A stretch of 64,000 nucleotides of DNA from assembly GCA_029561735.1 (NCBI GenBank), contig JAKQWZ010000064.1, positions 3,583-67,582 of the forward strand, written 5' to 3'. This stretch comes from Candidatus Omnitrophota bacterium (GTDB taxonomy: Bacteria; Omnitrophota; Gorgyraeia; Gygaellales; Profunditerraquicolaceae). The notes below the pieces were generated by a model, which was not told the DNA's origin, ran no database searches, and saw only the letters and a program-made list of their open reading frames with translations. Both the position numbers and the translations under genes were made by a program. This document shows positions 1 to 64,000 of the stretch, one piece after another (positions within the stretch are counted from its first letter, which is position 1; every line of letters begins with the position of its first letter).

Positions 1-90
1 GCCAAAGAATTAGTTGCCAAAGAAGAACTCAATTATGATGAGATCGAAGCCATTTTTAAAGAATTTGGCAAAACTCGCCCCACTCTTTAG
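1..90 (+). CDS. 3' end of a CDS entering the window (product unknown)
   Basis: Frame +1 is open from base 1 to TAG at 88-90 (AKELVAKEELNYDEIEAIFKEFGKTRPTL*). Only 29 codons are visible, so I make no family call. Confidence 0.4.
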   Translation, partial: AKELVAKEELNYDEIEAIFKEFGKTRPTL

Positions 91-937
91 CGTTATACCT
101 TTAATTTTTCTGCTAAGCGCCTGCTCCTCATCAACCGCGCCAACTTATCAAAAAAAAGACATTCCTAAAGCCATCCGGGAAATCTGTAAAAAAGATTACA
201 ATATAGACATCAGGTCCCGCATTGTAGGCTCAACACTCTGGGTATACCTGCCGATAGACGGTACTGTAGAGGTCCCCAAGAAAAAAGAGAAATACACGGA
301 GAGATTTGAAATCAAATCTCTTGATTCAAATTTTCAAGATTCCGCTTTTAACATAGATTACCTCATCAACCCGGTACCGGAAGCGGAAAAACCCATTGAA
401 TACAAATATACCAAAGAAGCAATTGAAAAACGCAGTAAAGTCTGGGCGGTAATCCGCAGGGTCCTCTTTAGCATGGACAGGAACAACTTCGCTGAACCAA
501 AATTCATCTGCTTTATCACCGCTGACATTAAATATGGTTTTATTACAAAAGATTTAGGCTATTACCTGGACCTGAAAAAGGTTTCTTATGAGCTCATTTC
601 AATGACCGAATACCAGCACCGCGTGGTAACGGAAAATGTCGATATGCCGCAAGTCAAAGGCGATGTTCAAGGCCTCAGCATTGATTACAAAGATTTTACC
701 ATGGAAGAGTTTATTGCTGCCCAGATCAAAAGCCGCACCAGATTGAAATTCCAAAAACCGGAAGTGGACAGAAAAGCGGATATGGATAAAGAGGTATTAA
801 AAGTTACCGCTGCTACTTTAAAGATCTACGATTATAAAAATTTCAGGCAGGTTAGCCTGAATAACCTGCGTACGGGCGAGAAAATAATCCTGAATGAAGG
901 AGCTATTTGGGCTAAAGATTCTGAGCAGAGATTTTAA
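35..937 (+). CDS. Lipoprotein of unknown function
   Basis: ORF 14-937. ATG at 35 precedes a signal peptide with lipobox LLSAC|SS. The start is uncertain (TTG 14, ATG 35/38 or TTG 65). The gene overlaps the upstream CDS end and converges on purN with a 26 nt overlap. Confidence 0.6.
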   Translation: MMRSKPFLKNLAKLAPLFSVIPLIFLLSACSSSTAPTYQKKDIPKAIREICKKDYNIDIRSRIVGSTLWVYLPIDGTVEVPKKKEKYTERFEIKSLDSNFQDSAFNIDYLINPVPEAEKPIEYKYTKEAIEKRSKVWAVIRRVLFSMDRNNFAEPKFICFITADIKYGFITKDLGYYLDLKKVSYELISMTEYQHRVVTENVDMPQVKGDVQGLSIDYKDFTMEEFIAAQIKSRTRLKFQKPEVDRKADMDKEVLKVTAATLKIYDYKNFRQVSLNNLRTGEKIILNEGAIWAKDSEQRF

Positions 938-1523
938 CCTTCCTGCCTTCCAGTTTTAATTTCCCCTCCACATAAAGCTGTATTGCCTGCGGATAAAGCT
1001 TATGCTCTATTTTATGTATTTTCTGCTCTAAGGTATGGAGAGTATCAGTTTCTTCAATCTTTACCGCCTGCTGCAAGATTACCGGTCCGCTATCCATTAA
1101 CTCATCCACAAAATGCACAGTAACCCCGGTTACCTTTACTCCATAATCAAACGCGTCTTTTATTGCCTGCGTGCCTTTAAAAGCAGGCAGGAGCGCCGGA
1201 TGCACATTGATTATTTTATTTCTGTATTTAACCACAAAATCAGGGCTAAGCATCCGCATGAATCCGGCTAAAACTATCAACTCAATATTATTTTCTTTTA
1301 TTACTTCGCTAATCTTGCCCTCAAATTTATATTTATCGGCAAAATCCTCTCTTTTAATCAAAACTGTCCTGATGCCGGCTCTTTTTGCCCTTAAGATTAC
1401 CCCGGCTTTAGGATTATCGCAGACCAAAAGAGCTATTTGGGCCTTGATCAAACCTTTTTTTGCTGCCCTGGCTATACTGGAAAAATTTGTCCCTCTGCCT
1501 GAAGCAAAAACCGCGATATTCAT
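912..1523 (-). CDS. purN: Phosphoribosylglycinamide formyltransferase
   Basis: 203 aa. N-terminal IAVFASGRGTNF, NVHPALLPAFKG and VHFVDELMDSGPVI motifs are typical of PurN. Confidence 0.9.
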   Translation of the reverse strand: MNIAVFASGRGTNFSSIARAAKKGLIKAQIALLVCDNPKAGVILRAKRAGIRTVLIKREDFADKYKFEGKISEVIKENNIELIVLAGFMRMLSPDFVVKYRNKIINVHPALLPAFKGTQAIKDAFDYGVKVTGVTVHFVDELMDSGPVILQQAVKIEETDTLHTLEQKIHKIEHKLYPQAIQLYVEGKLKLEGRKVKISAQNL

Positions 1524-1536
1524 ATCTCCTCCTCCG

Positions 1537-2793
1537 TTAATTCAACCAGGAAGCTTTGCGCTGATAGGCCAGATTAATTAACCCTAAAAACATTATCGCA
1601 CTTCCTACTATTACCAATATAATAAACGGGGAAAATTTTTCCGCCAGGATACTGCTAACGAACATAAAAATAAGAAAGCCCAGATGCATAACTATCTCCA
1701 GCGAACTAAATATTTTCCCCAACATAGAGCTGGAACTGGCATTATGTACGATGGTATTTGTGGCGATCATTATCGGAGAAATAGCTATACCAAGCAAAAA
1801 GGCAAAAATTGCGGCAATTATAAAATTTGAATACTGGTGCACCATGACGGCAAAAATAACAAGCATTGCCCCGCTAAGCACCAGAGAAGAAAAAATAGTT
1901 TTAAAATGCGAGAGGCGCTGGCCAAACCTGCCGTAAACAAGAGAGCCCATAAAAAGGCCTACCCCTAAAAACATAACTAAAAGCCCCAAATCTTTAGTCG
2001 CAGAATGCAATGTCTTCTGCACAAAGACTATAATGACCACATATGTAGAGCCAAGGGCAGCCCAAAGTGCAAAAATCACCCAGGCAGTAAACCTGATCTC
2101 TTTATTTTTAATAAAATAGATAATCCCGTCTTTTACTTCGGCCAGTATTGATTTGCGTATTACGTTTACGATTTCCCGGCCGTCTATTTTCACATTAGAG
2201 CGCTGGGAGGAATATTTTTTAGCAATCAAAAAAATCAATGCACCGGAAACCAGAAAACTCAAAGAATCCAGATAAAATCCGCTTCGCGCCCCCAACCACT
2301 CTACAATTACGCCGCTGACGCCGAATCCAAGCACAGCCGCAATCATACCAGTTGTATTTACCAGGGTATTGGCTATTAATAGGTCTTTTTGCTCAACCAG
2401 CTCCGGCACAATAGAAAGTTTTGCCGGCACAAAGAATCTGCCTATAGAAAAGACAACAAAGATAATAAGATAAATCCAGGTAAGATTTTTGGAATAAAAC
2501 AAAAATACCGGTATAGTCAATACCAGGGCTGCGCGCATAAAATCGCAGACAAACAGAGTCTTTCTTCGGTCCCATCTGTCCACATAGGCGCCGGCGATTG
2601 GGCCGATCAAAAAAACCGGGATTATGGTAAACGAAAGGATTTTGGCTATTTCATAGGCAGAGCCGGGGGCCCTGGAATATACAAATGCTATTAAAGCCAT
2701 CTGGCCAAGCCTGTCTCCAACCTGAGAAACAATCTGCCCCAGCCAAAGAAAGAAAAAATTACGCGATTTTAGGACATCGGAGAATTTAGACAT
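1537..2793 (-). CDS. MFS transporter
   Basis: 418 aa, about 12 hydrophobic helices, and a DRWDRRKT loop motif between TM2 and TM3. Confidence 0.8.
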   Translation of the reverse strand: MSKFSDVLKSRNFFFLWLGQIVSQVGDRLGQMALIAFVYSRAPGSAYEIAKILSFTIIPVFLIGPIAGAYVDRWDRRKTLFVCDFMRAALVLTIPVFLFYSKNLTWIYLIIFVVFSIGRFFVPAKLSIVPELVEQKDLLIANTLVNTTGMIAAVLGFGVSGVIVEWLGARSGFYLDSLSFLVSGALIFLIAKKYSSQRSNVKIDGREIVNVIRKSILAEVKDGIIYFIKNKEIRFTAWVIFALWAALGSTYVVIIVFVQKTLHSATKDLGLLVMFLGVGLFMGSLVYGRFGQRLSHFKTIFSSLVLSGAMLVIFAVMVHQYSNFIIAAIFAFLLGIAISPIMIATNTIVHNASSSSMLGKIFSSLEIVMHLGFLIFMFVSSILAEKFSPFIILVIVGSAIMFLGLINLAYQRKASWLN

Positions 2794-2802
2794 TGGTAGT
2801 CA

Positions 2803-2875
2803 AGCCGACGAGTGGATTCGAACCACCGGCCCGCGCTTTACGAAAGCGCTGCTCTACCAGCTGAGCTACGTCGGC
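2803..2875 (-). tRNA. tRNA-Thr (anticodon CGU)
   Basis: Reverse complement GCCGACGTAGCTCAGCTGGTAGAGCAGCGCTTTCGTAAAGCGCGGGCCGGTGGTTCGAATCCACTCGTCGGCT folds by hand into a cloverleaf. It has a 7 bp acceptor stem, a TTCGAAT T-loop and anticodon loop TTCGTAA. No CCA is encoded. Confidence 0.9.
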
Positions 2876-2928
2876 ATATTTGTTTGTATTATAGCAACTT
2901 TCCTATAATAGTCAACGACTGCCAAAAA

Positions 2929-2984
2929 AATACCTGCAGCTATACGCTTGCCCGGAAGTTATAGCAAGGCTCGCAGCTGCAGGT
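2929..2984. repeat. Hairpin repeat copy 1 (20 nt conserved arm / 20 nt variable core / 16 nt conserved arm)
   Basis: AATACCTGCAGCTATACGCT-N20-GCTCGCAGCTGCAGGT. ACCTGCAGCT pairs with AGCTGCAGGT. Both arms are identical to copy 2. Confidence 0.7.
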
Positions 2985-3030
2985 TAAATGCTAAGGCTCA
3001 TTTTACCCGCAAATAAACACTAGAAAAGAA

Positions 3031-3086
3031 AATACCTGCAGCTATACGCTCGCCTAGACGTTAAACTAAAGCTCGCAGCTGCAGGT
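3031..3086. repeat. Hairpin repeat copy 2
   Basis: Same 20 nt and 16 nt arms as 2929-2984 with a different 20 nt core. It sits 102 nt from copy 1. Confidence 0.7.
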
Positions 3087-3094
3087 ATAAATTC

Positions 3095-3142
3095 GCGCAT
3101 ATAACTTACGTCGCCCATAAATGGGCTCCGTAAGTTATGCGC
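3095..3142. repeat. Long imperfect inverted repeat next to the tRNA-Phe 3' end
   Basis: GCGCATATAACTTACG...CGTAAGTTATGCGC encloses an inner GCCCA-TAAA-TGGGC stem. It lies 7 nt downstream of the tRNA-Phe 3' end on the minus strand. Confidence 0.6.
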
Positions 3143-3149
3143 TCATTTA

Positions 3150-3221
3150 TGCCGAGAGAGGGAATCGGACCCCCTACGCCGGCCTTTTCAGGGCCGCGCT
3201 CTACCAATGAGCTATCTCGGC
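3150..3221 (-). tRNA. tRNA-Phe (anticodon GAA)
   Basis: Reverse complement GCCGAGATAGCTCATTGGTAGAGCGCGGCCCTGAAAAGGCCGGCGTAGGGGGTCCGATTCCCTCTCTCGGCA folds by hand into a cloverleaf with anticodon loop CTGAAAA. No CCA is encoded. Confidence 0.9.
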
Positions 3222-3283
3222 TAAAAATATACTATAAAACGGAATTAGACAATTTTAACACAAAAGCCAAAAATAGCAACCAT

Positions 3284-3300
3284 AAAAAGCCGGCAGGGCT
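3284..3300 (-). terminator. Weak candidate intrinsic terminator after the NSS/lipoprotein operon
   Basis: Minus strand AGCC-CTGCC-GGCT followed by TTTTTAT, overlapping the stop codon. The stem is only 4 bp. Confidence 0.3.
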
Positions 3301-3679
3301 ATTTCATCTCCTCTATGATCTTAAGCAATACCTCCTGCGCCATAGCCATATCCGGAAAATGATGTTTTCTCGCAGCAACTTTTATCCTGCAAGTCTGCGT
3401 TGACAGGCGGGTAATGTATATCCAGACAAAACTGCTTCCGATCTTTGCCTTAATTATGCCGCCGGAGGAATCCTCTTCTTTAATCACCCCCCGGATACGC
3501 GAAACCGTCATAGCCGAGTCCCAGGCCGCCTCATACGGTTTTTCCGAATCTATCTGCACAGCATCTTTACTGACCGCATATACTCCCGCAGCCCCGACTG
3601 CGCCTCCAAAAATGAATAAACACCCGCAAACGCTCAAACAAAAAACAATAAGCAAACAAGCCAAAATAATTTTTTTCAT
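3299..3679 (-). CDS. Small lipoprotein of unknown function
   Basis: ORF 3299-3715. The internal ATG at 3679 gives MKKIILACLLIVFCLSVCGC, a signal peptide with lipobox. This ATG overlaps the TGA of the upstream mini-ORF (ATGA). Confidence 0.6.
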   Translation of the reverse strand: MKKIILACLLIVFCLSVCGCLFIFGGAVGAAGVYAVSKDAVQIDSEKPYEAAWDSAMTVSRIRGVIKEEDSSGGIIKAKIGSSFVWIYITRLSTQTCRIKVAARKHHFPDMAMAQEVLLKIIEEMK

Positions 3680-3780
3680 TTTATCTGCCTCCTCGAGAAA
3701 ACTTTTACAAAACAAAAAATAGCCAACCCGATAATCAAAGCCCAGCTAACAATAATAAATACCCAACCGTAAATATTCAT
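3676..3780 (-). CDS. 34-aa single-TM protein, candidate NSS-transporter small subunit (MetS-like)
   Basis: Hand translation gives MNIYGWVFIIVSWALIIGLAIFCFVKVFSRRQIK*. It starts 1 nt after the NSS stop and overlaps the next gene by ATGA. It is below the 60 aa cutoff of the ORF track. Confidence 0.55.
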   Translation of the reverse strand: MNIYGWVFIIVSWALIIGLAIFCFVKVFSRRQIK

Positions 3781-3781
3781 T

Positions 3782-5344
3782 TTACAATCCTGTTTTTTGC
3801 TTTTTCTTACGCCATGCGATTTTTACCAATATGGCTAAAATTATAAAAATGGAAAACAACCCTATGCGCGTTGCTATGATATAGATATGGTTTTGCGGCG
3901 CTACAGCCTTCATAAAGATGACCGAAAGCCATTCCTGCCATAACCAGACCCCTAAAATAACAAAAAGGAACAACGGCGTAACATATTTGATAATAAATTT
4001 ATAAATCCGCGGAACTCTCATATCCGCGCCTTTATGGATCTCATCCCAGGCTTTTTCCATCCCGAAAACCCAGGCAAAAAGTATAGTCTCAATTGCCGCA
4101 AAAAGCACTAAAAAGAATGTGCCGCCCCAGAAATCCAGCTCATCAACAACTCCGTTTTTCAGGAAGAATATCACCGGCTGGCATAAGATAAATGTGGTTA
4201 TACCGAATATCAATACAGCTTTGCCCCTCTTGATATCAAATTCGTCTTCTAAGAAAGCAACTGCCGGCTGGGCTAATGATACCGCAGATGTAATACCGGC
4301 CAAGAAAAGCAGAAAAAACCAGATAAATCCGAAGAGCGCATCTAAAGGCAGCCTGTTTAAAATCAAAGGCATAGTCACAAAACCCAGATTGAAAACCCCT
4401 GACTGGGCAATAGATTTAATATCCGCCGGGCCAAAAAATATAAAAGCCGCCGGGATAATTATGCTGCCGCCTAAAATAACCTCGGTGAATTCGTTTGTGC
4501 TTGAAGCGGTCAAGCCGGATAAAACCACATCATTGCCTTTAGATAAATAACTGGCATAAGTCAATATTACTCCGATCCCTACGCTGAGCGTAAAAAATAT
4601 CTGGCCAGCGGCCTCAAGCCAGACCTTGGCAGATTTTAAAGCCGAGAAATCCGGATTCCAGAGAAAGCCAAGTCCGTTTATAACATTCCACTGCGGGCGG
4701 GCAGGATCAGGTGCGCCGAGGGTAAATACCCTTATCATCAAAGCGATGCCGCAGATAAACAAAACCGGCATGGCCCATTTGCAGAGCCTTTCTATTCCGC
4801 CCCGTATACCGTAATAAATGACCCATATATTTACAGTAAATGTAACCAGAAAAAATAAATAGGCCCAGCCAATGCTTTGGAAATATTGATTTTTTTCTAT
4901 GCCCTGAAAAGCGCGCAAAAAACTCTGCATTGATGCCTGGTCAGCCAGGGCGCTATATTTTCCGAACAAAGCAAAAAAGCTATACGCCAGCGTCCAAGAT
5001 TCAATATAAGTATAATAGATAAATATGATCAGCGGCCCGAATATCCCAATAATGCCGAAATATTTTATAAACCTGTTCTTGCGCCAGAGGCTATGGAATA
5101 TTCCCGGTGCGGTACCGTGTTCAAAACCGCCGCCGAACCGGCCTAAAGTCCACTCAATCCACATCAACGGTATGCCTAAAAGCAGCAGTGCCACAAAATA
5201 AGGAATAAGAAAAGCGCCGCCTCCGTTAGAAGCCGCCTTGGCCGGAAACCGCAAAAAATTCCCCAGGCCTATAGCCGAACCTGCCACTGCCATAATAATA
5301 CCCAGGCGTGAACCCCAGCTGTCTCTTTTTTTACTCGCACTCAT
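3782..5344 (-). CDS. Sodium-dependent transporter, neurotransmitter:sodium symporter (NSS/SNF) family
   Basis: 520 aa. N-terminal WGSRLGIIMAVAGSAIGLGNFLRFP matches the NSS TM1 signature. About 11-12 TM helices. Confidence 0.9.
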   Translation of the reverse strand: MSASKKRDSWGSRLGIIMAVAGSAIGLGNFLRFPAKAASNGGGAFLIPYFVALLLLGIPLMWIEWTLGRFGGGFEHGTAPGIFHSLWRKNRFIKYFGIIGIFGPLIIFIYYTYIESWTLAYSFFALFGKYSALADQASMQSFLRAFQGIEKNQYFQSIGWAYLFFLVTFTVNIWVIYYGIRGGIERLCKWAMPVLFICGIALMIRVFTLGAPDPARPQWNVINGLGFLWNPDFSALKSAKVWLEAAGQIFFTLSVGIGVILTYASYLSKGNDVVLSGLTASSTNEFTEVILGGSIIIPAAFIFFGPADIKSIAQSGVFNLGFVTMPLILNRLPLDALFGFIWFFLLFLAGITSAVSLAQPAVAFLEDEFDIKRGKAVLIFGITTFILCQPVIFFLKNGVVDELDFWGGTFFLVLFAAIETILFAWVFGMEKAWDEIHKGADMRVPRIYKFIIKYVTPLFLFVILGVWLWQEWLSVIFMKAVAPQNHIYIIATRIGLFSIFIILAILVKIAWRKKKQKTGL

Positions 5345-5384
5345 AGCAAAGGTATCGCCAGCCTTTCTAAAGAATTGCCGGGCT

Positions 5385-5843
5385 TTATAATGATATCAAA
5401 AGATTTGTCTGCTCTTCATCGCCTTCGGATTTCAAAAAATCTTTATCCTCAATATAGCCAAATACCTTGGTAGCGATCAAATCCTTGGCAAATGAACTTG
5501 GCGAAGAAACTTCAACCTTAGTCTGTGCAGGGCTGATATTAGTGATAAATATCCCCACAGGGGTGGTATCTGTTTCGCTGACATAAATAGCAATTAGGTT
5601 ATTTTTGCTGTCCTCGGCGTAAATATAGGCTTTTATTATCTTAAGCGCCTCACGCACCCGGGTATTGCAGCTCGTATAATCAACATCAAACGTCTTGACT
5701 ATGGCGTCTTTACGGCCGTTCTCCAGCTCTTTTGTAGAGATACCCAGGATGCCTTTGCCGGTTTCCTTAAGAGAAGCACAACCTGAATACAAAACGGCAA
5801 ATGACAAAATACAAATGATAAAATAATAATTAAACTTGCGCAT
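5385..5843 (-). CDS. Lipoprotein of unknown function
   Basis: 152 aa with a signal peptide and lipobox (AVLYSGC|AS). It lies 8 nt downstream of the patatin gene. Confidence 0.6.
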   Translation of the reverse strand: MRKFNYYFIICILSFAVLYSGCASLKETGKGILGISTKELENGRKDAIVKTFDVDYTSCNTRVREALKIIKAYIYAEDSKNNLIAIYVSETDTTPVGIFITNISPAQTKVEVSSPSSFAKDLIATKVFGYIEDKDFLKSEGDEEQTNLLISL

Positions 5844-5851
5844 GATACCCC

Positions 5852-7858
5852 CTATTCGCTGATAACCTGTTTTATCCTGTTAATATGTTTGCGGGCTTCC
5901 TCTTCGCCTCTTTTGGCAAATTCTTCGGCGCGGTAAAGCTCAAGCCAGTGCAGCCCCTTGGTATCGGGGTGCAAAACCACGTCCGCAAGCCGCGATTCTT
6001 TACGGGCAAGTTCCGACTGCATTACCTCAACACTGCTGAATATTATATCGATTATATTAAATCTGAATTTCTCTTTCAAGAAGCTTTTTATACTGAATCC
6101 CTTGGGGTTCTTTGGCTTATTTGTATCCTTAGTAGCAGCCTCAAATTCATTGATGACGTCTTCTTTTGAAGGGGTTACGTTTACGGCAATTATCTTTTTT
6201 GCCCCTAAATATACCAGCGGCTCGACCGGCAAAGGATGGATTATCCCGCCGTCCAGCAGGAATTCCCCCTTAAATTTAAAAGGCATAAATACCCCGGGCA
6301 TAGAACAACTGGCCATAATCGCATCAACCAAAAGCCCGTCATCAATTATCCGCTGTTCTTTACTCCTTACGTCGCTGGCCACTATTTTTAACGGCAGCTT
6401 TATATCGCGGAAGGTCTTAGTGCCCAGCTGCTTTTTTAAAAAATTATAAAGCTTATTCCCCCGGATAAATCCCGAAAAGGGAAAGGTAAAGTCAACTTTG
6501 CCCCATACATCCTTTGGCTCTTTAAACTCCGCGGTTATTATCTTGAGGATATCGCCGCTTTTCATTCCTGACGCCCAAAGCCCGGCGATTACCGCCCCTA
6601 TGCTTGAGCCGACAATAATATCAATAGGGATATTTTCTTCTTCAAGCACTTTAAAAATACCGATATGGCAGAAACCATAAGCAAATCCGACCCCCAGCGC
6701 CAGGCCCACAAGGCAGTCTCCCAACTGACGGGAAATTCTTCTGACCGCTCTTGAATATTCCGAATCCGGGTTCTCCAGGATCTGCCTATCAGTTAATGCC
6801 TGTTCAATTTTAGGCAAAGTGGCGTAAATACTATGCCCGAGCAGCGCGATTTGCTGTTTAGTGCTTAGTTGGGCAAGTTTATATTCATTAACCAATACGT
6901 TTATCTTGGAATCCTGAAAATTAAATTCGTTTTTTAACCTGCCTATCAGCTCGCGCGTCCTGATGAGGTCCTGTTCTTGGGGGCTGGTCAGAATATGTAT
7001 AAATTCCGACTGATTTAGCACGGCGATTATCGACCAGTCCATCACCGAAGGCAGGTCAAGCATCACATAATGATAATCATTCACCACAATACTGATAACC
7101 TCAACTATTTTTTTTACCCAAGACTGGTCCCCGGGTTCATACCAGAAGCATATAACATCAACTCCTGTATTATCTTTGAGTAAAAATTCATCTAAGGCGC
7201 CTGAACTGATATTTTTCAAAACGCTCAAATCGCAAACCTTATATCCTTCAGATATGCCCAGTCTGGCAGGCAAAGTATGCATTTTAGGCGCAGGGCACAC
7301 ATCAAGAATAACGACCTTCTTATGGGTCTGGCTGGACAGGCTTAAGGCCAGATTGAGAGCATATACGGTCTTGCCCGACTGAGAATAAGAACTAAATACT
7401 GAAATGACCGTGCTTTCAAAAATCGTCTTCTGATGTATATCCTTATTCTTCAGCCTGCGCGATAAAGTCGAGCTTAAATCAATTGCCAGGCGCGGGACAC
7501 TTTGTAAGACAAAATTAAAATCCTCCCTTCTAATCACCAAAAGCATGCAGTCATTCATGGCTTTTGCGGATACCGAATGCGGCTCTCCGGTAATTAGTGA
7601 GATTATGCCGAAATATTTCCCGCGGTGCAGGTACTCCAACGGCACATCATCAGAATTGGCGTTTTTGGAATAAATTATTACTCTTCCAAATACTATACAA
7701 TAGAAAGCATCAGGCGGGGCGCCCTCCTGATAAATAACCTGCCCCTTTTGATAAGGAACAAGTACGGATTTATCTCTGATTATCTGATTTTCCTGCTCAG
7801 TAAGGCTGGCGAATAAAGGCAGGTCCTTAAGAATGGCGTCTTTATTTATTGTGTCCAT
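5852..7858 (-). CDS. Three-domain protein: cyclic-nucleotide-binding domain / ParA-CpaE-like P-loop domain / patatin-like phospholipase
   Basis: 668 aa. The N-terminus has a CAP-type cNMP fold (FASLTEQE...GQVIYQEGAPPDAFYCIVFGRV...YFGIISLITGEPHSVSAKA). The middle has SQSGKT, VVILDV and YVMLDLPS motifs. The C-terminus has GSSIG (GxSxG) and LLDGG (DGG), but an altered oxyanion box GVGFAYG. Confidence 0.8.
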   Translation of the reverse strand: MDTINKDAILKDLPLFASLTEQENQIIRDKSVLVPYQKGQVIYQEGAPPDAFYCIVFGRVIIYSKNANSDDVPLEYLHRGKYFGIISLITGEPHSVSAKAMNDCMLLVIRREDFNFVLQSVPRLAIDLSSTLSRRLKNKDIHQKTIFESTVISVFSSYSQSGKTVYALNLALSLSSQTHKKVVILDVCPAPKMHTLPARLGISEGYKVCDLSVLKNISSGALDEFLLKDNTGVDVICFWYEPGDQSWVKKIVEVISIVVNDYHYVMLDLPSVMDWSIIAVLNQSEFIHILTSPQEQDLIRTRELIGRLKNEFNFQDSKINVLVNEYKLAQLSTKQQIALLGHSIYATLPKIEQALTDRQILENPDSEYSRAVRRISRQLGDCLVGLALGVGFAYGFCHIGIFKVLEEENIPIDIIVGSSIGAVIAGLWASGMKSGDILKIITAEFKEPKDVWGKVDFTFPFSGFIRGNKLYNFLKKQLGTKTFRDIKLPLKIVASDVRSKEQRIIDDGLLVDAIMASCSMPGVFMPFKFKGEFLLDGGIIHPLPVEPLVYLGAKKIIAVNVTPSKEDVINEFEAATKDTNKPKNPKGFSIKSFLKEKFRFNIIDIIFSSVEVMQSELARKESRLADVVLHPDTKGLHWLELYRAEEFAKRGEEEARKHINRIKQVISE

Positions 7859-9079
7859 TTATATAAGTGTGCCTGTCCTGCAGACTTCGGAATATTTTTT
7901 TGCGCTTTCCCTGACGGTGCGTTTGAAATTGGCGTAATCCATCTCCACAATACCGAAACGGGGGCCAAAACCCTTATCCCACTCAAAATTATCCAGCAAA
8001 GACCAATATAGATAACCCAGGACATTGACCCCGGAGTTTATCGCCCGGTGCAATTGTGTAAGATGATCGCGTATGTAATTCCATCTCTGACCGTCATCAA
8101 GAGTGCAAATGCCGTTTTCTAATATAAAAACAGGCAGATTGTATTTTTTTATACCTGTCAATAAACTATACAGTCCTTGCGGGTATATATCCCAGCCCAT
8201 TGTATTCTTGGGCAGGGGCTTTTCGGGCTTACGGCTGGTATCCAGCGAAAAATTCCTTAAACTCCAGCCGCCGACATCCACGACGCTGCGAGTATAATAA
8301 TTCACGCCGATATAATCTAGCGATTTACGTCTGATCAATTTATCCAGTATAGCCAAATTAAACCATTGCTGCCTCAGTTTAGATGCGATATTATTCTTTA
8401 AATTTTCCGGGCTGGCGACAAAAGCCATCATATTATGGGCAATACTGACTCTGGGCCGGCCCAGATTATTGCGTTTATAATAGCTGTGAATAAAGCGGTA
8501 TGCCTCCACATGCGCATTAACCATATTTCCGGTTGCCACCCAGGCCTTTAGAAAGGATTTCTTTTGCGGAGGCCACTGCCCCATTATATAACCGTGCGAT
8601 ATCAAAACCATAGGCTCGTTAATAGTCACCCAGAACTGCACATGCTTACCCAGGGCTTCCACAACTTTATTGCAATAGCGCAGAAAATAACCTGCGGAGG
8701 CTTTATTTTCCCAACCTCCAAGCCGGGAAAACCAGATAGGATTAGTAAAATGATGCAGGGTAACAACAGGTTCTATATTGCGTTCTTTTAAGGCGAGTAT
8801 TACCTGAAGATAGTGGGCAAGCTCTAAATCAGAGAATGTGTGTTCCTGCGGCTGAATCCTGGCCCATTCGATTGAAAGGCGATGGGCATTATGATGCAGG
8901 CCTTTGACAATATCAAAGTCCTGTTCAAAAAGTTCATAATGGCAGCATGCTTTGCCTGACCTATCCTTTTGTCCAGTAACGATTTCCCATTCCCACCAGT
9001 CACTGTTAGAATTATCGCCTTCGACTTGATAAGCCGAAGTAGCCGCGCCCCAGAGGAAACCTTCGGGAAACTTTATCAT
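7859..9079 (-). CDS. Glycoside hydrolase family 1 (beta-glucosidase-like)
   Basis: 406 aa. FLWGAATSAYQVEG, TINEP (acid/base Glu) and ILENG (nucleophile Glu) are present. The stop codon directly abuts the patatin gene start. Confidence 0.9.
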   Translation of the reverse strand: MIKFPEGFLWGAATSAYQVEGDNSNSDWWEWEIVTGQKDRSGKACCHYELFEQDFDIVKGLHHNAHRLSIEWARIQPQEHTFSDLELAHYLQVILALKERNIEPVVTLHHFTNPIWFSRLGGWENKASAGYFLRYCNKVVEALGKHVQFWVTINEPMVLISHGYIMGQWPPQKKSFLKAWVATGNMVNAHVEAYRFIHSYYKRNNLGRPRVSIAHNMMAFVASPENLKNNIASKLRQQWFNLAILDKLIRRKSLDYIGVNYYTRSVVDVGGWSLRNFSLDTSRKPEKPLPKNTMGWDIYPQGLYSLLTGIKKYNLPVFILENGICTLDDGQRWNYIRDHLTQLHRAINSGVNVLGYLYWSLLDNFEWDKGFGPRFGIVEMDYANFKRTVRESAKKYSEVCRTGTLI

Positions 9080-9098
9080 GGGCTTATTATAGCATCAG

Positions 9099-9127
9099 AC
9101 AAAAAAAATCCCAACAAAAATGTTGGG
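9099..9127 (-). terminator. Intrinsic terminator, expression platform of the c-di-GMP riboswitch
   Basis: Minus strand CCCAAC-ATTTTT-GTTGGG followed by A then T8. It lies about 20 nt upstream of the GH1 ATG. Confidence 0.7.
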
Positions 9128-9140
9128 ATATATAAACTAC

Positions 9141-9257
9141 TGCCGATAAAGGCCTGCTACCTTTACTGCGGCAACCCAGCCACCATATTACCCCACTTCG
9201 GTAATTTAGGTCTGTGGCTTTGTGTCCCCGCCTTTCGGCGGGTTTACCCTTATCGGC
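9141..9257 (-). promoter_or_regulatory. c-di-GMP-I (GEMM-I) riboswitch aptamer
   Basis: The minus strand reads GCCGATAAGGGTAAACCCGCCGAAAGGCGGGGACACAAAGCCACAGACCTAAATTACCGAAGTGGGGTAATATGGTGGCTGGGTTGCCGCAGT...CCTTTATCGGC. It shares the GGYAAACC, GAAA-capped hairpin, GGGACNCAAAGCC and GGYNGCNGGGUUNCCG blocks of the Vc2-type aptamer, as I recall them. Confidence 0.8.
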
Positions 9258-9263
9258 AATTAA

Positions 9264-9292
9264 AGTATACCACGTACCCCTGATGTTTTCAA
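9264..9292 (-). promoter_or_regulatory. Sigma-70-type promoter of the riboswitch transcript
   Basis: Minus strand TTGAAA-17 nt-TATACT. The predicted TSS is about 9257, the first base of the outer helix of the aptamer. Confidence 0.65.
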
Positions 9293-9314
9293 GGGTACGT
9301 GAATTTTATTTATT

Positions 9315-9749
9315 TTATTGCTGAACCACAGCTGCAGTAGCCAGGTATTTGCCCAGAACCTGCCATGTCTTAGGGCCAACCTTGCCGTCAACCGCAAGCC
9401 CGTTGTCTTTCTGAAATGCTTCAATGGCCTTCTTTGTCTTAGGCCCTATCTTACCGTCAATAGAACCAAGATAATAATTCGCATTCTTAAGTGCGGTCTG
9501 AATATCCATTGCCGATGGCTTAAACGGGCCTGAAGGCGGCAGCTGTTCAAGCTTTGACTCCGGGGCAGCTGCATATGTCACTACCGGGCTTACTTCAGCC
9601 GCCGGGACAGTTGAAACAGCTGTCTGCGCCGTTAACGCCTCCATTGAAGTAGGCTCCTGTAAAGCCGAAAGGTCAGATTCTTTTTTACCGCAACCTGCCA
9701 AATAAATCCCTATTGCCGCAATCGCGATGATAAAAACAAATTTTTTCAT
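9315..9749 (-). CDS. Lipoprotein with a C-terminal peptidoglycan-binding (PG_binding_1-like) domain
   Basis: 144 aa. Lipobox YLAGC|GK. The repeated DGKIGPKT / DGKVGPKT motif is typical of PG-binding domain 1. Confidence 0.75.
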   Translation of the reverse strand: MKKFVFIIAIAAIGIYLAGCGKKESDLSALQEPTSMEALTAQTAVSTVPAAEVSPVVTYAAAPESKLEQLPPSGPFKPSAMDIQTALKNANYYLGSIDGKIGPKTKKAIEAFQKDNGLAVDGKVGPKTWQVLGKYLATAAVVQQ

Positions 9750-9895
9750 TTTATTTCTCCCTTTAATATTTTGTTGGATCCACTGCCATCTTAAAGACTC
9801 TTTTTCACCCCCCTTAAAAAACTGATAGAGCGGCTAAACAAATGCTATTTTAATTTTATTCTTATTCCGTAAAAAATCAAATAAAAAAATCAATC

Positions 9896-10372
9896 CTATC
9901 TGCTTAACGATACTATTTTTAAGACATCTTTGGCGGATTTAGCGTTTTTTAGCTGCTCGACAATAAATTTATCCCTGACCAGGCGGGATATCTCAGCCAG
10001 AATCTTTAAGTGGCTTCCCACCTGCTCGGCAGGAGAAATCAAAACAAAGAACAGATAGGTCTTTTCTCCGTCAAGGGCCTTAAAATCTATGCCTTCTTTT
10101 TTCCTGGCAAAAGCAAGGACAAACTTTTTCGCTCCCTTATATTTAATATGCGGGATGGCTATACCGCCGCCTATTCCGGTAGAGCCCAGGCTTTCTCTTT
10201 CTTTTATTACCTTGAGCAATGTTTTTTTATTCCTGACCCTGGCTGCTTTAGCAATAAAATTAACCAGCTCTTCCAGCAAATCCGGCTTATTTTTACCTTT
10301 GAGCTCCAAATTAACCAGTCTCTCTTTAAGTAAGCCGCTTATTTTCAAATCCTTTGATTCACTCATTATCAC
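9896..10372 (-). CDS. PTS EIIA type-2 domain protein (PtsN / EIIA-Ntr-like)
   Basis: 158 aa. GIGGGIAIPH carries the phosphorylatable His. It lies 8 nt downstream of the MFS gene. Confidence 0.8.
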   Translation of the reverse strand: MIMSESKDLKISGLLKERLVNLELKGKNKPDLLEELVNFIAKAARVRNKKTLLKVIKERESLGSTGIGGGIAIPHIKYKGAKKFVLAFARKKEGIDFKALDGEKTYLFFVLISPAEQVGSHLKILAEISRLVRDKFIVEQLKNAKSAKDVLKIVSLSR

Positions 10373-10380
10373 CGCCCCGA

Positions 10381-11580
10381 TTATTGTATAGCCATTATCT
10401 TAGGATATTTTACACTTATAAATACAAAAAATAAAGCACAAATAATTCCGCTGGATGCCACAGTCAGGCAGACCCCAAAGGCCTGCGAGAATACCCCTGC
10501 CATCAAGTTGCCAAAAGGCATGATACCGGCAAAAGTAAACATGAATGCGCTCATAACCCGGCCCCTGAATTCATCATTTACCGTTGTCTGCAACAGGGTA
10601 TTGGTTATGCTCATGGCAGACACAGAAGACCATCCTGTGATTACCAGCACTGACAACGATAAAATGTACGATCTGGACAAGGCAAACAATACGATTGAAA
10701 GAGAAAATATTATGCTGGAAACAATAAGAAACCTGCCCTTATTTCGGAAATCCCCCATCTTGGCTAAAAGCAAGGCTGCTACCAGCGCTCCCAGTCCGGA
10801 AGCCGCCATAAGCATACCCAGGCCTTTGACCCCCACTTTAAGTACATCATTAGCAAATACCGGCATAAGTATGGCATAAGAGACACCAAAAAAGCTGCTT
10901 ACAGCGACCATAGAAATAAGTATCATTATAGTCGGATGGCTCTTGACATAAGACAAACCCTGGCCCAAGTCTTTCATAAAAGTCATTTCATTGCTGCGTT
11001 TCTGGGCAGGCCTGGTTTTAATTAACAGGAGCGCAATAATAACAGCCAGAAAACTTATTCCGTTGATATAGAAACAACCGGTCATGCCTATTGCGGCAAT
11101 AAGTATACCGGCCAGGGCCGGCCCGATGATCCGGCTGGAGTTAAAAGCTGCGGAATTCAACGCAACCGCGTTTAAAACCCGGTCTTTACCGACCAGCTCA
11201 AAAAGAATAGCCTGCCGGGCAGGCGCATCAAAAGACATTACAATGCCGTTTAATACGGCAATAAACATTATCTGGCTGGGAGTAATGACTTTAAATTGCA
11301 CCAGTAAAGCCAGAATAAATGCCAGCAACATAAAAGCATTCTGGGTAAAAAGCAATATCTTTTTCTTATTAACCCTGTCAGCAAATACCCCACCGAAAAG
11401 AGAAAGGAAGAAAACAGGGGCCAAACTTAAAAATCCCACCAGCCCCAAAAGGAATACGGACTTCGTCAAGTCAAACACCAGCCAGCTCTGGGCAAGGGCC
11501 TGTATCCAGGTGCCGATAAGCGATACAAACATGCCCAGCCAGTAAAGGCGGAAGTTCTTAACTTTTAATGAAGAAAACAT
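10381..11580 (-). CDS. MFS transporter
   Basis: 399 aa, 12 predicted TM helices, and a GGVFADRVNKKK loop motif. It starts 1 nt after the NuoI-like gene. Confidence 0.8.
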   Translation of the reverse strand: MFSSLKVKNFRLYWLGMFVSLIGTWIQALAQSWLVFDLTKSVFLLGLVGFLSLAPVFFLSLFGGVFADRVNKKKILLFTQNAFMLLAFILALLVQFKVITPSQIMFIAVLNGIVMSFDAPARQAILFELVGKDRVLNAVALNSAAFNSSRIIGPALAGILIAAIGMTGCFYINGISFLAVIIALLLIKTRPAQKRSNEMTFMKDLGQGLSYVKSHPTIMILISMVAVSSFFGVSYAILMPVFANDVLKVGVKGLGMLMAASGLGALVAALLLAKMGDFRNKGRFLIVSSIIFSLSIVLFALSRSYILSLSVLVITGWSSVSAMSITNTLLQTTVNDEFRGRVMSAFMFTFAGIMPFGNLMAGVFSQAFGVCLTVASSGIICALFFVFISVKYPKIMAIQ

Positions 11581-11581
11581 T

Positions 11582-12193
11582 TTAAGATTTCAGGACAGCT
11601 TCACGGCGGCAGCGCGGACAAAGTACTTTTATGCGGTCAGCCCGTTTTAATTCGCCTTCCTGCTTATCCTGTAAATGGCCCGTGCCGGACAGGCCCAGGT
11701 TAGCCAAATAAAAAAGCATAAGCGAGACGTTAGAAAAAACCAAGGGGCCGATTTTCCTGGCTACCCAAAGTATCTGGTCCTTGGGCGCAATAATTTCAGA
11801 GCAGCACTCGCACAGGACAAGTTCTTTTTCTATTTTTTGGCGCATAGTGTTTCTTTCTTCGGTTTTAGACAGCTCAAATTCATTGCCCAGAGTTATCCCT
11901 TTTTCCGTCGGACAATTCGCCTGGCATTGGCCGCAAAAGATGCATATATCCCAGCGTATTGTCAAAGTCCTTTTTCCTTTTCCGTTTGCCACTTCATCCT
12001 GAAATTCCAAAGCCCTGGCAGGGCAAACCTGCACGCAGGCAGTGCAACCGATACACTGTTCCTGACTAAATTGTGCCTTTCCGCGGAAACGCTCAAAGGG
12101 CTTATGGGGCTGGCGCGGAAAATCATTGGTATATGGCCGGCTGAACAATGACCTTACCGCCTCTTTTAATTCTCTTAATTTGGGATATTTCAT
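11582..12193 (-). CDS. Hydrogenase 2x[4Fe-4S] subunit (NuoI/EchF/HycF-like) with a Cys-rich C-terminal extension
   Basis: 203 aa. CIGCTACVQVCP and CIFCGQCQANCP are present, with extra CECC...CPRC motifs at the C-terminus. Confidence 0.8.
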   Translation of the reverse strand: MKYPKLRELKEAVRSLFSRPYTNDFPRQPHKPFERFRGKAQFSQEQCIGCTACVQVCPARALEFQDEVANGKGKRTLTIRWDICIFCGQCQANCPTEKGITLGNEFELSKTEERNTMRQKIEKELVLCECCSEIIAPKDQILWVARKIGPLVFSNVSLMLFYLANLGLSGTGHLQDKQEGELKRADRIKVLCPRCRREAVLKS

Positions 12194-12196
12194 ATC

Positions 12197-13966
12197 CTAG
12201 GCCTGCCTTCCTTTATTGAACAAGAAAGCTATAAAATAAGCCGCTTTACTTATACCGGAACTCAATATATTGTAAAAATCGAGCGATTCTTTCTGGATGA
12301 ATTTAAAAATAGCGTTTACAGCCGGCAGTTGCTGGAAAGTCCGGTAAAATTCAGTCGCCGGGAAGCTCGGGTTAAAAGACTGCGGGTCCTCCCCGCCGAT
12401 AAACAGATCATCTGTGCGGGATTTTTTTCCCGCAAGCATAATTTTCCAGAAAATAAAACCCAGCATTAATCCGGCGGCCAGAAGCGCAAATGTCAATGCG
12501 CTGTTCCAGGTCCCGATAAATAAAACCTGTTCGCCAAGCCAGGGTTGGATTACTATCTTTATAAACAACCCCGGCAATACGCCCAGGGTGAGGCATAACC
12601 CGGCCAGAATAATCAGAGAAACAAGGATATTTAACGTGGAATCTGTAGTAACTTTCTTATCAGGTGTATGGTCCTGGCCCAGGAATATGGCATGGATAAA
12701 TTTAACAAAACTGGCCAATGTCAACACGCTCCCAAACATCGCCGCTACAAGCGAGAATATAAGCAGGATGCGCATGAACGGATTAGTTGCCGCAGACAGT
12801 CCCACCAAAGTACTTTGATAAAGCATCCACTTGGAGGCAAACCCGTTAAAAGGCGGCACGCCTGAAATAGATAAGGCAAACACAAGCCCGCATATAAAGG
12901 TAAACGGCATGCCTAAAGCCAGCCCGCCGAGCTTATCCAGCTCAAAAGTACCTTTCTTCTCAGCAGCAGCACCTGCGGTAAAGAACAGCCCGCTTTTATA
13001 TATTGCATTATTGAGCATATGGAATACAGCCGCGGCGATTCCCAAAATATTCCCCGTGCCAAACCCGATAACCATATATCCTACCTGGCTAATGGCGTGA
13101 AAAGATAAAAGTTTTCTCAGGTCATGCTGGGCCATAGCCAGCATAACCGCAAACATAATAGTGACGCTGCCGGTTATCAGCAGGACTGCAAAAGCTATAT
13201 TATTCAGGACAAAAAAATCAGTGCAGATCCGCGCCAATAAATATATTCCCAATAGCTTATCCAGTGAAGCCGGCAAAATTGCCATTACCGGGACAGGGGC
13301 CTTATCTGCCGCATCCGGTATCCAGGTATGAAACGGAGCACAACCGGCCTTGGCAAGTGCGCCTGAAAGCATCAGCCCAAACGAGAGCCAGCTGACCGCT
13401 GAATTCAAAAGTACTTTAGGCCCGATCGGCATGATCGAAGTGCCGGTTAAATAAACGTAAAGGCTTATGCCTAATAACAGACAGAAATCCCCGAAACCAA
13501 CAATTGAAAAAGCCTTATTAGCGCTGGAACCCGAACCCAGGCTCAACAGACCATATAGTAAAATGAGGCATGCCCCCCATGAAAAAATCAACAAAATAAA
13601 ATCAAGAGAAAGGCAAACCAGATTAGAAAAAGCCAGCAGGGCTAAAAGATACGATAGGAATGCCCGGCTTGATTTCACCTGCCTGCAGCCAAGAGAATAA
13701 AGCACGGTAAAAAAGCAGAACACGCATGTAAAAAGCATAGTGAAACGGGATAGGTTATTTACTCCCAGCACTACGCTGTAATTACCGATGACTTTCAAAA
13801 CCAAAGCTGATGGAGGGTTTATAAACACCAAAACCGAAAAAAACAGGGCGGTAAAGGCGGCGAACAGCGCCAGCGCTTCTTTTGCTTTCTGTTTATTGAT
13901 AATCAACAAGACAGGGCTGAAAAGCAAAGGCAAAAAAACCAGAAAGAATATACTCTGCCAGATCAT
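12197..13966 (-). CDS. Antiporter-like membrane subunit (NuoL/EchA/HyfB-like)
   Basis: 589 aa and polytopic. Motifs of complex I subunit 5/Mrp type are present (WIPDA, FHMLNNAIYKSGLF). Confidence 0.8.
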   Translation of the reverse strand: MIWQSIFFLVFLPLLFSPVLLIINKQKAKEALALFAAFTALFFSVLVFINPPSALVLKVIGNYSVVLGVNNLSRFTMLFTCVFCFFTVLYSLGCRQVKSSRAFLSYLLALLAFSNLVCLSLDFILLIFSWGACLILLYGLLSLGSGSSANKAFSIVGFGDFCLLLGISLYVYLTGTSIMPIGPKVLLNSAVSWLSFGLMLSGALAKAGCAPFHTWIPDAADKAPVPVMAILPASLDKLLGIYLLARICTDFFVLNNIAFAVLLITGSVTIMFAVMLAMAQHDLRKLLSFHAISQVGYMVIGFGTGNILGIAAAVFHMLNNAIYKSGLFFTAGAAAEKKGTFELDKLGGLALGMPFTFICGLVFALSISGVPPFNGFASKWMLYQSTLVGLSAATNPFMRILLIFSLVAAMFGSVLTLASFVKFIHAIFLGQDHTPDKKVTTDSTLNILVSLIILAGLCLTLGVLPGLFIKIVIQPWLGEQVLFIGTWNSALTFALLAAGLMLGFIFWKIMLAGKKSRTDDLFIGGEDPQSFNPSFPATEFYRTFQQLPAVNAIFKFIQKESLDFYNILSSGISKAAYFIAFLFNKGRQA

Positions 13967-14583
13967 TTTATTAACGCCTCTATAAGGCTAAACGGTAATT
14001 TGACCGCAAACCCCAGTATTAATAATAAAACCCCCAGGCCAAAAGCCAGCCATAAAGATAAGGAATTATTTTCCTGCGCTTTTATTTTCGGCTCTCCCAG
14101 GAAAACCCGGTTAAATACCCGCATCAGATAAAACAAAGTCAGGAATGCACCGAATACAGCAAAAACTTCAATGACAATATGCCCCTCCTGGACCGAAGAA
14201 ATAGTTGTAAGCAATTTAGGCCAAAAACCTAAAAACGGAGGAATTCCCATTATTGAGAAGGCGCAAAGCAGAAATGCCAATGCGGTATAAGGCATTGCTT
14301 TTAAAAGCCCTGCTGTATGGTTAATATTATCAGAGCCCGTAGCCTTCTTTATTAAACTTGCGCATAAAAACAACCCGCATAACCCTATAACCTGAGAAAA
14401 TAAATATAATACAGACATGCGCATAGCCGCAATACCGCTCTGGCAAAAAGCCAAAAGCGAAAACCCTGCCTGGCTTAACGTAGCAAAAATAAGGATCTTT
14501 TTAAGGCTATTTTGCGCAACAGCTAAAAGCGCTCCTGTAATTATTATGGCGACAGCTGCAATAAGGGTAAGGTTTAAGCACAT
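13963..14583 (-). CDS. Half-length antiporter-like membrane subunit (C-terminal-half NuoN/MrpD-like)
   Basis: 206 aa and about 6 TM helices. LSQAGF...LFLCAS...MGIPPFLGFWPK resembles the distal half of NuoN/MrpD. It overlaps both neighbours by 4 nt and 10 nt. Confidence 0.55.
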   Translation of the reverse strand: MCLNLTLIAAVAIIITGALLAVAQNSLKKILIFATLSQAGFSLLAFCQSGIAAMRMSVLYLFSQVIGLCGLFLCASLIKKATGSDNINHTAGLLKAMPYTALAFLLCAFSIMGIPPFLGFWPKLLTTISSVQEGHIVIEVFAVFGAFLTLFYLMRVFNRVFLGEPKIKAQENNSLSLWLAFGLGVLLLILGFAVKLPFSLIEALIK

Positions 14584-15206
14584 TTGATTTTTATTTTTAA
14601 TAAGTTCCGGGCAATTTTTTTAGTGTGATAATAGATAGCTGCGGTAAAATCCAGCATGTTAAGAAACATGTTGCAGGAAAAAGGCGAGCAAAGCTTATTG
14701 ATCAGGCGCTCATTGTGGCGCCTGCGGTATTCATCAACCAGCGTGTCAATATGCTCCTGGCTTTTTAACACCTGCTTAAGCCTTCCCGGATCGTCAATTT
14801 CCAGCGCCTGAACCACTTCTTTAAAAGCGGCTTCGCTGCGGTTATAAAGCTCAACATACTCTTTTACCGCATCATCGCTAAATAGCAGCTTTTCTTCTAT
14901 TTTTATCTGCACTCTCTCCAGTATATCTTTACAGTAATCGCCGATAAGCTCCAGGTCTTCGACGACCTCCACGTAAATAATTACTTCTTTTTTTTCCGTT
15001 TCCTTTTTCAGGCCCTGTCCTGCTTCAATAAGCTCGCCGGTAAGCATCTTTTCAAAATCGTTAAGCCTGTTCTCATCTTCAAGGACTTTGGCCAAAAGCT
15101 CAAGGTCATGATCCATAAAGACCTTGAAAGTCCTTTGCCACATAGAAAGAGCAAGGTTTGCCATATCAGCTACTTTTTTCTTAATATTGCAGAAATTCTC
15201 GCTCAT
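14574..15206 (-). CDS. PhoU-domain protein embedded in the hydrogenase operon
   Basis: ATG at 15206 overlaps the TGA of the large subunit (ATGA). MSENF...LELLAKVLEDENRLNDFE...LELIGDYCKDILE resembles PhoU repeats with E/DxxxD motifs. The longer ORF-track start at 15263 would overlap the hydrogenase gene by 60 nt. Confidence 0.65.
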   Translation of the reverse strand: MSENFCNIKKKVADMANLALSMWQRTFKVFMDHDLELLAKVLEDENRLNDFEKMLTGELIEAGQGLKKETEKKEVIIYVEVVEDLELIGDYCKDILERVQIKIEEKLLFSDDAVKEYVELYNRSEAAFKEVVQALEIDDPGRLKQVLKSQEHIDTLVDEYRRRHNERLINKLCSPFSCNMFLNMLDFTAAIYYHTKKIARNLLKIKIKCA

Positions 15207-16402
15207 AAGCGGCCCTCCTTGATCTGCATAGTTTTTTCCTGGCATAACCTGACCAAATCCCACCCGTTCATTATCTTTTTATTTGTTGATTTATCAATAA
15301 CCGCCAGCCTCTCCGTACAGCAGTAACAGGGGTCAACCGCAGCCAAAGTAAGCGCTGCATCCGAAATGGTGCCGCCGACAGCTCCCACTTTGTTAGAAGC
15401 AACATTGGTAAAGCTGGGGGCGCGTATTTTCAGCCTTTGCGGGCGGTTAGTGCCATCGCTCTTGACAAAATGTATGCATTCTCCGCGCGGGGCTTCAACC
15501 CTGCCGATACCTTCTCCGGCCGGAATATCTTTTACATCTGAGTCAATTTCGCCTTTAGGCATTTTATCTAAACACTGCCTGATTATCCGGACACATTCAT
15601 ATAATTCCAGGATACGCGCTGTTGTTTTAGCAAGGATATCCCCTTCTTTTTCAATGATGACATTCCAGTCAAGCCTGGTTATCGCACCGTAAGGCTCATC
15701 CCTCCTGATATCAATATCAATTCCCGAAGCCCGGGCAGTAGGGCCGACAACACACCAGTCAATTGCCTGTTGCCGGGTAAGCCGTCCTACCCCTTTTAAC
15801 CGGCCCCTGATAACAGGGTCATCTTTTATGGCGCCGAGAAACAGGTCTATTGCCGGGGTAAATTCATCAAGAGTCTTTTTCAAAACCGGTATGTCTTCGT
15901 CTTTGATGTCCCGCCGCACTCCGCCGACCTTAAACATAGCGTAATTATTACGGTTTCCCGTAACCATCTCAAACATATCCAGCACCGGCTCGCGGTTTTT
16001 CCATGCCCACATCCAGACTGTGTTATAACCGATAAAATGGCCTACCAGCCCCAGCCAAAGCAAATGGCTGTGGATCCTTTGCAATTCATCAATAACCGTA
16101 CGGATATAAAGCGCCCTTTCAGGCACAACCTTGGACTCACCGCCCAATAAATCTTCAACTGAAAGCACATAGGCATAAGGATGGCTGGAAGAGCAAATAC
16201 CGCAAATCCTTTCCACTAAATACGGAACCTGGTCGTAGTGTTTACTTTCAGCTAATTTTTCTATACCCCGGTGGTTATAACCGATGATTATATCAATATC
16301 GACGACCTTTTCTCCATCCACATAAAGCTGAAAAAACTCCGGCTCTTCCTGCAAAGGATGATACGGGCCTATAGGAACTATAACTTTATGACTCATGTTC
16401 AT
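15203..16402 (-). CDS. [NiFe] hydrogenase large subunit, group 4 (EchE/MbhL/NuoD-like)
   Basis: 399 aa. N-terminal RICGICSSSH (RxCGxCxxxH) and C-terminal DPCYCCTER (DPCxxCxxR) supply all four Ni-Fe Cys ligands. About 32 aa follow the C-terminal motif. Confidence 0.9.
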   Translation of the reverse strand: MNMSHKVIVPIGPYHPLQEEPEFFQLYVDGEKVVDIDIIIGYNHRGIEKLAESKHYDQVPYLVERICGICSSSHPYAYVLSVEDLLGGESKVVPERALYIRTVIDELQRIHSHLLWLGLVGHFIGYNTVWMWAWKNREPVLDMFEMVTGNRNNYAMFKVGGVRRDIKDEDIPVLKKTLDEFTPAIDLFLGAIKDDPVIRGRLKGVGRLTRQQAIDWCVVGPTARASGIDIDIRRDEPYGAITRLDWNVIIEKEGDILAKTTARILELYECVRIIRQCLDKMPKGEIDSDVKDIPAGEGIGRVEAPRGECIHFVKSDGTNRPQRLKIRAPSFTNVASNKVGAVGGTISDAALTLAAVDPCYCCTERLAVIDKSTNKKIMNGWDLVRLCQEKTMQIKEGRL

Positions 16403-16820
16403 TCCTCAATGGAAAATCTCCTTGCGGCCAGTCTTCAGCCAAAAGAAGCCTTTTTAAATTGGGATGATTCTTAAAATTTATCCCGAGCATCTCCCAGATT
16501 TCGCGCTCAATCCATTCTGCCCCGGAGAAAACCGGAGTAATTGAATCAATTTCAGGGTGCTTTCTATCTTCAAGCATCGTTTTTATAGAATATACTTCGC
16601 CTGCCGGGTCATACATAAAATGATACACTATCTCAAGCCCGGCTGGCGTATCCGTGCCTGAAGCAGTGGAGAACCTTAAGCCCAGCTCTTTGAATAAGAG
16701 GCGCGCAACGCCGAAAATATTGGCTTTATTTATCGCAAAATAGATTCTTCGCGCAGAAGGCTCTTTCCAATCCAGGATTTTATCGCCTAACCTCTCTTTG
16801 ATCCTCTCTCTGATATCCAT
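16386..16820 (-). CDS. Hydrogenase subunit, NuoC/EchD-like
   Basis: 144 aa. ...AEWIEREIWEMLGINFKNHP matches the NuoC family C-terminal motif. Confidence 0.8.
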   Translation of the reverse strand: MDIRERIKERLGDKILDWKEPSARRIYFAINKANIFGVARLLFKELGLRFSTASGTDTPAGLEIVYHFMYDPAGEVYSIKTMLEDRKHPEIDSITPVFSGAEWIEREIWEMLGINFKNHPNLKRLLLAEDWPQGDFPLRNEHES

Positions 16821-16823
16821 AAG

Positions 16824-17249
16824 TTACTTACCCTTATTTATCTTTTTTACCAGTTTTGTAATACCCGCAATTATTGCCTCGGGCTTCGGAGGGCAGCCCG
16901 GGATATAAAGATCAACCGGCAATATCTCATCAAGCGGCTCTCTGACATTGTAACTATAGCGAAACATATGCTGGGAAAGCGCGCATTGGCCGACAGCAAC
17001 CACTACGCACGGTTTAGGCGCCTGCTCATAGATTTTTTTCATCCTCGGCACGGACTTTCTATTCATAGCTCCGGTAATCAACAAAGCGTCGGCATGCCTG
17101 ACCGAACCGATCAATTGCACGCCAAAACGCTCTATATCATGCCTGGGCGTAAAACAATCAAGAATTTCAATATCGCAGTTATTACATGATCCGCAGCTTA
17201 TATGAAAAACCCAGATCGACTTAGTTAATGCTTTAGTTTTTATGCTCAT
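16824..17249 (-). CDS. [NiFe] hydrogenase small subunit, NuoB/EchC-like
   Basis: 141 aa. CGSCNNCDIE, GQCA and IPGCPPKPE provide the ligands of the proximal [4Fe-4S] cluster. Confidence 0.9.
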   Translation of the reverse strand: MSIKTKALTKSIWVFHISCGSCNNCDIEILDCFTPRHDIERFGVQLIGSVRHADALLITGAMNRKSVPRMKKIYEQAPKPCVVVAVGQCALSQHMFRYSYNVREPLDEILPVDLYIPGCPPKPEAIIAGITKLVKKINKGK

Positions 17250-18160
17250 TATAACCCCACGGCAGCCAGTATAACGCTAATAACAGCCATTATCGTAACC
17301 GGGCCCCAGAAAAATCTTAACGCCTGATCAATACGTATACGGGGATTTGTGTTCTTAATCAAGACAGCTAACAATACTATACCGATATATTTAGGAATAA
17401 GCAACATCCATCCCAGGTCTTTGCCCATAAATAGACAAATAAGCAATAAAGGCATAGTGTATAGAAGAACGGCTTTGGTCAATTTAAATACAGCCAGAAG
17501 CGGTCCGGAATATTCTATTAAAGTCCCGCCCATGATCTCCTGCTCTGCCTCTGATATGTCAAAGGGGGCAAAACCTAATTTAGCCTGCATGGCAAAAAAT
17601 GCCGCAATAAAAGCCAGCGCACCTGAAAACGAGAATATGTTTGAGCCAAAACTGGCCTGATAATTGATTATCGACCCCAGCTGGATAGAATCCTGGCATC
17701 TTATAATTACCGCGATTAATGATAAAATAAAAGGCAGCTCATACCCTAAAATCAGCTTCATTTCACGGCTGGCGCCGACTGACGCCAGAGGATTGCGCGA
17801 GCTCGAAGCGCCGATCATCATGGAAACAGCCGGCATAGTCAAAAGATAAAGTATGACTATAATATCTGCGTAGAAGCTTTCCGAAGGCCAGAGCATCACT
17901 TTACCTAATACAGTAGCTGCTAGGACCAGGCTTAAAAACCCAAGATAAGGCGACAGGATAAAAGTCCAGCGGCTGCTGCGCGGGATTATAGTTTCTTTGC
18001 CAAAAAGCTTGGCTATATCAATAAAATTCTGGTACCATGGCGGGCCGACGCGCCATTGCAGGCGTGCGGATATTTTACGGTCAAACCATCCGGCCAGCAG
18101 GCCGACGCAGACGGCAGTCAGTAATCCCGGGAATACCAGAAAATTTAACAGAATCTTCAT
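17249..18160 (-). CDS. Membrane subunit NuoH/EchB/HycD-like
   Basis: 303 aa and 8 TM helices. RLQWRVGP, PFDISEAEQEI and EYSG motifs are of NuoH type. Confidence 0.85.
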   Translation of the reverse strand: MKILLNFLVFPGLLTAVCVGLLAGWFDRKISARLQWRVGPPWYQNFIDIAKLFGKETIIPRSSRWTFILSPYLGFLSLVLAATVLGKVMLWPSESFYADIIVILYLLTMPAVSMMIGASSSRNPLASVGASREMKLILGYELPFILSLIAVIIRCQDSIQLGSIINYQASFGSNIFSFSGALAFIAAFFAMQAKLGFAPFDISEAEQEIMGGTLIEYSGPLLAVFKLTKAVLLYTMPLLLICLFMGKDLGWMLLIPKYIGIVLLAVLIKNTNPRIRIDQALRFFWGPVTIMAVISVILAAVGL

Positions 18161-18191
18161 ATTAGTTTAAGCTAAAAGTCCGGATTTGTTA

Positions 18192-18689
18192 TTACTTCTT
18201 CTTTGGCTGCGCCTTTATGTCCTCTCTGGACCACTGCCTGGTATGCACAGCCAGGTGTTCTCCGACAAAATATATATCCTGCTCTAAATCCTCTTCAACA
18301 TCCTTAATCTCTACTGCTTTTTTAGGGCAAGTTGTAATGCACTTAGGAAGCCTGCCCTTCTGCCCGACGCAAAAATCGCATTTTGAATCTAAATATGGTA
18401 TAAAATCCTGGAATATCACCCCGAACGGGCAAGCCAATGAACAAGATTTACAACTCGTACAACGCATTTTATAACGCTTAATATGCCCTTCGCCGGTACG
18501 CTCAAGCGCGTTATGATAACAGGCGTTAACGCAGGGCGCCTGTTCGCAATGCCGGCAGATAGTGGCAAATGTTGCATATTCCCTTAAATTAGCAATGCCA
18601 TTATTCTGCGGATGATAAAAATAATCGCAGGCAACCTTACACTCTCTGCAAGTGCTGCAAATCTCCAAATCAATGAATAAGCGCGCCAT
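18192..18689 (-). CDS. 4Fe-4S dicluster ferredoxin-like subunit (HycB-like)
   Basis: 165 aa with several CxxCxxCxxxC(P) motifs (CSTCRECKVAC, CRHCEQAPC, CTSCKSCSLACP, CDFC...CPKKA). Confidence 0.8.
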   Translation of the reverse strand: MARLFIDLEICSTCRECKVACDYFYHPQNNGIANLREYATFATICRHCEQAPCVNACYHNALERTGEGHIKRYKMRCTSCKSCSLACPFGVIFQDFIPYLDSKCDFCVGQKGRLPKCITTCPKKAVEIKDVEEDLEQDIYFVGEHLAVHTRQWSREDIKAQPKKK

Positions 18690-18695
18690 ATTTAT

Positions 18696-19511
18696 TTAAT
18701 CCCAGATATCATGGGTATCTTTTAGTTCTTCGTAAGTAAATACCGGGCCGTCTTTGCATATGTAGAATTTGCCTATACGGCAATGCCCGCATTTGCCCAA
18801 CCCGCAGGACATTGATTTCTCCATTGAAAGATATATATCCGCAGGGGCAAAACCTAAATCGAGCAGCTTAAGCGTAACAAACTTCATCATAATCGGCGGC
18901 CCGCAGACAATTGCAACCGCCTTTTTCATATCTATAGGTAGGTCATTCAATACCGTGGTAATCAACCCCACATGCCCTGTCCAAGAAGGGTCTCCTACAT
19001 CAACGGTAGTCAGCCAGTCTACCCTCTCTTTGGCAGCCCAAACCGGGATCTGGTCTTTATAAATGATATCCTGTGCAGTGCGGGCGCCGTAACGAAATAC
19101 TATCTTATTATACTTATTAATATCGGCGAATAATCCGAACAAAAGCGCCCTCAGCGGAGCCAGACCCACCCCGCCTCCGACGATCAAAACATCTTTACCT
19201 TCAAATTTATGCAAAGGGTACCCTTTTCCATACGGGCCGCGGATACCTAAAGAAATGTTTTTGGGGGAATTATGCAGTAAAGAAGTAACCTTCCCGGCAT
19301 TCATTATAGTTACGTCTATCTTCTCTTTTACTGCCGGGTCCGATGACGGAGTAAACGGGGCCTCCCCTATGCCGGGCAGGGTCAATTCAATAAACTGGCC
19401 GCATTTAAAATCAAAACGTTCTTTTGGGCGTATAACAAAAGTTTTGATTTTGGAGGATTCGGTAATAATATTTTCCAGCACGCCCTCAATAGGTTTATAG
19501 ATATTTTTCAT
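18696..19511 (-). CDS. FAD/NAD(P)-binding oxidoreductase with C-terminal [2Fe-2S] (HydG / AsrB / PyrK-like)
   Basis: 271 aa. FNR-like fold motifs (APFTPSS, LIVGGGVGLAPL) and a C-terminal CGLGKCGHC cluster motif. Confidence 0.8.
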   Translation of the reverse strand: MKNIYKPIEGVLENIITESSKIKTFVIRPKERFDFKCGQFIELTLPGIGEAPFTPSSDPAVKEKIDVTIMNAGKVTSLLHNSPKNISLGIRGPYGKGYPLHKFEGKDVLIVGGGVGLAPLRALLFGLFADINKYNKIVFRYGARTAQDIIYKDQIPVWAAKERVDWLTTVDVGDPSWTGHVGLITTVLNDLPIDMKKAVAIVCGPPIMMKFVTLKLLDLGFAPADIYLSMEKSMSCGLGKCGHCRIGKFYICKDGPVFTYEELKDTHDIWD

Positions 19512-20569
19512 TGCGCGAGATTCAACTTTTTTGCCAGGTCTTTTAACACTTCCCTGATGTCAATCTTGCCCGGGCATACTTCAATACATCTGCCGCAACC
19601 GCAGCATCCCGGGATCTTAAGATGTTCAAAGAAAAAATCAAATTTCTTAGTAAACCTGAAACGCAGGCGCTGCGCGCGCATCTTATTAGGATTAGCGCCC
19701 CCGGCAACCCGGGCATAATTTGCATAGAGACAGGAATCCCACATCTTGACTTTTTCGTTTACGCCTGCTGACTTACGGTCTTCAAGTAAAAAACAATGGC
19801 AGGTATCACAGATCAAATTGCATCCACCGCATTCAACGCAAGTCTGCATAAACTGGCTCCATGTATCAAGGCTGAATCCCTCTTTAATCAGGCGCTGCTG
19901 TATTGACGTCGGCGGGATGTTTTTCGGAGCCAATTCTCTTTTTAACCTTTCAATCAGGTTATTTCTTTTTGCCAGGCGCGCAGCTATCTGGGTATCTTTG
20001 GCAACTGCAAAATATTCCGGGTAATTATTTACAAGTTCCTGCCCTTTTTCAGAGCCGATCTCGGCTAAAAAACCGTCATTAAGTGGGGATAGGTTCATAT
20101 CAAAGCCGGTTGTCGGATGCGGTAAAACATCCATACTCAGGCAAAAGCAAACTTCTTTAAAAGCAGTGCAATCGCTGGAAATTAATATCGTATTTTCTCT
20201 TCTGGCGCGGTACAGCGATTCTTCGGCGGCTCCTTCCAGAAAAACAAAATCCTGAATACGGTGCGCCTGGATATCGCAGCTTTTTACCCCGAATATTATA
20301 ACCTGCCCTAAATCCTTCAAATTATCTTCACAAGCAAAATAATCCGCGGCTTTTTCCTTGGCCAAGGTAAAGAACGATTTAAGCGGCTCAACACAGCGGT
20401 AAGGGTTAAATAGCAGAGTGTCTTTAGCAGCGGTTTTTTGAAAAGAATAATCCACTTCCTTGGTATAATTCTGCGGTTTGGCTGCAGGAGAAAATACCGT
20501 ATAATTATCTCTTAGCCGCTCCACAAGGAAAGAGAGTTTATCTGTAGCAATAAAATATACCTTATTCAT
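19508..20569 (-). CDS. Fe-S subunit, sulfhydrogenase beta (HydB) / AsrA-like
   Basis: 353 aa. CVECGGCNLICDTCHC and CCGCGRCIEVCP motifs. It overlaps the next gene by 4 nt. Confidence 0.7.
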   Translation of the reverse strand: MNKVYFIATDKLSFLVERLRDNYTVFSPAAKPQNYTKEVDYSFQKTAAKDTLLFNPYRCVEPLKSFFTLAKEKAADYFACEDNLKDLGQVIIFGVKSCDIQAHRIQDFVFLEGAAEESLYRARRENTILISSDCTAFKEVCFCLSMDVLPHPTTGFDMNLSPLNDGFLAEIGSEKGQELVNNYPEYFAVAKDTQIAARLAKRNNLIERLKRELAPKNIPPTSIQQRLIKEGFSLDTWSQFMQTCVECGGCNLICDTCHCFLLEDRKSAGVNEKVKMWDSCLYANYARVAGGANPNKMRAQRLRFRFTKKFDFFFEHLKIPGCCGCGRCIEVCPGKIDIREVLKDLAKKLNLAQ

Positions 20570-20601
20570 TGATTTTGGTTTTACTAAAAAGAGGGAATAA
20601 C

Positions 20602-20621
20602 TTTGTGAAAAATATCACAAA
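20602..20621. promoter_or_regulatory. Perfect CRP-type palindrome TTTGTGA-N6-TCACAAA in the hydrogenase operon leader
   Basis: The plus strand reads TTTGTGAAAAATATCACAAA. The core TGTGA-N6-TCACA equals the CRP consensus half-sites. The centre is about 42 nt upstream of the ATG at 20569. Confidence 0.55.
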
Positions 20622-20651
20622 TATGCCCTAAAAAAAATATTTCGTGCTATA

Positions 20652-20680
20652 AATATACATTACCTGCCTATTTTTGTCAA
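20652..20680 (-). promoter_or_regulatory. Sigma-70-type promoter of the hydrogenase operon
   Basis: Minus strand TTGACA-17 nt-TATATT, about 85 nt upstream of the first gene. Confidence 0.6.
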
Positions 20681-20691
20681 GAAGATATTCT

Positions 20692-21144
20692 CTACTTCGC
20701 CCCGGAGAGCTTTTGCCTTACCAGATCGCTGACCAGCTTACCGTCTGCTTTTCCGGCTACACGGATATTTACCTCTTTCATCACTTTGCCCATATCTTTA
20801 ATATCAACTGCGCCTACTGCAGCAATAATCTCTTCTACAACTTTTTTGACTTCCTCCAGGACCATCTGCGCGGGCAGATAGGTTTTTAAGATCTCCAGCT
20901 CTTTTTTTTCTTTCTCCGCCATTTCCGGGCGGTTGCCTTTTGTAAAGGCCTCAATAGAATCATCGCGCTGCTTCATCTGCTTTCTAATCACAACGATTAT
21001 ATCATTATCGTCAAGCTTATTCTTTTTTTTGGCAATAGCCGCATTCATAAACTCTGCACGCAGGCAGCTAAGTACGGAAGTCTTTAAAGTATCCCTGCTT
21101 TTCATCGCTTCTTTGTAATCACTTAATATTCTTTCTTCAATCAT
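20692..21144 (-). CDS. GatB/YqeY domain protein
   Basis: 150 aa. The pattern L..YKEAMKSRD...LR resembles YqeY. Confidence 0.75.
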   Translation of the reverse strand: MIEERILSDYKEAMKSRDTLKTSVLSCLRAEFMNAAIAKKKNKLDDNDIIVVIRKQMKQRDDSIEAFTKGNRPEMAEKEKKELEILKTYLPAQMVLEEVKKVVEEIIAAVGAVDIKDMGKVMKEVNIRVAGKADGKLVSDLVRQKLSGAK

Positions 21145-21162
21145 ATTTATCCTCCGGATAGT

Positions 21163-22059
21163 TTAAAAAAGGCATTTCTTAAAAAAGCCCAGCCTTGAAT
21201 CCAGCTTTTTCAATGTCAACCGGTGCGTCTTGTCCGTGCCAAAATCTTCAATATTAAACGAAGCGGCTACTGTGCCGTATTCAAGGGCCAATTTTATATT
21301 CTGACGGCTCAAAACTTTTGTCCGGCTCAAATAACCCATGAATGCTCCGGCAAATGTATCCCCTGCCCCGGTAGGGTCAATAACGTCTTCAGCCGGATAC
21401 GCCGGAAGTGCTAGCATAAATTTATCGCTGTAAAAAAATACCCCGTGTTCGCCTTTCTTAACCAGCACCATCTTAGGGCCGATACAAGATAAAGATTTGG
21501 CTGCTTTAATCAGGTTATCCTCTCCGGATAAGCTTCTTGCCTCCTGGTCATTAGCCACGAAGATGTCTACTTTGTTAAGCACCTTGAGCAAGGCAGGGCG
21601 TTTAGTATCTATCCAGTAATTCATGCTGTCTAGGCCGATAAGCCGGGGTTTACGCATAGAGGCCAATAAACTAAGCTGAATATCCGGATCAACATTTGCC
21701 AGAAACACATTTTTTATTTCTTTCTGGCGATCGGAAATAACCGGCTTAAATGAAGCCAGCACCCCCAATTCGGTATTAAGGGTAAATGCGGTATTTAAAT
21801 CTCCCTTGTATTCACCTGACCAGCTAAAAGTCTTTCCGCTTTCCCGGATCAGTGAATCAACTATCAAGCCCTTGCCTTTTAAGAAATTCACGTGCTTAAC
21901 CGGAAAATCTTCCCCTACAACCGCTACCAGATGCACGTCAGTAAAAAGCCGCGCTGACATGGAAAAATGAGTAGCCGAACCACCGAGCATCTTTTTTCTT
22001 TCTCCGTGCGGGGTCTTAACAGTATCCAGCGCCACTGTACCTAAAACAAGTAAGCTCAT
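21163..22059 (-). CDS. PfkB-family carbohydrate kinase
   Basis: 298 aa. DPTGAGDTFAGAF matches the ribokinase/PfkB signature 2. Confidence 0.85.
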   Translation of the reverse strand: MSLLVLGTVALDTVKTPHGERKKMLGGSATHFSMSARLFTDVHLVAVVGEDFPVKHVNFLKGKGLIVDSLIRESGKTFSWSGEYKGDLNTAFTLNTELGVLASFKPVISDRQKEIKNVFLANVDPDIQLSLLASMRKPRLIGLDSMNYWIDTKRPALLKVLNKVDIFVANDQEARSLSGEDNLIKAAKSLSCIGPKMVLVKKGEHGVFFYSDKFMLALPAYPAEDVIDPTGAGDTFAGAFMGYLSRTKVLSRQNIKLALEYGTVAASFNIEDFGTDKTHRLTLKKLDSRLGFFKKCLF

Positions 22060-22538
22060 TTTTTATATTTTGACAAATAAACTTTAGTATACAAAAAAAA
22101 GATTGAGGCCACTGAAATAACCGGGATCAATACTCCCGCTGCAATATCAACTGCATGATGCACTCCGGTATAAACCCTTGAAATGCCTACAAAAAAAGAC
22201 ACTCCCCATAACAATAACCCGATGCGTTTATTAAAAATAAAGATTACGGCAGAAATTGTAGAAACCAGTAATGTATGATGCGAAGGAAAACCATTATCCG
22301 GTTTATGGTAAATCAAGGGCTCAAATTGCCCGAGGACAAACGGCCTGGGGCTGTAGTAAAGGCGGCCGGCAATTTCAGAAAGAACAAAAATCAAAGGCAG
22401 GCATATGCAAATAAAGATTATAAACTCTTTTTGTTTAGGCCTGGGCTGGCAAAGAAACCAGGCAAAAGCAACAATGGCCACAAACAAGTATAGGTATTTT
22501 GCTCCAAAAATAAAGATAAAATCCGCAATATGATTCAT
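22056..22538 (-). CDS. PAP2-family phosphatase (membrane)
   Basis: 160 aa. KxxxxxxRP-like, FPSHHT and SRVYTGVHHAVD motifs. Confidence 0.8.
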   Translation of the reverse strand: MNHIADFIFIFGAKYLYLFVAIVAFAWFLCQPRPKQKEFIIFICICLPLIFVLSEIAGRLYYSPRPFVLGQFEPLIYHKPDNGFPSHHTLLVSTISAVIFIFNKRIGLLLWGVSFFVGISRVYTGVHHAVDIAAGVLIPVISVASIFFLYTKVYLSKYKK

Positions 22539-22539
22539 T

Positions 22540-23166
22540 TTAGCTATGGCTATCCAGGAATTTTTTCAGATCCTGCGGCAGTCCGGTATCAATATGTATT
22601 TTTTTTCCTGTAAGCGGATGCATAAATTCCACGCTCCGGGCATGCAGGCAAAGCCTTTTGGAACGCAATTGATAATCACGGCGAAAAACAAATTTTGATT
22701 CGCCTACCAAAGGATAGCCTATCTGCTTAAAGTGGATCCTTATCTGATTAGTGCGCCCGGTCAATGGATTTACTTCTACTATAGCAAAATTACTTCTTTG
22801 TTCAATAACTTTGTAACCGGTAACAGCAGGCATGCCTTCAATACTGTTTTTGATTTCCCCTCTTTCAGAGGCCAGCCTGCCGTGCACAAAAGCCAGATAA
22901 CTTTTCTTTACTGCCCTGGCCTTAAATAATTCCATTACCTTACGCTGTAAAGACTTTCCTTTTGCGTAAATTATTACTCCGGAAGTTTCCCGGTCAAGCC
23001 TGTGGCAGGGATGGGCTAGCGAAAGTTCACCTTTTTCTTTTAAATAGCTATCAAGTATGCTGCCTAATGTGCGTTTTTCTTTTTTCGGGGTAGGGATAGT
23101 CAATAACCCGGATGGCTTATCAACTATCAGAAGCGAAGCGTCCTCATAGAGGACAGGGATATTCAT
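22540..23166 (-). CDS. RluA-family pseudouridine synthase
   Basis: 208 aa with the catalytic motif HRLDRETSGVIIYAK. Confidence 0.85.
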   Translation of the reverse strand: MNIPVLYEDASLLIVDKPSGLLTIPTPKKEKRTLGSILDSYLKEKGELSLAHPCHRLDRETSGVIIYAKGKSLQRKVMELFKARAVKKSYLAFVHGRLASERGEIKNSIEGMPAVTGYKVIEQRSNFAIVEVNPLTGRTNQIRIHFKQIGYPLVGESKFVFRRDYQLRSKRLCLHARSVEFMHPLTGKKIHIDTGLPQDLKKFLDSHS

Positions 23167-24110
23167 TATATTATCTCAAGCATCCGGTCGATTGCTTTTT
23201 TAGCGCGCAGGCGCACATCGTCGCTTACCCGGACCTCCTCCTTCATTTCCTCTAAAGCCCAGAGAATCTTCTCTTCTGTGGTCCTTTTCATGTTCGGGCA
23301 TACTGCACGCTCCGAAGCCGGATAAAATTCCTTGGTCGGGTTATCTTGCTTAAGCCTGTAGACCAAGCCCACCTCTGTCCCGACAATAAATTCCTTTGTT
23401 TCGGTTGCTTTGACAAATTTAGACATCTGGCTTGTAGAAAGCACGGCATCAGCCATAGAAAGTACCGCGGGCAAGCATTCCGGATGGGCCATAACCTTGG
23501 CGAAAGGATGGAATTTTTTCTCCCTTTTAATGTCTTCGGGTAAAATCTTTATATGCGTCGGACAGAAGCCATTCCAAACTATCAGCTTCCTTCCGGTAAC
23601 CTTAGTAACATAATCGGCAAGATATTTATCCGGAATAAAAATTATCTCTTTTTTCCCTTTTAGAAAATCCACCACACCGACAGCATTTGTCGAAGTGCAA
23701 CAATAATCAAGTTCTGCCTTAATCTCAGCCGAAGTATTCACATATCCGACCACCACAGCTTCCGGATGTTCTTTCTTAAGTTTTCGCAAGTCTGAAACAG
23801 AAATCATATTTGCCATAGGGCAAGCCGCATTAATATCCGGCATGATCACTTTCTTATCCGGGCAAAGTATTGAAGCAGTCTCAGCCATAAAATGCACGCC
23901 GCAAAATACTATCACTTTAGCGCTTGTCTTGGCTGCCTGACGGCTAAGTTCCAGCGAATCTCCGCGAAAATCCGCCACATCCTGGACCTCCGGAAGTTGG
24001 TAATTATGCGCCAGGATTACGGCATTTCTTTTTTTCTTCAATTCAAGTATTTTCTTATCTAAATCCTGTTTTATCTTATTCTTTAACATTTTTATCTTCC
24101 ACCTTATCAA
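23166..24110 (-). CDS. nadA: Quinolinate synthase
   Basis: 314 aa. AVILAHNYQ, three conserved Cys regions and length fit NadA. The start may be ATG 24089 (MLKNKIK). Either start overlaps the mnmA end. Confidence 0.85.
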   Translation of the reverse strand: MIRWKIKMLKNKIKQDLDKKILELKKKRNAVILAHNYQLPEVQDVADFRGDSLELSRQAAKTSAKVIVFCGVHFMAETASILCPDKKVIMPDINAACPMANMISVSDLRKLKKEHPEAVVVGYVNTSAEIKAELDYCCTSTNAVGVVDFLKGKKEIIFIPDKYLADYVTKVTGRKLIVWNGFCPTHIKILPEDIKREKKFHPFAKVMAHPECLPAVLSMADAVLSTSQMSKFVKATETKEFIVGTEVGLVYRLKQDNPTKEFYPASERAVCPNMKRTTEEKILWALEEMKEEVRVSDDVRLRAKKAIDRMLEII

Positions 24111-25149
24111 TTATTCCTCCGCCATATACTTGATCGCCTTTGTAGAAAACGGCTGACTGGCCGGGAGTTATTGAAAACTGCGGTTTTCTAAACCTGACCA
24201 TAAGTTTATTTTTAAACGGGATAATTTCGGCAGGCGATTCTGCATGATTATATCTTATCTTAACCTTTAAAGCAACTTTCTTTTTTATCCTGCCGCATAG
24301 ATAGTGCGGATCCTTAACCAGAAAAACGCTTTTAAAAGCATCCTGCTTTGGGCCGACAATAATACGGTTATTCCGGCAGTCCAGCTTAATAACGTAGACC
24401 GGATACCCTCTGGCAATTCCTAATCCTTCGCGCTGGCCTATAGTATAAAACGGAATACCTTTATGCGTGCCTAAAATATTCCCCTGAACATCTACGACTT
24501 TGCCCGGCTTATTTTCTACGCCGGCATAACTTCTTAGGAATTCACGGTAATTGTTCCCGGGGAGAAAGCATATCTCCTGGCTTCCCGGCTTATCAGCTAC
24601 AGATAAACCGTAATTTCTTGCCAGGCGGCGCACCTGATCTTTAGTATATTCGCCTAAAGGAAATAGAATATGTTTTAACTGGTCCGGTTTAATACGATAG
24701 ATAAAATAAGACTGGTCTTTCTTTAAGTCCCTGGCTTTTTTAAGCAGCCCATTTTCTATTCTCGCATAGTGCCCTGTAGCAAGAAATCCGGCGTCCAGCG
24801 ACCTAGCTTTATTCAGCAATAAATCAAACTTGAGGAACTGATTGCATTTTACGCAAGGGTTCGGAGTACGCCCGGATAAATATTCTTTGCAAAAATCTTT
24901 AATCACGCGCTCTTCAAGTTGCTTCTTCATATTTAACACATAGTGGCGTATACCCAGTTTATATGCGACTCTTGCGGCATCGCCTATACTTTCAACGCTG
25001 CAACATGGGGATTTGCGCTTATTCCCGGCAGCCAGATTGAAACACATAGTAATACCTATAACTTCGTATCCCCGGCTCTTTAAAAGCGCCGCAGCAACCG
25101 AAGAATCCACTCCACCGCTCATTGCCACTACTACACGATCTTTGATCAT
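24076..25149 (-). CDS. mnmA: tRNA 2-thiouridine(34) synthase
   Basis: 357 aa. PP-loop VAMSGGVDSSVAA, CVKCN and typical C-terminal barrel motifs. Confidence 0.9.
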   Translation of the reverse strand: MIKDRVVVAMSGGVDSSVAAALLKSRGYEVIGITMCFNLAAGNKRKSPCCSVESIGDAARVAYKLGIRHYVLNMKKQLEERVIKDFCKEYLSGRTPNPCVKCNQFLKFDLLLNKARSLDAGFLATGHYARIENGLLKKARDLKKDQSYFIYRIKPDQLKHILFPLGEYTKDQVRRLARNYGLSVADKPGSQEICFLPGNNYREFLRSYAGVENKPGKVVDVQGNILGTHKGIPFYTIGQREGLGIARGYPVYVIKLDCRNNRIIVGPKQDAFKSVFLVKDPHYLCGRIKKKVALKVKIRYNHAESPAEIIPFKNKLMVRFRKPQFSITPGQSAVFYKGDQVYGGGIIDKVEDKNVKE

Positions 25150-25178
25150 AGCTTTATTATATCAATAAGGCGGTACAC

Positions 25179-26987
25179 TCACCACTGGAATTTAACTCCT
25201 GACTGCACCCATCTTCCCGGCTCAACTACTCCGCTAACCTCATAATATTTGGCATTCGTGAAATTGGTGATCTTTACAAACGGCTCAAATACCAATCCCT
25301 GCTTTGTGAACCTGCGCGCCAGATAGAAATCACCAAACAGGTATGTGTTTGCCAGATACCTTTGCTGATAATAAAACTGCAGTCCAAGGTCAAAACCACA
25401 GAGGCGCTGACTTAATCCGACATTCAGGCTATGCTTAAGCACATCCAGCGCGTATTTAGACTGGGCCTGCGTAGATTTATTGTCAGCGTCGGTATAGGTA
25501 TAGGAAAATTTTATATTTTCCAGGCTATAAGCTCCGGCTTTCAAAGAAGAACGGGCCTCCAGATTCAGGTCCACTCCCCTGAAATCCACCTTGCCCAGAT
25601 TTGTGGCCTGCCAGGGCTGAGAACTGCCCTGCCTAACCCAATCAATCAGGTCATGCCCCTGCCGTAGAAAAAATCCAGCTCCGAAGTTAAAAGATTTACT
25701 TTTAAATTGCGCGCCGGCTGCCAGATTATCGGATTTCTCAATACCAAGATTAGGATCCCCTTTGTTTGCCGCATCAGAATAGAATAATTCGGTAAAACTG
25801 GGCATACGAAACGCCCTGCCCAGCGATAAACTCAAACGCAGGGCATCATTTAACTCATAGCCTAAGCCGGCATTAAAAGATTTTTGCCATGGCCAACCAT
25901 GATAATGGTCTAGCCTGAATCTCAAATCCGAATCAAACCTGCCGAATCTTTTTGGCTGTATTCCAAAGAGGCCTGCTTCGTGCAACCGGGAATGCCTGCC
26001 CAGATTCGTGGAATTTATCTCATCCATCCCCGTATCCAACCCTAGCGAAAGGTCTCCTAGCCGGGTAGGGACAACTGCCGAAGAATTCCAGCCATAAAGA
26101 TAAGTAGTATGATAATTTACTGAGGTAGGATTGTTCTTATTTAATATAAATTTATCCCGGTGCTGGCGCAGGTACAGGTTATTCTTCAGCCTGTTTCCCC
26201 GAATCAGCGAATCCAGGCCAATTCTGGCGAACTCGGTCTGTGTATGTTCCTGCTCATCAGGAAAAAGATTGGAATAAAAAGTCGATGCCCCGAAATCCTT
26301 CTTTTGAAAACCGAAAAACAGATCAACCATCCCGTTCTCCAGATCGCGGGATAAATATACTGTGCCGGTCCTGTTATCAAAATCCGTATCCGGACGGGCT
26401 CCGGAGGATTTCTTATGGTCATAGGATATTCTTGCTCCCAGATCCCCTTCAACCCTGCTTATTGACAATACCTGTCCGTAAAGATCAAAGTCGCCGAAAA
26501 CCAAATCCGTATTAAACGAATTGCTGGCCGGTTTTTTGGTTATATAATTCACAGCTCCGGCCAATGCCCCGGCGCCATAGACAGAAGAAAATCCCTCTTT
26601 TTCCACCCGGATACTCTCAATATCATAGGCTGTAAGCGGGATATCCAGATTAAAGTGCCCGGTCTGAGGATCATTTACGTTTATAGAATCAATCGCCACT
26701 GCCACCTGCTCAAAAGTCGAGCCCTTAAGAGTAAGATCGGCCTGGACGCCAAAAGCCCCCCGCTGGCGAAGGTCTATTGCGCTGACAAAAGACAGAGGAT
26801 CGCTTATTGCCCCGGAGCTCTCATCCAATATCCGGCCTTCGGATAATATTTGCCCCGAATACGAAGACACGCCGGCCTGATTAGGGTACGAGCGCCTGAC
26901 CACAATGCGGTCAAAATCGCTTGTTTCTAATGCAAAACATACTGCCGGAAAAAAGAAGATGATGAATATTGCCGTATTCTTAAACAT
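25179..26987 (-). CDS. TonB-dependent outer-membrane receptor (BtuB-size)
   Basis: 602 aa. Signal peptide, a DRIVV TonB-box-like stretch, plug motifs (LKGSTFEQVAVAIDSINVNDPQTGHFNLD) and a C-terminal aromatic residue (KFQW). Confidence 0.8.
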   Translation of the reverse strand: MFKNTAIFIIFFFPAVCFALETSDFDRIVVRRSYPNQAGVSSYSGQILSEGRILDESSGAISDPLSFVSAIDLRQRGAFGVQADLTLKGSTFEQVAVAIDSINVNDPQTGHFNLDIPLTAYDIESIRVEKEGFSSVYGAGALAGAVNYITKKPASNSFNTDLVFGDFDLYGQVLSISRVEGDLGARISYDHKKSSGARPDTDFDNRTGTVYLSRDLENGMVDLFFGFQKKDFGASTFYSNLFPDEQEHTQTEFARIGLDSLIRGNRLKNNLYLRQHRDKFILNKNNPTSVNYHTTYLYGWNSSAVVPTRLGDLSLGLDTGMDEINSTNLGRHSRLHEAGLFGIQPKRFGRFDSDLRFRLDHYHGWPWQKSFNAGLGYELNDALRLSLSLGRAFRMPSFTELFYSDAANKGDPNLGIEKSDNLAAGAQFKSKSFNFGAGFFLRQGHDLIDWVRQGSSQPWQATNLGKVDFRGVDLNLEARSSLKAGAYSLENIKFSYTYTDADNKSTQAQSKYALDVLKHSLNVGLSQRLCGFDLGLQFYYQQRYLANTYLFGDFYLARRFTKQGLVFEPFVKITNFTNAKYYEVSGVVEPGRWVQSGVKFQW

Positions 26988-27023
26988 AAAAAACCCGGCA
27001 TCATTATAAAGGATACCGGGTTT
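26986..27023 (-). terminator. Hairpin plus U-tract immediately before the receptor start codon (birA terminator or attenuator)
   Basis: Minus strand AACCCGG-N17-CCGGGTT followed by TTTTTATG, where ATG is the receptor start codon. Confidence 0.5.
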
Positions 27024-27056
27024 ATTGTCAACCTGATATAAAATTATAGTTTACAA

Positions 27057-28040
27057 TTACCTGCAGTGGGCTACATCGCCGCTTAAGACCTTCTGGATCA
27101 GCCCTGAATCGCTTCTTAAAAGCAGGGCCCCGTCCGAATCTATACCTATGGCCTCACCTTCCAGTACGCGGTGGTGAGAATTCACCTTAACCCGCTTTCC
27201 CAAAGTTATGTTTGCGGCACGCCATTTATCCAAGATCACCGTCGAGCCGTACTTTTCCAGATACAGATAATTTTCTTCGATAGCTAAAAGTATCTTTTTC
27301 AGGAGCCCTGCGCGGTTGACTTCATCTTTTAATTGTTCCTTCAGTGAAGTGGCACCGGCTAATAACGATCTCTTGTCGTTATTTATGTTCAGCCCGAAAC
27401 CGACCACCGCAAAATGCGTCCGGTCTGTCTCAGCGTTCAGCTCCGTAAGTATTCCCCCGAGTTTTTTATTGTGGATCAGGATGTCATTGGGCCATTTGAT
27501 CCTGGCTTCTAAACCGGTTGCTTCTTTGATCGCTTCGCAGATACTTACAGCACACAAAAGCGTCAGTAAAGGCGTGGCATTAGGGGCCAGTTCCGGGCGC
27601 AGTACCAAAGACAGATATATTCCTTTATATTTAGGGGAAAACCATTCTCTGCCCAGCCTGCCCTTGCCTTTTGTCTGGGATTCAGCTACCACCAGGGTAC
27701 CGTTAGGGCAGCCTTTGACCCCCAATTCAGCCGCTACATCCATAGTTGTAGGTAAGGCATCATAATAATATATTTTTTTTGCGATAAATTTGGTATGCAG
27801 GCGATAAGCCAATTCTGCGGGAAACAACCGGTCAGGTGCGGATTTTAAGCAATAGCCCAAATGCGGCACTGCTTCAATATCATATCCGCAATCTTTAAGT
27901 ACCTGAATATGTTTCCACAGCGCCTGGCGGCTGACATTAAGATGCCCGCTCATCTCTTCGCCGGAAACATATTCATCTTTTTTTCTTAAATATTCCAGAA
28001 CCTTATCCTGCATGTCGGCTTTTTTTAAGATACTCTTCAA
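27057..28040 (-). CDS. birA: Bifunctional biotin-protein ligase / biotin operon repressor
   Basis: 327 aa. N-terminal wHTH, KGKGRLGREW (GRGRxGRxW-type) and a C-terminal SH3-like tail. Confidence 0.9.
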   Translation of the reverse strand: MKSILKKADMQDKVLEYLRKKDEYVSGEEMSGHLNVSRQALWKHIQVLKDCGYDIEAVPHLGYCLKSAPDRLFPAELAYRLHTKFIAKKIYYYDALPTTMDVAAELGVKGCPNGTLVVAESQTKGKGRLGREWFSPKYKGIYLSLVLRPELAPNATPLLTLLCAVSICEAIKEATGLEARIKWPNDILIHNKKLGGILTELNAETDRTHFAVVGFGLNINNDKRSLLAGATSLKEQLKDEVNRAGLLKKILLAIEENYLYLEKYGSTVILDKWRAANITLGKRVKVNSHHRVLEGEAIGIDSDGALLLRSDSGLIQKVLSGDVAHCR

Positions 28041-29073
28041 ATTTTATCCAAAACGGATCCACTTTTGGATGTTCAAGCTTATAATGCCTGCCTTTTTCAA
28101 ATACGGTTATCCCTTTGCTCTTAGGGATAACTTTACCGCAGATGCTCGCCTCTATGCCTGAACGCTTTAACGCGCGGACAACCTTTGCGGCTTTGCTTTT
28201 CTTTGCAGTAGCCAGCAAAGTCCCCTCGCTGATCGCCCTGAATGGATCAATATCAAAACACTCGCAGGTCAATCTGACTTCTTGCGGCATAATAATATCA
28301 TCCAGCCGGATATCCATACCTACGCGCGCCTGCGCTGCCATCTCAAACAAGCCGCCAAGGACGCCGCACTCAGTGGCATCATGCATAGCGGTTACTCCGC
28401 CGCAAGCCGCTGCTGTCAAGGCATCTTTTACCGTAGACATCTTATAAAAAATAGCCTGTGCCTGTTTAACAAATTTACTTCCGTACCTGGCTGCGAGGAA
28501 TTGAGGAAAATAGGCTGACATAAGCCCGGTAGTCTCTATTGCCGGGCCTTTCGAAACTATAATAGCATCTCCCGGCTGCGGCTTAGGGATAATAAGCTTG
28601 TCCTTCTTATCTATGCCGAATACCGTAGCCCCGCCGACCATCGGATAGTTGCATCCGGCATACCTGGCAGTATGCCCCGTGACAACATTAATGCCGAGCT
28701 TTTTGCATTCTTTGTGCACAGCGCCCCAGAGCCTGGCTAATTCCTCTTCACTGATCTGGGGCGGCAAATTTAAATCTACGCTTAGGTAGCGCGGTTTTAT
28801 ACCGCTCACAGCTACGTCGCTGGCCAGTATATGCACGGCAAACCAGGCAGCTTTTTCAATACCCAACTCTTTAGCAATAAAAAACGGGTCCGTAGATAAT
28901 ACCATTACTTTATTGCCCAGACTGATAACTCCGAAATCAACTCCGTGGCAGGGCTTGACGATCACCGATGCATCGGCAGCGCCTAGCTTATGAAAGATAT
29001 GTTTATTGAAAAATTCCGGATGAATCTTGCCTAGCTCCGGCAGATTCTGGCAATGACGCTTATTTTTCTTCAT
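28003..29073 (-). CDS. AIR-synthase-related (PurM/HypE/SelD superfamily) protein
   Basis: 356 aa. The N-terminal DASV...GVDFGVI...STDP pattern and two-domain length fit the PurM-like ATP-binding fold. The specific function is unknown. Confidence 0.65.
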   Translation of the reverse strand: MKKNKRHCQNLPELGKIHPEFFNKHIFHKLGAADASVIVKPCHGVDFGVISLGNKVMVLSTDPFFIAKELGIEKAAWFAVHILASDVAVSGIKPRYLSVDLNLPPQISEEELARLWGAVHKECKKLGINVVTGHTARYAGCNYPMVGGATVFGIDKKDKLIIPKPQPGDAIIVSKGPAIETTGLMSAYFPQFLAARYGSKFVKQAQAIFYKMSTVKDALTAAACGGVTAMHDATECGVLGGLFEMAAQARVGMDIRLDDIIMPQEVRLTCECFDIDPFRAISEGTLLATAKKSKAAKVVRALKRSGIEASICGKVIPKSKGITVFEKGRHYKLEHPKVDPFWIKFEEYLKKSRHAG

Positions 29074-30223
29074 AAAGAGGAGACATAGAGCGCAGCTTTT
29101 TGACTACTGCGGGTAGGTTTTCCAGGAGGCAATCAATATCTTCTTCTTTAGTCCACCTGCCCATGGTTATACGCAAAGACCCGTGGGCTAATTCATGCGG
29201 CAGGCCGATTGCCAGTAAAACATGCGACGGCTCAAGAGAGGTTGAAGTGCATGCCGAACCGGTTGAAGCGGCAATACCGAGCATATCCAGATTCAATAAT
29301 ATAGATTCGCCTTCTATATATTTAAAAGAAAAATTGACATTATTCGGCAGGCGTTTTACCGGATGGCCGTTAAGCCGGCTTTCAGGAATACTCGCCGGAA
29401 TCTGCTTGATCAACCTATCCCTGAGCTTAGACTGAAAATCCGCTTCCTGGCCCATTGCAACAGAACATAATTCCAGGGCCTTCGCCATCCCGACTATACC
29501 GGGGGTATTATGAGTTGAGGCGCGCCTTCCTTTTTCCTGATCACCGCCCAATAGATATGGGTGCGTACGCGTGCCTTTTCTTATATATAATGCGCCCACA
29601 CCCTTGGGCCCGTAAAATTTATGGGCAGATAAAGAAAGCAGGTCTATATTGGCCTTATTAACGTTTACCGGAATATGCCCCACTGTCTGGACTGCATCAA
29701 CATGAAAATAAACGCCTTTTTCTTTTGTGAGCCTGCCGATTTCTTCTATAGGCTGTATTGTCCCGATCTCATTATTAGCATGCATTATCGAAACCAGGAT
29801 CGTTTTATCGGTAATAGATTTCTTTACATCCTGCGGGTCGACTAATCCGTCTTTATCCACGCCCAGATAAGTTACTTTAAAACCTTTCTTTTCTAAAAAT
29901 TTAGCCGGCTCTAAAACCGCATGATGCTCTATAGCGGAAGTTATAATATGATTGCCTTTTCCCGCCAGAGTAAAAGCCGTCTCAATAACAGCGGTATTAT
30001 CTGCTTCTGTCCCGCCGGAATTAAAAACTATTTCGTCAGGGCTGGCCCCTAATACGCGCGCAGTAATTTCGCGGCTGTCCTCAATGGCTTTTTTAGCTTC
30101 CTGGCCGAAATAATGGATGCTAGAAGGATTGCCGAATTTTTCAAAAAAATACGGCTCCATTGACTTTAGCACTTCAGGGTCAGCCGGAGCAGTTGCCGCA
30201 TAATCAAGGTATATTCTTTTCAT
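29060..30223 (-). CDS. Cysteine desulfurase (NifS/IscS family)
   Basis: 387 aa. SAHKFYGPKG carries the PLP-binding Lys, and STGSACTS the catalytic Cys loop. Confidence 0.9.
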   Translation of the reverse strand: MKRIYLDYAATAPADPEVLKSMEPYFFEKFGNPSSIHYFGQEAKKAIEDSREITARVLGASPDEIVFNSGGTEADNTAVIETAFTLAGKGNHIITSAIEHHAVLEPAKFLEKKGFKVTYLGVDKDGLVDPQDVKKSITDKTILVSIMHANNEIGTIQPIEEIGRLTKEKGVYFHVDAVQTVGHIPVNVNKANIDLLSLSAHKFYGPKGVGALYIRKGTRTHPYLLGGDQEKGRRASTHNTPGIVGMAKALELCSVAMGQEADFQSKLRDRLIKQIPASIPESRLNGHPVKRLPNNVNFSFKYIEGESILLNLDMLGIAASTGSACTSTSLEPSHVLLAIGLPHELAHGSLRITMGRWTKEEDIDCLLENLPAVVKKLRSMSPLYEEK

Positions 30224-31014
30224 AGGCCTAAAGGTTCGTTCATGCTACCACTGCGAAATCCTTCCAAATCCACTGTCACATAATTATAACCTAACTTTTT
30301 AAAGTTGTCGACAACCTCTTTATTTTTGGACAGCAAAAATTTAATATCCGCAGGCATAACTTCAATCCGGCACAAGCCGTTATAATGCCTGACCCTGACA
30401 GGATCAAACCCGAGCATTTTAAGAAAACGTTCTGCTTTGTTTATGCACGACAGGGCCTTTGTGCTTATCGGGCTGCCGTAAGGTATTCTTGAAGCCAGGC
30501 ATGCCAGGCTTGGCTTATTCCAGGTTTGAAGGCCCAATCTTTTACTCATGAACCGGACATCCTCTTTAGTAAAACCTGCTTCGCTAAGCGGAGACCGTAT
30601 CCCCAGCTCTTTTTTTGCTTTATCTCCGGGACGAAAATCTTTTTTATCGCTTATATTTCCGGCGTCAATCACAAAATCAATCCCTCTAAGTGCGGCAATA
30701 TTTTTTAGCCTTGTGAATAATTCCTTTTTACAATGGTAACAACGCTCAACCGGGTTATTGCGGAATTTGCGGTTATTCAGTTCTTCGGTCTTTATTACCG
30801 TATGCCGGGCCCCTAATCTACGCGCCAGAAGCCTGGCAGATTTAAGCTCTTCCTTAGGGTAAGTTTCGGAAACCGCAGTAACTGCCAGGACTTTGTCAGT
30901 AAGAGAATCCAATGCCACCTTGAGCAGAAATGAACTATCCGCGCCCCCTGAATAAGCCAAAAGCACTGAATTCATCCTCTTGAGTATAGCTTTAAGTTTT
31001 TTCAACTTGCGCAT
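30220..31014 (-). CDS. LarE-like PP-loop ATP pyrophosphatase (TIGR00268-type sulfur transferase)
   Basis: 264 aa. PP-loop LAYSGGADSS, CYHC and ACLASRIPYG give three conserved Cys. Confidence 0.75.
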   Translation of the reverse strand: MRKLKKLKAILKRMNSVLLAYSGGADSSFLLKVALDSLTDKVLAVTAVSETYPKEELKSARLLARRLGARHTVIKTEELNNRKFRNNPVERCYHCKKELFTRLKNIAALRGIDFVIDAGNISDKKDFRPGDKAKKELGIRSPLSEAGFTKEDVRFMSKRLGLQTWNKPSLACLASRIPYGSPISTKALSCINKAERFLKMLGFDPVRVRHYNGLCRIEVMPADIKFLLSKNKEVVDNFKKLGYNYVTVDLEGFRSGSMNEPLGL

Positions 31015-31019
31015 TGGCT

Positions 31020-31427
31020 TTAAAAATGCACTTCCATTGCTTGGGTAGGGCAGATCTTAATGCAGAGTTCGCAGGCAATGCATTTCTTATCATGAAATGC
31101 TATCTTGCGCGTTTTAGGGTCTACCTCTAAAGCCCCGACAGGGCATATCGGAACGCATACTCCGCAATCAGTACATTTTTTTTCATTGCGCCTTATATCA
31201 TGGCTTAAAGATTCAACTTTTAAACCGCATGATTTAAGGTATTTTACCCCCTTATCATAATCTTCAGCCTTACCAGCCAGTTCAATGACCATCAACCCTT
31301 CCTCTTCCGGGGTTATAGAGGCCTTAAGGATATTAAACTTCAGGTCATGCTCTTTTATCAGATTATAGACTATCGGCTCATCAACCAGCCGCTTAGGGAA
31401 ATGCAGGACGATCCTTTTTGAAATCAT
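31020..31427 (-). CDS. NIL domain + 2x[4Fe-4S] ferredoxin protein
   Basis: 135 aa. An N-terminal NIL-like beta-alpha domain is followed by CTDCGVCVPICP and CIACELCIKICP. Confidence 0.8.
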   Translation of the reverse strand: MISKRIVLHFPKRLVDEPIVYNLIKEHDLKFNILKASITPEEEGLMVIELAGKAEDYDKGVKYLKSCGLKVESLSHDIRRNEKKCTDCGVCVPICPVGALEVDPKTRKIAFHDKKCIACELCIKICPTQAMEVHF

Positions 31428-31441
31428 TTTTGTTTATCTCC

Positions 31442-32653
31442 TTACTTTAAGCGGGCTATCGGCCTTTCTTTTAAAGGCTTAAAACTATAGCCTGATTCTG
31501 CTCCTGGAAGCTGCGCTACCGGTTCAGTCAGCAGAAAATCACCTTTTTTAATCCATGACTTCAACTCTTCGGAAATCTCGCGGGCCTTGGAATAGCTAGA
31601 AAGGCTCCCCGTAGGGACTTCCTTGCCCTGGACAGTAATCTTTCCGGATTTTAACTGCGCATAGCTGGCCTCTCCCAGGCTTTTAGCGACCATCTGTGGA
31701 TAATCCTGGCTGTAATCAACAATCTGCGCAAATATTTCTTCATCTTTTATTGCTGCGCTTTTTAGGATCTCCTCATCTAATATAGGAATAGGGACCCCTA
31801 TACCCACGCCAAGGCTGACGCCATAACCAAGCATGCTGATGCCCTTTAGCCACTTATCGCTCATAGTTTTTAAATCGCCGATCACCGCCAATGTTCCTGC
31901 GGGTACTTGAGGTACTCCGTTATCTTTTCTTTTTACGCAAGGATTATGCTGAGTGCCTTGCCAGCTGACATAACCCACGCCTCCCCCCAAGAATATTTTT
32001 GTACCTATACCGATTGTCTTATAATACGGGTCTTTTAAAAGAGGGGAAAGCTGCCCTGCAGAGCAGTAATTTGCATTGCCCAATTGTGGTTTTAGCGACC
32101 CCATATAGGTATAAATAGTCTTGTCGGATAAATTGACTGCAATGTTGTAATTCTGATAACAGTTGCGGAAATTGAAAAGTACTGCTTCATTCAAGTCTTT
32201 TAAATTTATGTAGGTCTCCAGCTTTTTGCGCGGATAACAATCGGTTCCATAAGCGCTTGCTTCCAGCCGGACATCTTTTCCAGCTACCAATTCCTGTATG
32301 ACGTGCCCTCCGCCGTATTTGAATTCACCGGGAAAAACTTTATTGCGGGGGTCATCATCCGGGATAGCAGTCGCCCCCAGGTAGACATCAACCGCAGCAA
32401 ATCCCGGATAAACCGGTACATCATTCAAGGTACAGGTGCCGCCGCCTATTTTTATCCTGGGCTTAGAATGGCCGATATTAAAATAAGCCCCGGAAGAACA
32501 CATCGGGCCGAAAGTCCCGGTTGTGACCACGTCAACTTCCTGGGCTGCTTTTTTTATGCCCTTTTTCTGTACCAGCTCAATTACTTCCTCGGCAGTTATC
32601 GCAACTACCTGGCCTTTTTTTATCTTTTCATTGATCTCTTTAATCGTTCTCAT
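31442..32653 (-). CDS. COG1900/DUF39-type homocysteine biosynthesis protein
   Basis: 403 aa. The N-terminus KEINEKIKKGQVVAITAEEV...VDVVTTGTFGPMCSSGA is typical of the family that pairs with NIL-ferredoxin (recognised from memory). Confidence 0.7.
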   Translation of the reverse strand: MRTIKEINEKIKKGQVVAITAEEVIELVQKKGIKKAAQEVDVVTTGTFGPMCSSGAYFNIGHSKPRIKIGGGTCTLNDVPVYPGFAAVDVYLGATAIPDDDPRNKVFPGEFKYGGGHVIQELVAGKDVRLEASAYGTDCYPRKKLETYINLKDLNEAVLFNFRNCYQNYNIAVNLSDKTIYTYMGSLKPQLGNANYCSAGQLSPLLKDPYYKTIGIGTKIFLGGGVGYVSWQGTQHNPCVKRKDNGVPQVPAGTLAVIGDLKTMSDKWLKGISMLGYGVSLGVGIGVPIPILDEEILKSAAIKDEEIFAQIVDYSQDYPQMVAKSLGEASYAQLKSGKITVQGKEVPTGSLSSYSKAREISEELKSWIKKGDFLLTEPVAQLPGAESGYSFKPLKERPIARLK

Positions 32654-32671
32654 TAGTATCCCTATCCCCCT

Positions 32672-32893
32672 TTATAACGCTACTACCTCTTTTATTTCCG
32701 GTATCTCTTTCTTAAGCAGTTTCTCTATGCCGTTTTTAAGCGTCATCTGGCTCATCGGACAAGAGCCGCATGCCCCGGTAAGTTTAACTTTAACAATTCC
32801 GTCTGCGGTAACTTCTACTAACTGCACATCCCCTCCGTCTGCCTGAAGCATTGGTCTGATTTTGCTTAATGCCTGTTCTACTTTCTCTTTCAT
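32672..32893 (-). CDS. NifU C-terminal-domain-like Fe-S scaffold/carrier protein
   Basis: 73 aa. GGDVQLVEV...GACGSCPMS is the Nfu/NifU C-terminal domain motif. Confidence 0.85.
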
Positions 32894-32902
32894 ATTAGTC
32901 TC

Positions 32903-33826
32903 CTATAGGTTAAATAACTCTGTGCTTAAATATCTTTCGCCTGTATCCGGCAATATTACTACAATGAGCTTGCCTTTATATTCTTTGCGCCTGGCAATTT
33001 CCATCGCCGCAAAAACTGCTGCACCCGAAGAGATCCCGGCTAATATACCTTCCTGTTTTGCCAGCTTTCCGGCAATCAAACCGGCATCTTCATTAGAAAC
33101 CTGTATAATCTCATCAATAATTTTAACATTTAATACATCCGGAATAAAACCTGCGCCGATCCCCTGGATCTTATGCGCACCCGGCTTGCCTCCGGATAAC
33201 ACCGGGGAATCTTTTGGTTCCACCGCAATTGCCTTAACCGAAGGTTTCTTTTTCTTCAATACCTCTGCGATTCCGGTAAGCGTGCCTCCAGTACCCACGC
33301 CGGCGATAACCGCATCAACCTTTCCGTCGGTATCATTCCAAATCTCAAGGGCGGTAGTCTTACGGTGCACCTGCGGATTTGACGGATTCTTAAACTGCTG
33401 CGGCATATAAAAATTTGCGTTCTTTCTAGCTATATCTTCGGCTTTTTTTACAGCTCCGGACATGCCTTCTGCTCCGGCAGTTAGAATAATCTCGGCTCCG
33501 AGTAAGGATAAAAGCCTACGCCTTTCTATGCTCATTGTCTCAGGCATAGTTAGAATTAATTTATAGCCTTTTACTGCCGCGACAAAAGCCAGGGCAATAC
33601 CGGTATTGCCGCTTGTCGGCTCGACAATCACCGTGCCTTTTTTAAGCAAGCCTTCTTTTTCCGCCTGCTCAATCATACTTAGCCCAATCCTGTCTTTGAC
33701 CGAAGAGCAGGGATTAAACGATTCGAGCTTCAGAACTATTTGCGCAACGCAACCTTCGGATAAACGGTTAAGCCGCACCAGCGGGGTATTACCTATAAGT
33801 TCAGTTATGTTTTTTGCAATTTTCAT
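32903..33826 (-). CDS. cysK: Cysteine synthase A (O-acetylserine sulfhydrylase)
   Basis: 307 aa. [10 protein letters not shown] carries the PLP-binding Lys. TSGNTG and [10 protein letters not shown] are also present. Confidence 0.9.
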
Positions 33827-33835
33827 AGTGATTCA

Positions 33836-34276
33836 TTATATTTGATATACGTATGCCGCGTCAAATTTTTTGCTTTTTTTGGCCAATTCTTCAAAAGTAA
33901 CATTATCCAAGACGTGGGAAATCGCTTTGCCTACCTTAAGCCAGACTTCTCTTAAAACGCATTTTTTAATATCCCTGCAGCCTTTATAGCCGTCCTGCAC
34001 GCACTCAATCGGATCCAGAGGCCCTTCTATGAACCTGACCACATCGCCTACTGTTATCTTTGAAGGATGTTTTGCCAGTAAATAACCGCCTACTTTACCG
34101 CGCCTGCTTTCAACAAAACCGCCGCGCTTTAAATTTAAGAGTATCTGTTCTAGAAACTTTATCGGGATATCGGATCTCTTTGCCAGATCAGGAATAGTAA
34201 CCGGGCTGTTTCCGTAATGAACAGACAGGTTCAGTATTGCTTTGACTGCGTAATCGCCCTTAAAGGTGAGTTTCAT
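33836..34276 (-). CDS. Rrf2-family transcriptional regulator
   Basis: 146 aa. N-terminal wHTH (YAVKAILNLS...) with scattered Cys (C92, C100, C106-like) that could bind a cluster. Confidence 0.85.
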   Translation of the reverse strand: MKLTFKGDYAVKAILNLSVHYGNSPVTIPDLAKRSDIPIKFLEQILLNLKRGGFVESRRGKVGGYLLAKHPSKITVGDVVRFIEGPLDPIECVQDGYKGCRDIKKCVLREVWLKVGKAISHVLDNVTFEELAKKSKKFDAAYVYQI

Positions 34277-34308
34277 GGTTTTCTAGATAATGTCTATCGT
34301 TTTGGTAG

Positions 34309-34336
34309 AGTATACATGATAATCATCCATTGTCAA
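34309..34336 (-). promoter_or_regulatory. Sigma-70-type promoter with embedded palindrome (candidate Rrf2 operator)
   Basis: Minus strand TTGACA-16 nt-TATACT. The spacer contains ATGAT-N1-ATCAT (34316-34326). Confidence 0.6.
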
Positions 34337-34347
34337 GAAAAATCTTC

Positions 34348-35256
34348 TTAAAATTTATGGCTTATCAGATACCGGAATGCGGACAACAAAGCCTTGGATC
34401 CCTCTCCTGCGGCAATAATTATCTGTTTTTCCGGGACATCAGTCACGTCTCCGGCGGAAAATATTCCCTCTACGCTGGTATTATTACGCGCATCAACCAT
34501 TATCTCGCCTGCTTCATTGCGTTTTACCAGAGAGGCAAAATCCGAATTCGGAATTAACCCTATTTCTACAAAAATCCCCGATACGGCAAGCGTCATTGGC
34601 TTTCCCTGAAAATCTATTTCTATGGCTTTAACAAATTTATCTCCATTAATGCGTTTTACAGCCGAGCTGTTAAAGACGGTGGCGTTCGGGGATTCTTTTA
34701 GAGTATCAATCATTACCGGATCGCCGGTCAACTCAGGCGAAATATTAATGATATTTACCCGGGAACAGATCTTAACCAGTTGCAATGCCGCATCCAAAGC
34801 AGAATTACCGCCGCCGATAACAGCTACATCCTTGCCCTGGAATAAAGGCCCATCGCATGTAGCGCAATACGTAAGGCCGAGGTTTTTATATTCTTTTTCT
34901 CCCGGGATATTTAATTCCCGCGACCTTTTACCTGAAGCAATTATCAGGGCCTTAGCCTGATACTGTGCTTGGCCGGTCTTTACCTTTATAATATTGCCGG
35001 ATTTAGACAGCTCTGTTACGGCTTCGTTCTCTTTTAAATTAATCTCGAATTTCCGCAGGTGTTCTTCAAACTTGGCGACCAATTCCGGCCCGGAAACAAA
35101 CTGATAACCGGTATAATTCTCTATATCGCCGCTCCAGGCAGTCTGGCCCCCTATATCCCGGCTGATCAGGATAAAATTCATTTTTTTGCGCGCGGCATAT
35201 ATAGCAGCGGTGATGCCGGCGGGGCCGGCGCCTATAATTATCAAATCGTAGATCAT
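34348..35256 (-). CDS. trxB: Thioredoxin-disulfide reductase
   Basis: 302 aa. GAGPAGITAAIYA, redox-active CATCDG and a second GGGNSA dinucleotide motif. Confidence 0.9.
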   Translation of the reverse strand: MIYDLIIIGAGPAGITAAIYAARKKMNFILISRDIGGQTAWSGDIENYTGYQFVSGPELVAKFEEHLRKFEINLKENEAVTELSKSGNIIKVKTGQAQYQAKALIIASGKRSRELNIPGEKEYKNLGLTYCATCDGPLFQGKDVAVIGGGNSALDAALQLVKICSRVNIINISPELTGDPVMIDTLKESPNATVFNSSAVKRINGDKFVKAIEIDFQGKPMTLAVSGIFVEIGLIPNSDFASLVKRNEAGEIMVDARNNTSVEGIFSAGDVTDVPEKQIIIAAGEGSKALLSAFRYLISHKF

Positions 35257-35489
35257 AACCCCAATGCTTTGGTGATTTTTTCCCGGTCAAAACCCACAAT
35301 AATCTCGCCTTCTATATCAAGTACAGGAACCCCCATCTGGCCGGACTTTTTGACCATCTCATCCGCAGCCTGCTGATCAGAAGAAACATCTATATCTTTA
35401 TAGGCTATTTTATTATCTCTTAAAAACTGCTTAACCCTGATGCAATAAGGGCACGTGGTAGTACTATAAACAGTAATCTGTTTTGGCAT
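35253..35489 (-). CDS. Glutaredoxin-like protein (NrdH/Grx family)
   Basis: 78 aa. TCPYC active site and GVPVL motif. It overlaps trxB by 4 nt. Confidence 0.85.
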   Translation of the reverse strand: MPKQITVYSTTTCPYCIRVKQFLRDNKIAYKDIDVSSDQQAADEMVKKSGQMGVPVLDIEGEIIVGFDREKITKALGL

Positions 35490-35503
35490 AAATCCCTCCC
35501 CTG

Positions 35504-35983
35504 TTATTTAAGTTTATCTTTCAGGCCTAAGAGCATCATCAGGTGTTCCTGTTCCCGGGCAATTAAATCGTTAATTATTTTCAAGTCTGACTCCGGGATC
35601 ATCTTCTTCATGCCGTCATAAAAAATTATTGAATCTTTTTCAAACTTTATGCCCAGGTCAACCGCATCAGCTTCATTTTTTGCGGATTTTGCGATTTCCT
35701 CGCCTTTATCTTTCTGGGTAAATATATATTCCGCGGCCAGGGATTTCATATATGCCGCATAATCATCGGCATAAACAGGGGCAGGCTCATATTTTTGAAC
35801 AGAATCCAGTATTTGCTGAAAAATAGCTATATGCTTCTGCTCTTCCGAAGCCAGAAATAGAAAAATTTCTTTGGCCTTGGCGTCTTGAGAAACAGCCGCA
35901 ACAGCATCGTAGAAATCCTTGCCGTTTTTTTCAATCTGGATACCTAATTCCACTATTTCGCTGCCAATAAAAATATTGCCCAT
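35504..35983 (-). CDS. Ferritin-like diiron protein (erythrin/rubrerythrin-family four-helix bundle without a rubredoxin domain)
   Basis: 159 aa with ExxH motifs (SEEQKH, REQEH) in two helix pairs. Confidence 0.7.
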   Translation of the reverse strand: MGNIFIGSEIVELGIQIEKNGKDFYDAVAAVSQDAKAKEIFLFLASEEQKHIAIFQQILDSVQKYEPAPVYADDYAAYMKSLAAEYIFTQKDKGEEIAKSAKNEADAVDLGIKFEKDSIIFYDGMKKMIPESDLKIINDLIAREQEHLMMLLGLKDKLK

Positions 35984-35993
35984 ATAAGGGTCC

Positions 35994-36455
35994 TCACTTT
36001 AAATGGTGCGGGGTCAGGTCAACTATGTGTTCAACATCCATAGCTATCAGGTATTTAGGCTTAGGCAATGCCGCCTCCGGATGCCTGGGATGGCCTTTTT
36101 CCTGCCGCAAATTTTTTAAGACACGCTGGGTTATGCGCCCGGATATACGCTCTTCCCATGCAGCATTAATCTCTTTATCCAGATCCTGCACAGCCACAAC
36201 TTTTGCCCTGCCTTTCAGGCAATAGCCTTTAAACCTGTGTTCATCAACTGCGGTAATTGAGATATTATCATTATTCTGCAGGTTTTTGAAAGTGTGCTCC
36301 TTATAAACATCAAGTAAGTAAATCTTGCCTTCCTGGGTTATCTTTACGATGCCCTTGCAGGAACAATGCAGGCTGCCTGCCGGATCGCAGGTTATCACTA
36401 TAACAAACCCCTGCTTTTGAAAAAAATCAGCAACGTCATCAGACAACTTTAACAT
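35994..36455 (-). CDS. Pyridoxamine 5'-phosphate oxidase-like FMN-binding split-barrel protein
   Basis: 153 aa. The pattern of beta-barrel segments fits the PNPOx-like family. The call is moderate. Confidence 0.55.
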   Translation of the reverse strand: MLKLSDDVADFFQKQGFVIVITCDPAGSLHCSCKGIVKITQEGKIYLLDVYKEHTFKNLQNNDNISITAVDEHRFKGYCLKGRAKVVAVQDLDKEINAAWEERISGRITQRVLKNLRQEKGHPRHPEAALPKPKYLIAMDVEHIVDLTPHHLK

Positions 36456-36457
36456 AT

Positions 36458-36616
36458 TCAGACCTTCTCAAACATATCCTTGGTAACTCCGCACTCGGGG
36501 CATACCCAGCTATCCGGTAAAGATGCAAAAGAAGTGCCGGGCTGAATACCCTGCGAAGGATCCCCCACTGCCGGATCATAAATATACCCGCAAACAGTAC
36601 AACGGTATTTATCCAT
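36458..36616 (-). CDS. Rubredoxin (unannotated in the ORF track)
   Basis: Hand translation gives [52 protein letters not shown]. Canonical CxxCG...CPxCG motifs are present. The SD AAGGAGG lies 6 nt upstream. Confidence 0.9.
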
Positions 36617-36694
36617 TTTGTCCCTCCTTAACAAACTGCGCCTCGCACCAATTGGAATAAAGCAATTGAATCTCCAGCCAATGCGAGGGTAAAC

Positions 36695-36742
36695 TTATTT
36701 TTTCTTTTTTTTCTTTTTTGCCCCGCACTTTCCGCAACTCAT
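36695..36742 (-). CDS. Candidate 15-codon mini-ORF MSCGKCGAKKKKKKK (speculative)
   Basis: The ATG is preceded by AGAGGGGG. The ORF encodes a CxxC motif followed by seven Lys codons forming a 21 nt A-rich run. The same run reads as a T-tract after a hairpin on the plus strand, which is an alternative explanation. Confidence 0.2.
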   Translation of the reverse strand: MSCGKCGAKKKKKKK

Positions 36743-36763
36743 AATCATACCCCCTCTTTTGCC

Positions 36764-37159
36764 CTACTCCAGCTCCAGATTCCTGGAGCTTTGCCAGATA
36801 CCATGAATATTACAATAAGAAGAAGCTAAAATAACCCCAGGTTTATCTGTTTTTAAATTTATTACAGCTTCAGATTGTGTAAACACAGTACTGGTATTAG
36901 GGCCCTGGACTGATTCTCCGTGAGCATTAAACTCAATTCTTGCTAGCTGATAAGGAAATTTTTCCCCTTCCGGAAGGAAATAGGCTTCAATCCAGCGTAT
37001 ATGATGTTCGGTGGTATTGGGATGCGGGATTTGCCTGCCGACACAAAGCTTAATTTCTATTGGCTCTGATTTTTTTGCTTTCTGGGGAGCGTCTATTACC
37101 GGAACATGTTTTTCTTTAGCCCAGTCTGCGCTCTGAAACAAATCCTTTAGCTCTGCCAT
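36764..37159 (-). CDS. Superoxide reductase, 1Fe-SOR (neelaredoxin class)
   Basis: ATG at 37159 follows the SD AAGGAGGG. EKHVPVI, HPNTTEHHIRW and CNIHGIW supply the 4 His + Cys ligands of the catalytic iron centre. There is no N-terminal desulforedoxin domain. Confidence 0.85.
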   Translation of the reverse strand: MAELKDLFQSADWAKEKHVPVIDAPQKAKKSEPIEIKLCVGRQIPHPNTTEHHIRWIEAYFLPEGEKFPYQLARIEFNAHGESVQGPNTSTVFTQSEAVINLKTDKPGVILASSYCNIHGIWQSSRNLELE

Positions 37160-37175
37160 ATAACCCTCCTTGCAT

Positions 37176-37217
37176 AAAAAGCGCACACCGGCGCAACATT
37201 CTTTAAGCGCCGGGTGT
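37176..37217 (-). terminator. Intrinsic terminator/attenuator between the flavodiiron and SOR genes
   Basis: Minus strand ACACCCGGCGC-N13-GCGCCGGTGTG followed by CGCTTTTTAT. It begins at the FDP stop codon. Confidence 0.6.
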
Positions 37218-38410
37218 TATTTGATTTTTGAAGCAAATGCCTTACCGAAATCAAAACACCTGTTCAGGTCAGCCGGATCAGGCGCATAAACCAGGCCTAA
37301 CGATTCCTGGGCTATTTCAAGGCCGGCTTCCTTAAGCACTCCCTCAATTTCTTTGGCTGCTCCGCCAGCCCATCCAAAAGATCCGAATACCGCAGTGACC
37401 CTGTTTTTTGGTTTCAAGCCCTTAAGAAATTCTAGGAAACCGGCAATACCGGGTAGCATATCGTTGTCATGGGTAGAAGAACCGAAAATAAACCCCTTAG
37501 CTTCCAGCATCTCTTTAATTATCTCACTCCGGTCTGAAATTGCCACATCAAAAAGTTTTACTTCTATCCCTGATTCAAGCAGGCCATCAACGATCTTTTT
37601 GGCCATTTTTTCGGTTGAACCCCACATAGTTTCATAAACTATAACAACTTTGGGCTTGACTGTATTTTTTGCCCAGGAAATATAGGCATTAATAATTTTC
37701 AAGGGGTCTTTACGCCAGATTATTCCGTGGCTGGGAGCGATCATCTTAACCGGAATGTTCATTTTTTGTATTTCTTCTATCTTTTTCAGGATTACAGTTC
37801 CCAGCGGCCAGAGGATATTGCCGTAATATTTTTGCGCCTCATCCATAAGCTCACACTCGCTTACTTCATCGTCAAACCTCTGGCTGGTTGCATAATGCTG
37901 CCCAAAGGCGTCATTAGGCAAAAGCAATTCTTCCTGCGGGCAATAAGTAAACATGCTATCCGGCCAGTGGATCATCGGGGCTTCAATAAATTTAAGCGTA
38001 CGCCTGCCAAGTTTTAATTCATCACCGGTTTTAATAATCTGGAAATCCCAATCCCCGTAATAATAACGAAAAAGACCTTCTTTGCATTTTTGCGTACAGT
38101 ATATTTTAGCTTTAGGACAAAGCATCATAATTTCCGGTAGGGCCTGAGTATGATCAGGCTCAACATGATTAACTACAATATAATCTATTTTTTCAGGCGG
38201 CACTACTGACTTGATCTTCTCAATAAAATCCCGGGAAAAAGCCCCTAGCACAGCATCAATCAACACGGTCTTTTCATCTTTAATCAAATAAGAATTATAT
38301 GTAGAGCCCCTGTTAGTGGAATAGGTGTGCCCGTGGAACGTCCTAAGGTTCCAGTCAACTGCCCCTACCCAAAATATATCTTTTTTTATCTCAACAGCAT
38401 TCATGATCAA
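37217..38410 (-). CDS. Flavodiiron protein (class A, rubredoxin:oxygen/NO oxidoreductase type)
   Basis: 397 aa. A metallo-beta-lactamase-like domain with HVEPDH is followed by a C-terminal flavodoxin domain (VVIVYETMWGSTEKMA). Confidence 0.9.
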   Translation of the reverse strand: MIMNAVEIKKDIFWVGAVDWNLRTFHGHTYSTNRGSTYNSYLIKDEKTVLIDAVLGAFSRDFIEKIKSVVPPEKIDYIVVNHVEPDHTQALPEIMMLCPKAKIYCTQKCKEGLFRYYYGDWDFQIIKTGDELKLGRRTLKFIEAPMIHWPDSMFTYCPQEELLLPNDAFGQHYATSQRFDDEVSECELMDEAQKYYGNILWPLGTVILKKIEEIQKMNIPVKMIAPSHGIIWRKDPLKIINAYISWAKNTVKPKVVIVYETMWGSTEKMAKKIVDGLLESGIEVKLFDVAISDRSEIIKEMLEAKGFIFGSSTHDNDMLPGIAGFLEFLKGLKPKNRVTAVFGSFGWAGGAAKEIEGVLKEAGLEIAQESLGLVYAPDPADLNRCFDFGKAFASKIK

Positions 38411-38422
38411 CCTGCCCCTCCC

Positions 38423-39133
38423 CTAATACCCGATAAAGCTTTCGGTTTTGATCTGTTCTTTTGCTGCGCCGATAGACTGCGTCAGCTCTTTCATCGCTTC
38501 AACCATTTTCGGCGGGCCGAAAATAAAGAACTCCCAACCCTCCACCCGGGGGAATTTTTCCGCCAGCAAATCTTTGCTCAACCTGCCAAAGATACAAGCC
38601 TTATCCACAGGCTGACAATCAGTCACTATATAATATACTTTTAGATTGGGATTTTCGCAACGCCAATTATTCAGTTCCTGCTTAAAAGCGATCTCTTCCT
38701 CGGTGCGGTTGGAATAAACAAGCGTAATATTAGTGCCGAGCTCTTTCTGGGCCACATATTCAAGGATAGAGATTATCGGAGTTATGCCGATCCCTCCGAT
38801 GATAAAACCTATGTTCTTATAATCAGCGCAAAAGACGCACGTGCCAAGCGCGGCTTCGAAGAAAATATCATCTCCGGGTTTTAAACTACAAAGCCTTTGG
38901 CAGAAGGGGCTCTGGCTAATCCTTTTGGTCACTTCAATATAATCGTTGAGAGGAGAAGAAGAAAATGAAAGGTATTTATTCAGCTCTTTATTCTGCGGGC
39001 TGGCCGGGTCAAATATAAGCCTTAAAAACTGCCCCGGGGTAAAATCAACCTTCTCCTGCGGTAAAAAGCGAAAGCTTTTTACCGTAGGGGTGCGGTCAAT
39101 AACCTGCATTAATTTGGCTTTATACAGCTTCAA
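38423..39133 (-). CDS. FNR-like FAD/NAD(P)-binding oxidoreductase
   Basis: 236 aa. TTG start after the SD GGGAGGGGG. Motifs are YLSFSSSP (RxYS-like) and FIIGGIGITP. Confidence 0.75.
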   Translation of the reverse strand: MKLYKAKLMQVIDRTPTVKSFRFLPQEKVDFTPGQFLRLIFDPASPQNKELNKYLSFSSSPLNDYIEVTKRISQSPFCQRLCSLKPGDDIFFEAALGTCVFCADYKNIGFIIGGIGITPIISILEYVAQKELGTNITLVYSNRTEEEIAFKQELNNWRCENPNLKVYYIVTDCQPVDKACIFGRLSKDLLAEKFPRVEGWEFFIFGPPKMVEAMKELTQSIGAAKEQIKTESFIGY

Positions 39134-39227
39134 GCAACCCCCTCCCTGAATAGCTGAATGACAAGTTATTATAAACTGATTATTGGATTTAGTAAAGTGT
39201 CAAAATTACCCTAAAATCGGCCTTTTT

Positions 39228-40520
39228 CTACCTGCCTTGAAGCATATCCTGCATATCTTGTTTTGCCGTATTGATAAGTTTCAAGCCGAATTTATCCTGA
39301 ACAACTTTAAACACATTCGGGGTTAAGAATGCCGGAGCCGAAGGCCCCAGGCGCATATTCTTAACATCCAGGGATAGCAAAGTCAATAGTATAGCCACTG
39401 CCTTTTGTTCAAACCAGGATAACACTATTGATAGCGGTAGCTCGTTTACCGAACAATTAAAGGCTTTGGCCAAAGCCAATGCAACCTGTATGGCTGAATA
39501 GGCGTTATTGCACTGGCCGATATCAATCAAACGCGGAATGCCCTCGATATTACCAAAATCAATTTTGTTAAAACGGTATTTACCGCAAGCCAGAGTCAAT
39601 ATAACGCAATCTTTAGGAACAGCCTCAGCCAGTTCCGTGTAATAATTGCGGCCGGGTTTTGCTCCATCACAACCTCCGATCAAAAAGAACCGTTTTATTT
39701 TGCCGCCCTTTACCGCAGCAATAATCTTATCTGCTAATCCCAGGATAGCGGTGTGATGAAAACCGGTCATAATCTTCTTTCCCGGAGTTTCGGGTAAAGC
39801 AGGCAAAGATTTTGCTTTTTCAATCAAATCCTTAAAATCCCTTCCCTTAATATGACTGGCGCCTTCAACCGAAGAAATCCCGATAGTGAATATCCTGTCC
39901 AAATAAGTTCCGGGCGGCGGGATCATTACGCAGTTGCTAGTAACTAAGATCGCTCCCTTGAATTCGTTGAATTCTTTCTTTTGCTCCTGCCAGGCTCCTC
40001 CGTAATTTCCAACAAGATGTCTAAATTTCTTTAATTCTGGATAACCATGGGCAGGAAGCATTTCACCGTGCGTATAAACATTAATACCGGTACCTTCTGT
40101 CTGCTTAAGCAACTCATAAAGATCCAGCAGGTCATGACCTGTGACCAATATGCCGGGGCCAATTCTAGTACCGGTATCCACTTCGGTCGGGACAGGATTA
40201 CCGAATCTCTGGGTATGCGCCTTATCCAGCAATTCCATGACTTTAAGATTTACCTGGCCGCATTTCAACGCCAAATTAATATAATCATTAAGGTCAAAAC
40301 TGACGTTGGTTAGCGTCTTAAATAACGCCTCATGCATAAAGGCATCTACAACCTCATCTTTGGCGCCAAGCTCTCTGGCATGATACGCATATGCGGCAAT
40401 ACCTTTTGCTCCGAATAGAATAAGGTCCTGCAAACTCTGGATATCCGGGCTCTTACCGCATACCCCGGATTTAGTGCAACCCGTGCCGCCTGCTGTCTGC
40501 TCGCATTGATAACAAAACAT
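39228..40520 (-). CDS. hcp: Hybrid cluster protein / hydroxylamine reductase, short (class III-like) form
   Basis: ATG at 40520 follows AAGGAGG. The N-terminus MFCYQCEQTAGGTGCTKSGVCGK carries the Cys motif. The protein is about 430 aa. Confidence 0.85.
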   Translation of the reverse strand: MFCYQCEQTAGGTGCTKSGVCGKSPDIQSLQDLILFGAKGIAAYAYHARELGAKDEVVDAFMHEALFKTLTNVSFDLNDYINLALKCGQVNLKVMELLDKAHTQRFGNPVPTEVDTGTRIGPGILVTGHDLLDLYELLKQTEGTGINVYTHGEMLPAHGYPELKKFRHLVGNYGGAWQEQKKEFNEFKGAILVTSNCVMIPPPGTYLDRIFTIGISSVEGASHIKGRDFKDLIEKAKSLPALPETPGKKIMTGFHHTAILGLADKIIAAVKGGKIKRFFLIGGCDGAKPGRNYYTELAEAVPKDCVILTLACGKYRFNKIDFGNIEGIPRLIDIGQCNNAYSAIQVALALAKAFNCSVNELPLSIVLSWFEQKAVAILLTLLSLDVKNMRLGPSAPAFLTPNVFKVVQDKFGLKLINTAKQDMQDMLQGR

Positions 40521-40633
40521 AATTTTCCTCCTTGGGCAGAAAGCCCACGCCAAACTATCAGCCCAGCATGGGCGCACTTGGCAATCCTTTATGCCAAGAT
40601 GCCTTTAAGTTTGGGCGCTAGTTATTCCACCTT

Positions 40634-40834
40634 TTAGTATCCAAGGCATTCTTTGGCTGCCTTACACCATTTTGCGCAGGATTGCGGCATCTGTCTGTAG
40701 ATCCTTGTTCCGCATTCAGGACAACGCACTCCGGGCTCATCGGAAAAAATCTCCGCATTATAGCCGCAGAAATTACAGGTTATAATTTCGGCCTTTATTT
40801 TGCGGCTATCTTGCCCCGGGCATTTATTTAACAT
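40634..40834 (-). CDS. Small Cys-rich zinc-ribbon-like protein
   Basis: 66 aa with CNFCG...CPECG plus C-terminal SCAKWCKAAKEC. It overlaps the Rrf2 gene end by 11 nt. Confidence 0.55.
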   Translation of the reverse strand: MLNKCPGQDSRKIKAEIITCNFCGYNAEIFSDEPGVRCPECGTRIYRQMPQSCAKWCKAAKECLGY

Positions 40835-41246
40835 TGGCTTTTTTGCTTGCTTTCATTAAAACACTCAATGTAACACGCTTAAATTGACTATAAGCAAATT
40901 CCTCAATCTTGATTATTCTCTTTCTTAAAGCACAGCTCTTTACATTGGGGCAGGGTGACTTCTTAAACATGCATTTATTTATCTTAAGCCCCCCCTGAAA
41001 AATTCTTATCAGGTCTAACAGAAATATTTTATCTGCCGGCCTTGCCAAGATAAAACCCCCGCCTGTACCCTTATGAGACAAAAGTATATTATGCTGGTTT
41101 AACACCTGGAGTATCTTCCTTAAAAACTGCCGGGGTATGCGCAGCTTATTGACCAGCTCCGGCACAGATACTGTCCTTTGGCGTTGAGCTGCAATATAAC
41201 AGGCAGCCCTTAAAGCATAATCGGTATTCCTGGTTATAAGCTTCAT
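40824..41246 (-). CDS. Rrf2-family transcriptional regulator (NsrR/IscR-like)
   Basis: 140 aa. N-terminal wHTH (TDYALRAACYIA) and a Cys triad (CMFKKSPCPNVKSC). Confidence 0.85.
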   Translation of the reverse strand: MKLITRNTDYALRAACYIAAQRQRTVSVPELVNKLRIPRQFLRKILQVLNQHNILLSHKGTGGGFILARPADKIFLLDLIRIFQGGLKINKCMFKKSPCPNVKSCALRKRIIKIEEFAYSQFKRVTLSVLMKASKKANVK

Positions 41247-41286
41247 TTTATTTCTTATTATATTAAGACGGTTGGGCAGTTTAACG

Positions 41287-41364
41287 TCATGCCCGGGACT
41301 TGGTACCGCAGCCCTCTTTACAATGAGCTACGGGGCGAAGCATATACTTGATAGTAATATCCAT
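41287..41364 (-). CDS. Candidate 25-codon leader ORF MDITIKYMLRPVAHCKEGCGTKSRA (speculative)
   Basis: The ATG is preceded by AGGAGG at 6 nt spacing and lies directly downstream of the promoter at 41382-41409. There is no homology evidence. Confidence 0.3.
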   Translation of the reverse strand: MDITIKYMLRPVAHCKEGCGTKSRA

Positions 41365-41381
41365 AGCCACCTCCTGGTGTA

Positions 41382-41409
41382 ATGATACCATAATAGTATC
41401 ATTTGTCAA
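41382..41409 (-). promoter_or_regulatory. Sigma-70-type promoter overlapped by a 7-7-7 palindrome (candidate Rrf2 operator)
   Basis: Minus strand TTGACA-16 nt-TATCAT. ATGATAC-N7-GTATCAT (41382-41402) covers the -10 element and the spacer. Confidence 0.6.
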
Positions 41410-41426
41410 CAAAAAATTTTATTTTT

Positions 41427-43868
41427 TTATTTATTTATAATACGCAGAAAAATATCAACAATGTTAGGATCAAACTGGCTGCCGGAATTATCCCTGATTA
41501 TCCGCAAGGCCTTGGTTTTGCTGAATGCCTTACGGTAAGGCCTGTCCGAGACAAGCGCTTCATAAACATCAGCCAAAGCAATGATACGCGCGCCTATAGG
41601 TATTTCTTCTGCTTTCAGCCCTGCCGGATAGCCTTTCCCGTCCCAACGCTCATGGTGATAAAGCACCATAGGAATCACATTATGCAAAGACTGGACCGGA
41701 CGGATTATTTCCGCTCCTATCTGGGGATGCTTTTTAATTTGCTCGTATTCCTTTTTAGTAAGTTTGGATTTTTTAAGCAGTATTTTCTCCGGAATGCCGA
41801 CTTTCCCCAAATCATGCAATACAGCCGCCTGCTTGATATTCTCAATTTCATCGGCGGAAAGATTTAAAGCCGCGGCAATATCATTGGCATATTTAACCGT
41901 CCTTTCCACGTGCGCTCCGGTAGAATGGTCTTTAGCCTCTAATGTATGGGCAAAAGCAAAAACAGACTCAATCAAGTTCTGGTTTGAACGTTTAGTCAGC
42001 TTCTCAATCCTACTCTTTAAAAATTTGATTTCGCTGTTGGCCTTGCCGTTCTTAACAGGCTCTTTGTTTTTCTCCGATTTAATATCGCGGGATGAATAAA
42101 CGCGGTTGCCCCCTCTTTCCTTGGCTTTGTTCAATATCTTTTCCACAAGTGCCACCAACTCCATCCCATTTGAGGCCTGGTCCTGAGGATAGGAGGCTAC
42201 TGCTATGCTTAATTTTAACTTTACAGTATTTTTTTTATTGCCGAAATTATACAAATTCACGGCATCAAGAATACGCCGCGCCAGAATAAGGGCCTGGGGA
42301 CTGGTTATGCCCGGAGAGATTATGATAAACTCTTCACCGCCGAAACGTATTACAATATCATAACGCCGGGTAATTTTATTCAGTTGCCCGGCCAGTTCTT
42401 TAAGCACTTCATCTCCGAAAGCATGGCCATAGAGGTCATTAACGGATTTAAAATAATCCACATCCAGCATCAATACCGAAAGCGTATGCGCATACCTGCG
42501 GGCGCGGTAAAACTCCGCCTCAATAACCTCCTGTAAGTAATGATGGTTATAAAGCCCGGTAAGCGAATCCCTTAATGCCAATTGTTTAAGCCGGCGGTTG
42601 GATTGTATTAATTCTTTATTAAGGACTTCCACTTCCTGTTCTTTTTTGCGCTGTTTGGTTATATCGCGGACATATTCTATAGCGCCTACGATGTTTCCGG
42701 AGGCATGGTCTACCAGAGGAAAACTGAACAGGTCAAGCCATCCTTCTATTTTCTTGCCGGCATCGCGCAGCGGCACGATATAATTACAGGCCTTACCATT
42801 TTTAAAAGTCTCTGCTGTAGGGCAGACCTTACAGGGTATACTTGCGCCATGATAGGCCTGATAGCACTTTTTCCCGACCAAAGGCATTGCATGCGCGTAC
42901 CATTTCTCCATTGTTGCATTGACCCGGATTATATTCATATCCTTGTCTAATATGCTAAGCCCATCCTGAATGCTGTCAAAAATATTAGACAAAAACTGCT
43001 CCCTCTCAGCCAGCTTAGAAGTCCGCTCTTCAATCTTTATTTCCAGATCGGCATATGCCTTTTGCAGGGCAGCTTCGGATTTTTTGCGCTCGCTTATATC
43101 AACGTTCACCTCTGCAACAAGCCATTGCCCGGATTCATTCTTAAAAGGAATAGTGGTTACCTGGACCGGGCGGTTATTTTCTTTAAACAGGATCTCCTCT
43201 GTAACTACTGTCTGCTTTGATTCCAGGGCCTTTTTAACTCCGCAGGCGTCTCCGCAATGCCTGGGCCTGCCCATAAAATATTCGTAGCACTTCCTGCCTT
43301 TAAAATCCCCGTAGATCTTTGCCCATTCCGCATCTACAAAAACCAGATTATAATCCGAATCAATAATGTCCAAACCGGTTTTGGTTGCCCCAAGGATATA
43401 TTCAATCTGTTGTTTGAGAAGTTTGCGTTCTTCTTCGGCCAGGCGCAGTTCGGTATTATCATATATTACTCCCTGGAGAAAAAGAGGCTTGCCCATATTA
43501 TCTTTGACTACCACCCCTTCATCCCGCACCCATAATATATTGCCTTTTTTATCAAATACCCGGTACTCAGCTTTAAAAGGCCGGCCGGAGACGCGCGAAG
43601 ATATACGCTCAGCCAATACTTTATCGTGATCCTTAGGATGAATATTCCTGTCCCATAATCTGTCATCTTTCATATACTCATCCGGAGAATATCCTGATAT
43701 ACCTATAATCTGCGGGCTGACATAAAGGGTAGTGCTGATATTATCTAAAGCTGCGATGTAGGTTACTGCGGGTATCTGTTCTACTAAACTGCGGTATTTA
43801 GCTTCGCTTTCACGAAGCTGATTTTCAAGTAAGCTGTGATCTTGAAGGAAGTCTTTAGGCCTATCCAT
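41427..43868 (-). CDS. Multi-PAS sensor with GGDEF diguanylate cyclase and HD-GYP phosphodiesterase domains
   Basis: 813 aa. GGEEF with an RRYD I-site five residues upstream. HDLGK and HHERWDGKGYP are also present. Two PAS modules carry CY...CxxxC / CY...CxxCP cysteine motifs. Confidence 0.9.
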   Translation of the reverse strand: MDRPKDFLQDHSLLENQLRESEAKYRSLVEQIPAVTYIAALDNISTTLYVSPQIIGISGYSPDEYMKDDRLWDRNIHPKDHDKVLAERISSRVSGRPFKAEYRVFDKKGNILWVRDEGVVVKDNMGKPLFLQGVIYDNTELRLAEEERKLLKQQIEYILGATKTGLDIIDSDYNLVFVDAEWAKIYGDFKGRKCYEYFMGRPRHCGDACGVKKALESKQTVVTEEILFKENNRPVQVTTIPFKNESGQWLVAEVNVDISERKKSEAALQKAYADLEIKIEERTSKLAEREQFLSNIFDSIQDGLSILDKDMNIIRVNATMEKWYAHAMPLVGKKCYQAYHGASIPCKVCPTAETFKNGKACNYIVPLRDAGKKIEGWLDLFSFPLVDHASGNIVGAIEYVRDITKQRKKEQEVEVLNKELIQSNRRLKQLALRDSLTGLYNHHYLQEVIEAEFYRARRYAHTLSVLMLDVDYFKSVNDLYGHAFGDEVLKELAGQLNKITRRYDIVIRFGGEEFIIISPGITSPQALILARRILDAVNLYNFGNKKNTVKLKLSIAVASYPQDQASNGMELVALVEKILNKAKERGGNRVYSSRDIKSEKNKEPVKNGKANSEIKFLKSRIEKLTKRSNQNLIESVFAFAHTLEAKDHSTGAHVERTVKYANDIAAALNLSADEIENIKQAAVLHDLGKVGIPEKILLKKSKLTKKEYEQIKKHPQIGAEIIRPVQSLHNVIPMVLYHHERWDGKGYPAGLKAEEIPIGARIIALADVYEALVSDRPYRKAFSKTKALRIIRDNSGSQFDPNIVDIFLRIINK

Positions 43869-43889
43869 ACCTATCGTATCCTTTTTTAA

Positions 43890-43918
43890 AGTTTAACACA
43901 TCTCTAGCTATAAATCAA
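43890..43918 (-). promoter_or_regulatory. Candidate promoter of the GGDEF/HD-GYP gene
   Basis: Minus strand TTGATT-17 nt-TAAACT, with TG immediately upstream of the -10 element. Confidence 0.35.
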
Positions 43919-43972
43919 CCTGCGCCGAGATAATTTCTGGAACTTAAACCATTGTAATTCAACAGCTTAAGA

Positions 43973-46222
43973 TTAGGTTCTCTTCCGGAAACGCCGGATA
44001 GTCAATGAATTGACAACTACGCTTACCGAACTGAAAGTCATGGCAAAACCGGCAACCACAGGATTAAGCAAGAAACCGGTAAAAGGATAGAACAGCCCTG
44101 CGGCTAAAGGTATGCCGACAATATTGTAGATAAACGCCCAGAAAAGATTTTGATGGATCTTTTTCATGGCAAAACCGGAAAGATCTATTGTAGTCACTAC
44201 ATCCATCAGGTCATCCCTGATTAAAACAATATCCGCAGATTCAATAGCCACATCTGTGCCGGCGCCTACAGCTATGCCAATATCTGCCTGAGCTAATGCC
44301 GGCGCGTCATTAATGCCATCTCCGACCATTGCTACTTTCAGGCCTTGATCACGCAGTTTACGCAACTCCATCGCCTTATCAGAAGGCAGCACCTCTGCCA
44401 ATACCTGCTCAATCCCAGCTTCCCTGGCTATTGTTTGGGCAGTCCTGCGGTTGTCTCCGGTAATAAGGTATACTTTTTTGTTCAGGCTTTTCAGGTTCAA
44501 TATAGCCTGCCGGGAAGATGCCTTTAAAGTGTCGGCTAAAGCGATTATTCCGGCAACCTCGTTATTAAGCCCGACCATCATCGCAGTTTTACCCTGTAGT
44601 TCTAAATCCGTGACTTTTTGTTCGCAGCCCGAAATATCTATTTTCCTTTCCCCGAATAATTTTCTGTTACCAAGGATAATGACGTCGTTTTTCAGCCGTG
44701 CAATAACACCCTTGCCGGTAATAGAATTAAATACCTCTGGTTCCGGAATATCCGGATTTGCCTGCCTAGCCCGGGTACAGATAGCTTCAGCCAGCGGATG
44801 TTCAGAGCGCTTTTCGGCAATTGCCGCAAATCTTAGAATATCATCTTTAGTGAAGCTGCCGACACAGATAATATCAGTAACTGCCGGCTTTCCCTGAGTC
44901 AATGTCCCGGTTTTATCAAATACAACAGCATCCAGCTTATTCGCCAATTCAAGGCTTTGGGCATTTTTAATCAATATACCGTTTTCAGCTCCGATTCCGG
45001 TAGCAACCATTACCGCAGTAGGCGTAGCCAAGCCTAAAGCGCATGGACAGGCAATAATTATCACTGTTATAAATATAGTCAGTGAAAATGCAAAGCCTGC
45101 GCCGGAAATAAGCCATATTAAGAAAACAACAAGCGCAATCAATAAAACCGCAGGCACAAAATAAGCAGCCACAGTATCAGCTGCTTCCTGAATGGGCGCT
45201 TTTGAGCCCTGGGCCTCCTGTACCAGCCTGATGATCCGGGCCAGGAAAGTATCTTTTCCCACGCGGGTAGCCCTGAATTTAAATGTGCCGGTCTTATTTA
45301 TGGTAGAGCCGATTACTTCATCCCCTACAGTCAATTCGCGCGGCATACTCTCCCCGGTTACCATTGACTCGTCTATTGCGGACCGCCCTTCGATTATCTG
45401 CCCGTCGGTAGGCACCCGCTCTCCGGGGCGCACGATTACAATATCGCCTACTAAAACCTGCTCTATGGGAATTTCTTTTTCTATTCCCGAACTAAATACA
45501 ACGGCGGTTTTAACCTGCAGGCCCAATAATTTTTTTATTGCCTGGGAGGTCTTGCCTTTTACTATAGATTCAAGCAACCTGCCCAAAAGGATAAATGTGA
45601 TCAGAAACGCAGCTATCTCATAATATAGCACATGCATACTATAAGGTATGATCTTAAGCCAGATAAGCACGGAATTAACCAAGCTATAGAAATAAGCAGC
45701 GCCAACCCCCAGGCTGACCAGTGTATCCATATTCGCGGCTTTTGAACGCACTACCGCAGCTGTGCCACGGGCAAAGAATTGCCCGCCGGCTGCCACTACT
45801 ACTGTAGCCAGCAAGAACTGAACAACGGCCATATTTTTAACGATAACGCCGGCAACGGGAAGATTAAGGAATGAACTCATTGAAAAATACATCAATGGAA
45901 GGGAAAAGGCCAAAGCAGTCAGAAACCGTAATTTAAGAAGTGAGGTTTCCTTTGAACGCACCAGCAGCTCAAAATCCGTGCCGCTATTCTTATCAGCAGC
46001 GCCAAAAGGCGAGAATTTGATAACTTTATACCCTGATCTTTCTATAGCGCTCTCAAGCTCTGCCCGGCTGATTTTGCCCGACTCAAATTCAACATAGGCC
46101 TTTTCAGTGGCAAAATTAACATTTACCTTACTGACGCCGTCAAGATTTCTCAGGTATCTTTCAATATTCGCTGCGCAGGAAGCGCAGTGCATACCGAAAA
46201 CACTGATGATTATTCTTTCCAT
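43973..46222 (-). CDS. copA: Copper-translocating P1B-type ATPase
   Basis: HMA domain GMHCASCA, TM CPC motif (IIACPCALG), DKTGTLT and GDGINDAP. The start is ATG 46222 or 46249. Both overlap the upstream ATPase gene end. Confidence 0.9.
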   Translation of the reverse strand: MERIIISVFGMHCASCAANIERYLRNLDGVSKVNVNFATEKAYVEFESGKISRAELESAIERSGYKVIKFSPFGAADKNSGTDFELLVRSKETSLLKLRFLTALAFSLPLMYFSMSSFLNLPVAGVIVKNMAVVQFLLATVVVAAGGQFFARGTAAVVRSKAANMDTLVSLGVGAAYFYSLVNSVLIWLKIIPYSMHVLYYEIAAFLITFILLGRLLESIVKGKTSQAIKKLLGLQVKTAVVFSSGIEKEIPIEQVLVGDIVIVRPGERVPTDGQIIEGRSAIDESMVTGESMPRELTVGDEVIGSTINKTGTFKFRATRVGKDTFLARIIRLVQEAQGSKAPIQEAADTVAAYFVPAVLLIALVVFLIWLISGAGFAFSLTIFITVIIIACPCALGLATPTAVMVATGIGAENGILIKNAQSLELANKLDAVVFDKTGTLTQGKPAVTDIICVGSFTKDDILRFAAIAEKRSEHPLAEAICTRARQANPDIPEPEVFNSITGKGVIARLKNDVIILGNRKLFGERKIDISGCEQKVTDLELQGKTAMMVGLNNEVAGIIALADTLKASSRQAILNLKSLNKKVYLITGDNRRTAQTIAREAGIEQVLAEVLPSDKAMELRKLRDQGLKVAMVGDGINDAPALAQADIGIAVGAGTDVAIESADIVLIRDDLMDVVTTIDLSGFAMKKIHQNLFWAFIYNIVGIPLAAGLFYPFTGFLLNPVVAGFAMTFSSVSVVVNSLTIRRFRKRT

Positions 46223-48894
46223 ATTTTCTTTGCAGTTTCTACGCCCCATAAAGGCAGGGAAGATATTACCACTGCCACAAACCAGTCAAGGGCCCCTAAG
46301 GGCTCGGTTTTAAAAATGGTGTTAAAAAAAGGAACATACACCACCATCATCTGCAGGGCGAATGAAAATAAAACTGCTAAAATAAGTTTTTTATTGGTAA
46401 GAAACCCGATCTTGAATATAGAGGTTGACACGCTCCTGCAATTGAACGAATGGAACAATTGCGCGCAGGCCAGCACTACGAACGCCGCTGTCCTGGCCCG
46501 GGCAAGGCCCTCTTTTTCCAGAAAATACACAAAACAAAAAGCAGCTAAACTGCAAAAAGCGATAAATGAACCCTGGCCCAATATAAGCAGGGCCGTTTTT
46601 TTAGTAATAACCGGTTCTGAAGTCTTGCGGGGAGCCCGGCGCATAATATCGGGCGCTACTGTGTCTACCCCCAAAGCAAGCGCGGGAAGGCCGTCAGTAA
46701 CCAGATTAACCCAAAGTATCTGTATCGCCACAAGCGGAGCAGGAAAGCCGATTAGAGAAGCAACAAACATAGTCAATATTTCTCCGGCGTTGCAGGAAAG
46801 AAGATAATGAATAAACTTCTTGATATTATCGTATATGCCCCGCCCCTCTTCTATTGCGGATACAATAGAAGCAAAATTATCGTCTGTCACAACCATATCA
46901 GAGACTTCTTTAGTAACATCCGTACCGGTAATGCCCATAGCTACGCCGATATCCGCTTCTTTGACTGCAGGCGCATCATTAACACCGTCGCCGGTCATGG
47001 CAACTACTTCCCCGCGTTTACGCCAAGCGCGGACTATCCTTAATTTATGCTCCGGAGATACGCGGGCATAAACCGGTATCCTCTCAACCAGTTTATCCAG
47101 CTCCTCATCGCTTAACCTGCCTAACTCTTCCCCGGTAAGAGCCAAAGAATCTTTCTTAAAGAACCCGAGCTGTTTAGCAATAGCAACAGCCGTATTTTTA
47201 TGATCTCCGGTTATCATCACTGTTTTGATACCTGCGGCAAAACATTTTTCTATTGCCTCTTTGACCTCCGGACGGGGCGGATCAATCATTGCCAGGAGCC
47301 CGGCAAAAGTCAGATTATTTTCTATTTCAGCGGCATCAAGCTTCTCCGGCAAAGCGTCTAACGCCCTGTAACCGACAGCCAAAATGCGCATGGCCCGTGA
47401 AGCTAATTCGTCATTCGTTTTAGCAATATTTTCTTTATCCGCTACACTGATCGGCCGCGGGTTATTATTTTCTTCAATAAAATCGCATTTATCCAGCATC
47501 ACATCGGGAGCCCCTTTTACAAAAGCGATATACCGGCCCTTATCCTGACGGATGATAGTCATTTGTTTGCGTTCAGAATCAAAAGGTATTTCATCAATAA
47601 AAGGAAAATCCTTTTCTAAAGCAGTTTTTTTCAAACCGGCTTTTTCAGCTGCAACCAAAAGTGAACCTTCGGTAGGATCGCCGGCTACATAGTAGGCTCC
47701 GTCTTTCTGGGATATTTCTGCATCATTACAAAGCACAGCACAGCTTAAAGCTTTTTTTAATTCCGTATACTTATCCACATCCAAAGGATTATCATTAAAG
47801 AGTATCTCGCCTTTTGGCTGATAGCCTATCCCGCTTACCTTAAATAACTTGCCTGCGGCATATACAGCCTGCACAGTCATCTCATTCTTAGTCAAGGTCC
47901 CGGTCTTATCCGAGCATATCACCGTAGCGCAGCCAAGCGTTTCCACTGAAGGCAGCTTCCTGATCAAGGCGTTTCGCCTGACCATCCTTTGTACCCCCAG
48001 CGCCAGCGCAATCGTAACCACAGCCGGCAGGCCTTCAGGTATTGCTGCCACAGCCAGGCTTACGGCAGTAAGAAATACTTCGGCGAGTTTTCCGCCGCGC
48101 AGCCATTCTAAAATAAAGACTAAGGTTACCAGGATAAAACATAAATAAACTATCCACTTGCCAAACTCTTCCAGTTTTTTCTGCAAAGGAGTATCTTCGT
48201 GCCTGATCTCCTGGACCATAACAGCTATTTTGCCTAATTCCGTTAACATTCCTGTGCCTACGACAATTGCCCGGGCCTTGCCTGAAGTCACAATTGTGCC
48301 CATATAAAGCATATTTGCCCGGTCAGCCAAAGGCACATCTCCTCCTTCTAAACAATAGGAAGTTTTAGCTACCGGGGCTGATTCTCCGGTCAGGCTGGAT
48401 TCCTGAACAGAGAAATTGGAAGTATGCCAGATTACCCGGCTGTCCGCTGATATACTGTCGCCTGCTTCAACCTCAACAATATCCCCGGGGACTAAATTGT
48501 GCGAAGAGATTATCCCCCTCTGTCCGTCGCGGATAACCCGGGAATTGGGAGCGGACAGTTTTTTTAACGCCGCAAGGGATTTTTCAGCGCGAAACTCCTG
48601 AATAAAACCGAGGATAGCGTTAAGGATTACTATAGCGATTATTGCAAAAGCATCTACCCATTCTTTAAGAAACCCGGAAACAAGCGCTGCGGCAACCAAA
48701 ACCCAGATAATAAAATCGTTGAATTGTTCCAAAAAGAGCGCCAGAGGAGAAATCTGCTTTTTCTCTTTAAGCTGGTTTGGACCGAATTTCAAAAACCTGT
48801 CCCGGGCATCTTTAGATGTCAGGCCGGCTGACAAATCAACCTTAAGCTCTTGGGATATCTGCTGGGCATTTAACTGCCACCATTTAGTAGGCAT
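46210..48894 (-). CDS. P2-type cation-transporting ATPase (Ca2+/SERCA-PMR-like)
   Basis: 894 aa. IPEGLPAV (TM4), DKTGTLT, TGDHKNTA, GDGVNDAP and 10 TM helices. Confidence 0.85.
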   Translation of the reverse strand: MPTKWWQLNAQQISQELKVDLSAGLTSKDARDRFLKFGPNQLKEKKQISPLALFLEQFNDFIIWVLVAAALVSGFLKEWVDAFAIIAIVILNAILGFIQEFRAEKSLAALKKLSAPNSRVIRDGQRGIISSHNLVPGDIVEVEAGDSISADSRVIWHTSNFSVQESSLTGESAPVAKTSYCLEGGDVPLADRANMLYMGTIVTSGKARAIVVGTGMLTELGKIAVMVQEIRHEDTPLQKKLEEFGKWIVYLCFILVTLVFILEWLRGGKLAEVFLTAVSLAVAAIPEGLPAVVTIALALGVQRMVRRNALIRKLPSVETLGCATVICSDKTGTLTKNEMTVQAVYAAGKLFKVSGIGYQPKGEILFNDNPLDVDKYTELKKALSCAVLCNDAEISQKDGAYYVAGDPTEGSLLVAAEKAGLKKTALEKDFPFIDEIPFDSERKQMTIIRQDKGRYIAFVKGAPDVMLDKCDFIEENNNPRPISVADKENIAKTNDELASRAMRILAVGYRALDALPEKLDAAEIENNLTFAGLLAMIDPPRPEVKEAIEKCFAAGIKTVMITGDHKNTAVAIAKQLGFFKKDSLALTGEELGRLSDEELDKLVERIPVYARVSPEHKLRIVRAWRKRGEVVAMTGDGVNDAPAVKEADIGVAMGITGTDVTKEVSDMVVTDDNFASIVSAIEEGRGIYDNIKKFIHYLLSCNAGEILTMFVASLIGFPAPLVAIQILWVNLVTDGLPALALGVDTVAPDIMRRAPRKTSEPVITKKTALLILGQGSFIAFCSLAAFCFVYFLEKEGLARARTAAFVVLACAQLFHSFNCRSVSTSIFKIGFLTNKKLILAVLFSFALQMMVVYVPFFNTIFKTEPLGALDWFVAVVISSLPLWGVETAKKIWKE

Positions 48895-48899
48895 AATTC

Positions 48900-49274
48900 C
48901 TATTTCCTTTTTTTCTTCTTATATTTCTTATCCAGGGCTAAAATGCAGAGCTCTCCGGTAAACGGGGCGATCTTGCCTTTTTCATAAGGGAATTCTTTAC
49001 AATGCGAGGGTTTAAGGTTGTAATCAACAATGTGTATTGAACAGAGCCCTTCCGGGTTTAAGAAAGAACAGGCATTATAGCCCACGCTGGTTCCGATCCT
49101 GTATCCGGAAGGGTAATCTTTGTCTTTTTTGAATTCGTAAAATTTCCCGGGCAGTTTCAGCTCCAGGATCTTCTTGGCTTCCTCAAGGTCTACCCATGCT
49201 CCGGTCTGACAGCAGAATTTCATATCCGGGCATTTATTACAGTCAATCTTTTTTATATTTTTTTTCTTTTGCAT
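48900..49274 (-). CDS. YkgJ-family Cys-cluster (putative Zn/Fe-chelating) protein
   Basis: 124 aa. The N-terminal CNKCPDMKFCC pattern is CxxC-x6-CC. Confidence 0.6.
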   Translation of the reverse strand: MQKKKNIKKIDCNKCPDMKFCCQTGAWVDLEEAKKILELKLPGKFYEFKKDKDYPSGYRIGTSVGYNACSFLNPEGLCSIHIVDYNLKPSHCKEFPYEKGKIAPFTGELCILALDKKYKKKKRK

Positions 49275-49278
49275 AAGA

Positions 49279-50295
49279 TTACCTTTCTAAATTTGCTCCG
49301 GCCAGCGCTGTTTGGCAAAAAATACACTTACCGTCCTTAATATTATACTCTAAAATATCAAATACTTCCCGCTTAATCAACAATTTCCTGCAGGAGGCGC
49401 AATAAGTATCATTGCCCCAGCCGGTTACATTTCCGGCATAAATATATTTGAGCCCGCACTGCCGGCCTATTTCCATTGCCTTTTTAAGAGACTGTTCCGC
49501 GGTTATTTCATAATCTGAAAATTTATAATCCGGGTGAAAACGCGAAATATGCCAAGGGATATTTTTATCTACCGAAGCAATAAAATCAGCGATCTGCCTT
49601 AATTCCTGATCAGAATCATTCTCGCCGGGTATAATCAATGTGGTAACCTCAACCCATATGCCCAGCTTATGCATCAACCTTATTGAGCCGAGCACCGGGG
49701 CCAGAGTAGCCGAGCATATCTTTCGGTAAGATTCATCCTTAAAGAATTTCAGGTCAACATTTGCCGCATCAAGGAATGTATGAATCATCTCCAGGCACTC
49801 CGCGGTCATATAGCCGTTAGTTACAAAAACATTTGATAGGCCATTTTCCTTGGCTAACCTTGCCGTATCCAGCGCATACTCAAAAAATATAGTCGGCTCG
49901 GTATATGTATAAGAGATACTGCGGCATTTATTATTCAAAGCAGCTTGAACTATTTCCTGCGCAGCCACTTCTTTACCCGGATACTGGTTTTTATCAATAG
50001 CTCTTTGCTGCGATATCTGCCAATTCTGGCAGAAACCGCAGTGAAAATTGCATCCGGCCGTAGCAATAGAAAAACTTTTTGATCCGGGAAGAAAATGATA
50101 CAGCGGTTTCTTTTCAATAGGGTCAACATGCATGGCAACAGGCCGGGCGTAAACGTGGGAATATAGTTTGCCTGAAATATTCTGCCTAACACCGCAAAAA
50201 CCGAATTTACCCTCGGCAATTTTACAGCGATGAGCGCACAAAGAACAATCTACAAAATTATTTACAGACCTGTTATAGAGCAGGGCTTCTTTCAT
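49279..50295 (-). CDS. Radical SAM enzyme of the AmmeMemoRadiSam type
   Basis: 338 aa. CNFHCGFCQNW cluster motif, an N-terminal CxxC...C motif and a C-terminal CASC...CIFC motif. Confidence 0.7.
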   Translation of the reverse strand: MKEALLYNRSVNNFVDCSLCAHRCKIAEGKFGFCGVRQNISGKLYSHVYARPVAMHVDPIEKKPLYHFLPGSKSFSIATAGCNFHCGFCQNWQISQQRAIDKNQYPGKEVAAQEIVQAALNNKCRSISYTYTEPTIFFEYALDTARLAKENGLSNVFVTNGYMTAECLEMIHTFLDAANVDLKFFKDESYRKICSATLAPVLGSIRLMHKLGIWVEVTTLIIPGENDSDQELRQIADFIASVDKNIPWHISRFHPDYKFSDYEITAEQSLKKAMEIGRQCGLKYIYAGNVTGWGNDTYCASCRKLLIKREVFDILEYNIKDGKCIFCQTALAGANLER

Positions 50296-51296
50296 AGCTT
50301 AAATCTGGCCAGATCCGCCTCTTTAATCGCGGTAACGTTAAAAAACTCTTTCTCCTTATCCGGATTACGCCAATATTCAATATTCAAACTTCCGCGCTGC
50401 TTAAATTTAGAATAATAACAGGTTATCGCGCAGGCAACAGGTATAAGTTCTTTACCAACCCTGCCCCTGACAAGGCTCGTCGGCCCGGGAGTATCCATAT
50501 CCGTCATAAAAATATAATCCCCGTCTTGGGCCATTTCTGGCAAGAGGCTGTTTTCTTTCTCGTTTCTGCCAACAACCATTTTTGTTTCAGGCCCAAGGCG
50601 CAGGTGCCTGCCCAATTTCAGCAAATCAACATTCTCCAGAGCCAAAGCATTGTGTTCAATCAGGTCCTGCAGCCTGCGGGAAAATTCAGGGTCTGTCAAA
50701 AGGCATCCTCCGGCCGCGTTAGGATAATCTTTAATGTTAAACTTTGCAGCCATGCCTCTTTGCGGTTTTCTGCTCCTGCCGGAAAAATTTGCCAATAATT
50801 CCCGTTTAACCCATCCTTTTTGCTCAGGGATAGTAGGAACAAGGTGCTGCGCAGATAAAGGGCGCAACAATAAACCGGCCAAGCCGGATTCCTTCTCTAT
50901 CCTCTCCAAGGCAGCCCTATACTGTGACATCGGCCTCTGCCCAAGCACTTCTCCGGTAACAATAAAACTGGCCCCTAATTCAGGCATTAATTCTCTGGCC
51001 TTGGCCAGCATCAATATTTTGCAATCAATGCAGGGATTCATATTTGAACCATAACCGTGTTTGGGATTTTTAAGCATAGACAGGTACTCCCCGGCAAGCT
51101 TTTCTATTCTTAATTCCACGCCGATAGAGCGCAACAAAACCGCTAATCTTTTCTTGTGTGTTTCTTCCAGAGACTTATCGCGCATGCAAAAAGGAGTGTT
51201 AAAATATATACCCAGGACTTCTATGCCCTGCTCCCTTACCAGCCGGGCAGCAAGCAGGCTGTCCAGGCCCCCTGATATTAAAGCTATTGCTTTCAT
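50292..51296 (-). CDS. PP-loop ATPase, ThiI/MnmA-like tRNA sulfurtransferase family
   Basis: 334 aa. PP-loop ALISGGLDS, CIDCK, GEVLGQRPMSQ and GGCLLTD. The exact family is uncertain. Confidence 0.55.
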   Translation of the reverse strand: MKAIALISGGLDSLLAARLVREQGIEVLGIYFNTPFCMRDKSLEETHKKRLAVLLRSIGVELRIEKLAGEYLSMLKNPKHGYGSNMNPCIDCKILMLAKARELMPELGASFIVTGEVLGQRPMSQYRAALERIEKESGLAGLLLRPLSAQHLVPTIPEQKGWVKRELLANFSGRSRKPQRGMAAKFNIKDYPNAAGGCLLTDPEFSRRLQDLIEHNALALENVDLLKLGRHLRLGPETKMVVGRNEKENSLLPEMAQDGDYIFMTDMDTPGPTSLVRGRVGKELIPVACAITCYYSKFKQRGSLNIEYWRNPDKEKEFFNVTAIKEADLARFKL

Positions 51297-51303
51297 AATT
51301 TAT

Positions 51304-52050
51304 TTAGTGAGGAAAGATCTTGCCGAACAGGAAGATAAAAGTTATGCCCAGCAGAAATGCGATGAACGAAAATACCCCTTGCCTGCTGTTGCCTTGCTTG
51401 CGCATTTCCGGAATAAGGTCGCAGGCAGCTATATAGACAAAACCTCCGGCAACAATAGGCAGAAGAAACATAGAAAATCCTTTTACATTCTGCGACAAAG
51501 GATACCCTATAGCAGCGCCTAAAACACAGGTAAGCGCGGTGAGAAAATTGCACAACAGCGCCTTTGTCCGGCTGAAACCGCCGTATACCAATACTCCGAA
51601 ATCACCTATCTCCTGTGGTATTTCATGCAGGGATACAATAATAGTTGTTACGATGCCGAAATGAATACTGACCAGGAAGCTTGCTCCGATGACCAGCCCA
51701 TCGGCAAAATTATGCACTGCATCTCCGATAAGATTAAGGTAGGTAAACGGATGGATTTCGCATTGCCCGCCCTTATGGCAATGGCGCCAATGAAGGTACT
51801 TTTCCAGAATAAAAAACAGAATAAACCCCAGTATTAGATACAAGAAGACGCTGTGCGGGCCATACTCCTCTACTGCCTCAGGCATGATATGCAAGAATGC
51901 CCCGCCCATCAACCCCCCGGCTGAGAAACCGATCAGGGAAATAAGCAGTTTTTCCAGCAGCTTATCTTTAAGAAGTATGCTGAATATCCCGATCAACGAG
52001 ATACAGCTGATGAATACGCTTGCTGCGATAGCCCAGATATAATTTGACAT
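51304..52050 (-). CDS. ZIP-family divalent metal transporter (ZupT-like)
   Basis: ATG at 52050. HNFADGL and HEIPQEIGDF motifs with about 8 TM helices. Confidence 0.85.
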   Translation of the reverse strand: MSNYIWAIAASVFISCISLIGIFSILLKDKLLEKLLISLIGFSAGGLMGGAFLHIMPEAVEEYGPHSVFLYLILGFILFFILEKYLHWRHCHKGGQCEIHPFTYLNLIGDAVHNFADGLVIGASFLVSIHFGIVTTIIVSLHEIPQEIGDFGVLVYGGFSRTKALLCNFLTALTCVLGAAIGYPLSQNVKGFSMFLLPIVAGGFVYIAACDLIPEMRKQGNSRQGVFSFIAFLLGITFIFLFGKIFPH

Positions 52051-52132
52051 AGGATATGGCGTTATACGGCTGTATTTTATATTATCACAACGCCGGGACC
52101 GGAACAAGATTTTTTAAACCGGCACGGAAGGC

Positions 52133-52942
52133 TCAATGATGGTGATCAATATGCTCGTGTTCGTGGGTATGGACAGCATCGCGATGCGCATGGCTGTGCA
52201 CATGCACAAGATTATTCTCTTCCAGAAATACCCTGTCTTTTAGAAGCTCTCTGGATGAGCCAGAGCGCGTTATTTTCCTGTTGCTGCCCAGGCAATATAT
52301 CTTATCTGCGATCTCTTCAATAATATGCAAGTCGTGGGTTGCAGTAATAATAGTTGAGCCTTTTTTGTTTGCCTGTAATATTATATCAATTATCTGGCGG
52401 GTCGTCTTAGGGTCCAGCCCTGCTGTCGGCTCATCCAAAATCATGACTTCGCTTGATATAGCCAAGGTCGTGGCAATGGCAACCTTGCGTTTTTCGCCTA
52501 CGCTTAACTGATGCGGCGAACGCTCTATCAAATGCCCGATATTTAACTGCTCGCAAATATCATTAAGGCGTTTACCGGCTTCTTGGCGGCTAAGCCCCAG
52601 CTGTAAGGGCCCGAAAACTATATCCTCTTTTACCGTAGGGCAGAATAATTGCACATCAGGATTCTGGAAAACAAAACCGACCCTGCTTCTAAATGAACGC
52701 GCTGAAACATGGTCGTTAAAAAATTCCTCATTAAGCCGGGTGCCAAAGGCCTTAATAATCCCCTTATCCGGAAATATTAACCCGTCTAATAATTGCAGCA
52801 AAGTTGTCTTTCCGGTGCCGTTAGCTCCGACCAGGGCTATTTTTTCTCCCTGTTCAATTCTTAAATCTATTCCGCAAAGGGCCGGGAATTTTGAGAGGTA
52901 TGAATACCATATATCTTGCAGCTCAAAAATAGTATTTTTCAT
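52133..52942 (-). CDS. ECF-type Ni/Co transporter ATPase (NikO/CbiO) with a His-rich C-terminal tail
   Basis: ATG at 52942 overlaps the CbiQ stop (ATGA). GANGTGKTT, LSVGEKRKVAIA and ILDEPTAGLD are present. The tail is HVHSHAHRDAVHTHEHEHIDHHH. Confidence 0.85.
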   Translation of the reverse strand: MKNTIFELQDIWYSYLSKFPALCGIDLRIEQGEKIALVGANGTGKTTLLQLLDGLIFPDKGIIKAFGTRLNEEFFNDHVSARSFRSRVGFVFQNPDVQLFCPTVKEDIVFGPLQLGLSRQEAGKRLNDICEQLNIGHLIERSPHQLSVGEKRKVAIATTLAISSEVMILDEPTAGLDPKTTRQIIDIILQANKKGSTIITATHDLHIIEEIADKIYCLGSNRKITRSGSSRELLKDRVFLEENNLVHVHSHAHRDAVHTHEHEHIDHHH

Positions 52943-53781
52943 ATCCCAGTATCTCCCAAATACAAAACCAAAGTAATTAAAATTAAAACCGCAAGCAGGC
53001 TTAGCCAATCTAAAACAGAGGCCTTAAATTCATGCAAGGCCTTTGGTTCCCCGGTATATCCCCTTGAAAGCATGGCAGTATAAACAGCATGGTTTAAATA
53101 ATACGACCTCTGCCAAAGAGAGCCGATGTTCCAGGCAACTATATACCTGCCCTTTTTATGGGGCAGCAAGATCCCCACCCTGCTTTTAATTGCCAGGTAA
53201 GTATTTTCAATTATCTCTACAAATAAATAAATATACCTGTAGCACATGCCGGTTGTCATAACAAAGAGCTGGGGCACTTTAAAAATACGCAGGGCCTGCA
53301 GAAGCTCGGTATTTCTCGTAGTCAGAGTAAGCAGGATAACAAACGAAACGCTGGTAAGTACCCGGATTAAAAATATGCCTGCTGACATCAGGCCCTGCCG
53401 AGTAATGCTCAGGCGAAAACCTGCTGCGCCAAAACCGAATATTTCCTCTCCGGGAGTAATTATGCTGAATATTGCCGGCAAAGCAATAAAAAGCGAAAAT
53501 AAAGGTATAAATACCCATGTCCTCTTCAGGAAAAATAAGATATTTATCTTGGAGGACACGCTTAATAACAGGCAAAACAGGTAAAGCGAAAAAATAGCAT
53601 AAATATCCTTGGACAGCATTACGCATAATACCATAAGGAAAATAATCAACACCTTTATCCTGGCATCCAAATACTGTAAATAGCCACTCCGGGAAGCGCA
53701 CTCCTCGGCATAAATAGATTCTTTAAAAAAAGATAGAGCGCCCATAATTGAGCGCTCTATAAAATGAGATTTTCTAAACAA
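52939..53781 (-). CDS. ECF transporter transmembrane T component (NikQ/CbiQ)
   Basis: 280 aa. The polytopic topology and operon position fit CbiQ. Confidence 0.75.
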   Translation of the reverse strand: MFRKSHFIERSIMGALSFFKESIYAEECASRSGYLQYLDARIKVLIIFLMVLCVMLSKDIYAIFSLYLFCLLLSVSSKINILFFLKRTWVFIPLFSLFIALPAIFSIITPGEEIFGFGAAGFRLSITRQGLMSAGIFLIRVLTSVSFVILLTLTTRNTELLQALRIFKVPQLFVMTTGMCYRYIYLFVEIIENTYLAIKSRVGILLPHKKGRYIVAWNIGSLWQRSYYLNHAVYTAMLSRGYTGEPKALHEFKASVLDWLSLLAVLILITLVLYLGDTGI

Positions 53782-53787
53782 ATTTAT

Positions 53788-54120
53788 TCACCTTTTTTTA
53801 GATAGTATCTTGCCTATAATAAATGCTGCCAACATCACTATCGCAATTCCCGCAACAGCAGATATTATATAGGCAAAACTTAAATGCGGCAAACCCTTTT
53901 CTTCCCAGCCTTTAAAGGCATAATCAGGCATAGGCGCATTCCACAGGCTTGATAACTTCTCTAAACCCCGGGGAATGTATCCTGTTAATTCCTTTATGCC
54001 GTCCGTACCCCATTCTCCCCAGGCATCATTGGCATTGAAATATTCCGGCAACAGCAGCCCAAGAGGAGACAGGACAATCAAAACAGCTATTCCAATCCAT
54101 AATTTCGTCGTGATTTTCAT
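53788..54120 (-). CDS. PDGLE-domain membrane protein (NikN/CbiN-like accessory component)
   Basis: 110 aa with two TM helices flanking a loop containing ...PMPDYAFKGWE.... It sits between the M and Q components. Confidence 0.65.
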   Translation of the reverse strand: MKITTKLWIGIAVLIVLSPLGLLLPEYFNANDAWGEWGTDGIKELTGYIPRGLEKLSSLWNAPMPDYAFKGWEEKGLPHLSFAYIISAVAGIAIVMLAAFIIGKILSKKR

Positions 54121-54122
54121 GT

Positions 54123-54803
54123 TTATCTGCCTCCTTCTTCTAATAATTCCGGGGCCTGTTTTTGCAAATATTTTATGACCAGCGCAGTAACCACAGCCTC
54201 TACCCAGCCAAAAACCAATAAATGTTCACCCAGCATTGCAGGTATTGCCACATTCAAACCATAAGGGCAATACAATGCCTGCCCGTTTGCAGTCTTATGC
54301 AGAAGCGGCTGAATACCGAACATCACAGCAGTGGACAAAGCCGCTATATTTAAAGCTGCATACCCGGCTATGCCGGCAGCAATAACCCTCCTGTTAGAAG
54401 AAACACCAGAACCATAGCTGAAAATCCTGTATAAATAATACCCAACAAAAACTTCCACAAATGCCATATTAAAACAGTTTGCCCCTATAGCGGTAATCCC
54501 ACCGTCTCCGAATAATAATGCCTGGACCACCAAAGCCACAGTAACTGCTATACAGGCTGCCCACGGCCCAAGCAGAATAGCTGCTAAAACAGCGCCTACT
54601 GCGTGTCCGGTGCTTCCTCCGGGGATCGGGACGTTGAGCATCATAATCACAAAACTAAAAGCCGCTGCAATAGCCAAAAGCGGAACCTGTCTGGCTTTCA
54701 AAGTCTTTTTTACAATTTTTGAAGCAATGACCCATATCGGCAGCATAACAGCATAAAATACCCCGCATGTCGTAGGGCCTAAATATCCGTCCGGTATATG
54801 CAT
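54123..54803 (-). CDS. Ni/Co ECF substrate-capture component (NikM/CbiM)
   Basis: 226 aa. The N-terminus MHIPDGYL is the metal-binding terminus typical of CbiM/NikM. Confidence 0.85.
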   Translation of the reverse strand: MHIPDGYLGPTTCGVFYAVMLPIWVIASKIVKKTLKARQVPLLAIAAAFSFVIMMLNVPIPGGSTGHAVGAVLAAILLGPWAACIAVTVALVVQALLFGDGGITAIGANCFNMAFVEVFVGYYLYRIFSYGSGVSSNRRVIAAGIAGYAALNIAALSTAVMFGIQPLLHKTANGQALYCPYGLNVAIPAMLGEHLLVFGWVEAVVTALVIKYLQKQAPELLEEGGR

Positions 54804-54821
54804 TCCTTGCCTCCTTTAAGT

Positions 54822-56204
54822 TTAGAAATCCACCTGAGCTCTCATTCCGCCGGAAAAAATATTGTTGGTATCTTCAACTATATCTTTGCCGAACGGATTC
54901 CAAACATACTGAAAATCCGGGCTTATAGATATATGTTTATTAACATATATCTTGTAGTAAGCCTCAAAATGCCCTTCGGCTCTGGCTTTACGCGCCGGAT
55001 CCAGAGTTTCTCCTGCCTTTCTATAATCTCCCGAAGGAAATACCTGGCCAATTGCAAAAGCAACTATATCTTTATCCCTGCCCCAAGGCTTACCTTCTAA
55101 TTGTAAACCTGCGCTCCATGAATGTTCAAGTGAATAATTCTGGCCATTTGACGCTGGAACAACTGGATCAGGATTATAGACTCTTGAGTTCTGCCATCCA
55201 TAACGCAGAAAAGCTGTAGTTGTTTCATTGGTTTTCTGGTCAAAACTTAAACCAAACCCGCATGAAGACTCTTTGGTTTTTGTATCATCCAACCATTTTG
55301 TATGATAAGCATTATTATTCCAGCCATACAAACGGTAGTTGCCGTCAAGATCGAAAAATCTTGTTTTAAAAGTGATTTGGCCTATATTAAACAAATCGCT
55401 ATTAATCTTTTCCCAGCTTGCCTTAGTATTAAATAAGCCGTAGCCTACTTCAATCCAATCCTTAGGCAGATAAGCCACCCGGATACCCGGGCCATTATCC
55501 GGGAACTCCAAAACAGGGGAATTCCGGAACATCCTGCCTAAAAACTGGGTTGTCTCGTCATTGGCAACTTCGCTTTGGTCAAAATAAGCAGTTGGGTCAA
55601 GTTTACCAAAAGTCAAAGCAACCCTATCCTTAAATAGGCCCTGTTCATACCAGATCTCGGTTAATCTGACATTTTCATAAGCATCGGCATCGCGGTTTAC
55701 ATTACTATATAATGCAAGATTATCTTCAATGCCTGCGCCTTGGCCACCCTCAAGATGCAAAAACGCCCTGCTGTTGAATTCTTTGAATTCTTTAGCTAAA
55801 GTAATATCCGCGGTATATGACCCATCAGTACGGTTCTTTTTAAGCGTTTCACCGTCCGGTGCGTAATTTGTATTAGTTGCGCCCTGCACAATCAATGTCG
55901 CACCTGCGCCAAGCTCAACCCCTTCCATCAACTGCATAGGTTCGCCCGGGACTCGTTTAAGTTTTTCTTCAAATTGGTAAAAATTTGATTCATAATCCGA
56001 GATTACCTGTTGCTGAGCCTTAGCTGTAGAATCCTGCGCAGCAATAAATTCATTCTGCTCCTGCACTTTTTTTTCTAGGGCAGCAATTCGTTCTTTTAAC
56101 TGCCTAATCTCATCCATAATCAATGAATCATCAGCAAAAACTGTCATGGTAAATAAAAACAAAAAGGCCAACAGGCAAACTGCTGTTTTTTTCTTGCTCG
56201 TCAC
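54822..56204 (-). CDS. OprB-family (carbohydrate-selective-type) porin with an N-terminal coiled coil
   Basis: 460 aa. GTG start after AAGGAGGGGG. Signal peptide, heptad segment IRQLKERIAALEKKVQEQ, beta-barrel pattern and C-terminal AQVDF. Confidence 0.7.
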   Translation of the reverse strand: MTSKKKTAVCLLAFLFLFTMTVFADDSLIMDEIRQLKERIAALEKKVQEQNEFIAAQDSTAKAQQQVISDYESNFYQFEEKLKRVPGEPMQLMEGVELGAGATLIVQGATNTNYAPDGETLKKNRTDGSYTADITLAKEFKEFNSRAFLHLEGGQGAGIEDNLALYSNVNRDADAYENVRLTEIWYEQGLFKDRVALTFGKLDPTAYFDQSEVANDETTQFLGRMFRNSPVLEFPDNGPGIRVAYLPKDWIEVGYGLFNTKASWEKINSDLFNIGQITFKTRFFDLDGNYRLYGWNNNAYHTKWLDDTKTKESSCGFGLSFDQKTNETTTAFLRYGWQNSRVYNPDPVVPASNGQNYSLEHSWSAGLQLEGKPWGRDKDIVAFAIGQVFPSGDYRKAGETLDPARKARAEGHFEAYYKIYVNKHISISPDFQYVWNPFGKDIVEDTNNIFSGGMRAQVDF

Positions 56205-56242
56205 ACCCCCTCCTTTTTTATAAAGCTATCTTTTAGTAATAC

Positions 56243-56267
56243 TATTATTAATTTCGTGCTACTAATA
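56243..56267. promoter_or_regulatory. Candidate NikR operator upstream of the porin-Nik operon
   Basis: TATTATT-N11-ACTAATA is nested in a larger inverted repeat CTTTTAGTA-N21-TACTAATAG (56230-56268). Confidence 0.4.
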
Positions 56268-56282
56268 GCCAAAAAAATATAC

Positions 56283-56696
56283 TTAAATATCCCGGCCGGT
56301 AGAAGACATGCTCAATGTAACATGTTTAACACCCTTGGCTGCCTGCAAAGTATCAACCAGCTCCTGCGCCGTCCCGGGCCTGCCGCGCAGCGCAATTATC
56401 TCCAAACAGTTATGATGGTCTAAATGTATATGCTGAGTAGATATTATTATTTTTCCGAAATCATGCTGAATATCCATAAGCTTATTGACTAATTCCCGCC
56501 TGTGGTGGTCATAAATGATTGTAATAGTCCCGGCAATTTCTTTATCTTCCTTCCATTGCTTCTTAATCAGGTCTTCCCTGATCAAATCGCGAATAGCTTC
56601 GGAACGGTTAGTATATTTCTTGCTTCTAAGGTGGGCATCAAAAATAGCCAACAGATCACTCTCTAAAGATACGCCAAACCTTACTAATTTAGCCAT
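56283..56696 (-). CDS. nikR: Nickel-responsive regulator
   Basis: 137 aa. N-terminal ribbon-helix-helix (RFGVSLESDLL...RSEAIRDLIRE) and a C-terminal His/Cys metal site (HHH..LDHHNCLE). Confidence 0.9.
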   Translation of the reverse strand: MAKLVRFGVSLESDLLAIFDAHLRSKKYTNRSEAIRDLIREDLIKKQWKEDKEIAGTITIIYDHHRRELVNKLMDIQHDFGKIIISTQHIHLDHHNCLEIIALRGRPGTAQELVDTLQAAKGVKHVTLSMSSTGRDI

Positions 56697-56705
56697 TTAT
56701 GATCC

Positions 56706-56759
56706 TGTTAGTGAATAATACGATTTTTATAATTGTAGCACTAACAAATTCCCTGTCAA
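56706..56759 (-). promoter_or_regulatory. nikR promoter flanked by an 8 bp perfect inverted repeat
   Basis: Minus strand TTGACA-16 nt-TACAAT. TGTTAGTG-N25-CACTAACA brackets the -10 element and the TSS. Confidence 0.55.
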
Positions 56760-56878
56760 ACCCTTTTCTGGATTAATGCCCCATGCAGGGCTTTTTGCCT
56801 TTATTAGCGCGTTTTGAGCGCCAGTTTAATTTTCCCCTGCGTTTTCTTTTCCCTATACCCATAATAAGTCCCTCCTTA

Positions 56879-57574
56879 TCAGTATTTATAATATTCCGGC
56901 GGCACTATGCCGGATACATACCTGACAGCTTCTATAATACAAATACGTATGGCTTTTTCCATAGGCGTATTCGCGTAACCGCTCAAGTGCTGGCTCAATG
57001 CCCAGCTGCCCAAAAACCCACCCATAATCGCGCCGCTGACATCAGAGGCCTGGCCCTGAACACGGGTAGAAAATAAAACATTGGAAGTAACAGGATTAAC
57101 TACGCGCACATCCAGCGCTACATGCGCTTTATTAGGCGAGCCGCCTAAAAGCGCCCCCATAAATCCGCTGCCCACTCCGCCGCCGCCGCCGACACCTGCG
57201 CTTCCGCCGGATGCGCTTGGCTCAAATTCAACCACTATTACACTAATAACTAACCCTGATACAGCCTTTTCCGGCGCATCTACAACTGCGCTTAATGCCT
57301 GAGGCTCAACGATCTGAAAGCGGTTAGAATTATTAAGCGCAGTAATAAACATTTCTTTCAACCCCATTCCGGATTCGCCTGCGGCATTAGCGGTCTTCAT
57401 TTCAAAATCAGCCACTGCAACCTTAACCTTGGGCCCGGAATAAGCGGATAGGGGCGCTGTTGATGAAGCATCTTCAGATTTAGCTGCCGGTTTTTTGGCG
57501 CTGCCAACCGAAGCGCAACCATAAAGAAAAATAGTGCTTATTACTAATATACAGATTATTCTTACGGATTTCAT
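56879..57574 (-). CDS. CsgG/HfaB-family lipoprotein with a Gly-rich insert
   Basis: 231 aa. Lipobox LYGC|AS, VAVADFEMKT...RFQIVE (CsgG-like) and an internal SGGSAGVGGGGGVGSGFMGALLGG stretch. Confidence 0.6.
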   Translation of the reverse strand: MKSVRIICILVISTIFLYGCASVGSAKKPAAKSEDASSTAPLSAYSGPKVKVAVADFEMKTANAAGESGMGLKEMFITALNNSNRFQIVEPQALSAVVDAPEKAVSGLVISVIVVEFEPSASGGSAGVGGGGGVGSGFMGALLGGSPNKAHVALDVRVVNPVTSNVLFSTRVQGQASDVSGAIMGGFLGSWALSQHLSGYANTPMEKAIRICIIEAVRYVSGIVPPEYYKY

Positions 57575-57687
57575 AGGTAAGCGCAGTTAAATAACTGCCA
57601 ACTTTTTTATACTATATAGAAAACACCGCACTGTCAAGAGAAAAGCCCTTTGCCTAGGGATGCTCCCTTTGAAGGAGGCGCTCTCGC

Positions 57688-58326
57688 TTAAAACAGCCTT
57701 AATAAATCAGTTTGCCTGGCAATGACTTTCCACGGCTTTTCCCTGGCGATCTCCTTTTTAGAGCTGGAGCCGGTAGGCACTATAATAGCCCTGATTTTAG
57801 CCCTCTTTCCCGCCTGGGCATCAATAGCCATATCCCCAATATAAACCGTCCGGCCCGGGGTAACTTTAAAATGCCTTATTATTCTGCGCAGTATCTGGGG
57901 ATGAGGCTTTTTATATTTTAGCTTATCCGCACAAAGCACATAATCAAAATATTTCAACAGGCCAAGGTGTCTTAATATAATCAGGCAATATTTTGTCGGC
58001 CGGTTACTGGCTATAGCAAGTTTGTAATTATTTTTCCTGAGGTATTTTAATACCCTGAGTGTTCCGGGAAGTATCCGGGAATATTTTAGCAGGGCCCTTT
58101 TATGGTGCCGGCGATAGATATTAATTATTTTTCCCAGGTATTTCTTATCTACTTCAGGAAAAAATAATCTGGCCTCTCCCCATCCAACCGAGCGTTTTAT
58201 AGCCAGAAATTTCTTGGCCGGATACCCTAAAGATAACAAAGAAAAGTTCACGCTTGATGCGATTGCCTTATAGGCGTCAACTAAAGTGCCATCCAGATCA
58301 AAAATTATTAATTTTGGTTTTTTCAT
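57688..58326 (-). CDS. HAD-superfamily hydrolase (phosphoglycolate phosphatase-like)
   Basis: 212 aa. FDLDGTLVD, SNRP and GDMAIDAQAG motifs. Confidence 0.8.
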   Translation of the reverse strand: MKKPKLIIFDLDGTLVDAYKAIASSVNFSLLSLGYPAKKFLAIKRSVGWGEARLFFPEVDKKYLGKIINIYRRHHKRALLKYSRILPGTLRVLKYLRKNNYKLAIASNRPTKYCLIILRHLGLLKYFDYVLCADKLKYKKPHPQILRRIIRHFKVTPGRTVYIGDMAIDAQAGKRAKIRAIIVPTGSSSKKEIAREKPWKVIARQTDLLRLF

Positions 58327-58332
58327 AAAGCA

Positions 58333-58363
58333 ATAAAGGCAGGGACGTAAACCCTGCCTTTAT
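58333..58363 (-). terminator. Candidate intrinsic terminator
   Basis: ATAAAGGCAGGG-N7-CCCTGCCTTTAT, a 12 bp stem downstream of the 58390 gene. The U-rich region lies partly inside the stem. Confidence 0.5.
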
Positions 58364-58389
58364 AATGGCGCAAAGATATGCGCGCCGGA

Positions 58390-58836
58390 TTAGTTAATAC
58401 TGTCAACAGGATTAAAAACATCCTGCTGTAAAACAACCGGCTGATCCTGGCCCGGAGAAGGGTTTTCCGAAAAAGACGAGACTTCTTCAATCTTCTCTAA
58501 ATTTACACTTTTGGCGATATTCTGCCCTGAGGCTGCAGCAATATAAGTAAAACTTATGGAATTCTCCGGCTTAATCTCATCTATAGATCCTGCATTTTCA
58601 AATTTGGTTTTCTCGTCTACGGACAAAACCATAGTCATTGCCTTATCGCTTTCAGGGTCTATATACCTGACTGTTATCAGCCTGTCTCCGGGCTTAACCG
58701 AGACAACCTCGCCCCATTGCCATTGTATCCCCGGCTCTTCGGATATCAAAGTTGTCCGGGCGTCATCAGCAGACCATAAAGGTGCTGTTGGAAAAACAGC
58801 TGCTATTAAAGCAAAAATAAATAATACTTTTTTCAT
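58390..58836 (-). CDS. Secreted protein of unknown function
   Basis: 148 aa with an N-terminal signal peptide (MKKVLFIFALIAAVFPTAPLWSA). No recognisable motif. Confidence 0.5.
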   Translation of the reverse strand: MKKVLFIFALIAAVFPTAPLWSADDARTTLISEEPGIQWQWGEVVSVKPGDRLITVRYIDPESDKAMTMVLSVDEKTKFENAGSIDEIKPENSISFTYIAAASGQNIAKSVNLEKIEEVSSFSENPSPGQDQPVVLQQDVFNPVDSIN

Positions 58837-58868
58837 TTTGCTCCCCCCTGGATAAAACAGCTGTATAA

Positions 58869-59438
58869 TTATTGAAAGATCTGCTTAAATCTGGCCCTGA
58901 ATCTCAAAAAGACCGCAGTAACCATAGCTACTTTGAATATATCCGCGGCTAAGAACGGAACAAAACCCATAAGTAAAGCCTTCTGGATATTTATTCCCAG
59001 CATAAATTTAAGCCATAAAGCCCCGCAGGCTAAAAGCAGAAAATCTGCGGCTAAGAATAAAAGAAACGTAAAAACCGGCTTGTCTGATATCCTCTTAATA
59101 AAGGCGGATACAAAAATGCTGGCCAATACAAACCCAAAGAGATACCCCGATGTCGGCCCTAAAAGATACAACGGCCCGTTTGTAGAACCGGTAAATACAG
59201 ACATCCCGGATAGCCCTAATCCTATATAGATAACCTGAGTAAGCGCGCCGAGATTACCGCCCAACGCTGCCGCTGCCAATAAGACAAAAAATGTCTGTAA
59301 GGTCAGCGGCACCGGGGTAAAAGGCAAAGGAATGCGCACAAACGCACCCAATGCAGTCAACACCACAAAAACTAAAACACCAATAGCCCTGCATTGGTTC
59401 TTACTGATAGCTAATTCTTTATTTAAAATTGTCTCCAT
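58869..59438 (-). CDS. bioY: Biotin transporter BioY
   Basis: 189 aa, 6 TM helices. RIPLPFTPVPLTLQTFFVLLA is typical of BioY. Confidence 0.85.
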   Translation of the reverse strand: METILNKELAISKNQCRAIGVLVFVVLTALGAFVRIPLPFTPVPLTLQTFFVLLAAAALGGNLGALTQVIYIGLGLSGMSVFTGSTNGPLYLLGPTSGYLFGFVLASIFVSAFIKRISDKPVFTFLLFLAADFLLLACGALWLKFMLGINIQKALLMGFVPFLAADIFKVAMVTAVFLRFRARFKQIFQ

Positions 59439-59460
59439 AGCCTCTGCCTTAAAATGTTTA

Positions 59461-59679
59461 TCAATCTTTAGCTATTGCCAGCGTTATTACGCCGACCATA
59501 ATCAAAAATAACCCGATACACCCTTTACCTACTATCAACAAAGCAGGAAACCACCTGATCAAAGCCAAAATGCCTAAAACCAAAAAACCTAAACCCAAAA
59601 TCACTTTGATCAATGTGCCGATCATTTTTGACCCGGAGCCGCAACCGCAACCGCATTCTTTTTTAACCTCTTCTGCCAT
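59461..59679 (-). CDS. Small two-TM membrane protein with an N-terminal Cys-Gly repeat
   Basis: ATG at 59679 is preceded by AAGGAGGT at 7 nt spacing. The product begins MAEEVKKECGCGCGSGSK, followed by two hydrophobic helices (72 aa total). Confidence 0.55.
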   Translation of the reverse strand: MAEEVKKECGCGCGSGSKMIGTLIKVILGLGFLVLGILALIRWFPALLIVGKGCIGLFLIMVGVITLAIAKD

Positions 59680-59736
59680 GGTATTTACCTCCTTGCACAA
59701 CGTGTGCTTACCGGCCGATTCCTTACAGGCCGGGCG

Positions 59737-60651
59737 CTATTTGCTGGGTTTACTTTTCCACCGGCGGTGGACCCAACCCCATTCCGCAGGATATTTCCTT
59801 ATATAAGACTCTATAATATCGGTAAGGCGCTGTATATTAATAAGTATTGTATCACGTTCATCTTTTCCTTCAACTAAAATTAAAGGCGGCTCAAAGAAAA
59901 TCTTATGCCGGTCATTGCCCTGGCGGACAATAAAACTTGGCAGTATTCTGGCTTTGGTGCGCTGGGCCAAAACAACCGGCCCGGTAGCTGTAGCCGCCTG
60001 AACACCAAAAAATTTTACAAATACTCCGGAAGTGCCGAAATTCTGGTCAATAGGGATAAACAGTATACTGTTATTTCTTAAGGCCCGGATAGATTCCTCA
60101 ACACATGCCTTACGCGGCTGGCTGTAAATGGTCTGTATGCCCATATTATTTCGTTTCTTAAGGAAAAAATTTTCTGTCCTGCCGTCGCGCATCTGGCGCA
60201 TGATCCCGGCGGTCTTATATCCTTCAAGGCTGAGTTTCGCCATCATCAAAGCAAAATTGCCAAAATGAGCGCTGACCAGTATAACACCGTTGCCTTCAGA
60301 CAAGGCCTTGTCAAGGTTTTCTTTGCCTTCAAAATCAACCTGTTCTTTTAATGCCCGGGGCCTTTCCATTAAATACATAAGCTCAACCGCGGACTTAGCC
60401 ATATTTACAAAACAATCTTTGGCTATTTGGCGCAATTCCTTTGGGGATTTTTCCTTCTCAAAAGCCATGGAAAGGCTGTCAAAAGCTATCTCGCGCTGTT
60501 TACCGACAAATTTATATGCCAGCCAGGCAACCGAACGGGCAAACCCGTAAATCATGCTTCCGGGAAGCAGTTTGACCGCAAAAGAACAGAATCTCAGGCC
60601 GACCCAGGCTAAATAACGCTGAAAATTTTTAGATATTTTTTTAAAATCCAT
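59737..60651 (-). CDS. Lysophospholipid/lipid A acyltransferase (LpxL/HtrB family)
   Basis: 304 aa. N-terminal TM helix, VSAHFGNF (HX4D-like region) and overall length fit the LpxL family. Confidence 0.7.
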   Translation of the reverse strand: MDFKKISKNFQRYLAWVGLRFCSFAVKLLPGSMIYGFARSVAWLAYKFVGKQREIAFDSLSMAFEKEKSPKELRQIAKDCFVNMAKSAVELMYLMERPRALKEQVDFEGKENLDKALSEGNGVILVSAHFGNFALMMAKLSLEGYKTAGIMRQMRDGRTENFFLKKRNNMGIQTIYSQPRKACVEESIRALRNNSILFIPIDQNFGTSGVFVKFFGVQAATATGPVVLAQRTKARILPSFIVRQGNDRHKIFFEPPLILVEGKDERDTILINIQRLTDIIESYIRKYPAEWGWVHRRWKSKPSK

Positions 60652-60711
60652 AGGTTAGAGATTATAACAAGCTTGGGGCAGTTTTCAAGCAGAAATTCCG
60701 TGCTTAGCTCT

Positions 60712-61365
60712 CTACAACTTCTTACCCCAACAGCTCAAAAAAAGCTCTTTGCCCAAAAGATAATCAAAATATGTGACCTTCTGATCATATAGCCGGGAAA
60801 ATCCGGATGAAGCAAACAGCCTCTTTGCCCCGTCAGTAAATGTCCAGGCGCATACGCCTTTGATATTTCTATCTTTTAGATATTCGCAAAATGCGTCAAG
60901 TAATTTATGGCCGATCCCCATGCCCCTGAACCCGTCGGCTATATTTATATGGAAATGTGCCGGGTATTCCTGATTAAAATCCGGCCGGCTGAATTCCCTC
61001 CTGATCAGGCTGCGCAGCGAATAAAACGCAAAGCGCCACGTGCGCGCCTTAAGCAATAATCCACGCAATATGCCTTTACGTATTATCCCGGGCATAATAT
61101 TCTTGTCAATTACCCGGTGTGAACCGGCTGTATCAACAGAACCCATGATATAGCCGACTACGCCTGATGAATATTCGGCGACAAAAACCGATTCAGGCTC
61201 ATAATCAAGGTAGTAACCGGACAGCATATCAGCTAAAACTACCCTGTCCGGAAGAAAGGCCTCTCCGCTTTTACCCAGAAATGCCGTATCAACAGCAATG
61301 TCCCTTAATGCGCTTTTATCTTCGTGTTTGTACGGCCTGATAATAATCCGGTTTTCTTGGGCCAT
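60712..61365 (-). CDS. GNAT-family N-acetyltransferase
   Basis: 217 aa. FRGMGIGHKLL matches the acetyl-CoA-binding Q/RxxGxG/A motif. Confidence 0.75.
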   Translation of the reverse strand: MAQENRIIIRPYKHEDKSALRDIAVDTAFLGKSGEAFLPDRVVLADMLSGYYLDYEPESVFVAEYSSGVVGYIMGSVDTAGSHRVIDKNIMPGIIRKGILRGLLLKARTWRFAFYSLRSLIRREFSRPDFNQEYPAHFHINIADGFRGMGIGHKLLDAFCEYLKDRNIKGVCAWTFTDGAKRLFASSGFSRLYDQKVTYFDYLLGKELFLSCWGKKL

Positions 61366-62786
61366 TATTTTAAGATAATTTTACGGAATGCGCTGGCATC
61401 ATGCTGCAGCATGTTGGTCTGCGCCCGGGCAGAAACCAAAATAAAATCAGGATCCCCTAAAACTTTTAGCGGTATATTAAACACCACTTCTTTCTCGCCG
61501 AATTCCATAACCGCGCCTTCAGCGTTAATTTGAGTATTGGCATCAAATACCGATAAAGCCTTGCGCTGCAGGATGACACAGATCTTAGGCATCTGCTCAA
61601 AAGGAGTTTTTTTACTGTAGCCGAAAATATACACCATGGCGCTAAACCGGGAATTGGCTTCCTTGGGTTTAGAGATACCGATGATAAAGGAGCCGTCTTT
61701 AAGCTCATAACGTACGCGCCCCTTGCCCCTTAAGACCAAGGCGTCTTCGGCAGACTCGCCCTCGGAGCTGCCGCGCATCAAATCATCAAGGATCCTGGCC
61801 CCCATTAAAAGTTTGCCTTCATTCGGCTGATTCCTGTCAATGAGCCGCGCAACCGGATAATCTCCGAATAATTCATTTCTGCGGGCAAACGCAAGAAGAT
61901 AAAATGCGCTGGATTCAGTCTGGGTCTTATTGCATAGTATGGCCATATATTTTTTGTTCAATTCTTCGGCGCTAAGTTCAAATTTTTTCCATTGCACAGC
62001 TGACCCCCGGAACTGCTCAGGGGGCATAAGCCACAGCTCCGGATGATAATGGCGCGGGACAGGCCAGCCATAACTGTGCACCAGGTATGAATGGACCTGG
62101 GGCCTGCCTATAAATTTTTCCGTATCAGCCAAAGCGATCTCTAAAAATAGATAAAAAGCACGGTGGTCAGGATTAGTATCGGCAGGGTGAGAAACAAATA
62201 TTTTATTCGGCTTATAATCCATTAAAACTCGTTTCATGTCGCTAAGGATGCTTTCTCCGGTATAAGAAGCGCCGTAAGACAGGTCACCCTTATAAGGAAC
62301 ACTGGAAATACGGGTAAGCCAGCTCATGTAGGGCCGGGAACGTTGCCAGTATCGGGCAAATACGGCAAAAGTCCCGAAATCCGGATATCCCAAGAACAAA
62401 AGCTTATCCTCACCAAGGCCGAGTACTTTTGCCGCCTTTATGGCTTCCTGCTTGCGTAATTTCCCCAGATGTATAAAAGCGCTTCTTCTAACCACAAGGC
62501 GTTTTTCATAAACAATAAACGCAAACTCATTGTGGTCGCCGTTGGTCAGATAAACGATCCGTACCTGCGCCCCGCTCTTTAAAGCATCCTGAATCACCCC
62601 TGCGCAGGCTATTGCTTCATCGTCAGGGTGAGGGGCAAGTATCAAAACGCGGTCGCTATTCTTAAATTTATCTATTGCAGGAATACCCGCTGCCGGAGAT
62701 TGCGCAACAGGGCTGGCTTGCGCCCAGGCGCAGGCTGTAAGGCAAAAGGTAATTAAAACCGTTAAAAAGGTCCTTTGGATTCTCAT
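61365..62786 (-). CDS. Secreted PIG-L/LmbE-family deacetylase with a large C-terminal extension
   Basis: 473 aa. Signal peptide, LAPHPDDEAIACAG and HPDH motifs. The C-terminal extension of about 200 aa is uncharacterised. Confidence 0.7.
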   Translation of the reverse strand: MRIQRTFLTVLITFCLTACAWAQASPVAQSPAAGIPAIDKFKNSDRVLILAPHPDDEAIACAGVIQDALKSGAQVRIVYLTNGDHNEFAFIVYEKRLVVRRSAFIHLGKLRKQEAIKAAKVLGLGEDKLLFLGYPDFGTFAVFARYWQRSRPYMSWLTRISSVPYKGDLSYGASYTGESILSDMKRVLMDYKPNKIFVSHPADTNPDHRAFYLFLEIALADTEKFIGRPQVHSYLVHSYGWPVPRHYHPELWLMPPEQFRGSAVQWKKFELSAEELNKKYMAILCNKTQTESSAFYLLAFARRNELFGDYPVARLIDRNQPNEGKLLMGARILDDLMRGSSEGESAEDALVLRGKGRVRYELKDGSFIIGISKPKEANSRFSAMVYIFGYSKKTPFEQMPKICVILQRKALSVFDANTQINAEGAVMEFGEKEVVFNIPLKVLGDPDFILVSARAQTNMLQHDASAFRKIILK

Positions 62787-62817
62787 ACTGGCTTATTTTA
62801 GCATAGCATTAAAGCTA

Positions 62818-62845
62818 TTGCAATAAATGCGGCATTATATATAAT
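62818..62845 (+). promoter_or_regulatory. Sigma-70-type promoter of the CDF gene (possibly leaderless mRNA)
   Basis: TTGCAA-16 nt-TATAAT. Only 6 nt separate the -10 element from the ATG at 62852, and no SD is present. Confidence 0.5.
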
Positions 62846-62851
62846 AAGCAT

Positions 62852-63736
62852 ATGAACAATAATTTTAGAGCGCATTATAATAAAATAAAAATTATCCTCA
62901 TATGGATCCTGGCGCTGAACTGGCTGGTAGCAATAGCCAAAATAATCTTCGGTTTTATCAGCAGGACAAGCAGTATCACGGCTGACGGCTTTCATTCGCT
63001 TTCCGACGGAGCCTCCAATATTATCTGCCTGGTGGGCATATATTTTGCCGGCCAGCCTACTGACCGAGACCATCCTTACGGGCATAAGAAATATGAAACA
63101 TTTTTTTCAATAGCCATTGCATCTATTCTATTCCTGGTAGCATTTGAGCTTATCCAAGGGGCCGTCAAGCGGATATTCAATCCGGTTATTCCCAAAATAG
63201 ATATTTACAGTTTTATTGTTATGGTCACCACAATGGTGATAAACATAGCGGTGATGTCCTACGAAAACAAAAAAGGCAAACAACTGAAGAGCGACCTGCT
63301 TATTTCAGATTCCCTGCACACAAGGGCAGACATACTGGTATCGCTTTCTGTAATCGCAGCCCTGATCATGATGAGGCTGGGAGTCAAGCCTATTATTGAC
63401 CCTGTTGTAACAATAATAATTGCCCTGATTATAGCATACTCGGCATTTGAGATAATGCGGGAGGGATCGCGGGTACTCTGCGACACAATAGCCATAATAG
63501 ACCTCAAAAGGATAATTGATGTAGTTTTAAGCGTCAGCGGTGTCCAGACCTGCCACAAGATCAGGACGCGCGGCAGATCTGACGATATCCATATTGACCT
63601 GCATGTGCAGGTCAACCCGTCAATGCCGATAAAAGAAGCGCATAAAATAAGTTATTCTATTGAAGAGGCATTAAAAAAGCAAATCCCCGAAGTCACCGAC
63701 GTAGTAGTCCATCTGGAACCCAAAGAAAATATTTAA
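62852..63736 (+). CDS. Cation diffusion facilitator (CDF) metal efflux transporter
   Basis: 294 aa and 6 TM helices. HSLSDGASN (TM2) and H...D (TM5) motifs, plus a C-terminal cytoplasmic domain. Confidence 0.85.
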   Translation: MNNNFRAHYNKIKIILIWILALNWLVAIAKIIFGFISRTSSITADGFHSLSDGASNIICLVGIYFAGQPTDRDHPYGHKKYETFFSIAIASILFLVAFELIQGAVKRIFNPVIPKIDIYSFIVMVTTMVINIAVMSYENKKGKQLKSDLLISDSLHTRADILVSLSVIAALIMMRLGVKPIIDPVVTIIIALIIAYSAFEIMREGSRVLCDTIAIIDLKRIIDVVLSVSGVQTCHKIRTRGRSDDIHIDLHVQVNPSMPIKEAHKISYSIEEALKKQIPEVTDVVVHLEPKENI

Positions 63737-63753
63737 AACGCCTTGCAGATACT

Positions 63754-64000
63754 TCAGCCGGCCCTCTTGTTGTGCAAAGCAACAGCCAGATTAAGAAACA
63801 GAATAAAAATGCAGAAAAGAATAAAATAATCCCCGAAACGGGTATAGGCCGTCAGGGAATTGCTGATGCTGTACACATCTGCCGCCTGAAATCCGGAAAT
63901 AAATGTCAGCCTTGCGTTTTTATCGCTTAACTGCGCATAGGCCCTGCCGTACGAATCAATAAAAGCCGATACGCCGGTGTTTGCCGCCCGCACCACAAAC
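63754..64000 (-). CDS. lnt: Apolipoprotein N-acyltransferase, C-terminal part (gene continues beyond the window)
   Basis: VRAANTGVSAFIDSYGR and a final TM helix are typical of the Lnt C-terminus. The ORF is open to the window edge. Confidence 0.7.
   Translation of the reverse strand, partial: FVVRAANTGVSAFIDSYGRAYAQLSDKNARLTFISGFQAADVYSISNSLTAYTRFGDYFILFCIFILFLNLAVALHNKRAG

Follow-up and report, generated by a model that had tools for sequence, protein, structure and literature searches.

A PhoU-fold protein encoded within membrane-bound group-4 [NiFe]-hydrogenase operons of Omnitrophota

Introduction

No living enzymes are closer to respiratory complex I than the group-4 [NiFe]-hydrogenases, whose subunit lists are considered well known; we know of no regulatory or PhoU-like component described for them, and to our knowledge the solved structure of the 14-subunit Mbh complex of Pyrococcus furiosus (6CFW) has no PhoU-like subunit. 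HycH/HyfJ of E. coli formate hydrogenlyase are operon-encoded proteins that bind the precursor of the large subunit. The Pst transporter is held in check by PhoU, and Na/Pi carriers can have PhoU domains appended to them; how PhoU acts at the molecular level is still a matter of debate.

Group-4g Mbh linked to Mrp has been reported in papers on Omnitrophota, in which the word "PhoU" occurs 0 times. Full-text literature searches and those papers yielded no account of such a hydrogenase with a PhoU-like component, in agreement with an earlier note on the DNA studied here, whose author knew of no hydrogenase or complex-I-type assembly containing one. Literature leads that came up (T. saccharolyticum, T. 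kivui and an E. coli complex I paper) proved to concern canonical PhoU mutations or the string "pHout". Here we describe a gene for a PhoU-like protein that lies inside a hydrogenase operon in a 64,000-nucleotide stretch of a Candidatus Omnitrophota contig (JAKQWZ010000064.1), referred to below as the window.

The hydrogenase operon

The features of the operon are collected in Table 1. It encodes a group-4 membrane-bound [NiFe]-hydrogenase of the Mbh/Mrp type, an assignment that rests on Pfam and NCBIfam subunit matches and on MbhL as the best solved match of the large subunit (6cfw_L, E 2e-83). Both CxxC motifs of the large subunit (RICGICSSSH and DPCYCCTER) are invariant in our alignment A5, NuoB, NuoC, NuoH and NuoI counterparts and antiporter-like subunits are all present, and the large subunit ends in a C-terminal extension of about 34 aa. 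The Nuo-like core (H, B, C, D and I) is the same as that of P. furiosus Mbh, and an antiporter/Mrp module is present in the window's relatives; the Omnitrophota operons differ from Mbh in carrying an additional AsrA/AsrB/HydN-type input module. The MFS_3 gene that follows is probably co-transcribed with the operon, and a gene of this family after NuoI is also seen in many related loci.

Table 1. Features of the hydrogenase operon in the window, in order of transcription.
Feature	Position	Strand	Basis or remark
Sigma-70-like promoter best match in the upstream gap, TTGACA-17-TATATT, 11/12	20652..20680	minus	Consensus match only
AsrA-like Fe-S subunit, first operon gene	19508..20569	minus	Pfam Fer4_22; first gene in related loci too
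AsrB / sulfhydrogenase-gamma-like FAD/NAD(P)-binding subunit	18696..19511	minus	TIGR02911, NF006220, both below cut-offs
HydN-like 4Fe-4S ferredoxin subunit	18192..18689	minus	Pfam Fer4_11, NCBIfam HydN/DmsB-type
NuoH/MbhM-like membrane subunit	17249..18160	minus	Pfam NADHdh
NuoB/MbhJ-like small subunit	16824..17249	minus	Pfam Oxidored_q6
NuoC/MbhK-like subunit	16386..16820	minus	Pfam Complex1_30kDa
[NiFe]-hydrogenase large subunit, NuoD/MbhL-like, 399 aa	15203..16402	minus	Pfam Complex1_49kDa, NiFeSe_Hases
Shine-Dalgarno GGAGG within the 3' end of the large-subunit gene, 7 nt before the PhoU-like ATG	15214..15218	minus	Sequence
PhoU-like accessory gene, 210 aa	14574..15206	minus	ORF, translation, Pfam PhoU, AF2 and Foldseek, homologues, dN/dS
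Truncated antiporter-like gene (NuoL/M/N / MrpD-type), 206 aa	13963..14583	minus	Pfam Proton_antipo_M, C-terminal half only
Antiporter-like subunit, 589 aa	12197..13966	minus	Pfam Proton_antipo_M
NuoI/HycF-like 2x[4Fe-4S] subunit, last hydrogenase gene	11582..12193	minus	Pfam Fer4 families, NCBIfam NF009053/NuoI
MFS_3 transporter gene	10381..11580	minus	Pfam MFS_3; starts 1 nt after the NuoI stop

The PhoU-like gene is locked between its neighbours. Its ATG (15206-15204) shares the TGA of the large-subunit stop (15205-15203) in an ATGA junction, and the N-termini of homologues agree with this start and not with the upstream GTG at 15263, while its stop (14576-14574) falls 10 nt within the next ORF, which starts with an ATG at 14583. 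As evidence for an internal promoter of its own we found nothing beyond a 10/12 match at 15297-15270, which is at chance level (32 such sites against 24 +/- 6 in shuffled sequences). The earlier note, which gave no strand, had described a PhoU-domain protein of about 210 aa, embedded in a group-4 [NiFe]-hydrogenase operon and translationally coupled in it through the ATGA overlap and a 10-nt overlap at the 3' end; the overlaps are there in the sequence, the Pfam and NCBIfam identities of the neighbours agree with the embedding, and the protein family is upheld by the matches given below. The downstream gene, which it took to encode a membrane subunit, is indeed antiporter-like, but in the window it is only a 206-aa remnant that has suffered a 717-bp in-frame deletion relative to the 446-aa gene of the close relative L005.

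Fold and family of the PhoU-like protein

The Pfam PhoU family (PF01895) matches two stretches of the protein with 66.1 bits against a cut-off of 23.5, and a profile of the hydrogenase-linked family matches PDB PhoU chains at E 2e-9. Its AF2 model (mean pLDDT 92.3) has six long helices (residues 3-32, 35-64, 69-104, 111-137, 153-169 and 175-202), which form two tandem three-helix repeats and a six-helix bundle as in the PhoU superfamily, and its best Foldseek matches in the PDB are full-length PhoU structures (TM 0.84-0.89), the alignments to 1T72 and 4Q25 spanning 203-207 columns. Like the PhoU proteins (TIGR02135; 1T72, 4Q25, 1SUM, 2I0M) it is small (about 210 aa) and soluble, being acidic (pI 5.4) with a maximal 19-residue Kyte-Doolittle average of 0.97 and no hydrophobic segment by that measure, but it is only 13-17% identical to them and falls below the equivalog cut-offs of TIGR02135 (56.6 against 130.25 bits) and NF008332 (17.8 against 342 bits). 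By Pfam score and predicted structure, it is a true PhoU-fold protein; it is not a PhoU orthologue.

The first repeat retains the PhoU signature L-E-x-I-G-D-x-x-x-D. Residues 84-97 read DLELIGDYCKDILE, and E86, D90 and D94 of the acidic motif E86-x3-D90-x3-D94 are all invariant. The second repeat is degenerate (NMLDFTAA) and keeps only D186 of this motif (L182-x3-D186-x3-A190), so the canonical PhoU metal-site chemistry is only half retained. The protein also has motifs that PhoU lacks and that are specific to its family, IKIEEKLLFS and C-x-P-x-x-C-N-M-F-L-N-M-L-D-F.

The E/DxxxD motif holds multinuclear metal clusters in PhoU2 of T. maritima (1SUM), and its survival in repeat 1 would suit a transient maturation or assembly factor of the large subunit, possibly one that handles Ni/Fe, which would bind the precursor ahead of its C-terminal cleavage or docking and be absent from the finished complex. 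Four residues, C92, C173, C178 and H194, are conserved within the main clade, as such a factor might require; across subfamilies, however, C173 is kept and C92 and C178 are not, and we therefore rejected the cysteines as a candidate Fe-S or Ni site. Such a factor would be comparable to HycH/HyfJ, which are likewise small soluble proteins encoded within the structural operon of a group-4 hydrogenase, and since the PhoU-like protein is neither a redox nor a membrane subunit it is a possible functional analogue of them. The fold families differ, there is no detectable sequence relationship, and no Pfam HycH or Hyp family matches at E <= 0.01 (only PhoU and a sub-threshold MEKHLA hit were returned).

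Outside the hydrogenase-linked family, the nearest relatives are the C-terminal PhoU domains of Na/Pi cotransporters of the NptA/YjbB type (PF02690 plus PF01895), with 24-31% identity over about 195 residues and a K-I-x-E-x-x-x-F-S linker and an R-L-x-x-x-x-C motif in common. In those proteins, the domain is fused to a membrane carrier of ~340 aa, whereas the protein described here is free-standing: PF02690 (Na_Pi_cotrans) is absent from its 210 residues, in which PF01895 is the sole family found, and is present in the true cotransporter relatives P0140, P0154 and P0158. Automatic annotations of relatives by JGI and NCBI name Na/Pi transport ("phosphate:Na+ symporter", "Na/Pi cotransporter family protein"). 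These names, and membership in the PhoU domain family itself, are what would favor a phosphate-homeostasis protein, regulating Pst, Pit or Na/Pi transport, for which the operon is a mere vehicle, or a link from phosphate status to H2 metabolism. We consider this highly improbable: besides the low TIGR02135 score and the lack of a transporter domain, the neighbours in ~100 operon loci are never pst, pit or nptA, even where the gene has changed position, nor is there any pstSCAB/phoBR linkage in these loci. Both genes flanking the PhoU-like gene are hydrogenase genes, not pstSCAB or phoR as with PhoU, and in the window the flanking DNA between 9.3 and 27 kb holds housekeeping genes only.

Distribution and position among related operons

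We collected 381 homologous clusters of the PhoU-like protein. More than 100 homologous operons, mostly labelled Omnitrophota, carry the gene, always inside the operon; its usual place is after the large subunit and ahead of the first antiporter gene. The large subunit directly precedes it in all 58 PhoU-anchored loci, an antiporter-like gene follows it in all 57 of those that extend that far, and in related loci the gene's ends overlap those of its neighbours, or all but touch them, at both the start and the stop codon. Homologues with 32-39% identity occupy other positions in the same type of operon. In diverged lineages the gene lies between MrpG and NuoI (L060, L061, L118, L125 and L127), in L062 it lies between NuoH and NuoB, and one locus (L065) has a tandem pair; all of these alternative positions adjoin a hydrogenase-module gene. 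Operons that keep the gene have three different membrane-arm architectures, some of which, such as the compact one that L005 shares with the window, lack the Mrp module.

The gene is also missing from close relatives. It is absent from 21 complete related operons and from 15 partial ones in which nothing follows the large subunit. Two loci without it, L066 and L068, have large subunits 81-84% identical to the window's, and that of L066 (84%) is placed beside the window's in the tree of large subunits. Searches for hidden or diverged PhoU genes within +/-10 kb of these loci (hmmsearch --max, E <= 10) gave none. The genes for the large subunit and the antiporter share 4 nt at the junction of stop and start in 17 of the 36, and in only five does the gap or overlap between them exceed 21 nt; no other gene stands in for the missing one, the exception being a 343-nt gap in L109. 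In the large subunit itself, no residues track the presence of the PhoU-like gene (the best columns are clade markers that are absent from deep PhoU-positive lineages), and its C-terminal extension is equally long with and without the gene.

The PhoU-like gene is a conserved but dispensable built-in gene of Omnitrophota membrane-bound [NiFe]-hydrogenase operons. The earlier note had named two outcomes that would speak against it, the lack of a PhoU-family HMM hit and absence from all orthologous operons; there is such a hit, and most of the close operons have the gene. The note had also read the overlaps as a sign of stoichiometric co-production, and here the 21 complete operons without the gene, L066 among them, show that the protein is not an obligatory stoichiometric subunit. 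Facultative loss would be easily tolerated for a chaperone, and the distribution fits a transient assembly factor as well as it fits a regulator. That about 90% of the carrying loci couple the gene directly to the large subunit points the same way, as do the retained C-terminal extension and the HycI protease gene of L063. In that locus, however, dedicated hycI-hypA-hypF-hypC genes lie separately downstream of the operon with the PhoU-like gene among the structural genes, and the lineages that have it after MrpG or NuoH place it far from the large subunit.

Conservation and co-divergence

The dN/dS of the PhoU-like gene, measured against an 89%-identical relative, is ~0.04, compared with 0.03 for NuoB and 0.11 for NuoI; judged from these ratios, purifying selection on it is comparable to that on structural subunits. 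The median identity to the window among 53 species tells much the same (57.8% for the PhoU-like protein, 59.1% for NuoI and 61.7% for NuoC), and the 35 invariant positions are concentrated in H3, the inter-repeat loop and H6. Conservation as high as that of structural subunits speaks against an assembly factor.

In a mirror-tree comparison the distances of the PhoU-like protein co-vary with those of NuoD, NuoB, NuoC, HydN and AsrB, with NuoD giving the highest correlation (raw r 0.63, partial 0.36; NuoB partial 0.30), a weak signal from 10-39 loci that places the gene with the hydrogenase module and resolves no single subunit. Subsets restricted by architecture (10 and 12 loci) agree with the full set, and the method recovers the NuoB-NuoD, NuoC-NuoD and NuoH-NuoI pairs, which are neighbours in the complex I and Mbh structures. 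It additionally links HydN with NuoI. The best correlation being with NuoD would again suit a factor that acts on the large subunit; the whole signal may instead reflect recombination breakpoints downstream of the PhoU-like gene and not contact. With the points on both sides given, we hold a transient factor of the HycH/HyfJ kind to be possible but on the unlikely side.

Neither the antiporter nor the Mrp genes co-diverge with the PhoU-like gene (antiporter raw r 0.04, partials zero or below). This bears on the earlier note's suggestion that the protein may gate the antiporter-like subunits. Control of the ion-translocating arm (antiporter-like or Mrp) from the cytoplasm, by a gate or regulator working like the PhoU domain of a Na/Pi cotransporter, would be in keeping with the nearest outside relatives and with the usual position directly upstream of, and overlapping, the first antiporter-like gene. 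The gene is, however, retained unchanged with all three membrane arms, including those without Mrp, and in the window it is intact and strongly constrained beside an antiporter gene that has lost its N-terminal half. Since its distances co-vary with the hydrogenase module and it is kept across membrane-arm architectures, the idea of a gate is unsupported, and we think it quite unlikely.

A proposed role

We propose, with a probability of roughly 0.4, that the hydrogenase module has a dedicated partner, itself non-catalytic, in the PhoU-fold protein, which docks onto it as a facultative regulatory brake. A soluble, cytoplasmic six-helix protein would have been recruited to the NuoB/C/D/I-type module of an Omnitrophota membrane-bound group-4 [NiFe]-hydrogenase with an AsrAB/HydN-type electron-input module, and translational coupling would cause it to be made in step with the large subunit. 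Its most conserved surface, made up of helix 3 (E86xxxD90xxxD94), the invariant inter-repeat loop E-K-L-L-F-S and helix 6, may then dock onto the hydrogenase module in the cytoplasm. By analogy with PhoU on Pst and with PhoU domains on Na/Pi carriers, the bound protein could act as a facultative "brake" on the enzyme. Operon embedding, conservation and co-divergence suggest a partner of the hydrogenase module, which we infer to be either a regulatory subunit or an assembly factor; physical binding, the choice of partner and a regulatory effect would follow if the proposal is correct. In a stronger version, which seems unlikely to us, the protein would be a regulatory subunit present in stoichiometric amounts, and a signal (metal, phosphate or energy) would make it reversibly switch, couple or uncouple the ion-translocating hydrogenase.

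Significance

The practical weight of the finding is limited, because the gene is dispensable and mostly confined to Omnitrophota and the mechanism is only proposed. For heterologous expression, natural pairs with and without it (the window or L005 compared with L066) supply ready-made controls. For PhoU research, the family offers a second, non-phosphate context that could help to show what the fold does. Were the protein a stoichiometric switch, the Mbh/Ech/complex-I superfamily would have its first known dedicated regulatory subunit, and PhoU domains would be general-purpose brakes of energy-coupled membrane machines and not phosphate-specific. For the organisms themselves, a strongly conserved, operon-locked gene of this kind points to a previously unrecognised layer of control or assembly in the hydrogenases of a widespread uncultured phylum.

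The host operon and its PhoU-like gene

The PhoU-like gene is the eighth of eleven genes in a [NiFe]-hydrogenase operon that runs on the minus strand from 20569 to 11582 (see table), and the best promoter-like site, by consensus match, is in the gap 5′ of the operon's first gene. The large subunit's closest solved relative, at E 2e-83, is MbhL from the membrane-bound hydrogenase of P. furiosus. The nearest homologues of the PhoU-like protein are labelled Candidatus Omnitrophota, and a "group 4g" Mbh linked to Mrp has been reported from published Omnitrophota genomes, with ferredoxin assumed as its partner. AsrA-, AsrB- and HydN-like genes open every related operon (homologous loci L001–L145), which suggests that they form an input module linked to NAD(P)(H); among them, the AsrB-like protein resembles sulfhydrogenase gamma.

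Features of the hydrogenase operon and of related loci (window positions unless a locus is named)
Feature	Coordinates	Strand	Remarks
Gene 1, AsrA-like Fe-S protein	18192–20569 (genes 1–3)	minus	
Gene 2, AsrB/sulfhydrogenase-gamma-like protein		minus	FAD/NAD(P)
Gene 3, HydN-like ferredoxin		minus	
Genes 4–6, NuoH-, NuoB-, NuoC-like subunits		minus	
Gene 7, NuoD-like [NiFe] large subunit	TGA 15205–15203	minus	399 aa; both Ni-binding CxxC motifs present
Gene 8, PhoU-like	14574–15206 (ATG 15206–15204, TAA 14576–14574)	minus	210 aa
Genes 9–10, antiporter-like	first gene 13963–14583 (ATG at 14583)	minus	first gene 206 aa
Gene 11, NuoI/HycF-like subunit	11582–12193	minus	203 aa
MFS_3 (EntS-like) transporter	10381–11580	minus	
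PTS EIIA_2 (PtsN-like)	9896–10372	minus	
First antiporter-like gene, L005	L005:6357–7697		446 aa
Tandem PhoU-like pair	L065:8680–9949		207 aa each
PhoU-less complete operons	L066:10001–12597; L068:10001–12590		
Large subunit–antiporter gap	L109:11194–11538		343 nt

The gene's coordinates, overlaps and motif, as the earlier note had them, are correct on re-reading. Its ATG overlaps the stop codon of the large-subunit gene (ATGA), GGAGG lies 7 nt 5′ of that ATG, and its TAA lies 10 nt within the following ORF. Most of the operon's gene junctions overlap or abut, so that the coupling of the PhoU-like gene is no different from that of bona fide subunits. Where the Shine-Dalgarno sequence lies and where homologues begin both speak against an alternative GTG-initiated version of 229 aa.

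At the distal end, the NuoI-like subunit has cysteines (CxCC ... CxxC) in a C-terminal extension and is closer in likeness to HycF/HyfH than to NuoI proper. The MFS_3 gene starts 1 nt past its stop codon, and since this order is common to many related loci it probably belongs to the same transcription unit. The EIIA_2 gene, downstream of it, is present near the operon in the window and in the close relative L005 among flank-annotated loci. EIIA-Ntr proteins in other bacteria regulate ion transporters and PhoR.

Fold and family of the PhoU-like protein

The PhoU-domain identity claimed in the earlier note is borne out: Pfam PhoU matches at 66.1 bits (cut-off 23.5) over two repeats, and a profile of the family (54 members) hits solved PhoU proteins at E 2e-9. 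The AF2 model (pLDDT 92.3, pTM 0.90) has six long helices and superposes over its full length on Aquifex and Pseudomonas PhoU with TM 0.84–0.89 at only 15–17% identity. As computed from its sequence, the protein is acidic and soluble, with no membrane segment. Orthology to PhoU proper was rejected (56.6 bits against an equivalog cut-off of 130.25), and among 1.84 billion representative proteins, searched exhaustively, only 11 clusters reached E ≤ 1e-30. The next relatives outside the hydrogenase-linked clade are the C-terminal PhoU domains of ~540-aa Na+/Pi cotransporter proteins (24–31% identity), which accounts for the misleading names given to relatives at source ("Na/Pi cotransporter family protein", "phosphate:Na+ symporter"); a role in phosphate homeostasis is very improbable.

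Repeat 1 retains its acidic signature, with E86, D90 and D94 invariant, and D186 alone is left of that of repeat 2. Conserved positions cluster in helices 3 and 6 and in the E-K-L-L-F-S loop between the repeats. In P0141, a 331-aa homologue, a single PhoU repeat 49% identical to the window protein is joined to an OEP (outer-membrane efflux) domain, probably because the contig or the gene call is chimeric.

Distribution and position of the gene

A PhoU-anchored scan across GTDB species, with one genome for each, gave 53 loci, almost all of them under the title Candidatus Omnitrophota (labels are as titled in the records, and a few, namely Planctomycetales, Patescibacteria and Margulisiibacteriota, are probably wrong). 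In each of the 58 PhoU-anchored loci the gene comes directly after that of the large subunit, an antiporter-like gene is next in all 57 that reach that far, and its junctions overlap or come close to abutting. It holds this position across all three membrane-arm architectures (window 11582–14583 compared with L001, L004 and L039), being followed by two antiporter genes and a full MrpB-G set, by one antiporter gene and a full Mrp set, or, as in the window, by antiporter genes without Mrp. Mrp and Nuo-type genes diverge in separate patterns, which suggests module swapping.

The window's first antiporter-like gene is much shorter than that of L005, an 89%-related locus. A clean 717-bp in-frame deletion just past the start-codon region, with microhomology TTAC at the junction, takes away roughly the first seven transmembrane helices and leaves the PhoU-like gene's 10-nt overlap intact; it may be genuine strain variation or may have arisen in assembly.

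Homologues at no more than 32–39% identity are still in the same operon type at differing positions: after the large subunit (L059, L063, L064, L148, L149), between MrpG and NuoI (L060, L061, L118, L125, L127), between NuoH and NuoB (L062), or as two diverged tandem copies after the large subunit (L065). No other evidence speaks as strongly for the protein working with the hydrogenase as this retention within the operon when the gene has moved. At ~29–33% identity (L146, L147) the hydrogenase context is gone. The L065 pair, found in one lineage, hints at a heterodimer or at subfunctionalisation.

A less biased sample comes from scanning metagenomes with an alignment of large subunits, which gave 80 loci at 59–84% identity, the top-ranked 80 among at least 572 matches. 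This survey of related operons, of the kind proposed in the earlier note, finds the gene in 33 (30 after the large subunit, three after MrpG). It is missing from 21 complete operons; a further 15 loci are partial, with nothing between large subunit and antiporter gene, and 11 are uninformative. A relaxed HMM search within ±10 kb found no hidden PhoU-like copy in the PhoU-less loci. There the large-subunit stop and antiporter start overlap by 4 nt in 17 of 36 operons, and gap or overlap is ≤21 nt in all but five; only L109 has a sizeable gap. L066 and L068, with large subunits 81–84% identical to the window's and a large-subunit stop that directly overlaps the antiporter start, are natural minus-PhoU controls.

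On a neighbour-joining tree of large subunits (without bootstrap values), the window clade is almost uniformly PhoU-positive, with scattered losses (L066, L068, L097, L100, L073, L092), L066 adjoining the window and L005, and deeper clades are patchy. This pattern indicates that the gene is old in the family yet dispensable, absence being judged within ±10 kb.

Selection and co-divergence

Relative to the window, the PhoU-like protein is by sequence as conserved as accepted subunits, with a median identity across 53 species of 57.8% (NuoI 59.1%, NuoC 61.7%, NuoH 63.0%, AsrA 46.1%). Against L005 its dN/dS is ~0.04 (NuoB 0.03, NuoC 0.09, NuoI 0.11), values that are rough because dS is near saturation.

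An exploratory mirror-tree analysis of 39 non-redundant loci recovers NuoB-NuoD (0.48), NuoC-NuoD (0.31) and NuoH-NuoI (0.55), which are neighbours in complex I and Mbh structures, and also joins HydN-NuoI (0.56). The PhoU-like protein falls with NuoD, at a raw r of 0.63 (partial 0.36), and with NuoB, at a partial r of 0.30; in single-architecture subsets (10 and 12 loci) it groups with the Nuo/HydN/AsrB half, not with the Mrp genes. Such co-divergence may reflect physical association with the hydrogenase module, or may equally reflect module swapping downstream of the gene; whichever the cause, it makes a tie specific to the antiporter module less likely. That the protein gates the antiporter arm, a role raised in the earlier note, is improbable, given a raw r of 0.04 with the antiporter-like subunit and no co-divergence with Mrp genes.

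Role of the PhoU-like protein

The protein is soluble, PhoU-fold and non-orthologous to PhoU, locked to its operon, strongly constrained, facultative, and evolves with the hydrogenase module, from which we infer that it serves this module as a dedicated partner without catalytic function. All support for its role is comparative, and on this footing we favour an accessory regulatory subunit of the hydrogenase, at a probability of roughly 0.4, because its conservation equals that of structural subunits and because in L063 the gene lies among structural genes with hyp/hycI separate. PhoU and PhoU-domain proteins elsewhere are brakes on energy-coupled membrane machines (Pst/PhoU), which also favours a regulatory subunit. 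Nearly as likely, if still doubtful, is a HycH-like role, either as a chaperone that binds the large subunit transiently or as a factor that handles metal; this would be consistent with tight coupling to the large subunit and with the gene's easy loss.

The earlier note knew of no hydrogenase containing a PhoU protein, and we likewise found no description of the association in open-access full texts on PhoU and hydrogenase or on group 4g; the Omnitrophota hydrogenase papers and a 2026 survey of group-4 gene clusters do not describe it either. Within the open-access literature, the enzyme class is known and so is the fold family, but this conserved accessory component is undescribed.

Follow-up and report, generated by a model that had tools for sequence, protein, structure and literature searches.

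Organization and boundaries of the locus

Nine genes, all on the minus strand, occupy positions 34276 to 27057 of the window, the full 64,000-nt stretch of DNA within which all coordinates are counted (Table 1). In order, they encode an Rrf2-family regulator, cysteine synthase A (CysK), a NifU C-terminal domain protein (Nfu), the COG1900/DUF39/HcyBio subunit of L-aspartate-semialdehyde sulfurtransferase (abbreviated L-ASST), its NIL-2x[4Fe-4S] ferredoxin subunit, LarE, NifS, a PurM-superfamily protein (PurM-like) and BirA. The open reading frames lie where the initial annotation had placed them, and every family assignment made there, including that of the 403-residue COG1900/DUF39 protein, agrees with HMM searches. 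Nine genes had also been counted between 28003 and 34336; that interval contains only eight, the ninth being BirA, the reading frame of which overlaps the stop of the PurM-like gene.

Table 1. Features of the locus, with positions in the window and supporting matches
Feature	Position	Strand	Evidence or context
Promoter TTGACA-17-TATAAT	27003..27031	-	Perfect consensus; 69-bp gap before TonB-dependent receptor gene
BirA, bifunctional biotin ligase/repressor	27057..28040	-	TIGR00121 212 bits, HTH_11; last gene of unit
PurM-superfamily protein, 356 aa	28003..29073	-	AIRS and AIRS_C domains
NifS/IscS-class cysteine desulfurase	29060..30223	-	TIGR03402 578 bits (cut-off 531)
[4Fe-4S]-type LarE PP-loop sulfur insertase	30220..31014	-	TIGR00268 324 bits (cut-off 150)
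NIL domain and 2x[4Fe-4S] ferredoxin subunit of L-ASST	31020..31427	-	PF09383 and Fer4 families
COG1900/DUF39/HcyBio subunit of L-ASST, 403 aa	31442..32653	-	PF01837 516 bits
Nfu, NifU C-terminal domain, 73 aa	32672..32893	-	PF01106 107 bits
CysK, cysteine synthase A	32903..33826	-	TIGR01139 484 bits (cut-off 351)
Rrf2-family regulator, 146 aa	33836..34276	-	PF02082 134 bits
Candidate Rrf2 operator, 32 nt	34284..34315	-	Overlaps -10 box and transcript start
Sigma-70-type promoter TTGACA-16-TATACT	34309..34336	-	Inside 71-bp gap; 11 of 12 consensus positions

The co-orientation and close spacing described initially were borne out, with intergenic distances of -38 to +18 bp within the unit, three overlaps and a largest internal gap of 18 bp. 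These properties are also the background of the window (66 of 68 gene calls on the minus strand; median gap, 14 bp), so the two flanking gaps delimit the unit better. They measure 71 bp on the upstream side and 69 bp where BirA is followed by the TonB-dependent receptor gene; no other gap in this stretch exceeds 60 bp, and each of the two contains a consensus promoter. The promoter in the 69-bp gap bounds the unit on its downstream side. Two further promoter-like sites are internal (33864-33835 and 30311-30283). From the sequence, the nine genes are predicted to be co-transcribed.

With 24 promoter-like sites in the scanned sequence and 19.9 expected, a single match is weak on its own. More than 20 Omnitrophota species, however, retain the -35 and -10 boxes of the upstream promoter ahead of their Rrf2 orthologue, which upholds the promoter originally called at this position. 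The candidate operator, an imperfect palindrome with the phylum consensus GTATACTCTACTAAnATnATAGAGATTATAGA, is conserved along with the promoter in these species. Scanning ∼2 Mb with a 32-nt weight matrix yielded 34 matches, every one at an Rrf2 promoter and some on both strands; the window contains one copy, and the conserved operator is single in each cluster. The regulator itself has three invariant cysteines (Cys92, Cys100 and Cys106), as in the Fe-S-binding type. It scored 112 bits against the IscR equivalog model (cut-off 207.55) and 107 bits against that of CymR (cut-off 195), below the threshold in both cases. Control by Rrf2, as proposed initially, is plausible given the conserved candidate operator, and the regulator is predicted to repress the operon promoter.

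An Rrf2 regulator also heads the cymR-yrvO(nifS-like)-mnmA operon of Bacillus subtilis, in which CymR and CysK form a regulatory pair, and the clostridial iscR-iscS-iscU clusters. The present locus shares with these systems the placement of the regulator at the head of a cysteine-desulfurase operon and the association of CysK with an Rrf2 regulator, and MnmA, the product of the last gene of the B. subtilis operon, is encoded just downstream together with NadA. It differs in that the regulator carries a three-Cys Fe-S motif and fails both equivalog models, in the addition of the COG1900 homocysteine pathway, LarE and the PurM-like protein, and in the absence of IscU from the window.

Properties of the encoded proteins

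HcyBio comprises a full-length PF01837 domain and is encoded adjacent to a NIL-2x[4Fe-4S] partner, as in the known L-ASST systems of Methanosarcina acetivorans (MA1821/MA1822), Desulfovibrio vulgaris and D. alaskensis. All 86 HcyBio sequences share Cys52, Cys139 and Cys197, the first two of which may be set beside the Cys54 and Cys131 described in MA1821; the eight cluster cysteines of the NIL-ferredoxin are likewise all invariant. In contrast to the known systems, the 403-residue protein contains no CBS domain and no COG2122 gene lies nearby. Like those systems, it is not of the MMP16/ComF subtype, with a score of only 115 bits against the MMP16 model (cut-off 364). The initial annotation had described the pair as methanogen-type, but the DUF39 and NIL/ferredoxin pair is genetically proven in Desulfovibrio as well (PMC5764234, PMC4045070). 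There, the three pathway genes have widely separated locus tags (PMC5764234), unlike the operon described here, in which HcyBio is embedded with Rrf2, CysK, Nfu, LarE and NifS. The initial suggestion of an undescribed persulfide relay is also overstated, since both a persulfide on a COG1900 protein and the sulfur-trafficking partner COG2122 have been described (PMC5764234, PMC12068725); the persulfide is reported in vivo on the conserved cysteine of MA1821 (PMC5764234, citing Rauch 2017). Nfu, in which Cys42 and Cys45 of the CxxC motif are invariant, is likely to be a [4Fe-4S] carrier, and in other species its gene sits between those of HcyBio and NIL-ferredoxin.

LarE (E = 8e-56 against L. 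plantarum LarE) carries the motif SGGADS, invariant residues Cys92, Cys95 and Cys172, and the residues that bind the known substrate P2CMN. The enzyme from Thermotoga maritima is [4Fe-4S]-dependent and obtains sulfur from an IscS-type cysteine desulfurase and cysteine (PMC9283937); its cluster cysteines occupy the same positions as this CxxC-C array, and it shares the SGGxDS PP-loop and the Ser and Arg-x-Arg residues for the P2CMN phosphate. The T. maritima desulfurase genes are distant from larE, whereas here the NifS gene overlaps the LarE stop. Judged by these residues, the protein looks like a true nickel-pincer-cofactor LarE. LarA, LarB and LarC were not seen in the Pfam lists, which cover most of the window, so that the nickel-pincer role is a putative one.

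The active-site residue of NifS, Cys325, is invariant. Homologues with 63-80% identity are followed by IscU/NifU in other lineages (L012, L062 and many Chloroflexota loci), and IscU lies within the same cluster in L042. Because of this pairing with IscU in sister lineages, NifS looks like a housekeeping desulfurase, and MnmA, NadA, FdhD and MOSC, encoded nearby, are read as clients.

The PurM-like protein has the two-domain AIRS/AIRS_C fold of HypE, ThiL and SelD and shares their DX4GxxP-like, GHT and HDAT(E/x)G motifs but lacks the C-terminal Cys of HypE and the N-terminal Cys/Sec-x-x-Lys of SelD. Its HMM scores fall below the HypE, ThiL and SelD cut-offs, and its AF2 model (pLDDT 87.5) is about equally close to all three (TM-scores of 0.6-0.79). 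Four conserved cysteines (Cys123, Cys141, Cys236 and Cys270), two of them in active-site motifs, are specific to its clade. Three relatives (P0241, P0250 and P0277) are fused to the thiamine-phosphate synthase ThiN, and the gene order NifS-ThiN-PurM-like occurs in L165. Because of these fusions, the protein may be a thiamine-phosphate kinase, and a thiamine-related role is more plausible than that of the sulfur activator originally envisaged. A ThiL-like role leaves the four invariant cysteines unexplained; of the three relatives fused to ThiN, two are without Cys141 and Cys236.

Conservation of gene order

Among 25 Omnitrophota-type (block-type) loci with enough flanking sequence, LarE was encoded within 6 kb of HcyBio in 17 and NifS in 18, counts that do not represent independent events because most of the surveyed loci belong to one phylum. 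The PurM-like gene was in the block in 2 of the 25. LarE and/or NifS also recur near HcyBio in differing gene orders (L054, L062, L065, L076, L077 and L079). The linkage of COG1900 with LarE and NifS that was noted initially is therefore conserved across many Omnitrophota and recurs elsewhere, but it is not obligate: several Omnitrophota species lack one or the other from the block, and LarE, NifS and the PurM-like protein are all absent nearby in 14 of 45 HcyBio loci. Two loci (L006 and L007) carry Nfu-LarE-NifS-PurM-like-BirA without Rrf2, CysK, HcyBio and NIL-ferredoxin, which indicates that the modules are separable.

Outside the Omnitrophota lineage, the common core is Rrf2-CysK-HcyBio-NIL-ferredoxin, which occurs on its own in contigs that carry the labels Atribacterota, Spirochaetota and delta proteobacterium. 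Further sulfide-using genes found in the cluster are Thi4 (19 loci) and CysE. In many species, the conserved block has oxidative-stress genes at one end and continues past BirA to the TonB-dependent receptor, MnmA and NadA. The NifS(-IscU)-PurM-like module of Chloroflexota adjoins cystathionine gamma-synthase and a ThrC-family enzyme instead of COG1900.

COG2122 adjoins HcyBio in five loci, one from Omnitrophota and four that are Chloroflexota/Dehalococcoidia-like or without a lineage label. It immediately follows NIL-ferredoxin in three of them (L056, L075 and L087); in L073 it is situated a few hundred bp downstream of the HcyBio gene, and the fifth locus is L147. Neither the window nor any of the 25 block-type loci yielded a copy, and LarE-NifS holds the position that COG2122 has in other lineages. 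In some species (L042, for example), the genes of IscU and Nfu separate those of HcyBio and NIL-ferredoxin.

Interpretation of the locus

The locus, from an uncultured Candidatus Omnitrophota bacterium, is probably an autoregulated reduced-sulfur operon of separable modules under one promoter and operator, a reading held with moderate confidence, and it looks like a case of shared regulation instead of a new dedicated sulfur relay. In such a relay, cysteine made by CysK would be desulfurated by NifS, and the sulfur would reach the COG1900 enzyme in persulfide, cluster-bound or ATP-activated form, with Nfu/IscU, the LarE-like and/or the PurM-like protein as carriers; this would replace COG2122 and lead from cysteine to homocysteine without passing through cystathionine. 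The recurrent proximity of LarE and NifS to HcyBio, the three invariant HcyBio cysteines and the persulfide of MA1821 are in keeping with this scheme. A direct functional link would also fit the absence of COG2122, which in L056, L073, L075 and L087 accompanies HcyBio in clusters that lack LarE and NifS, the occupation of its position by LarE-NifS, and the IscU/Nfu interleaving. The scheme is nevertheless unlikely. LarE-NifS-PurM-like persists without L-ASST, L-ASST occurs without these three proteins in Desulfovibrio (PMC5764234) as in the 14 loci above, Met genes other than COG1900 are linked just as much to the NifS-PurM-like module, and the conserved synteny takes in the unrelated BirA, TonB-dependent receptor and oxidative-stress genes. 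With the link not obligate, NifS of housekeeping type, LarE retaining its P2CMN-binding residues and the PurM-like protein leaning toward thiamine through its ThiN fusions, a relay is a possibility and not the best reading.

Less probable again is inherited synteny alone: in a compact genome with nearly all genes in one direction, neighbouring transcription units would stay together without any common function or control, and the genes that follow NIL-ferredoxin would use their own promoters. The strand bias and short median gap, the breadth of the conserved block and the internal promoter-like sites are compatible with it. However, the cysteine/homocysteine genes and NifS modules have been rejoined in differing orders in contigs labelled Aerophobetes, Chloroflexota and delta proteobacterium, which argues for selection and not for descent alone; the tight internal spacing, the placement of the two best consensus promoters in the flanking gaps and the one conserved operator per cluster also count against it.

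Least likely is a reading in which both LarE and the PurM-like protein depart from their families and have no part in homocysteine synthesis. LarE would thiolate a different substrate from the nickel-pincer precursor, and the PurM-like protein would work with NifS/IscU in an ATP-dependent manner, in Fe-S or molybdenum-cofactor sulfuration, or would act in a selenium or thiophosphate step. The lack of LarB and LarC in the window, the cysteines and subthreshold scores of the PurM-like protein and the order YqeB-XdhC-HcyBio-NifS-PurM-like-MOSC in L079 might point to such roles, as might the position of the PurM-like gene, which comes directly after NifS or IscU in 24 of the 51 Chloroflexota-type loci that could be scored and often has MOSC and FdhD after it. 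Against them stand the equivalog match and substrate-binding residues of LarE, the ThiN fusions and adjacency, and the many PurM-like loci, such as BioY-PurM-like in L004, that have no NifS close by.

A co-regulated operon would comprise two modules. In the first, Rrf2-CysK-Nfu-HcyBio-NIL-ferredoxin, CysK would convert sulfide to cysteine, and the L-ASST pair would form homocysteine from aspartate semialdehyde and reduced sulfur, the [4Fe-4S] clusters of the ferredoxin subunit probably being supplied by Nfu. The second, LarE-NifS-PurM-like, would be centred on NifS as a general cysteine desulfurase that provides persulfide sulfur for Fe-S assembly and for its clients; [4Fe-4S]-dependent LarE, thiolating the nickel-pincer cofactor precursor, would be one such client, the PurM-superfamily enzyme may be a ThiL-like thiamine-monophosphate kinase, and BirA would be a passenger. 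Through repression of the single promoter by Fe-S-binding Rrf2 at the conserved operator, genes for cysteine, homocysteine, sulfur mobilisation and sulfur-dependent cofactors would respond jointly to Fe-S or cysteine status.

Gene content and limits of the unit

The DNA belongs to an uncultured Candidatus Omnitrophota bacterium; three metagenome assemblies contain this contig, and for one of the window's proteins the nearest named homologues are Omnitrophota MAG proteins. HMM searches agreed with every protein family that the initial annotation had named in this sulfur block. All nine genes were present, with intergenic gaps of −38 to +18 bp, but the ninth, encoding BirA, falls outside the limits that had been drawn for the block. 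Because 66 of the 68 gene calls in the 64-kb window share the minus strand, with a median gap of 14 bp, co-orientation and tight spacing carry little weight for an operon call. Within this stretch, just two gaps exceed 60 bp: they flank the nine genes and hold, one each, the two best consensus promoters of the scanned stretch (26500-37000). The nine-gene unit is well delimited by these gaps and promoters. No riboswitch or T-box was found by Rfam between 27 and 35 kb. GC skew was negative throughout the window (1-64000; −0.03 to −0.18), and the one-directional gene arrangement is unusually extreme over 64 kb. Much of the oxidative-stress cluster directly upstream of the unit is syntenic across Omnitrophota.

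Features of the window and of selected homologous loci (L-numbers, surveyed loci of other genomes or metagenomes, in their own coordinates)
Feature	Position (strand)	Model, score or content
Nine-gene unit, Rrf2 to BirA	34276-27057 (-)	nine genes
Rrf2 regulator gene		PF02082
CysK		TIGR01139, 484 bits (cut-off 351)
Nfu (NifU C-terminal domain protein, 73 aa)		PF01106
HcyBio/DUF39/COG1900		PF01837, 516 bits
NIL-ferredoxin (NIL domain, two 4Fe-4S motifs)		PF09383 and Fer4 families
LarE		TIGR00268, 324 bits (cut-off 150)
NifS		TIGR03402, 578 bits (cut-off 531)
PurM-like AIRS/AIRS_C protein		no family-specific model passed
BirA		ninth gene of the unit
Predicted promoter before Rrf2	34336-34309	TTGACA-16-TATACT, inside 71-bp gap
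Predicted promoter after BirA	27031-27003	TTGACA-17-TATAAT, inside 69-bp gap
Oxidative-stress cluster	34348-41246 (-)	thioredoxin-reductase-like protein, glutaredoxin, rubrerythrin, PNPOx-like protein, rubredoxin, desulfoferrodoxin, flavodiiron protein, NAD-binding reductase, hybrid-cluster protein
Second Rrf2 regulator	40824-41246	heads oxidative-stress cluster; 31% identical to first Rrf2
c-di-GMP-I riboswitch	9167-9258 (-)	RF01051, 82 bits (gathering score 35)
Glycoside hydrolase family 1 gene	7859-9079	just downstream of the riboswitch
Group-4-like membrane-bound [NiFe] hydrogenase / Mrp-antiporter-type cluster	about 9900-20600 (-)	NiFeSe_Hases/Complex1_49kDa, Complex1_30kDa, Oxidored_q6, NADHdh, Proton_antipo_M; ferredoxin-like and NAD-binding subunits nearby
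ThiI-like PP-loop protein with NFACT-R_2 RNA-binding domain, overlapping radical SAM gene	49279-51296 (-)	pair adjoins Zip transporter and CbiQ/ABC genes
tRNA-Thr(CGT), tRNA-Phe(GAA)	2803-2875, 3150-3221 (-)
L079 (contig labelled uncultured delta proteobacterium)	6919-13084	YqeB and XdhC precede HcyBio-NifS-PurM-like-MOSC
L102	322-9865	example of Chloroflexota-type cluster
L165	996-2647	NifS-ThiN-PurM-like
L004 (Omnitrophota)	8393-10386	PurM-like between bioY (biotin transporter) and acylphosphatase genes

The regulator passed the Rrf2 superfamily model (126 bits versus 73) and failed the equivalog models for IscR (112 versus 207.55 bits) and CymR (107 versus 195 bits). On the strength of three cysteines that are invariant in 63/63 sequences, it is predicted to be an Fe-S-binding kind of Rrf2 protein, though neither IscR nor CymR by model. 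Regions upstream of the orthologous gene were taken from 23 other species, and comparison revealed conservation of both promoter boxes (−35 and −10) and of the ∼25 bases after them. The consensus reads CTTGACA, 17 bases, TATACT and then CTACTAAnATnATAGAGATTATAGAG, an imperfect palindrome. Scanning ∼2 Mb of fetched sequence with a 32-nt weight matrix recovered 34 sites; every one was at an Rrf2 promoter, and several matched on both strands. The window contains a single copy of this candidate operator, and the scan gave no additional copies inside the cluster or elsewhere. Given one conserved candidate operator and a regulator of the putative Fe-S type, autoregulation of Rrf2 from a single predicted promoter is plausible.

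HcyBio, NifS and LarE and their neighborhoods

L-Aspartate-semialdehyde sulfurtransferase, hereafter L-ASST, consists of HcyBio and the NIL-ferredoxin, the genes for which lie 14 bp apart in the window. The PF01837 domain of HcyBio is full length (residues 17-375); assignment to the MMP16/ComF subtype was rejected (TIGR03287, 115 bits versus a cut-off of 364). All eight Fe-S cysteines of the NIL-ferredoxin are invariant (46/46 sequences), as are Cys52, Cys139 and Cys197 of HcyBio (86/86). The positions of Cys52 and Cys139, compared by published residue numbers alone, fit those of the essential Cys54 and of Cys131 in MA1821 (PMC12068725). The initial annotation had described the pathway as methanogen-type; the COG1900/NIL pair is indeed present, but it is not restricted to methanogens, DUF39 being required in D. 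alaskensis (PMC5764234; PMC4045070). The 64-kb window yielded no Cys_Met_Meta_PP homologue and no tblastn match to cystathionine γ-synthase.

The active-site Cys325 of NifS, within GSACTS, is invariant in 70/70 sequences. In L012, L062 and many Chloroflexota loci, the gene after its homologue (63-80% identity) encodes IscU/NifU; L042 also encodes IscU, earlier in the same cluster, and across loci the neighbors of NifS include MnmA, NadA, FdhD and MOSC. Such a context is the signature of a general cysteine desulfurase with clients. Neither the U-type scaffold IscU nor FdhD gave a tblastn match in the window. In L054, the gene immediately after NifS is a homologue of the window's ThiI-like gene.

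LarE aligned with its L. plantarum counterpart at E = 8e-56, with the PP-loop motif SGGADS at residues 22-27 and CxxC-C ligands (Cys92, Cys95 and Cys172) that are invariant in 31/31 sequences. The third cluster cysteine lies one residue off L. plantarum Cys176, as in T. maritima LarE. Alignment to 5udq matched the Ser of LASR and the Arg-x-Arg of VRVRH to Ser180, Arg212 and Arg214 (L. plantarum numbering), the residues named as binding the P2CMN phosphate (PMC9283937). The [4Fe-4S] LarE of T. maritima acts catalytically with cysteine desulfurase and cysteine (PMC9283937), and the pairing of larE with nifS can therefore be explained without reference to homocysteine. The Pfam lists, which cover about 2-60 kb and so most of the window, include neither the AIRC (LarB) nor the LarC family, and a 2-Mb scan with LarB/LarC motifs likewise returned none, a result that does not imply absence.

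A scan of species-representative genomes yielded 80 loci, mostly from Omnitrophota, with HcyBio at 72-86% identity; their ORFs were labelled with BLAST, using proteins of the window and additional queries. Twenty-five Omnitrophota-type loci had enough flanking sequence around HcyBio to be scored (block-type loci), and their typical order is Rrf2-CysK-Nfu-HcyBio-NIL-ferredoxin-LarE-NifS-BirA-TonB receptor-MnmA-NadA. The proposed linkage of COG1900 to the other sulfur genes was borne out for LarE and NifS, which lie within 6 kb of HcyBio in 17/25 and 18/25 of these loci, respectively, but not for the PurM-like protein (2/25), and the block also exists without HcyBio. In one lineage (L006/L007), Nfu-LarE-NifS-PurM-like-BirA occurs without Rrf2, CysK, HcyBio or NIL-ferredoxin. 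LarE is missing from the block in five loci (L037, L043, L046, L048 and L049) and NifS in seven (L013, L021, L032, L038, L044, L051 and L064). The pieces of the operon are therefore separable. Synteny also takes in unrelated genes, with oxidative-stress genes upstream of the block and, downstream, BirA and a TonB-dependent receptor. Outside the Omnitrophota-type lineage the recurrent core is Rrf2-CysK-HcyBio-NIL-ferredoxin. Because NifS, LarE or PurM-like recur near HcyBio in other gene orders (L054, L062, L065, L076, L077 and L079), and because in some species Nfu, joined in L042 by IscU, lies between the two L-ASST genes, the association of HcyBio with NifS, LarE and PurM-like exceeds inherited linkage, yet it is not obligate.

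Two further associations were observed. Thi4 (TIGR00292, a sulfide-dependent thiazole synthase) is encoded beside CysK or HcyBio in 19/80 loci (L012, L023, L042, L063, L087 and 14 others) and gave no tblastn match in the window. YqeB, encoded upstream in L079, is a maturation protein for the molybdenum cofactor and is selenium-dependent; the arrangement is a hint that the cluster may be linked to sulfuration or selenation of that cofactor. The long ORF that appeared to be an Nfu-NIL-ferredoxin fusion in L016 was a start-codon artefact, Nfu being separate, in another frame, between HcyBio and the NIL-ferredoxin.

The PurM-like protein

Several identities were considered for the PurM-like protein. 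HypE was rejected by score (TIGR02124, 98 bits versus a cut-off of 251.6) and by the missing C-terminal cyanide-precursor cysteine, the protein ending in ...KKSRHAG and the family conserving no C-terminal Cys. SelD was similarly rejected (TIGR00476, 54 bits versus 125), the N-terminal Cys/Sec-x-x-Lys loop being missing and the N-terminus having a conserved G-K and no conserved Cys. The predicted structure (pLDDT 87.5) resembles HypE, ThiL, SelD and PurM to about the same degree, and the fold search gave no separation of HypE, ThiL and SelD. The family is compact (353 clusters at 50% identity, E ≤ 1e-30) and highly conserved, with four conserved cysteines.

A second clade, ∼50% identical and named Chloroflexota/Dehalococcoidia in the sources, was sampled at 80 metagenome loci (L090-L169). 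Here PurM-like directly follows NifS or NifS-IscU in 24/51 scorable loci, often with a CoA-binding protein, MOSC, FdhD, NadA or MnmA downstream. Upstream lie Rrf2-CysK-CysE, cystathionine γ-synthase and a ThrC-family enzyme accompanied by a stand-alone NIL protein, and COG1900 in only 3/25 loci. The full cluster, as in L102, reads Rrf2-CysK-(CysE)-cystathionine γ-synthase-ThrC-family PLP enzyme-NIL protein (80 aa)-NifS-NifU-PurM-like-CoA-binding protein-MOSC-(FdhD)-NadA, in which the ThrC-like and NIL pair could be a threonine synthase or a MetM-type homocysteine synthase. Whatever the homocysteine route, the NifS-PurM-like module adjoins sulfur amino-acid genes, which makes shared regulation a better account than an L-ASST-specific mechanism.

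Three long members of the family (P0241, P0250 and P0277) are fused to ThiN, in both domain orders. ThiN is a thiamine-phosphate synthase, and the next step is catalyzed by thiamine-monophosphate kinase, a known activity of the PurM superfamily. ThiN itself gave no tblastn match in the window. The fusions, the adjacency to ThiN in L165 and the finding that many Omnitrophota have Thi4 in the same operon make a ThiL-like thiamine-monophosphate kinase the leading guess, although that role leaves the conserved cysteines unaccounted for. Membership of the ThiL family itself failed by model (TIGR01379, 62 bits versus 184), but the analogy was kept because of the ThiN fusions and the similarity in fold to ThiL of A. 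aeolicus (target-normalised TM 0.79). Fusion and adjacency to ThiN suggest an unrecognised clade of ThiL-like kinases; this Cys-rich clade could represent either a new type of thiamine-phosphate kinase or a new ATP-dependent factor associated with NifS/IscU. In another Omnitrophota genome (L004/L005), PurM-like lies between bioY and acylphosphatase genes with no sulfur genes nearby. A link to biotin, raised by these loci and by the overlap with BirA in the window, was dropped, being unseen in the Chloroflexota clade.

Sulfur supply to homocysteine synthesis

The gene arrangement reported in the initial annotation is confirmed, and its interpretation is partly supported. Most likely, the unit is a single Rrf2-controlled reduced-sulfur operon. 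Alongside cysteine synthesis, the COG1900 homocysteine pathway and an Fe-S carrier, such an operon would hold BirA, the general cysteine desulfurase, a LarE that depends on a desulfurase, and what is probably a thiamine-related kinase.

The persulfide or activated-sulfur relay suggested to feed homocysteine synthesis had been presented as undescribed. A COG1900 protein is reported to carry a persulfide in vivo, and COG2122 has been proposed as its sulfur-trafficking partner (PMC5764234), so that the general idea is not new; a version employing NifS and LarE was not found in the literature searched. The UPF0280/COG2122 gene lies beside the core in five loci: in L056, L075 and L087 it comes directly after the NIL-ferredoxin, and in L073 and L147 HcyBio precedes it by a few hundred bp; L056 is from Omnitrophota, and the others are labelled Chloroflexota/Dehalococcoidia or carry no label. 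By contrast, COG2122 gave no tblastn match in the window or in any of the 25 block-type loci (0/25 within 6 kb of HcyBio), and LarE-NifS occupies its place. This replacement, together with the interleaving of IscU and Nfu between L-ASST genes that some species show, speaks for a direct NifS-to-L-ASST relay that substitutes for COG2122 in Omnitrophota, although we consider such a relay unlikely. In this improbable reading, the COG1900 homocysteine synthase would draw its sulfur from cysteine, via a persulfide made by NifS, instead of from free sulfide, and either Nfu/IscU or the [4Fe-4S] LarE-like protein would hand that sulfur on to HcyBio at its three-Cys site. Against it stand the T. maritima-type LarE, which accounts for the larE-nifS pairing without homocysteine, and the indifference of the NifS-PurM-like module to the homocysteine route. 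Were the relay real, cysteine sulfur would pass to homocysteine by a transsulfuration independent of cystathionine. If the link is instead purely regulatory, as in the single reduced-sulfur operon favored here, the result is a useful metabolic annotation for Omnitrophota with no new mechanism.

No description of the nine-gene operon was found in the literature searched; the arrangement is new, and its parts are of known kinds. The enzymology and sulfur donor of the COG1900 pathway are still unsettled (PMC12068725), and the conserved operon supplies concrete donor candidates for bacterial L-ASST, namely NifS, Nfu, IscU and the [4Fe-4S] LarE. It also flags the Cys-rich PurM-superfamily clade, with its context of NifS/IscU and thiamine synthesis, and the defined candidate Rrf2 operator offers a handle on reduced-sulfur control in an uncultured phylum.
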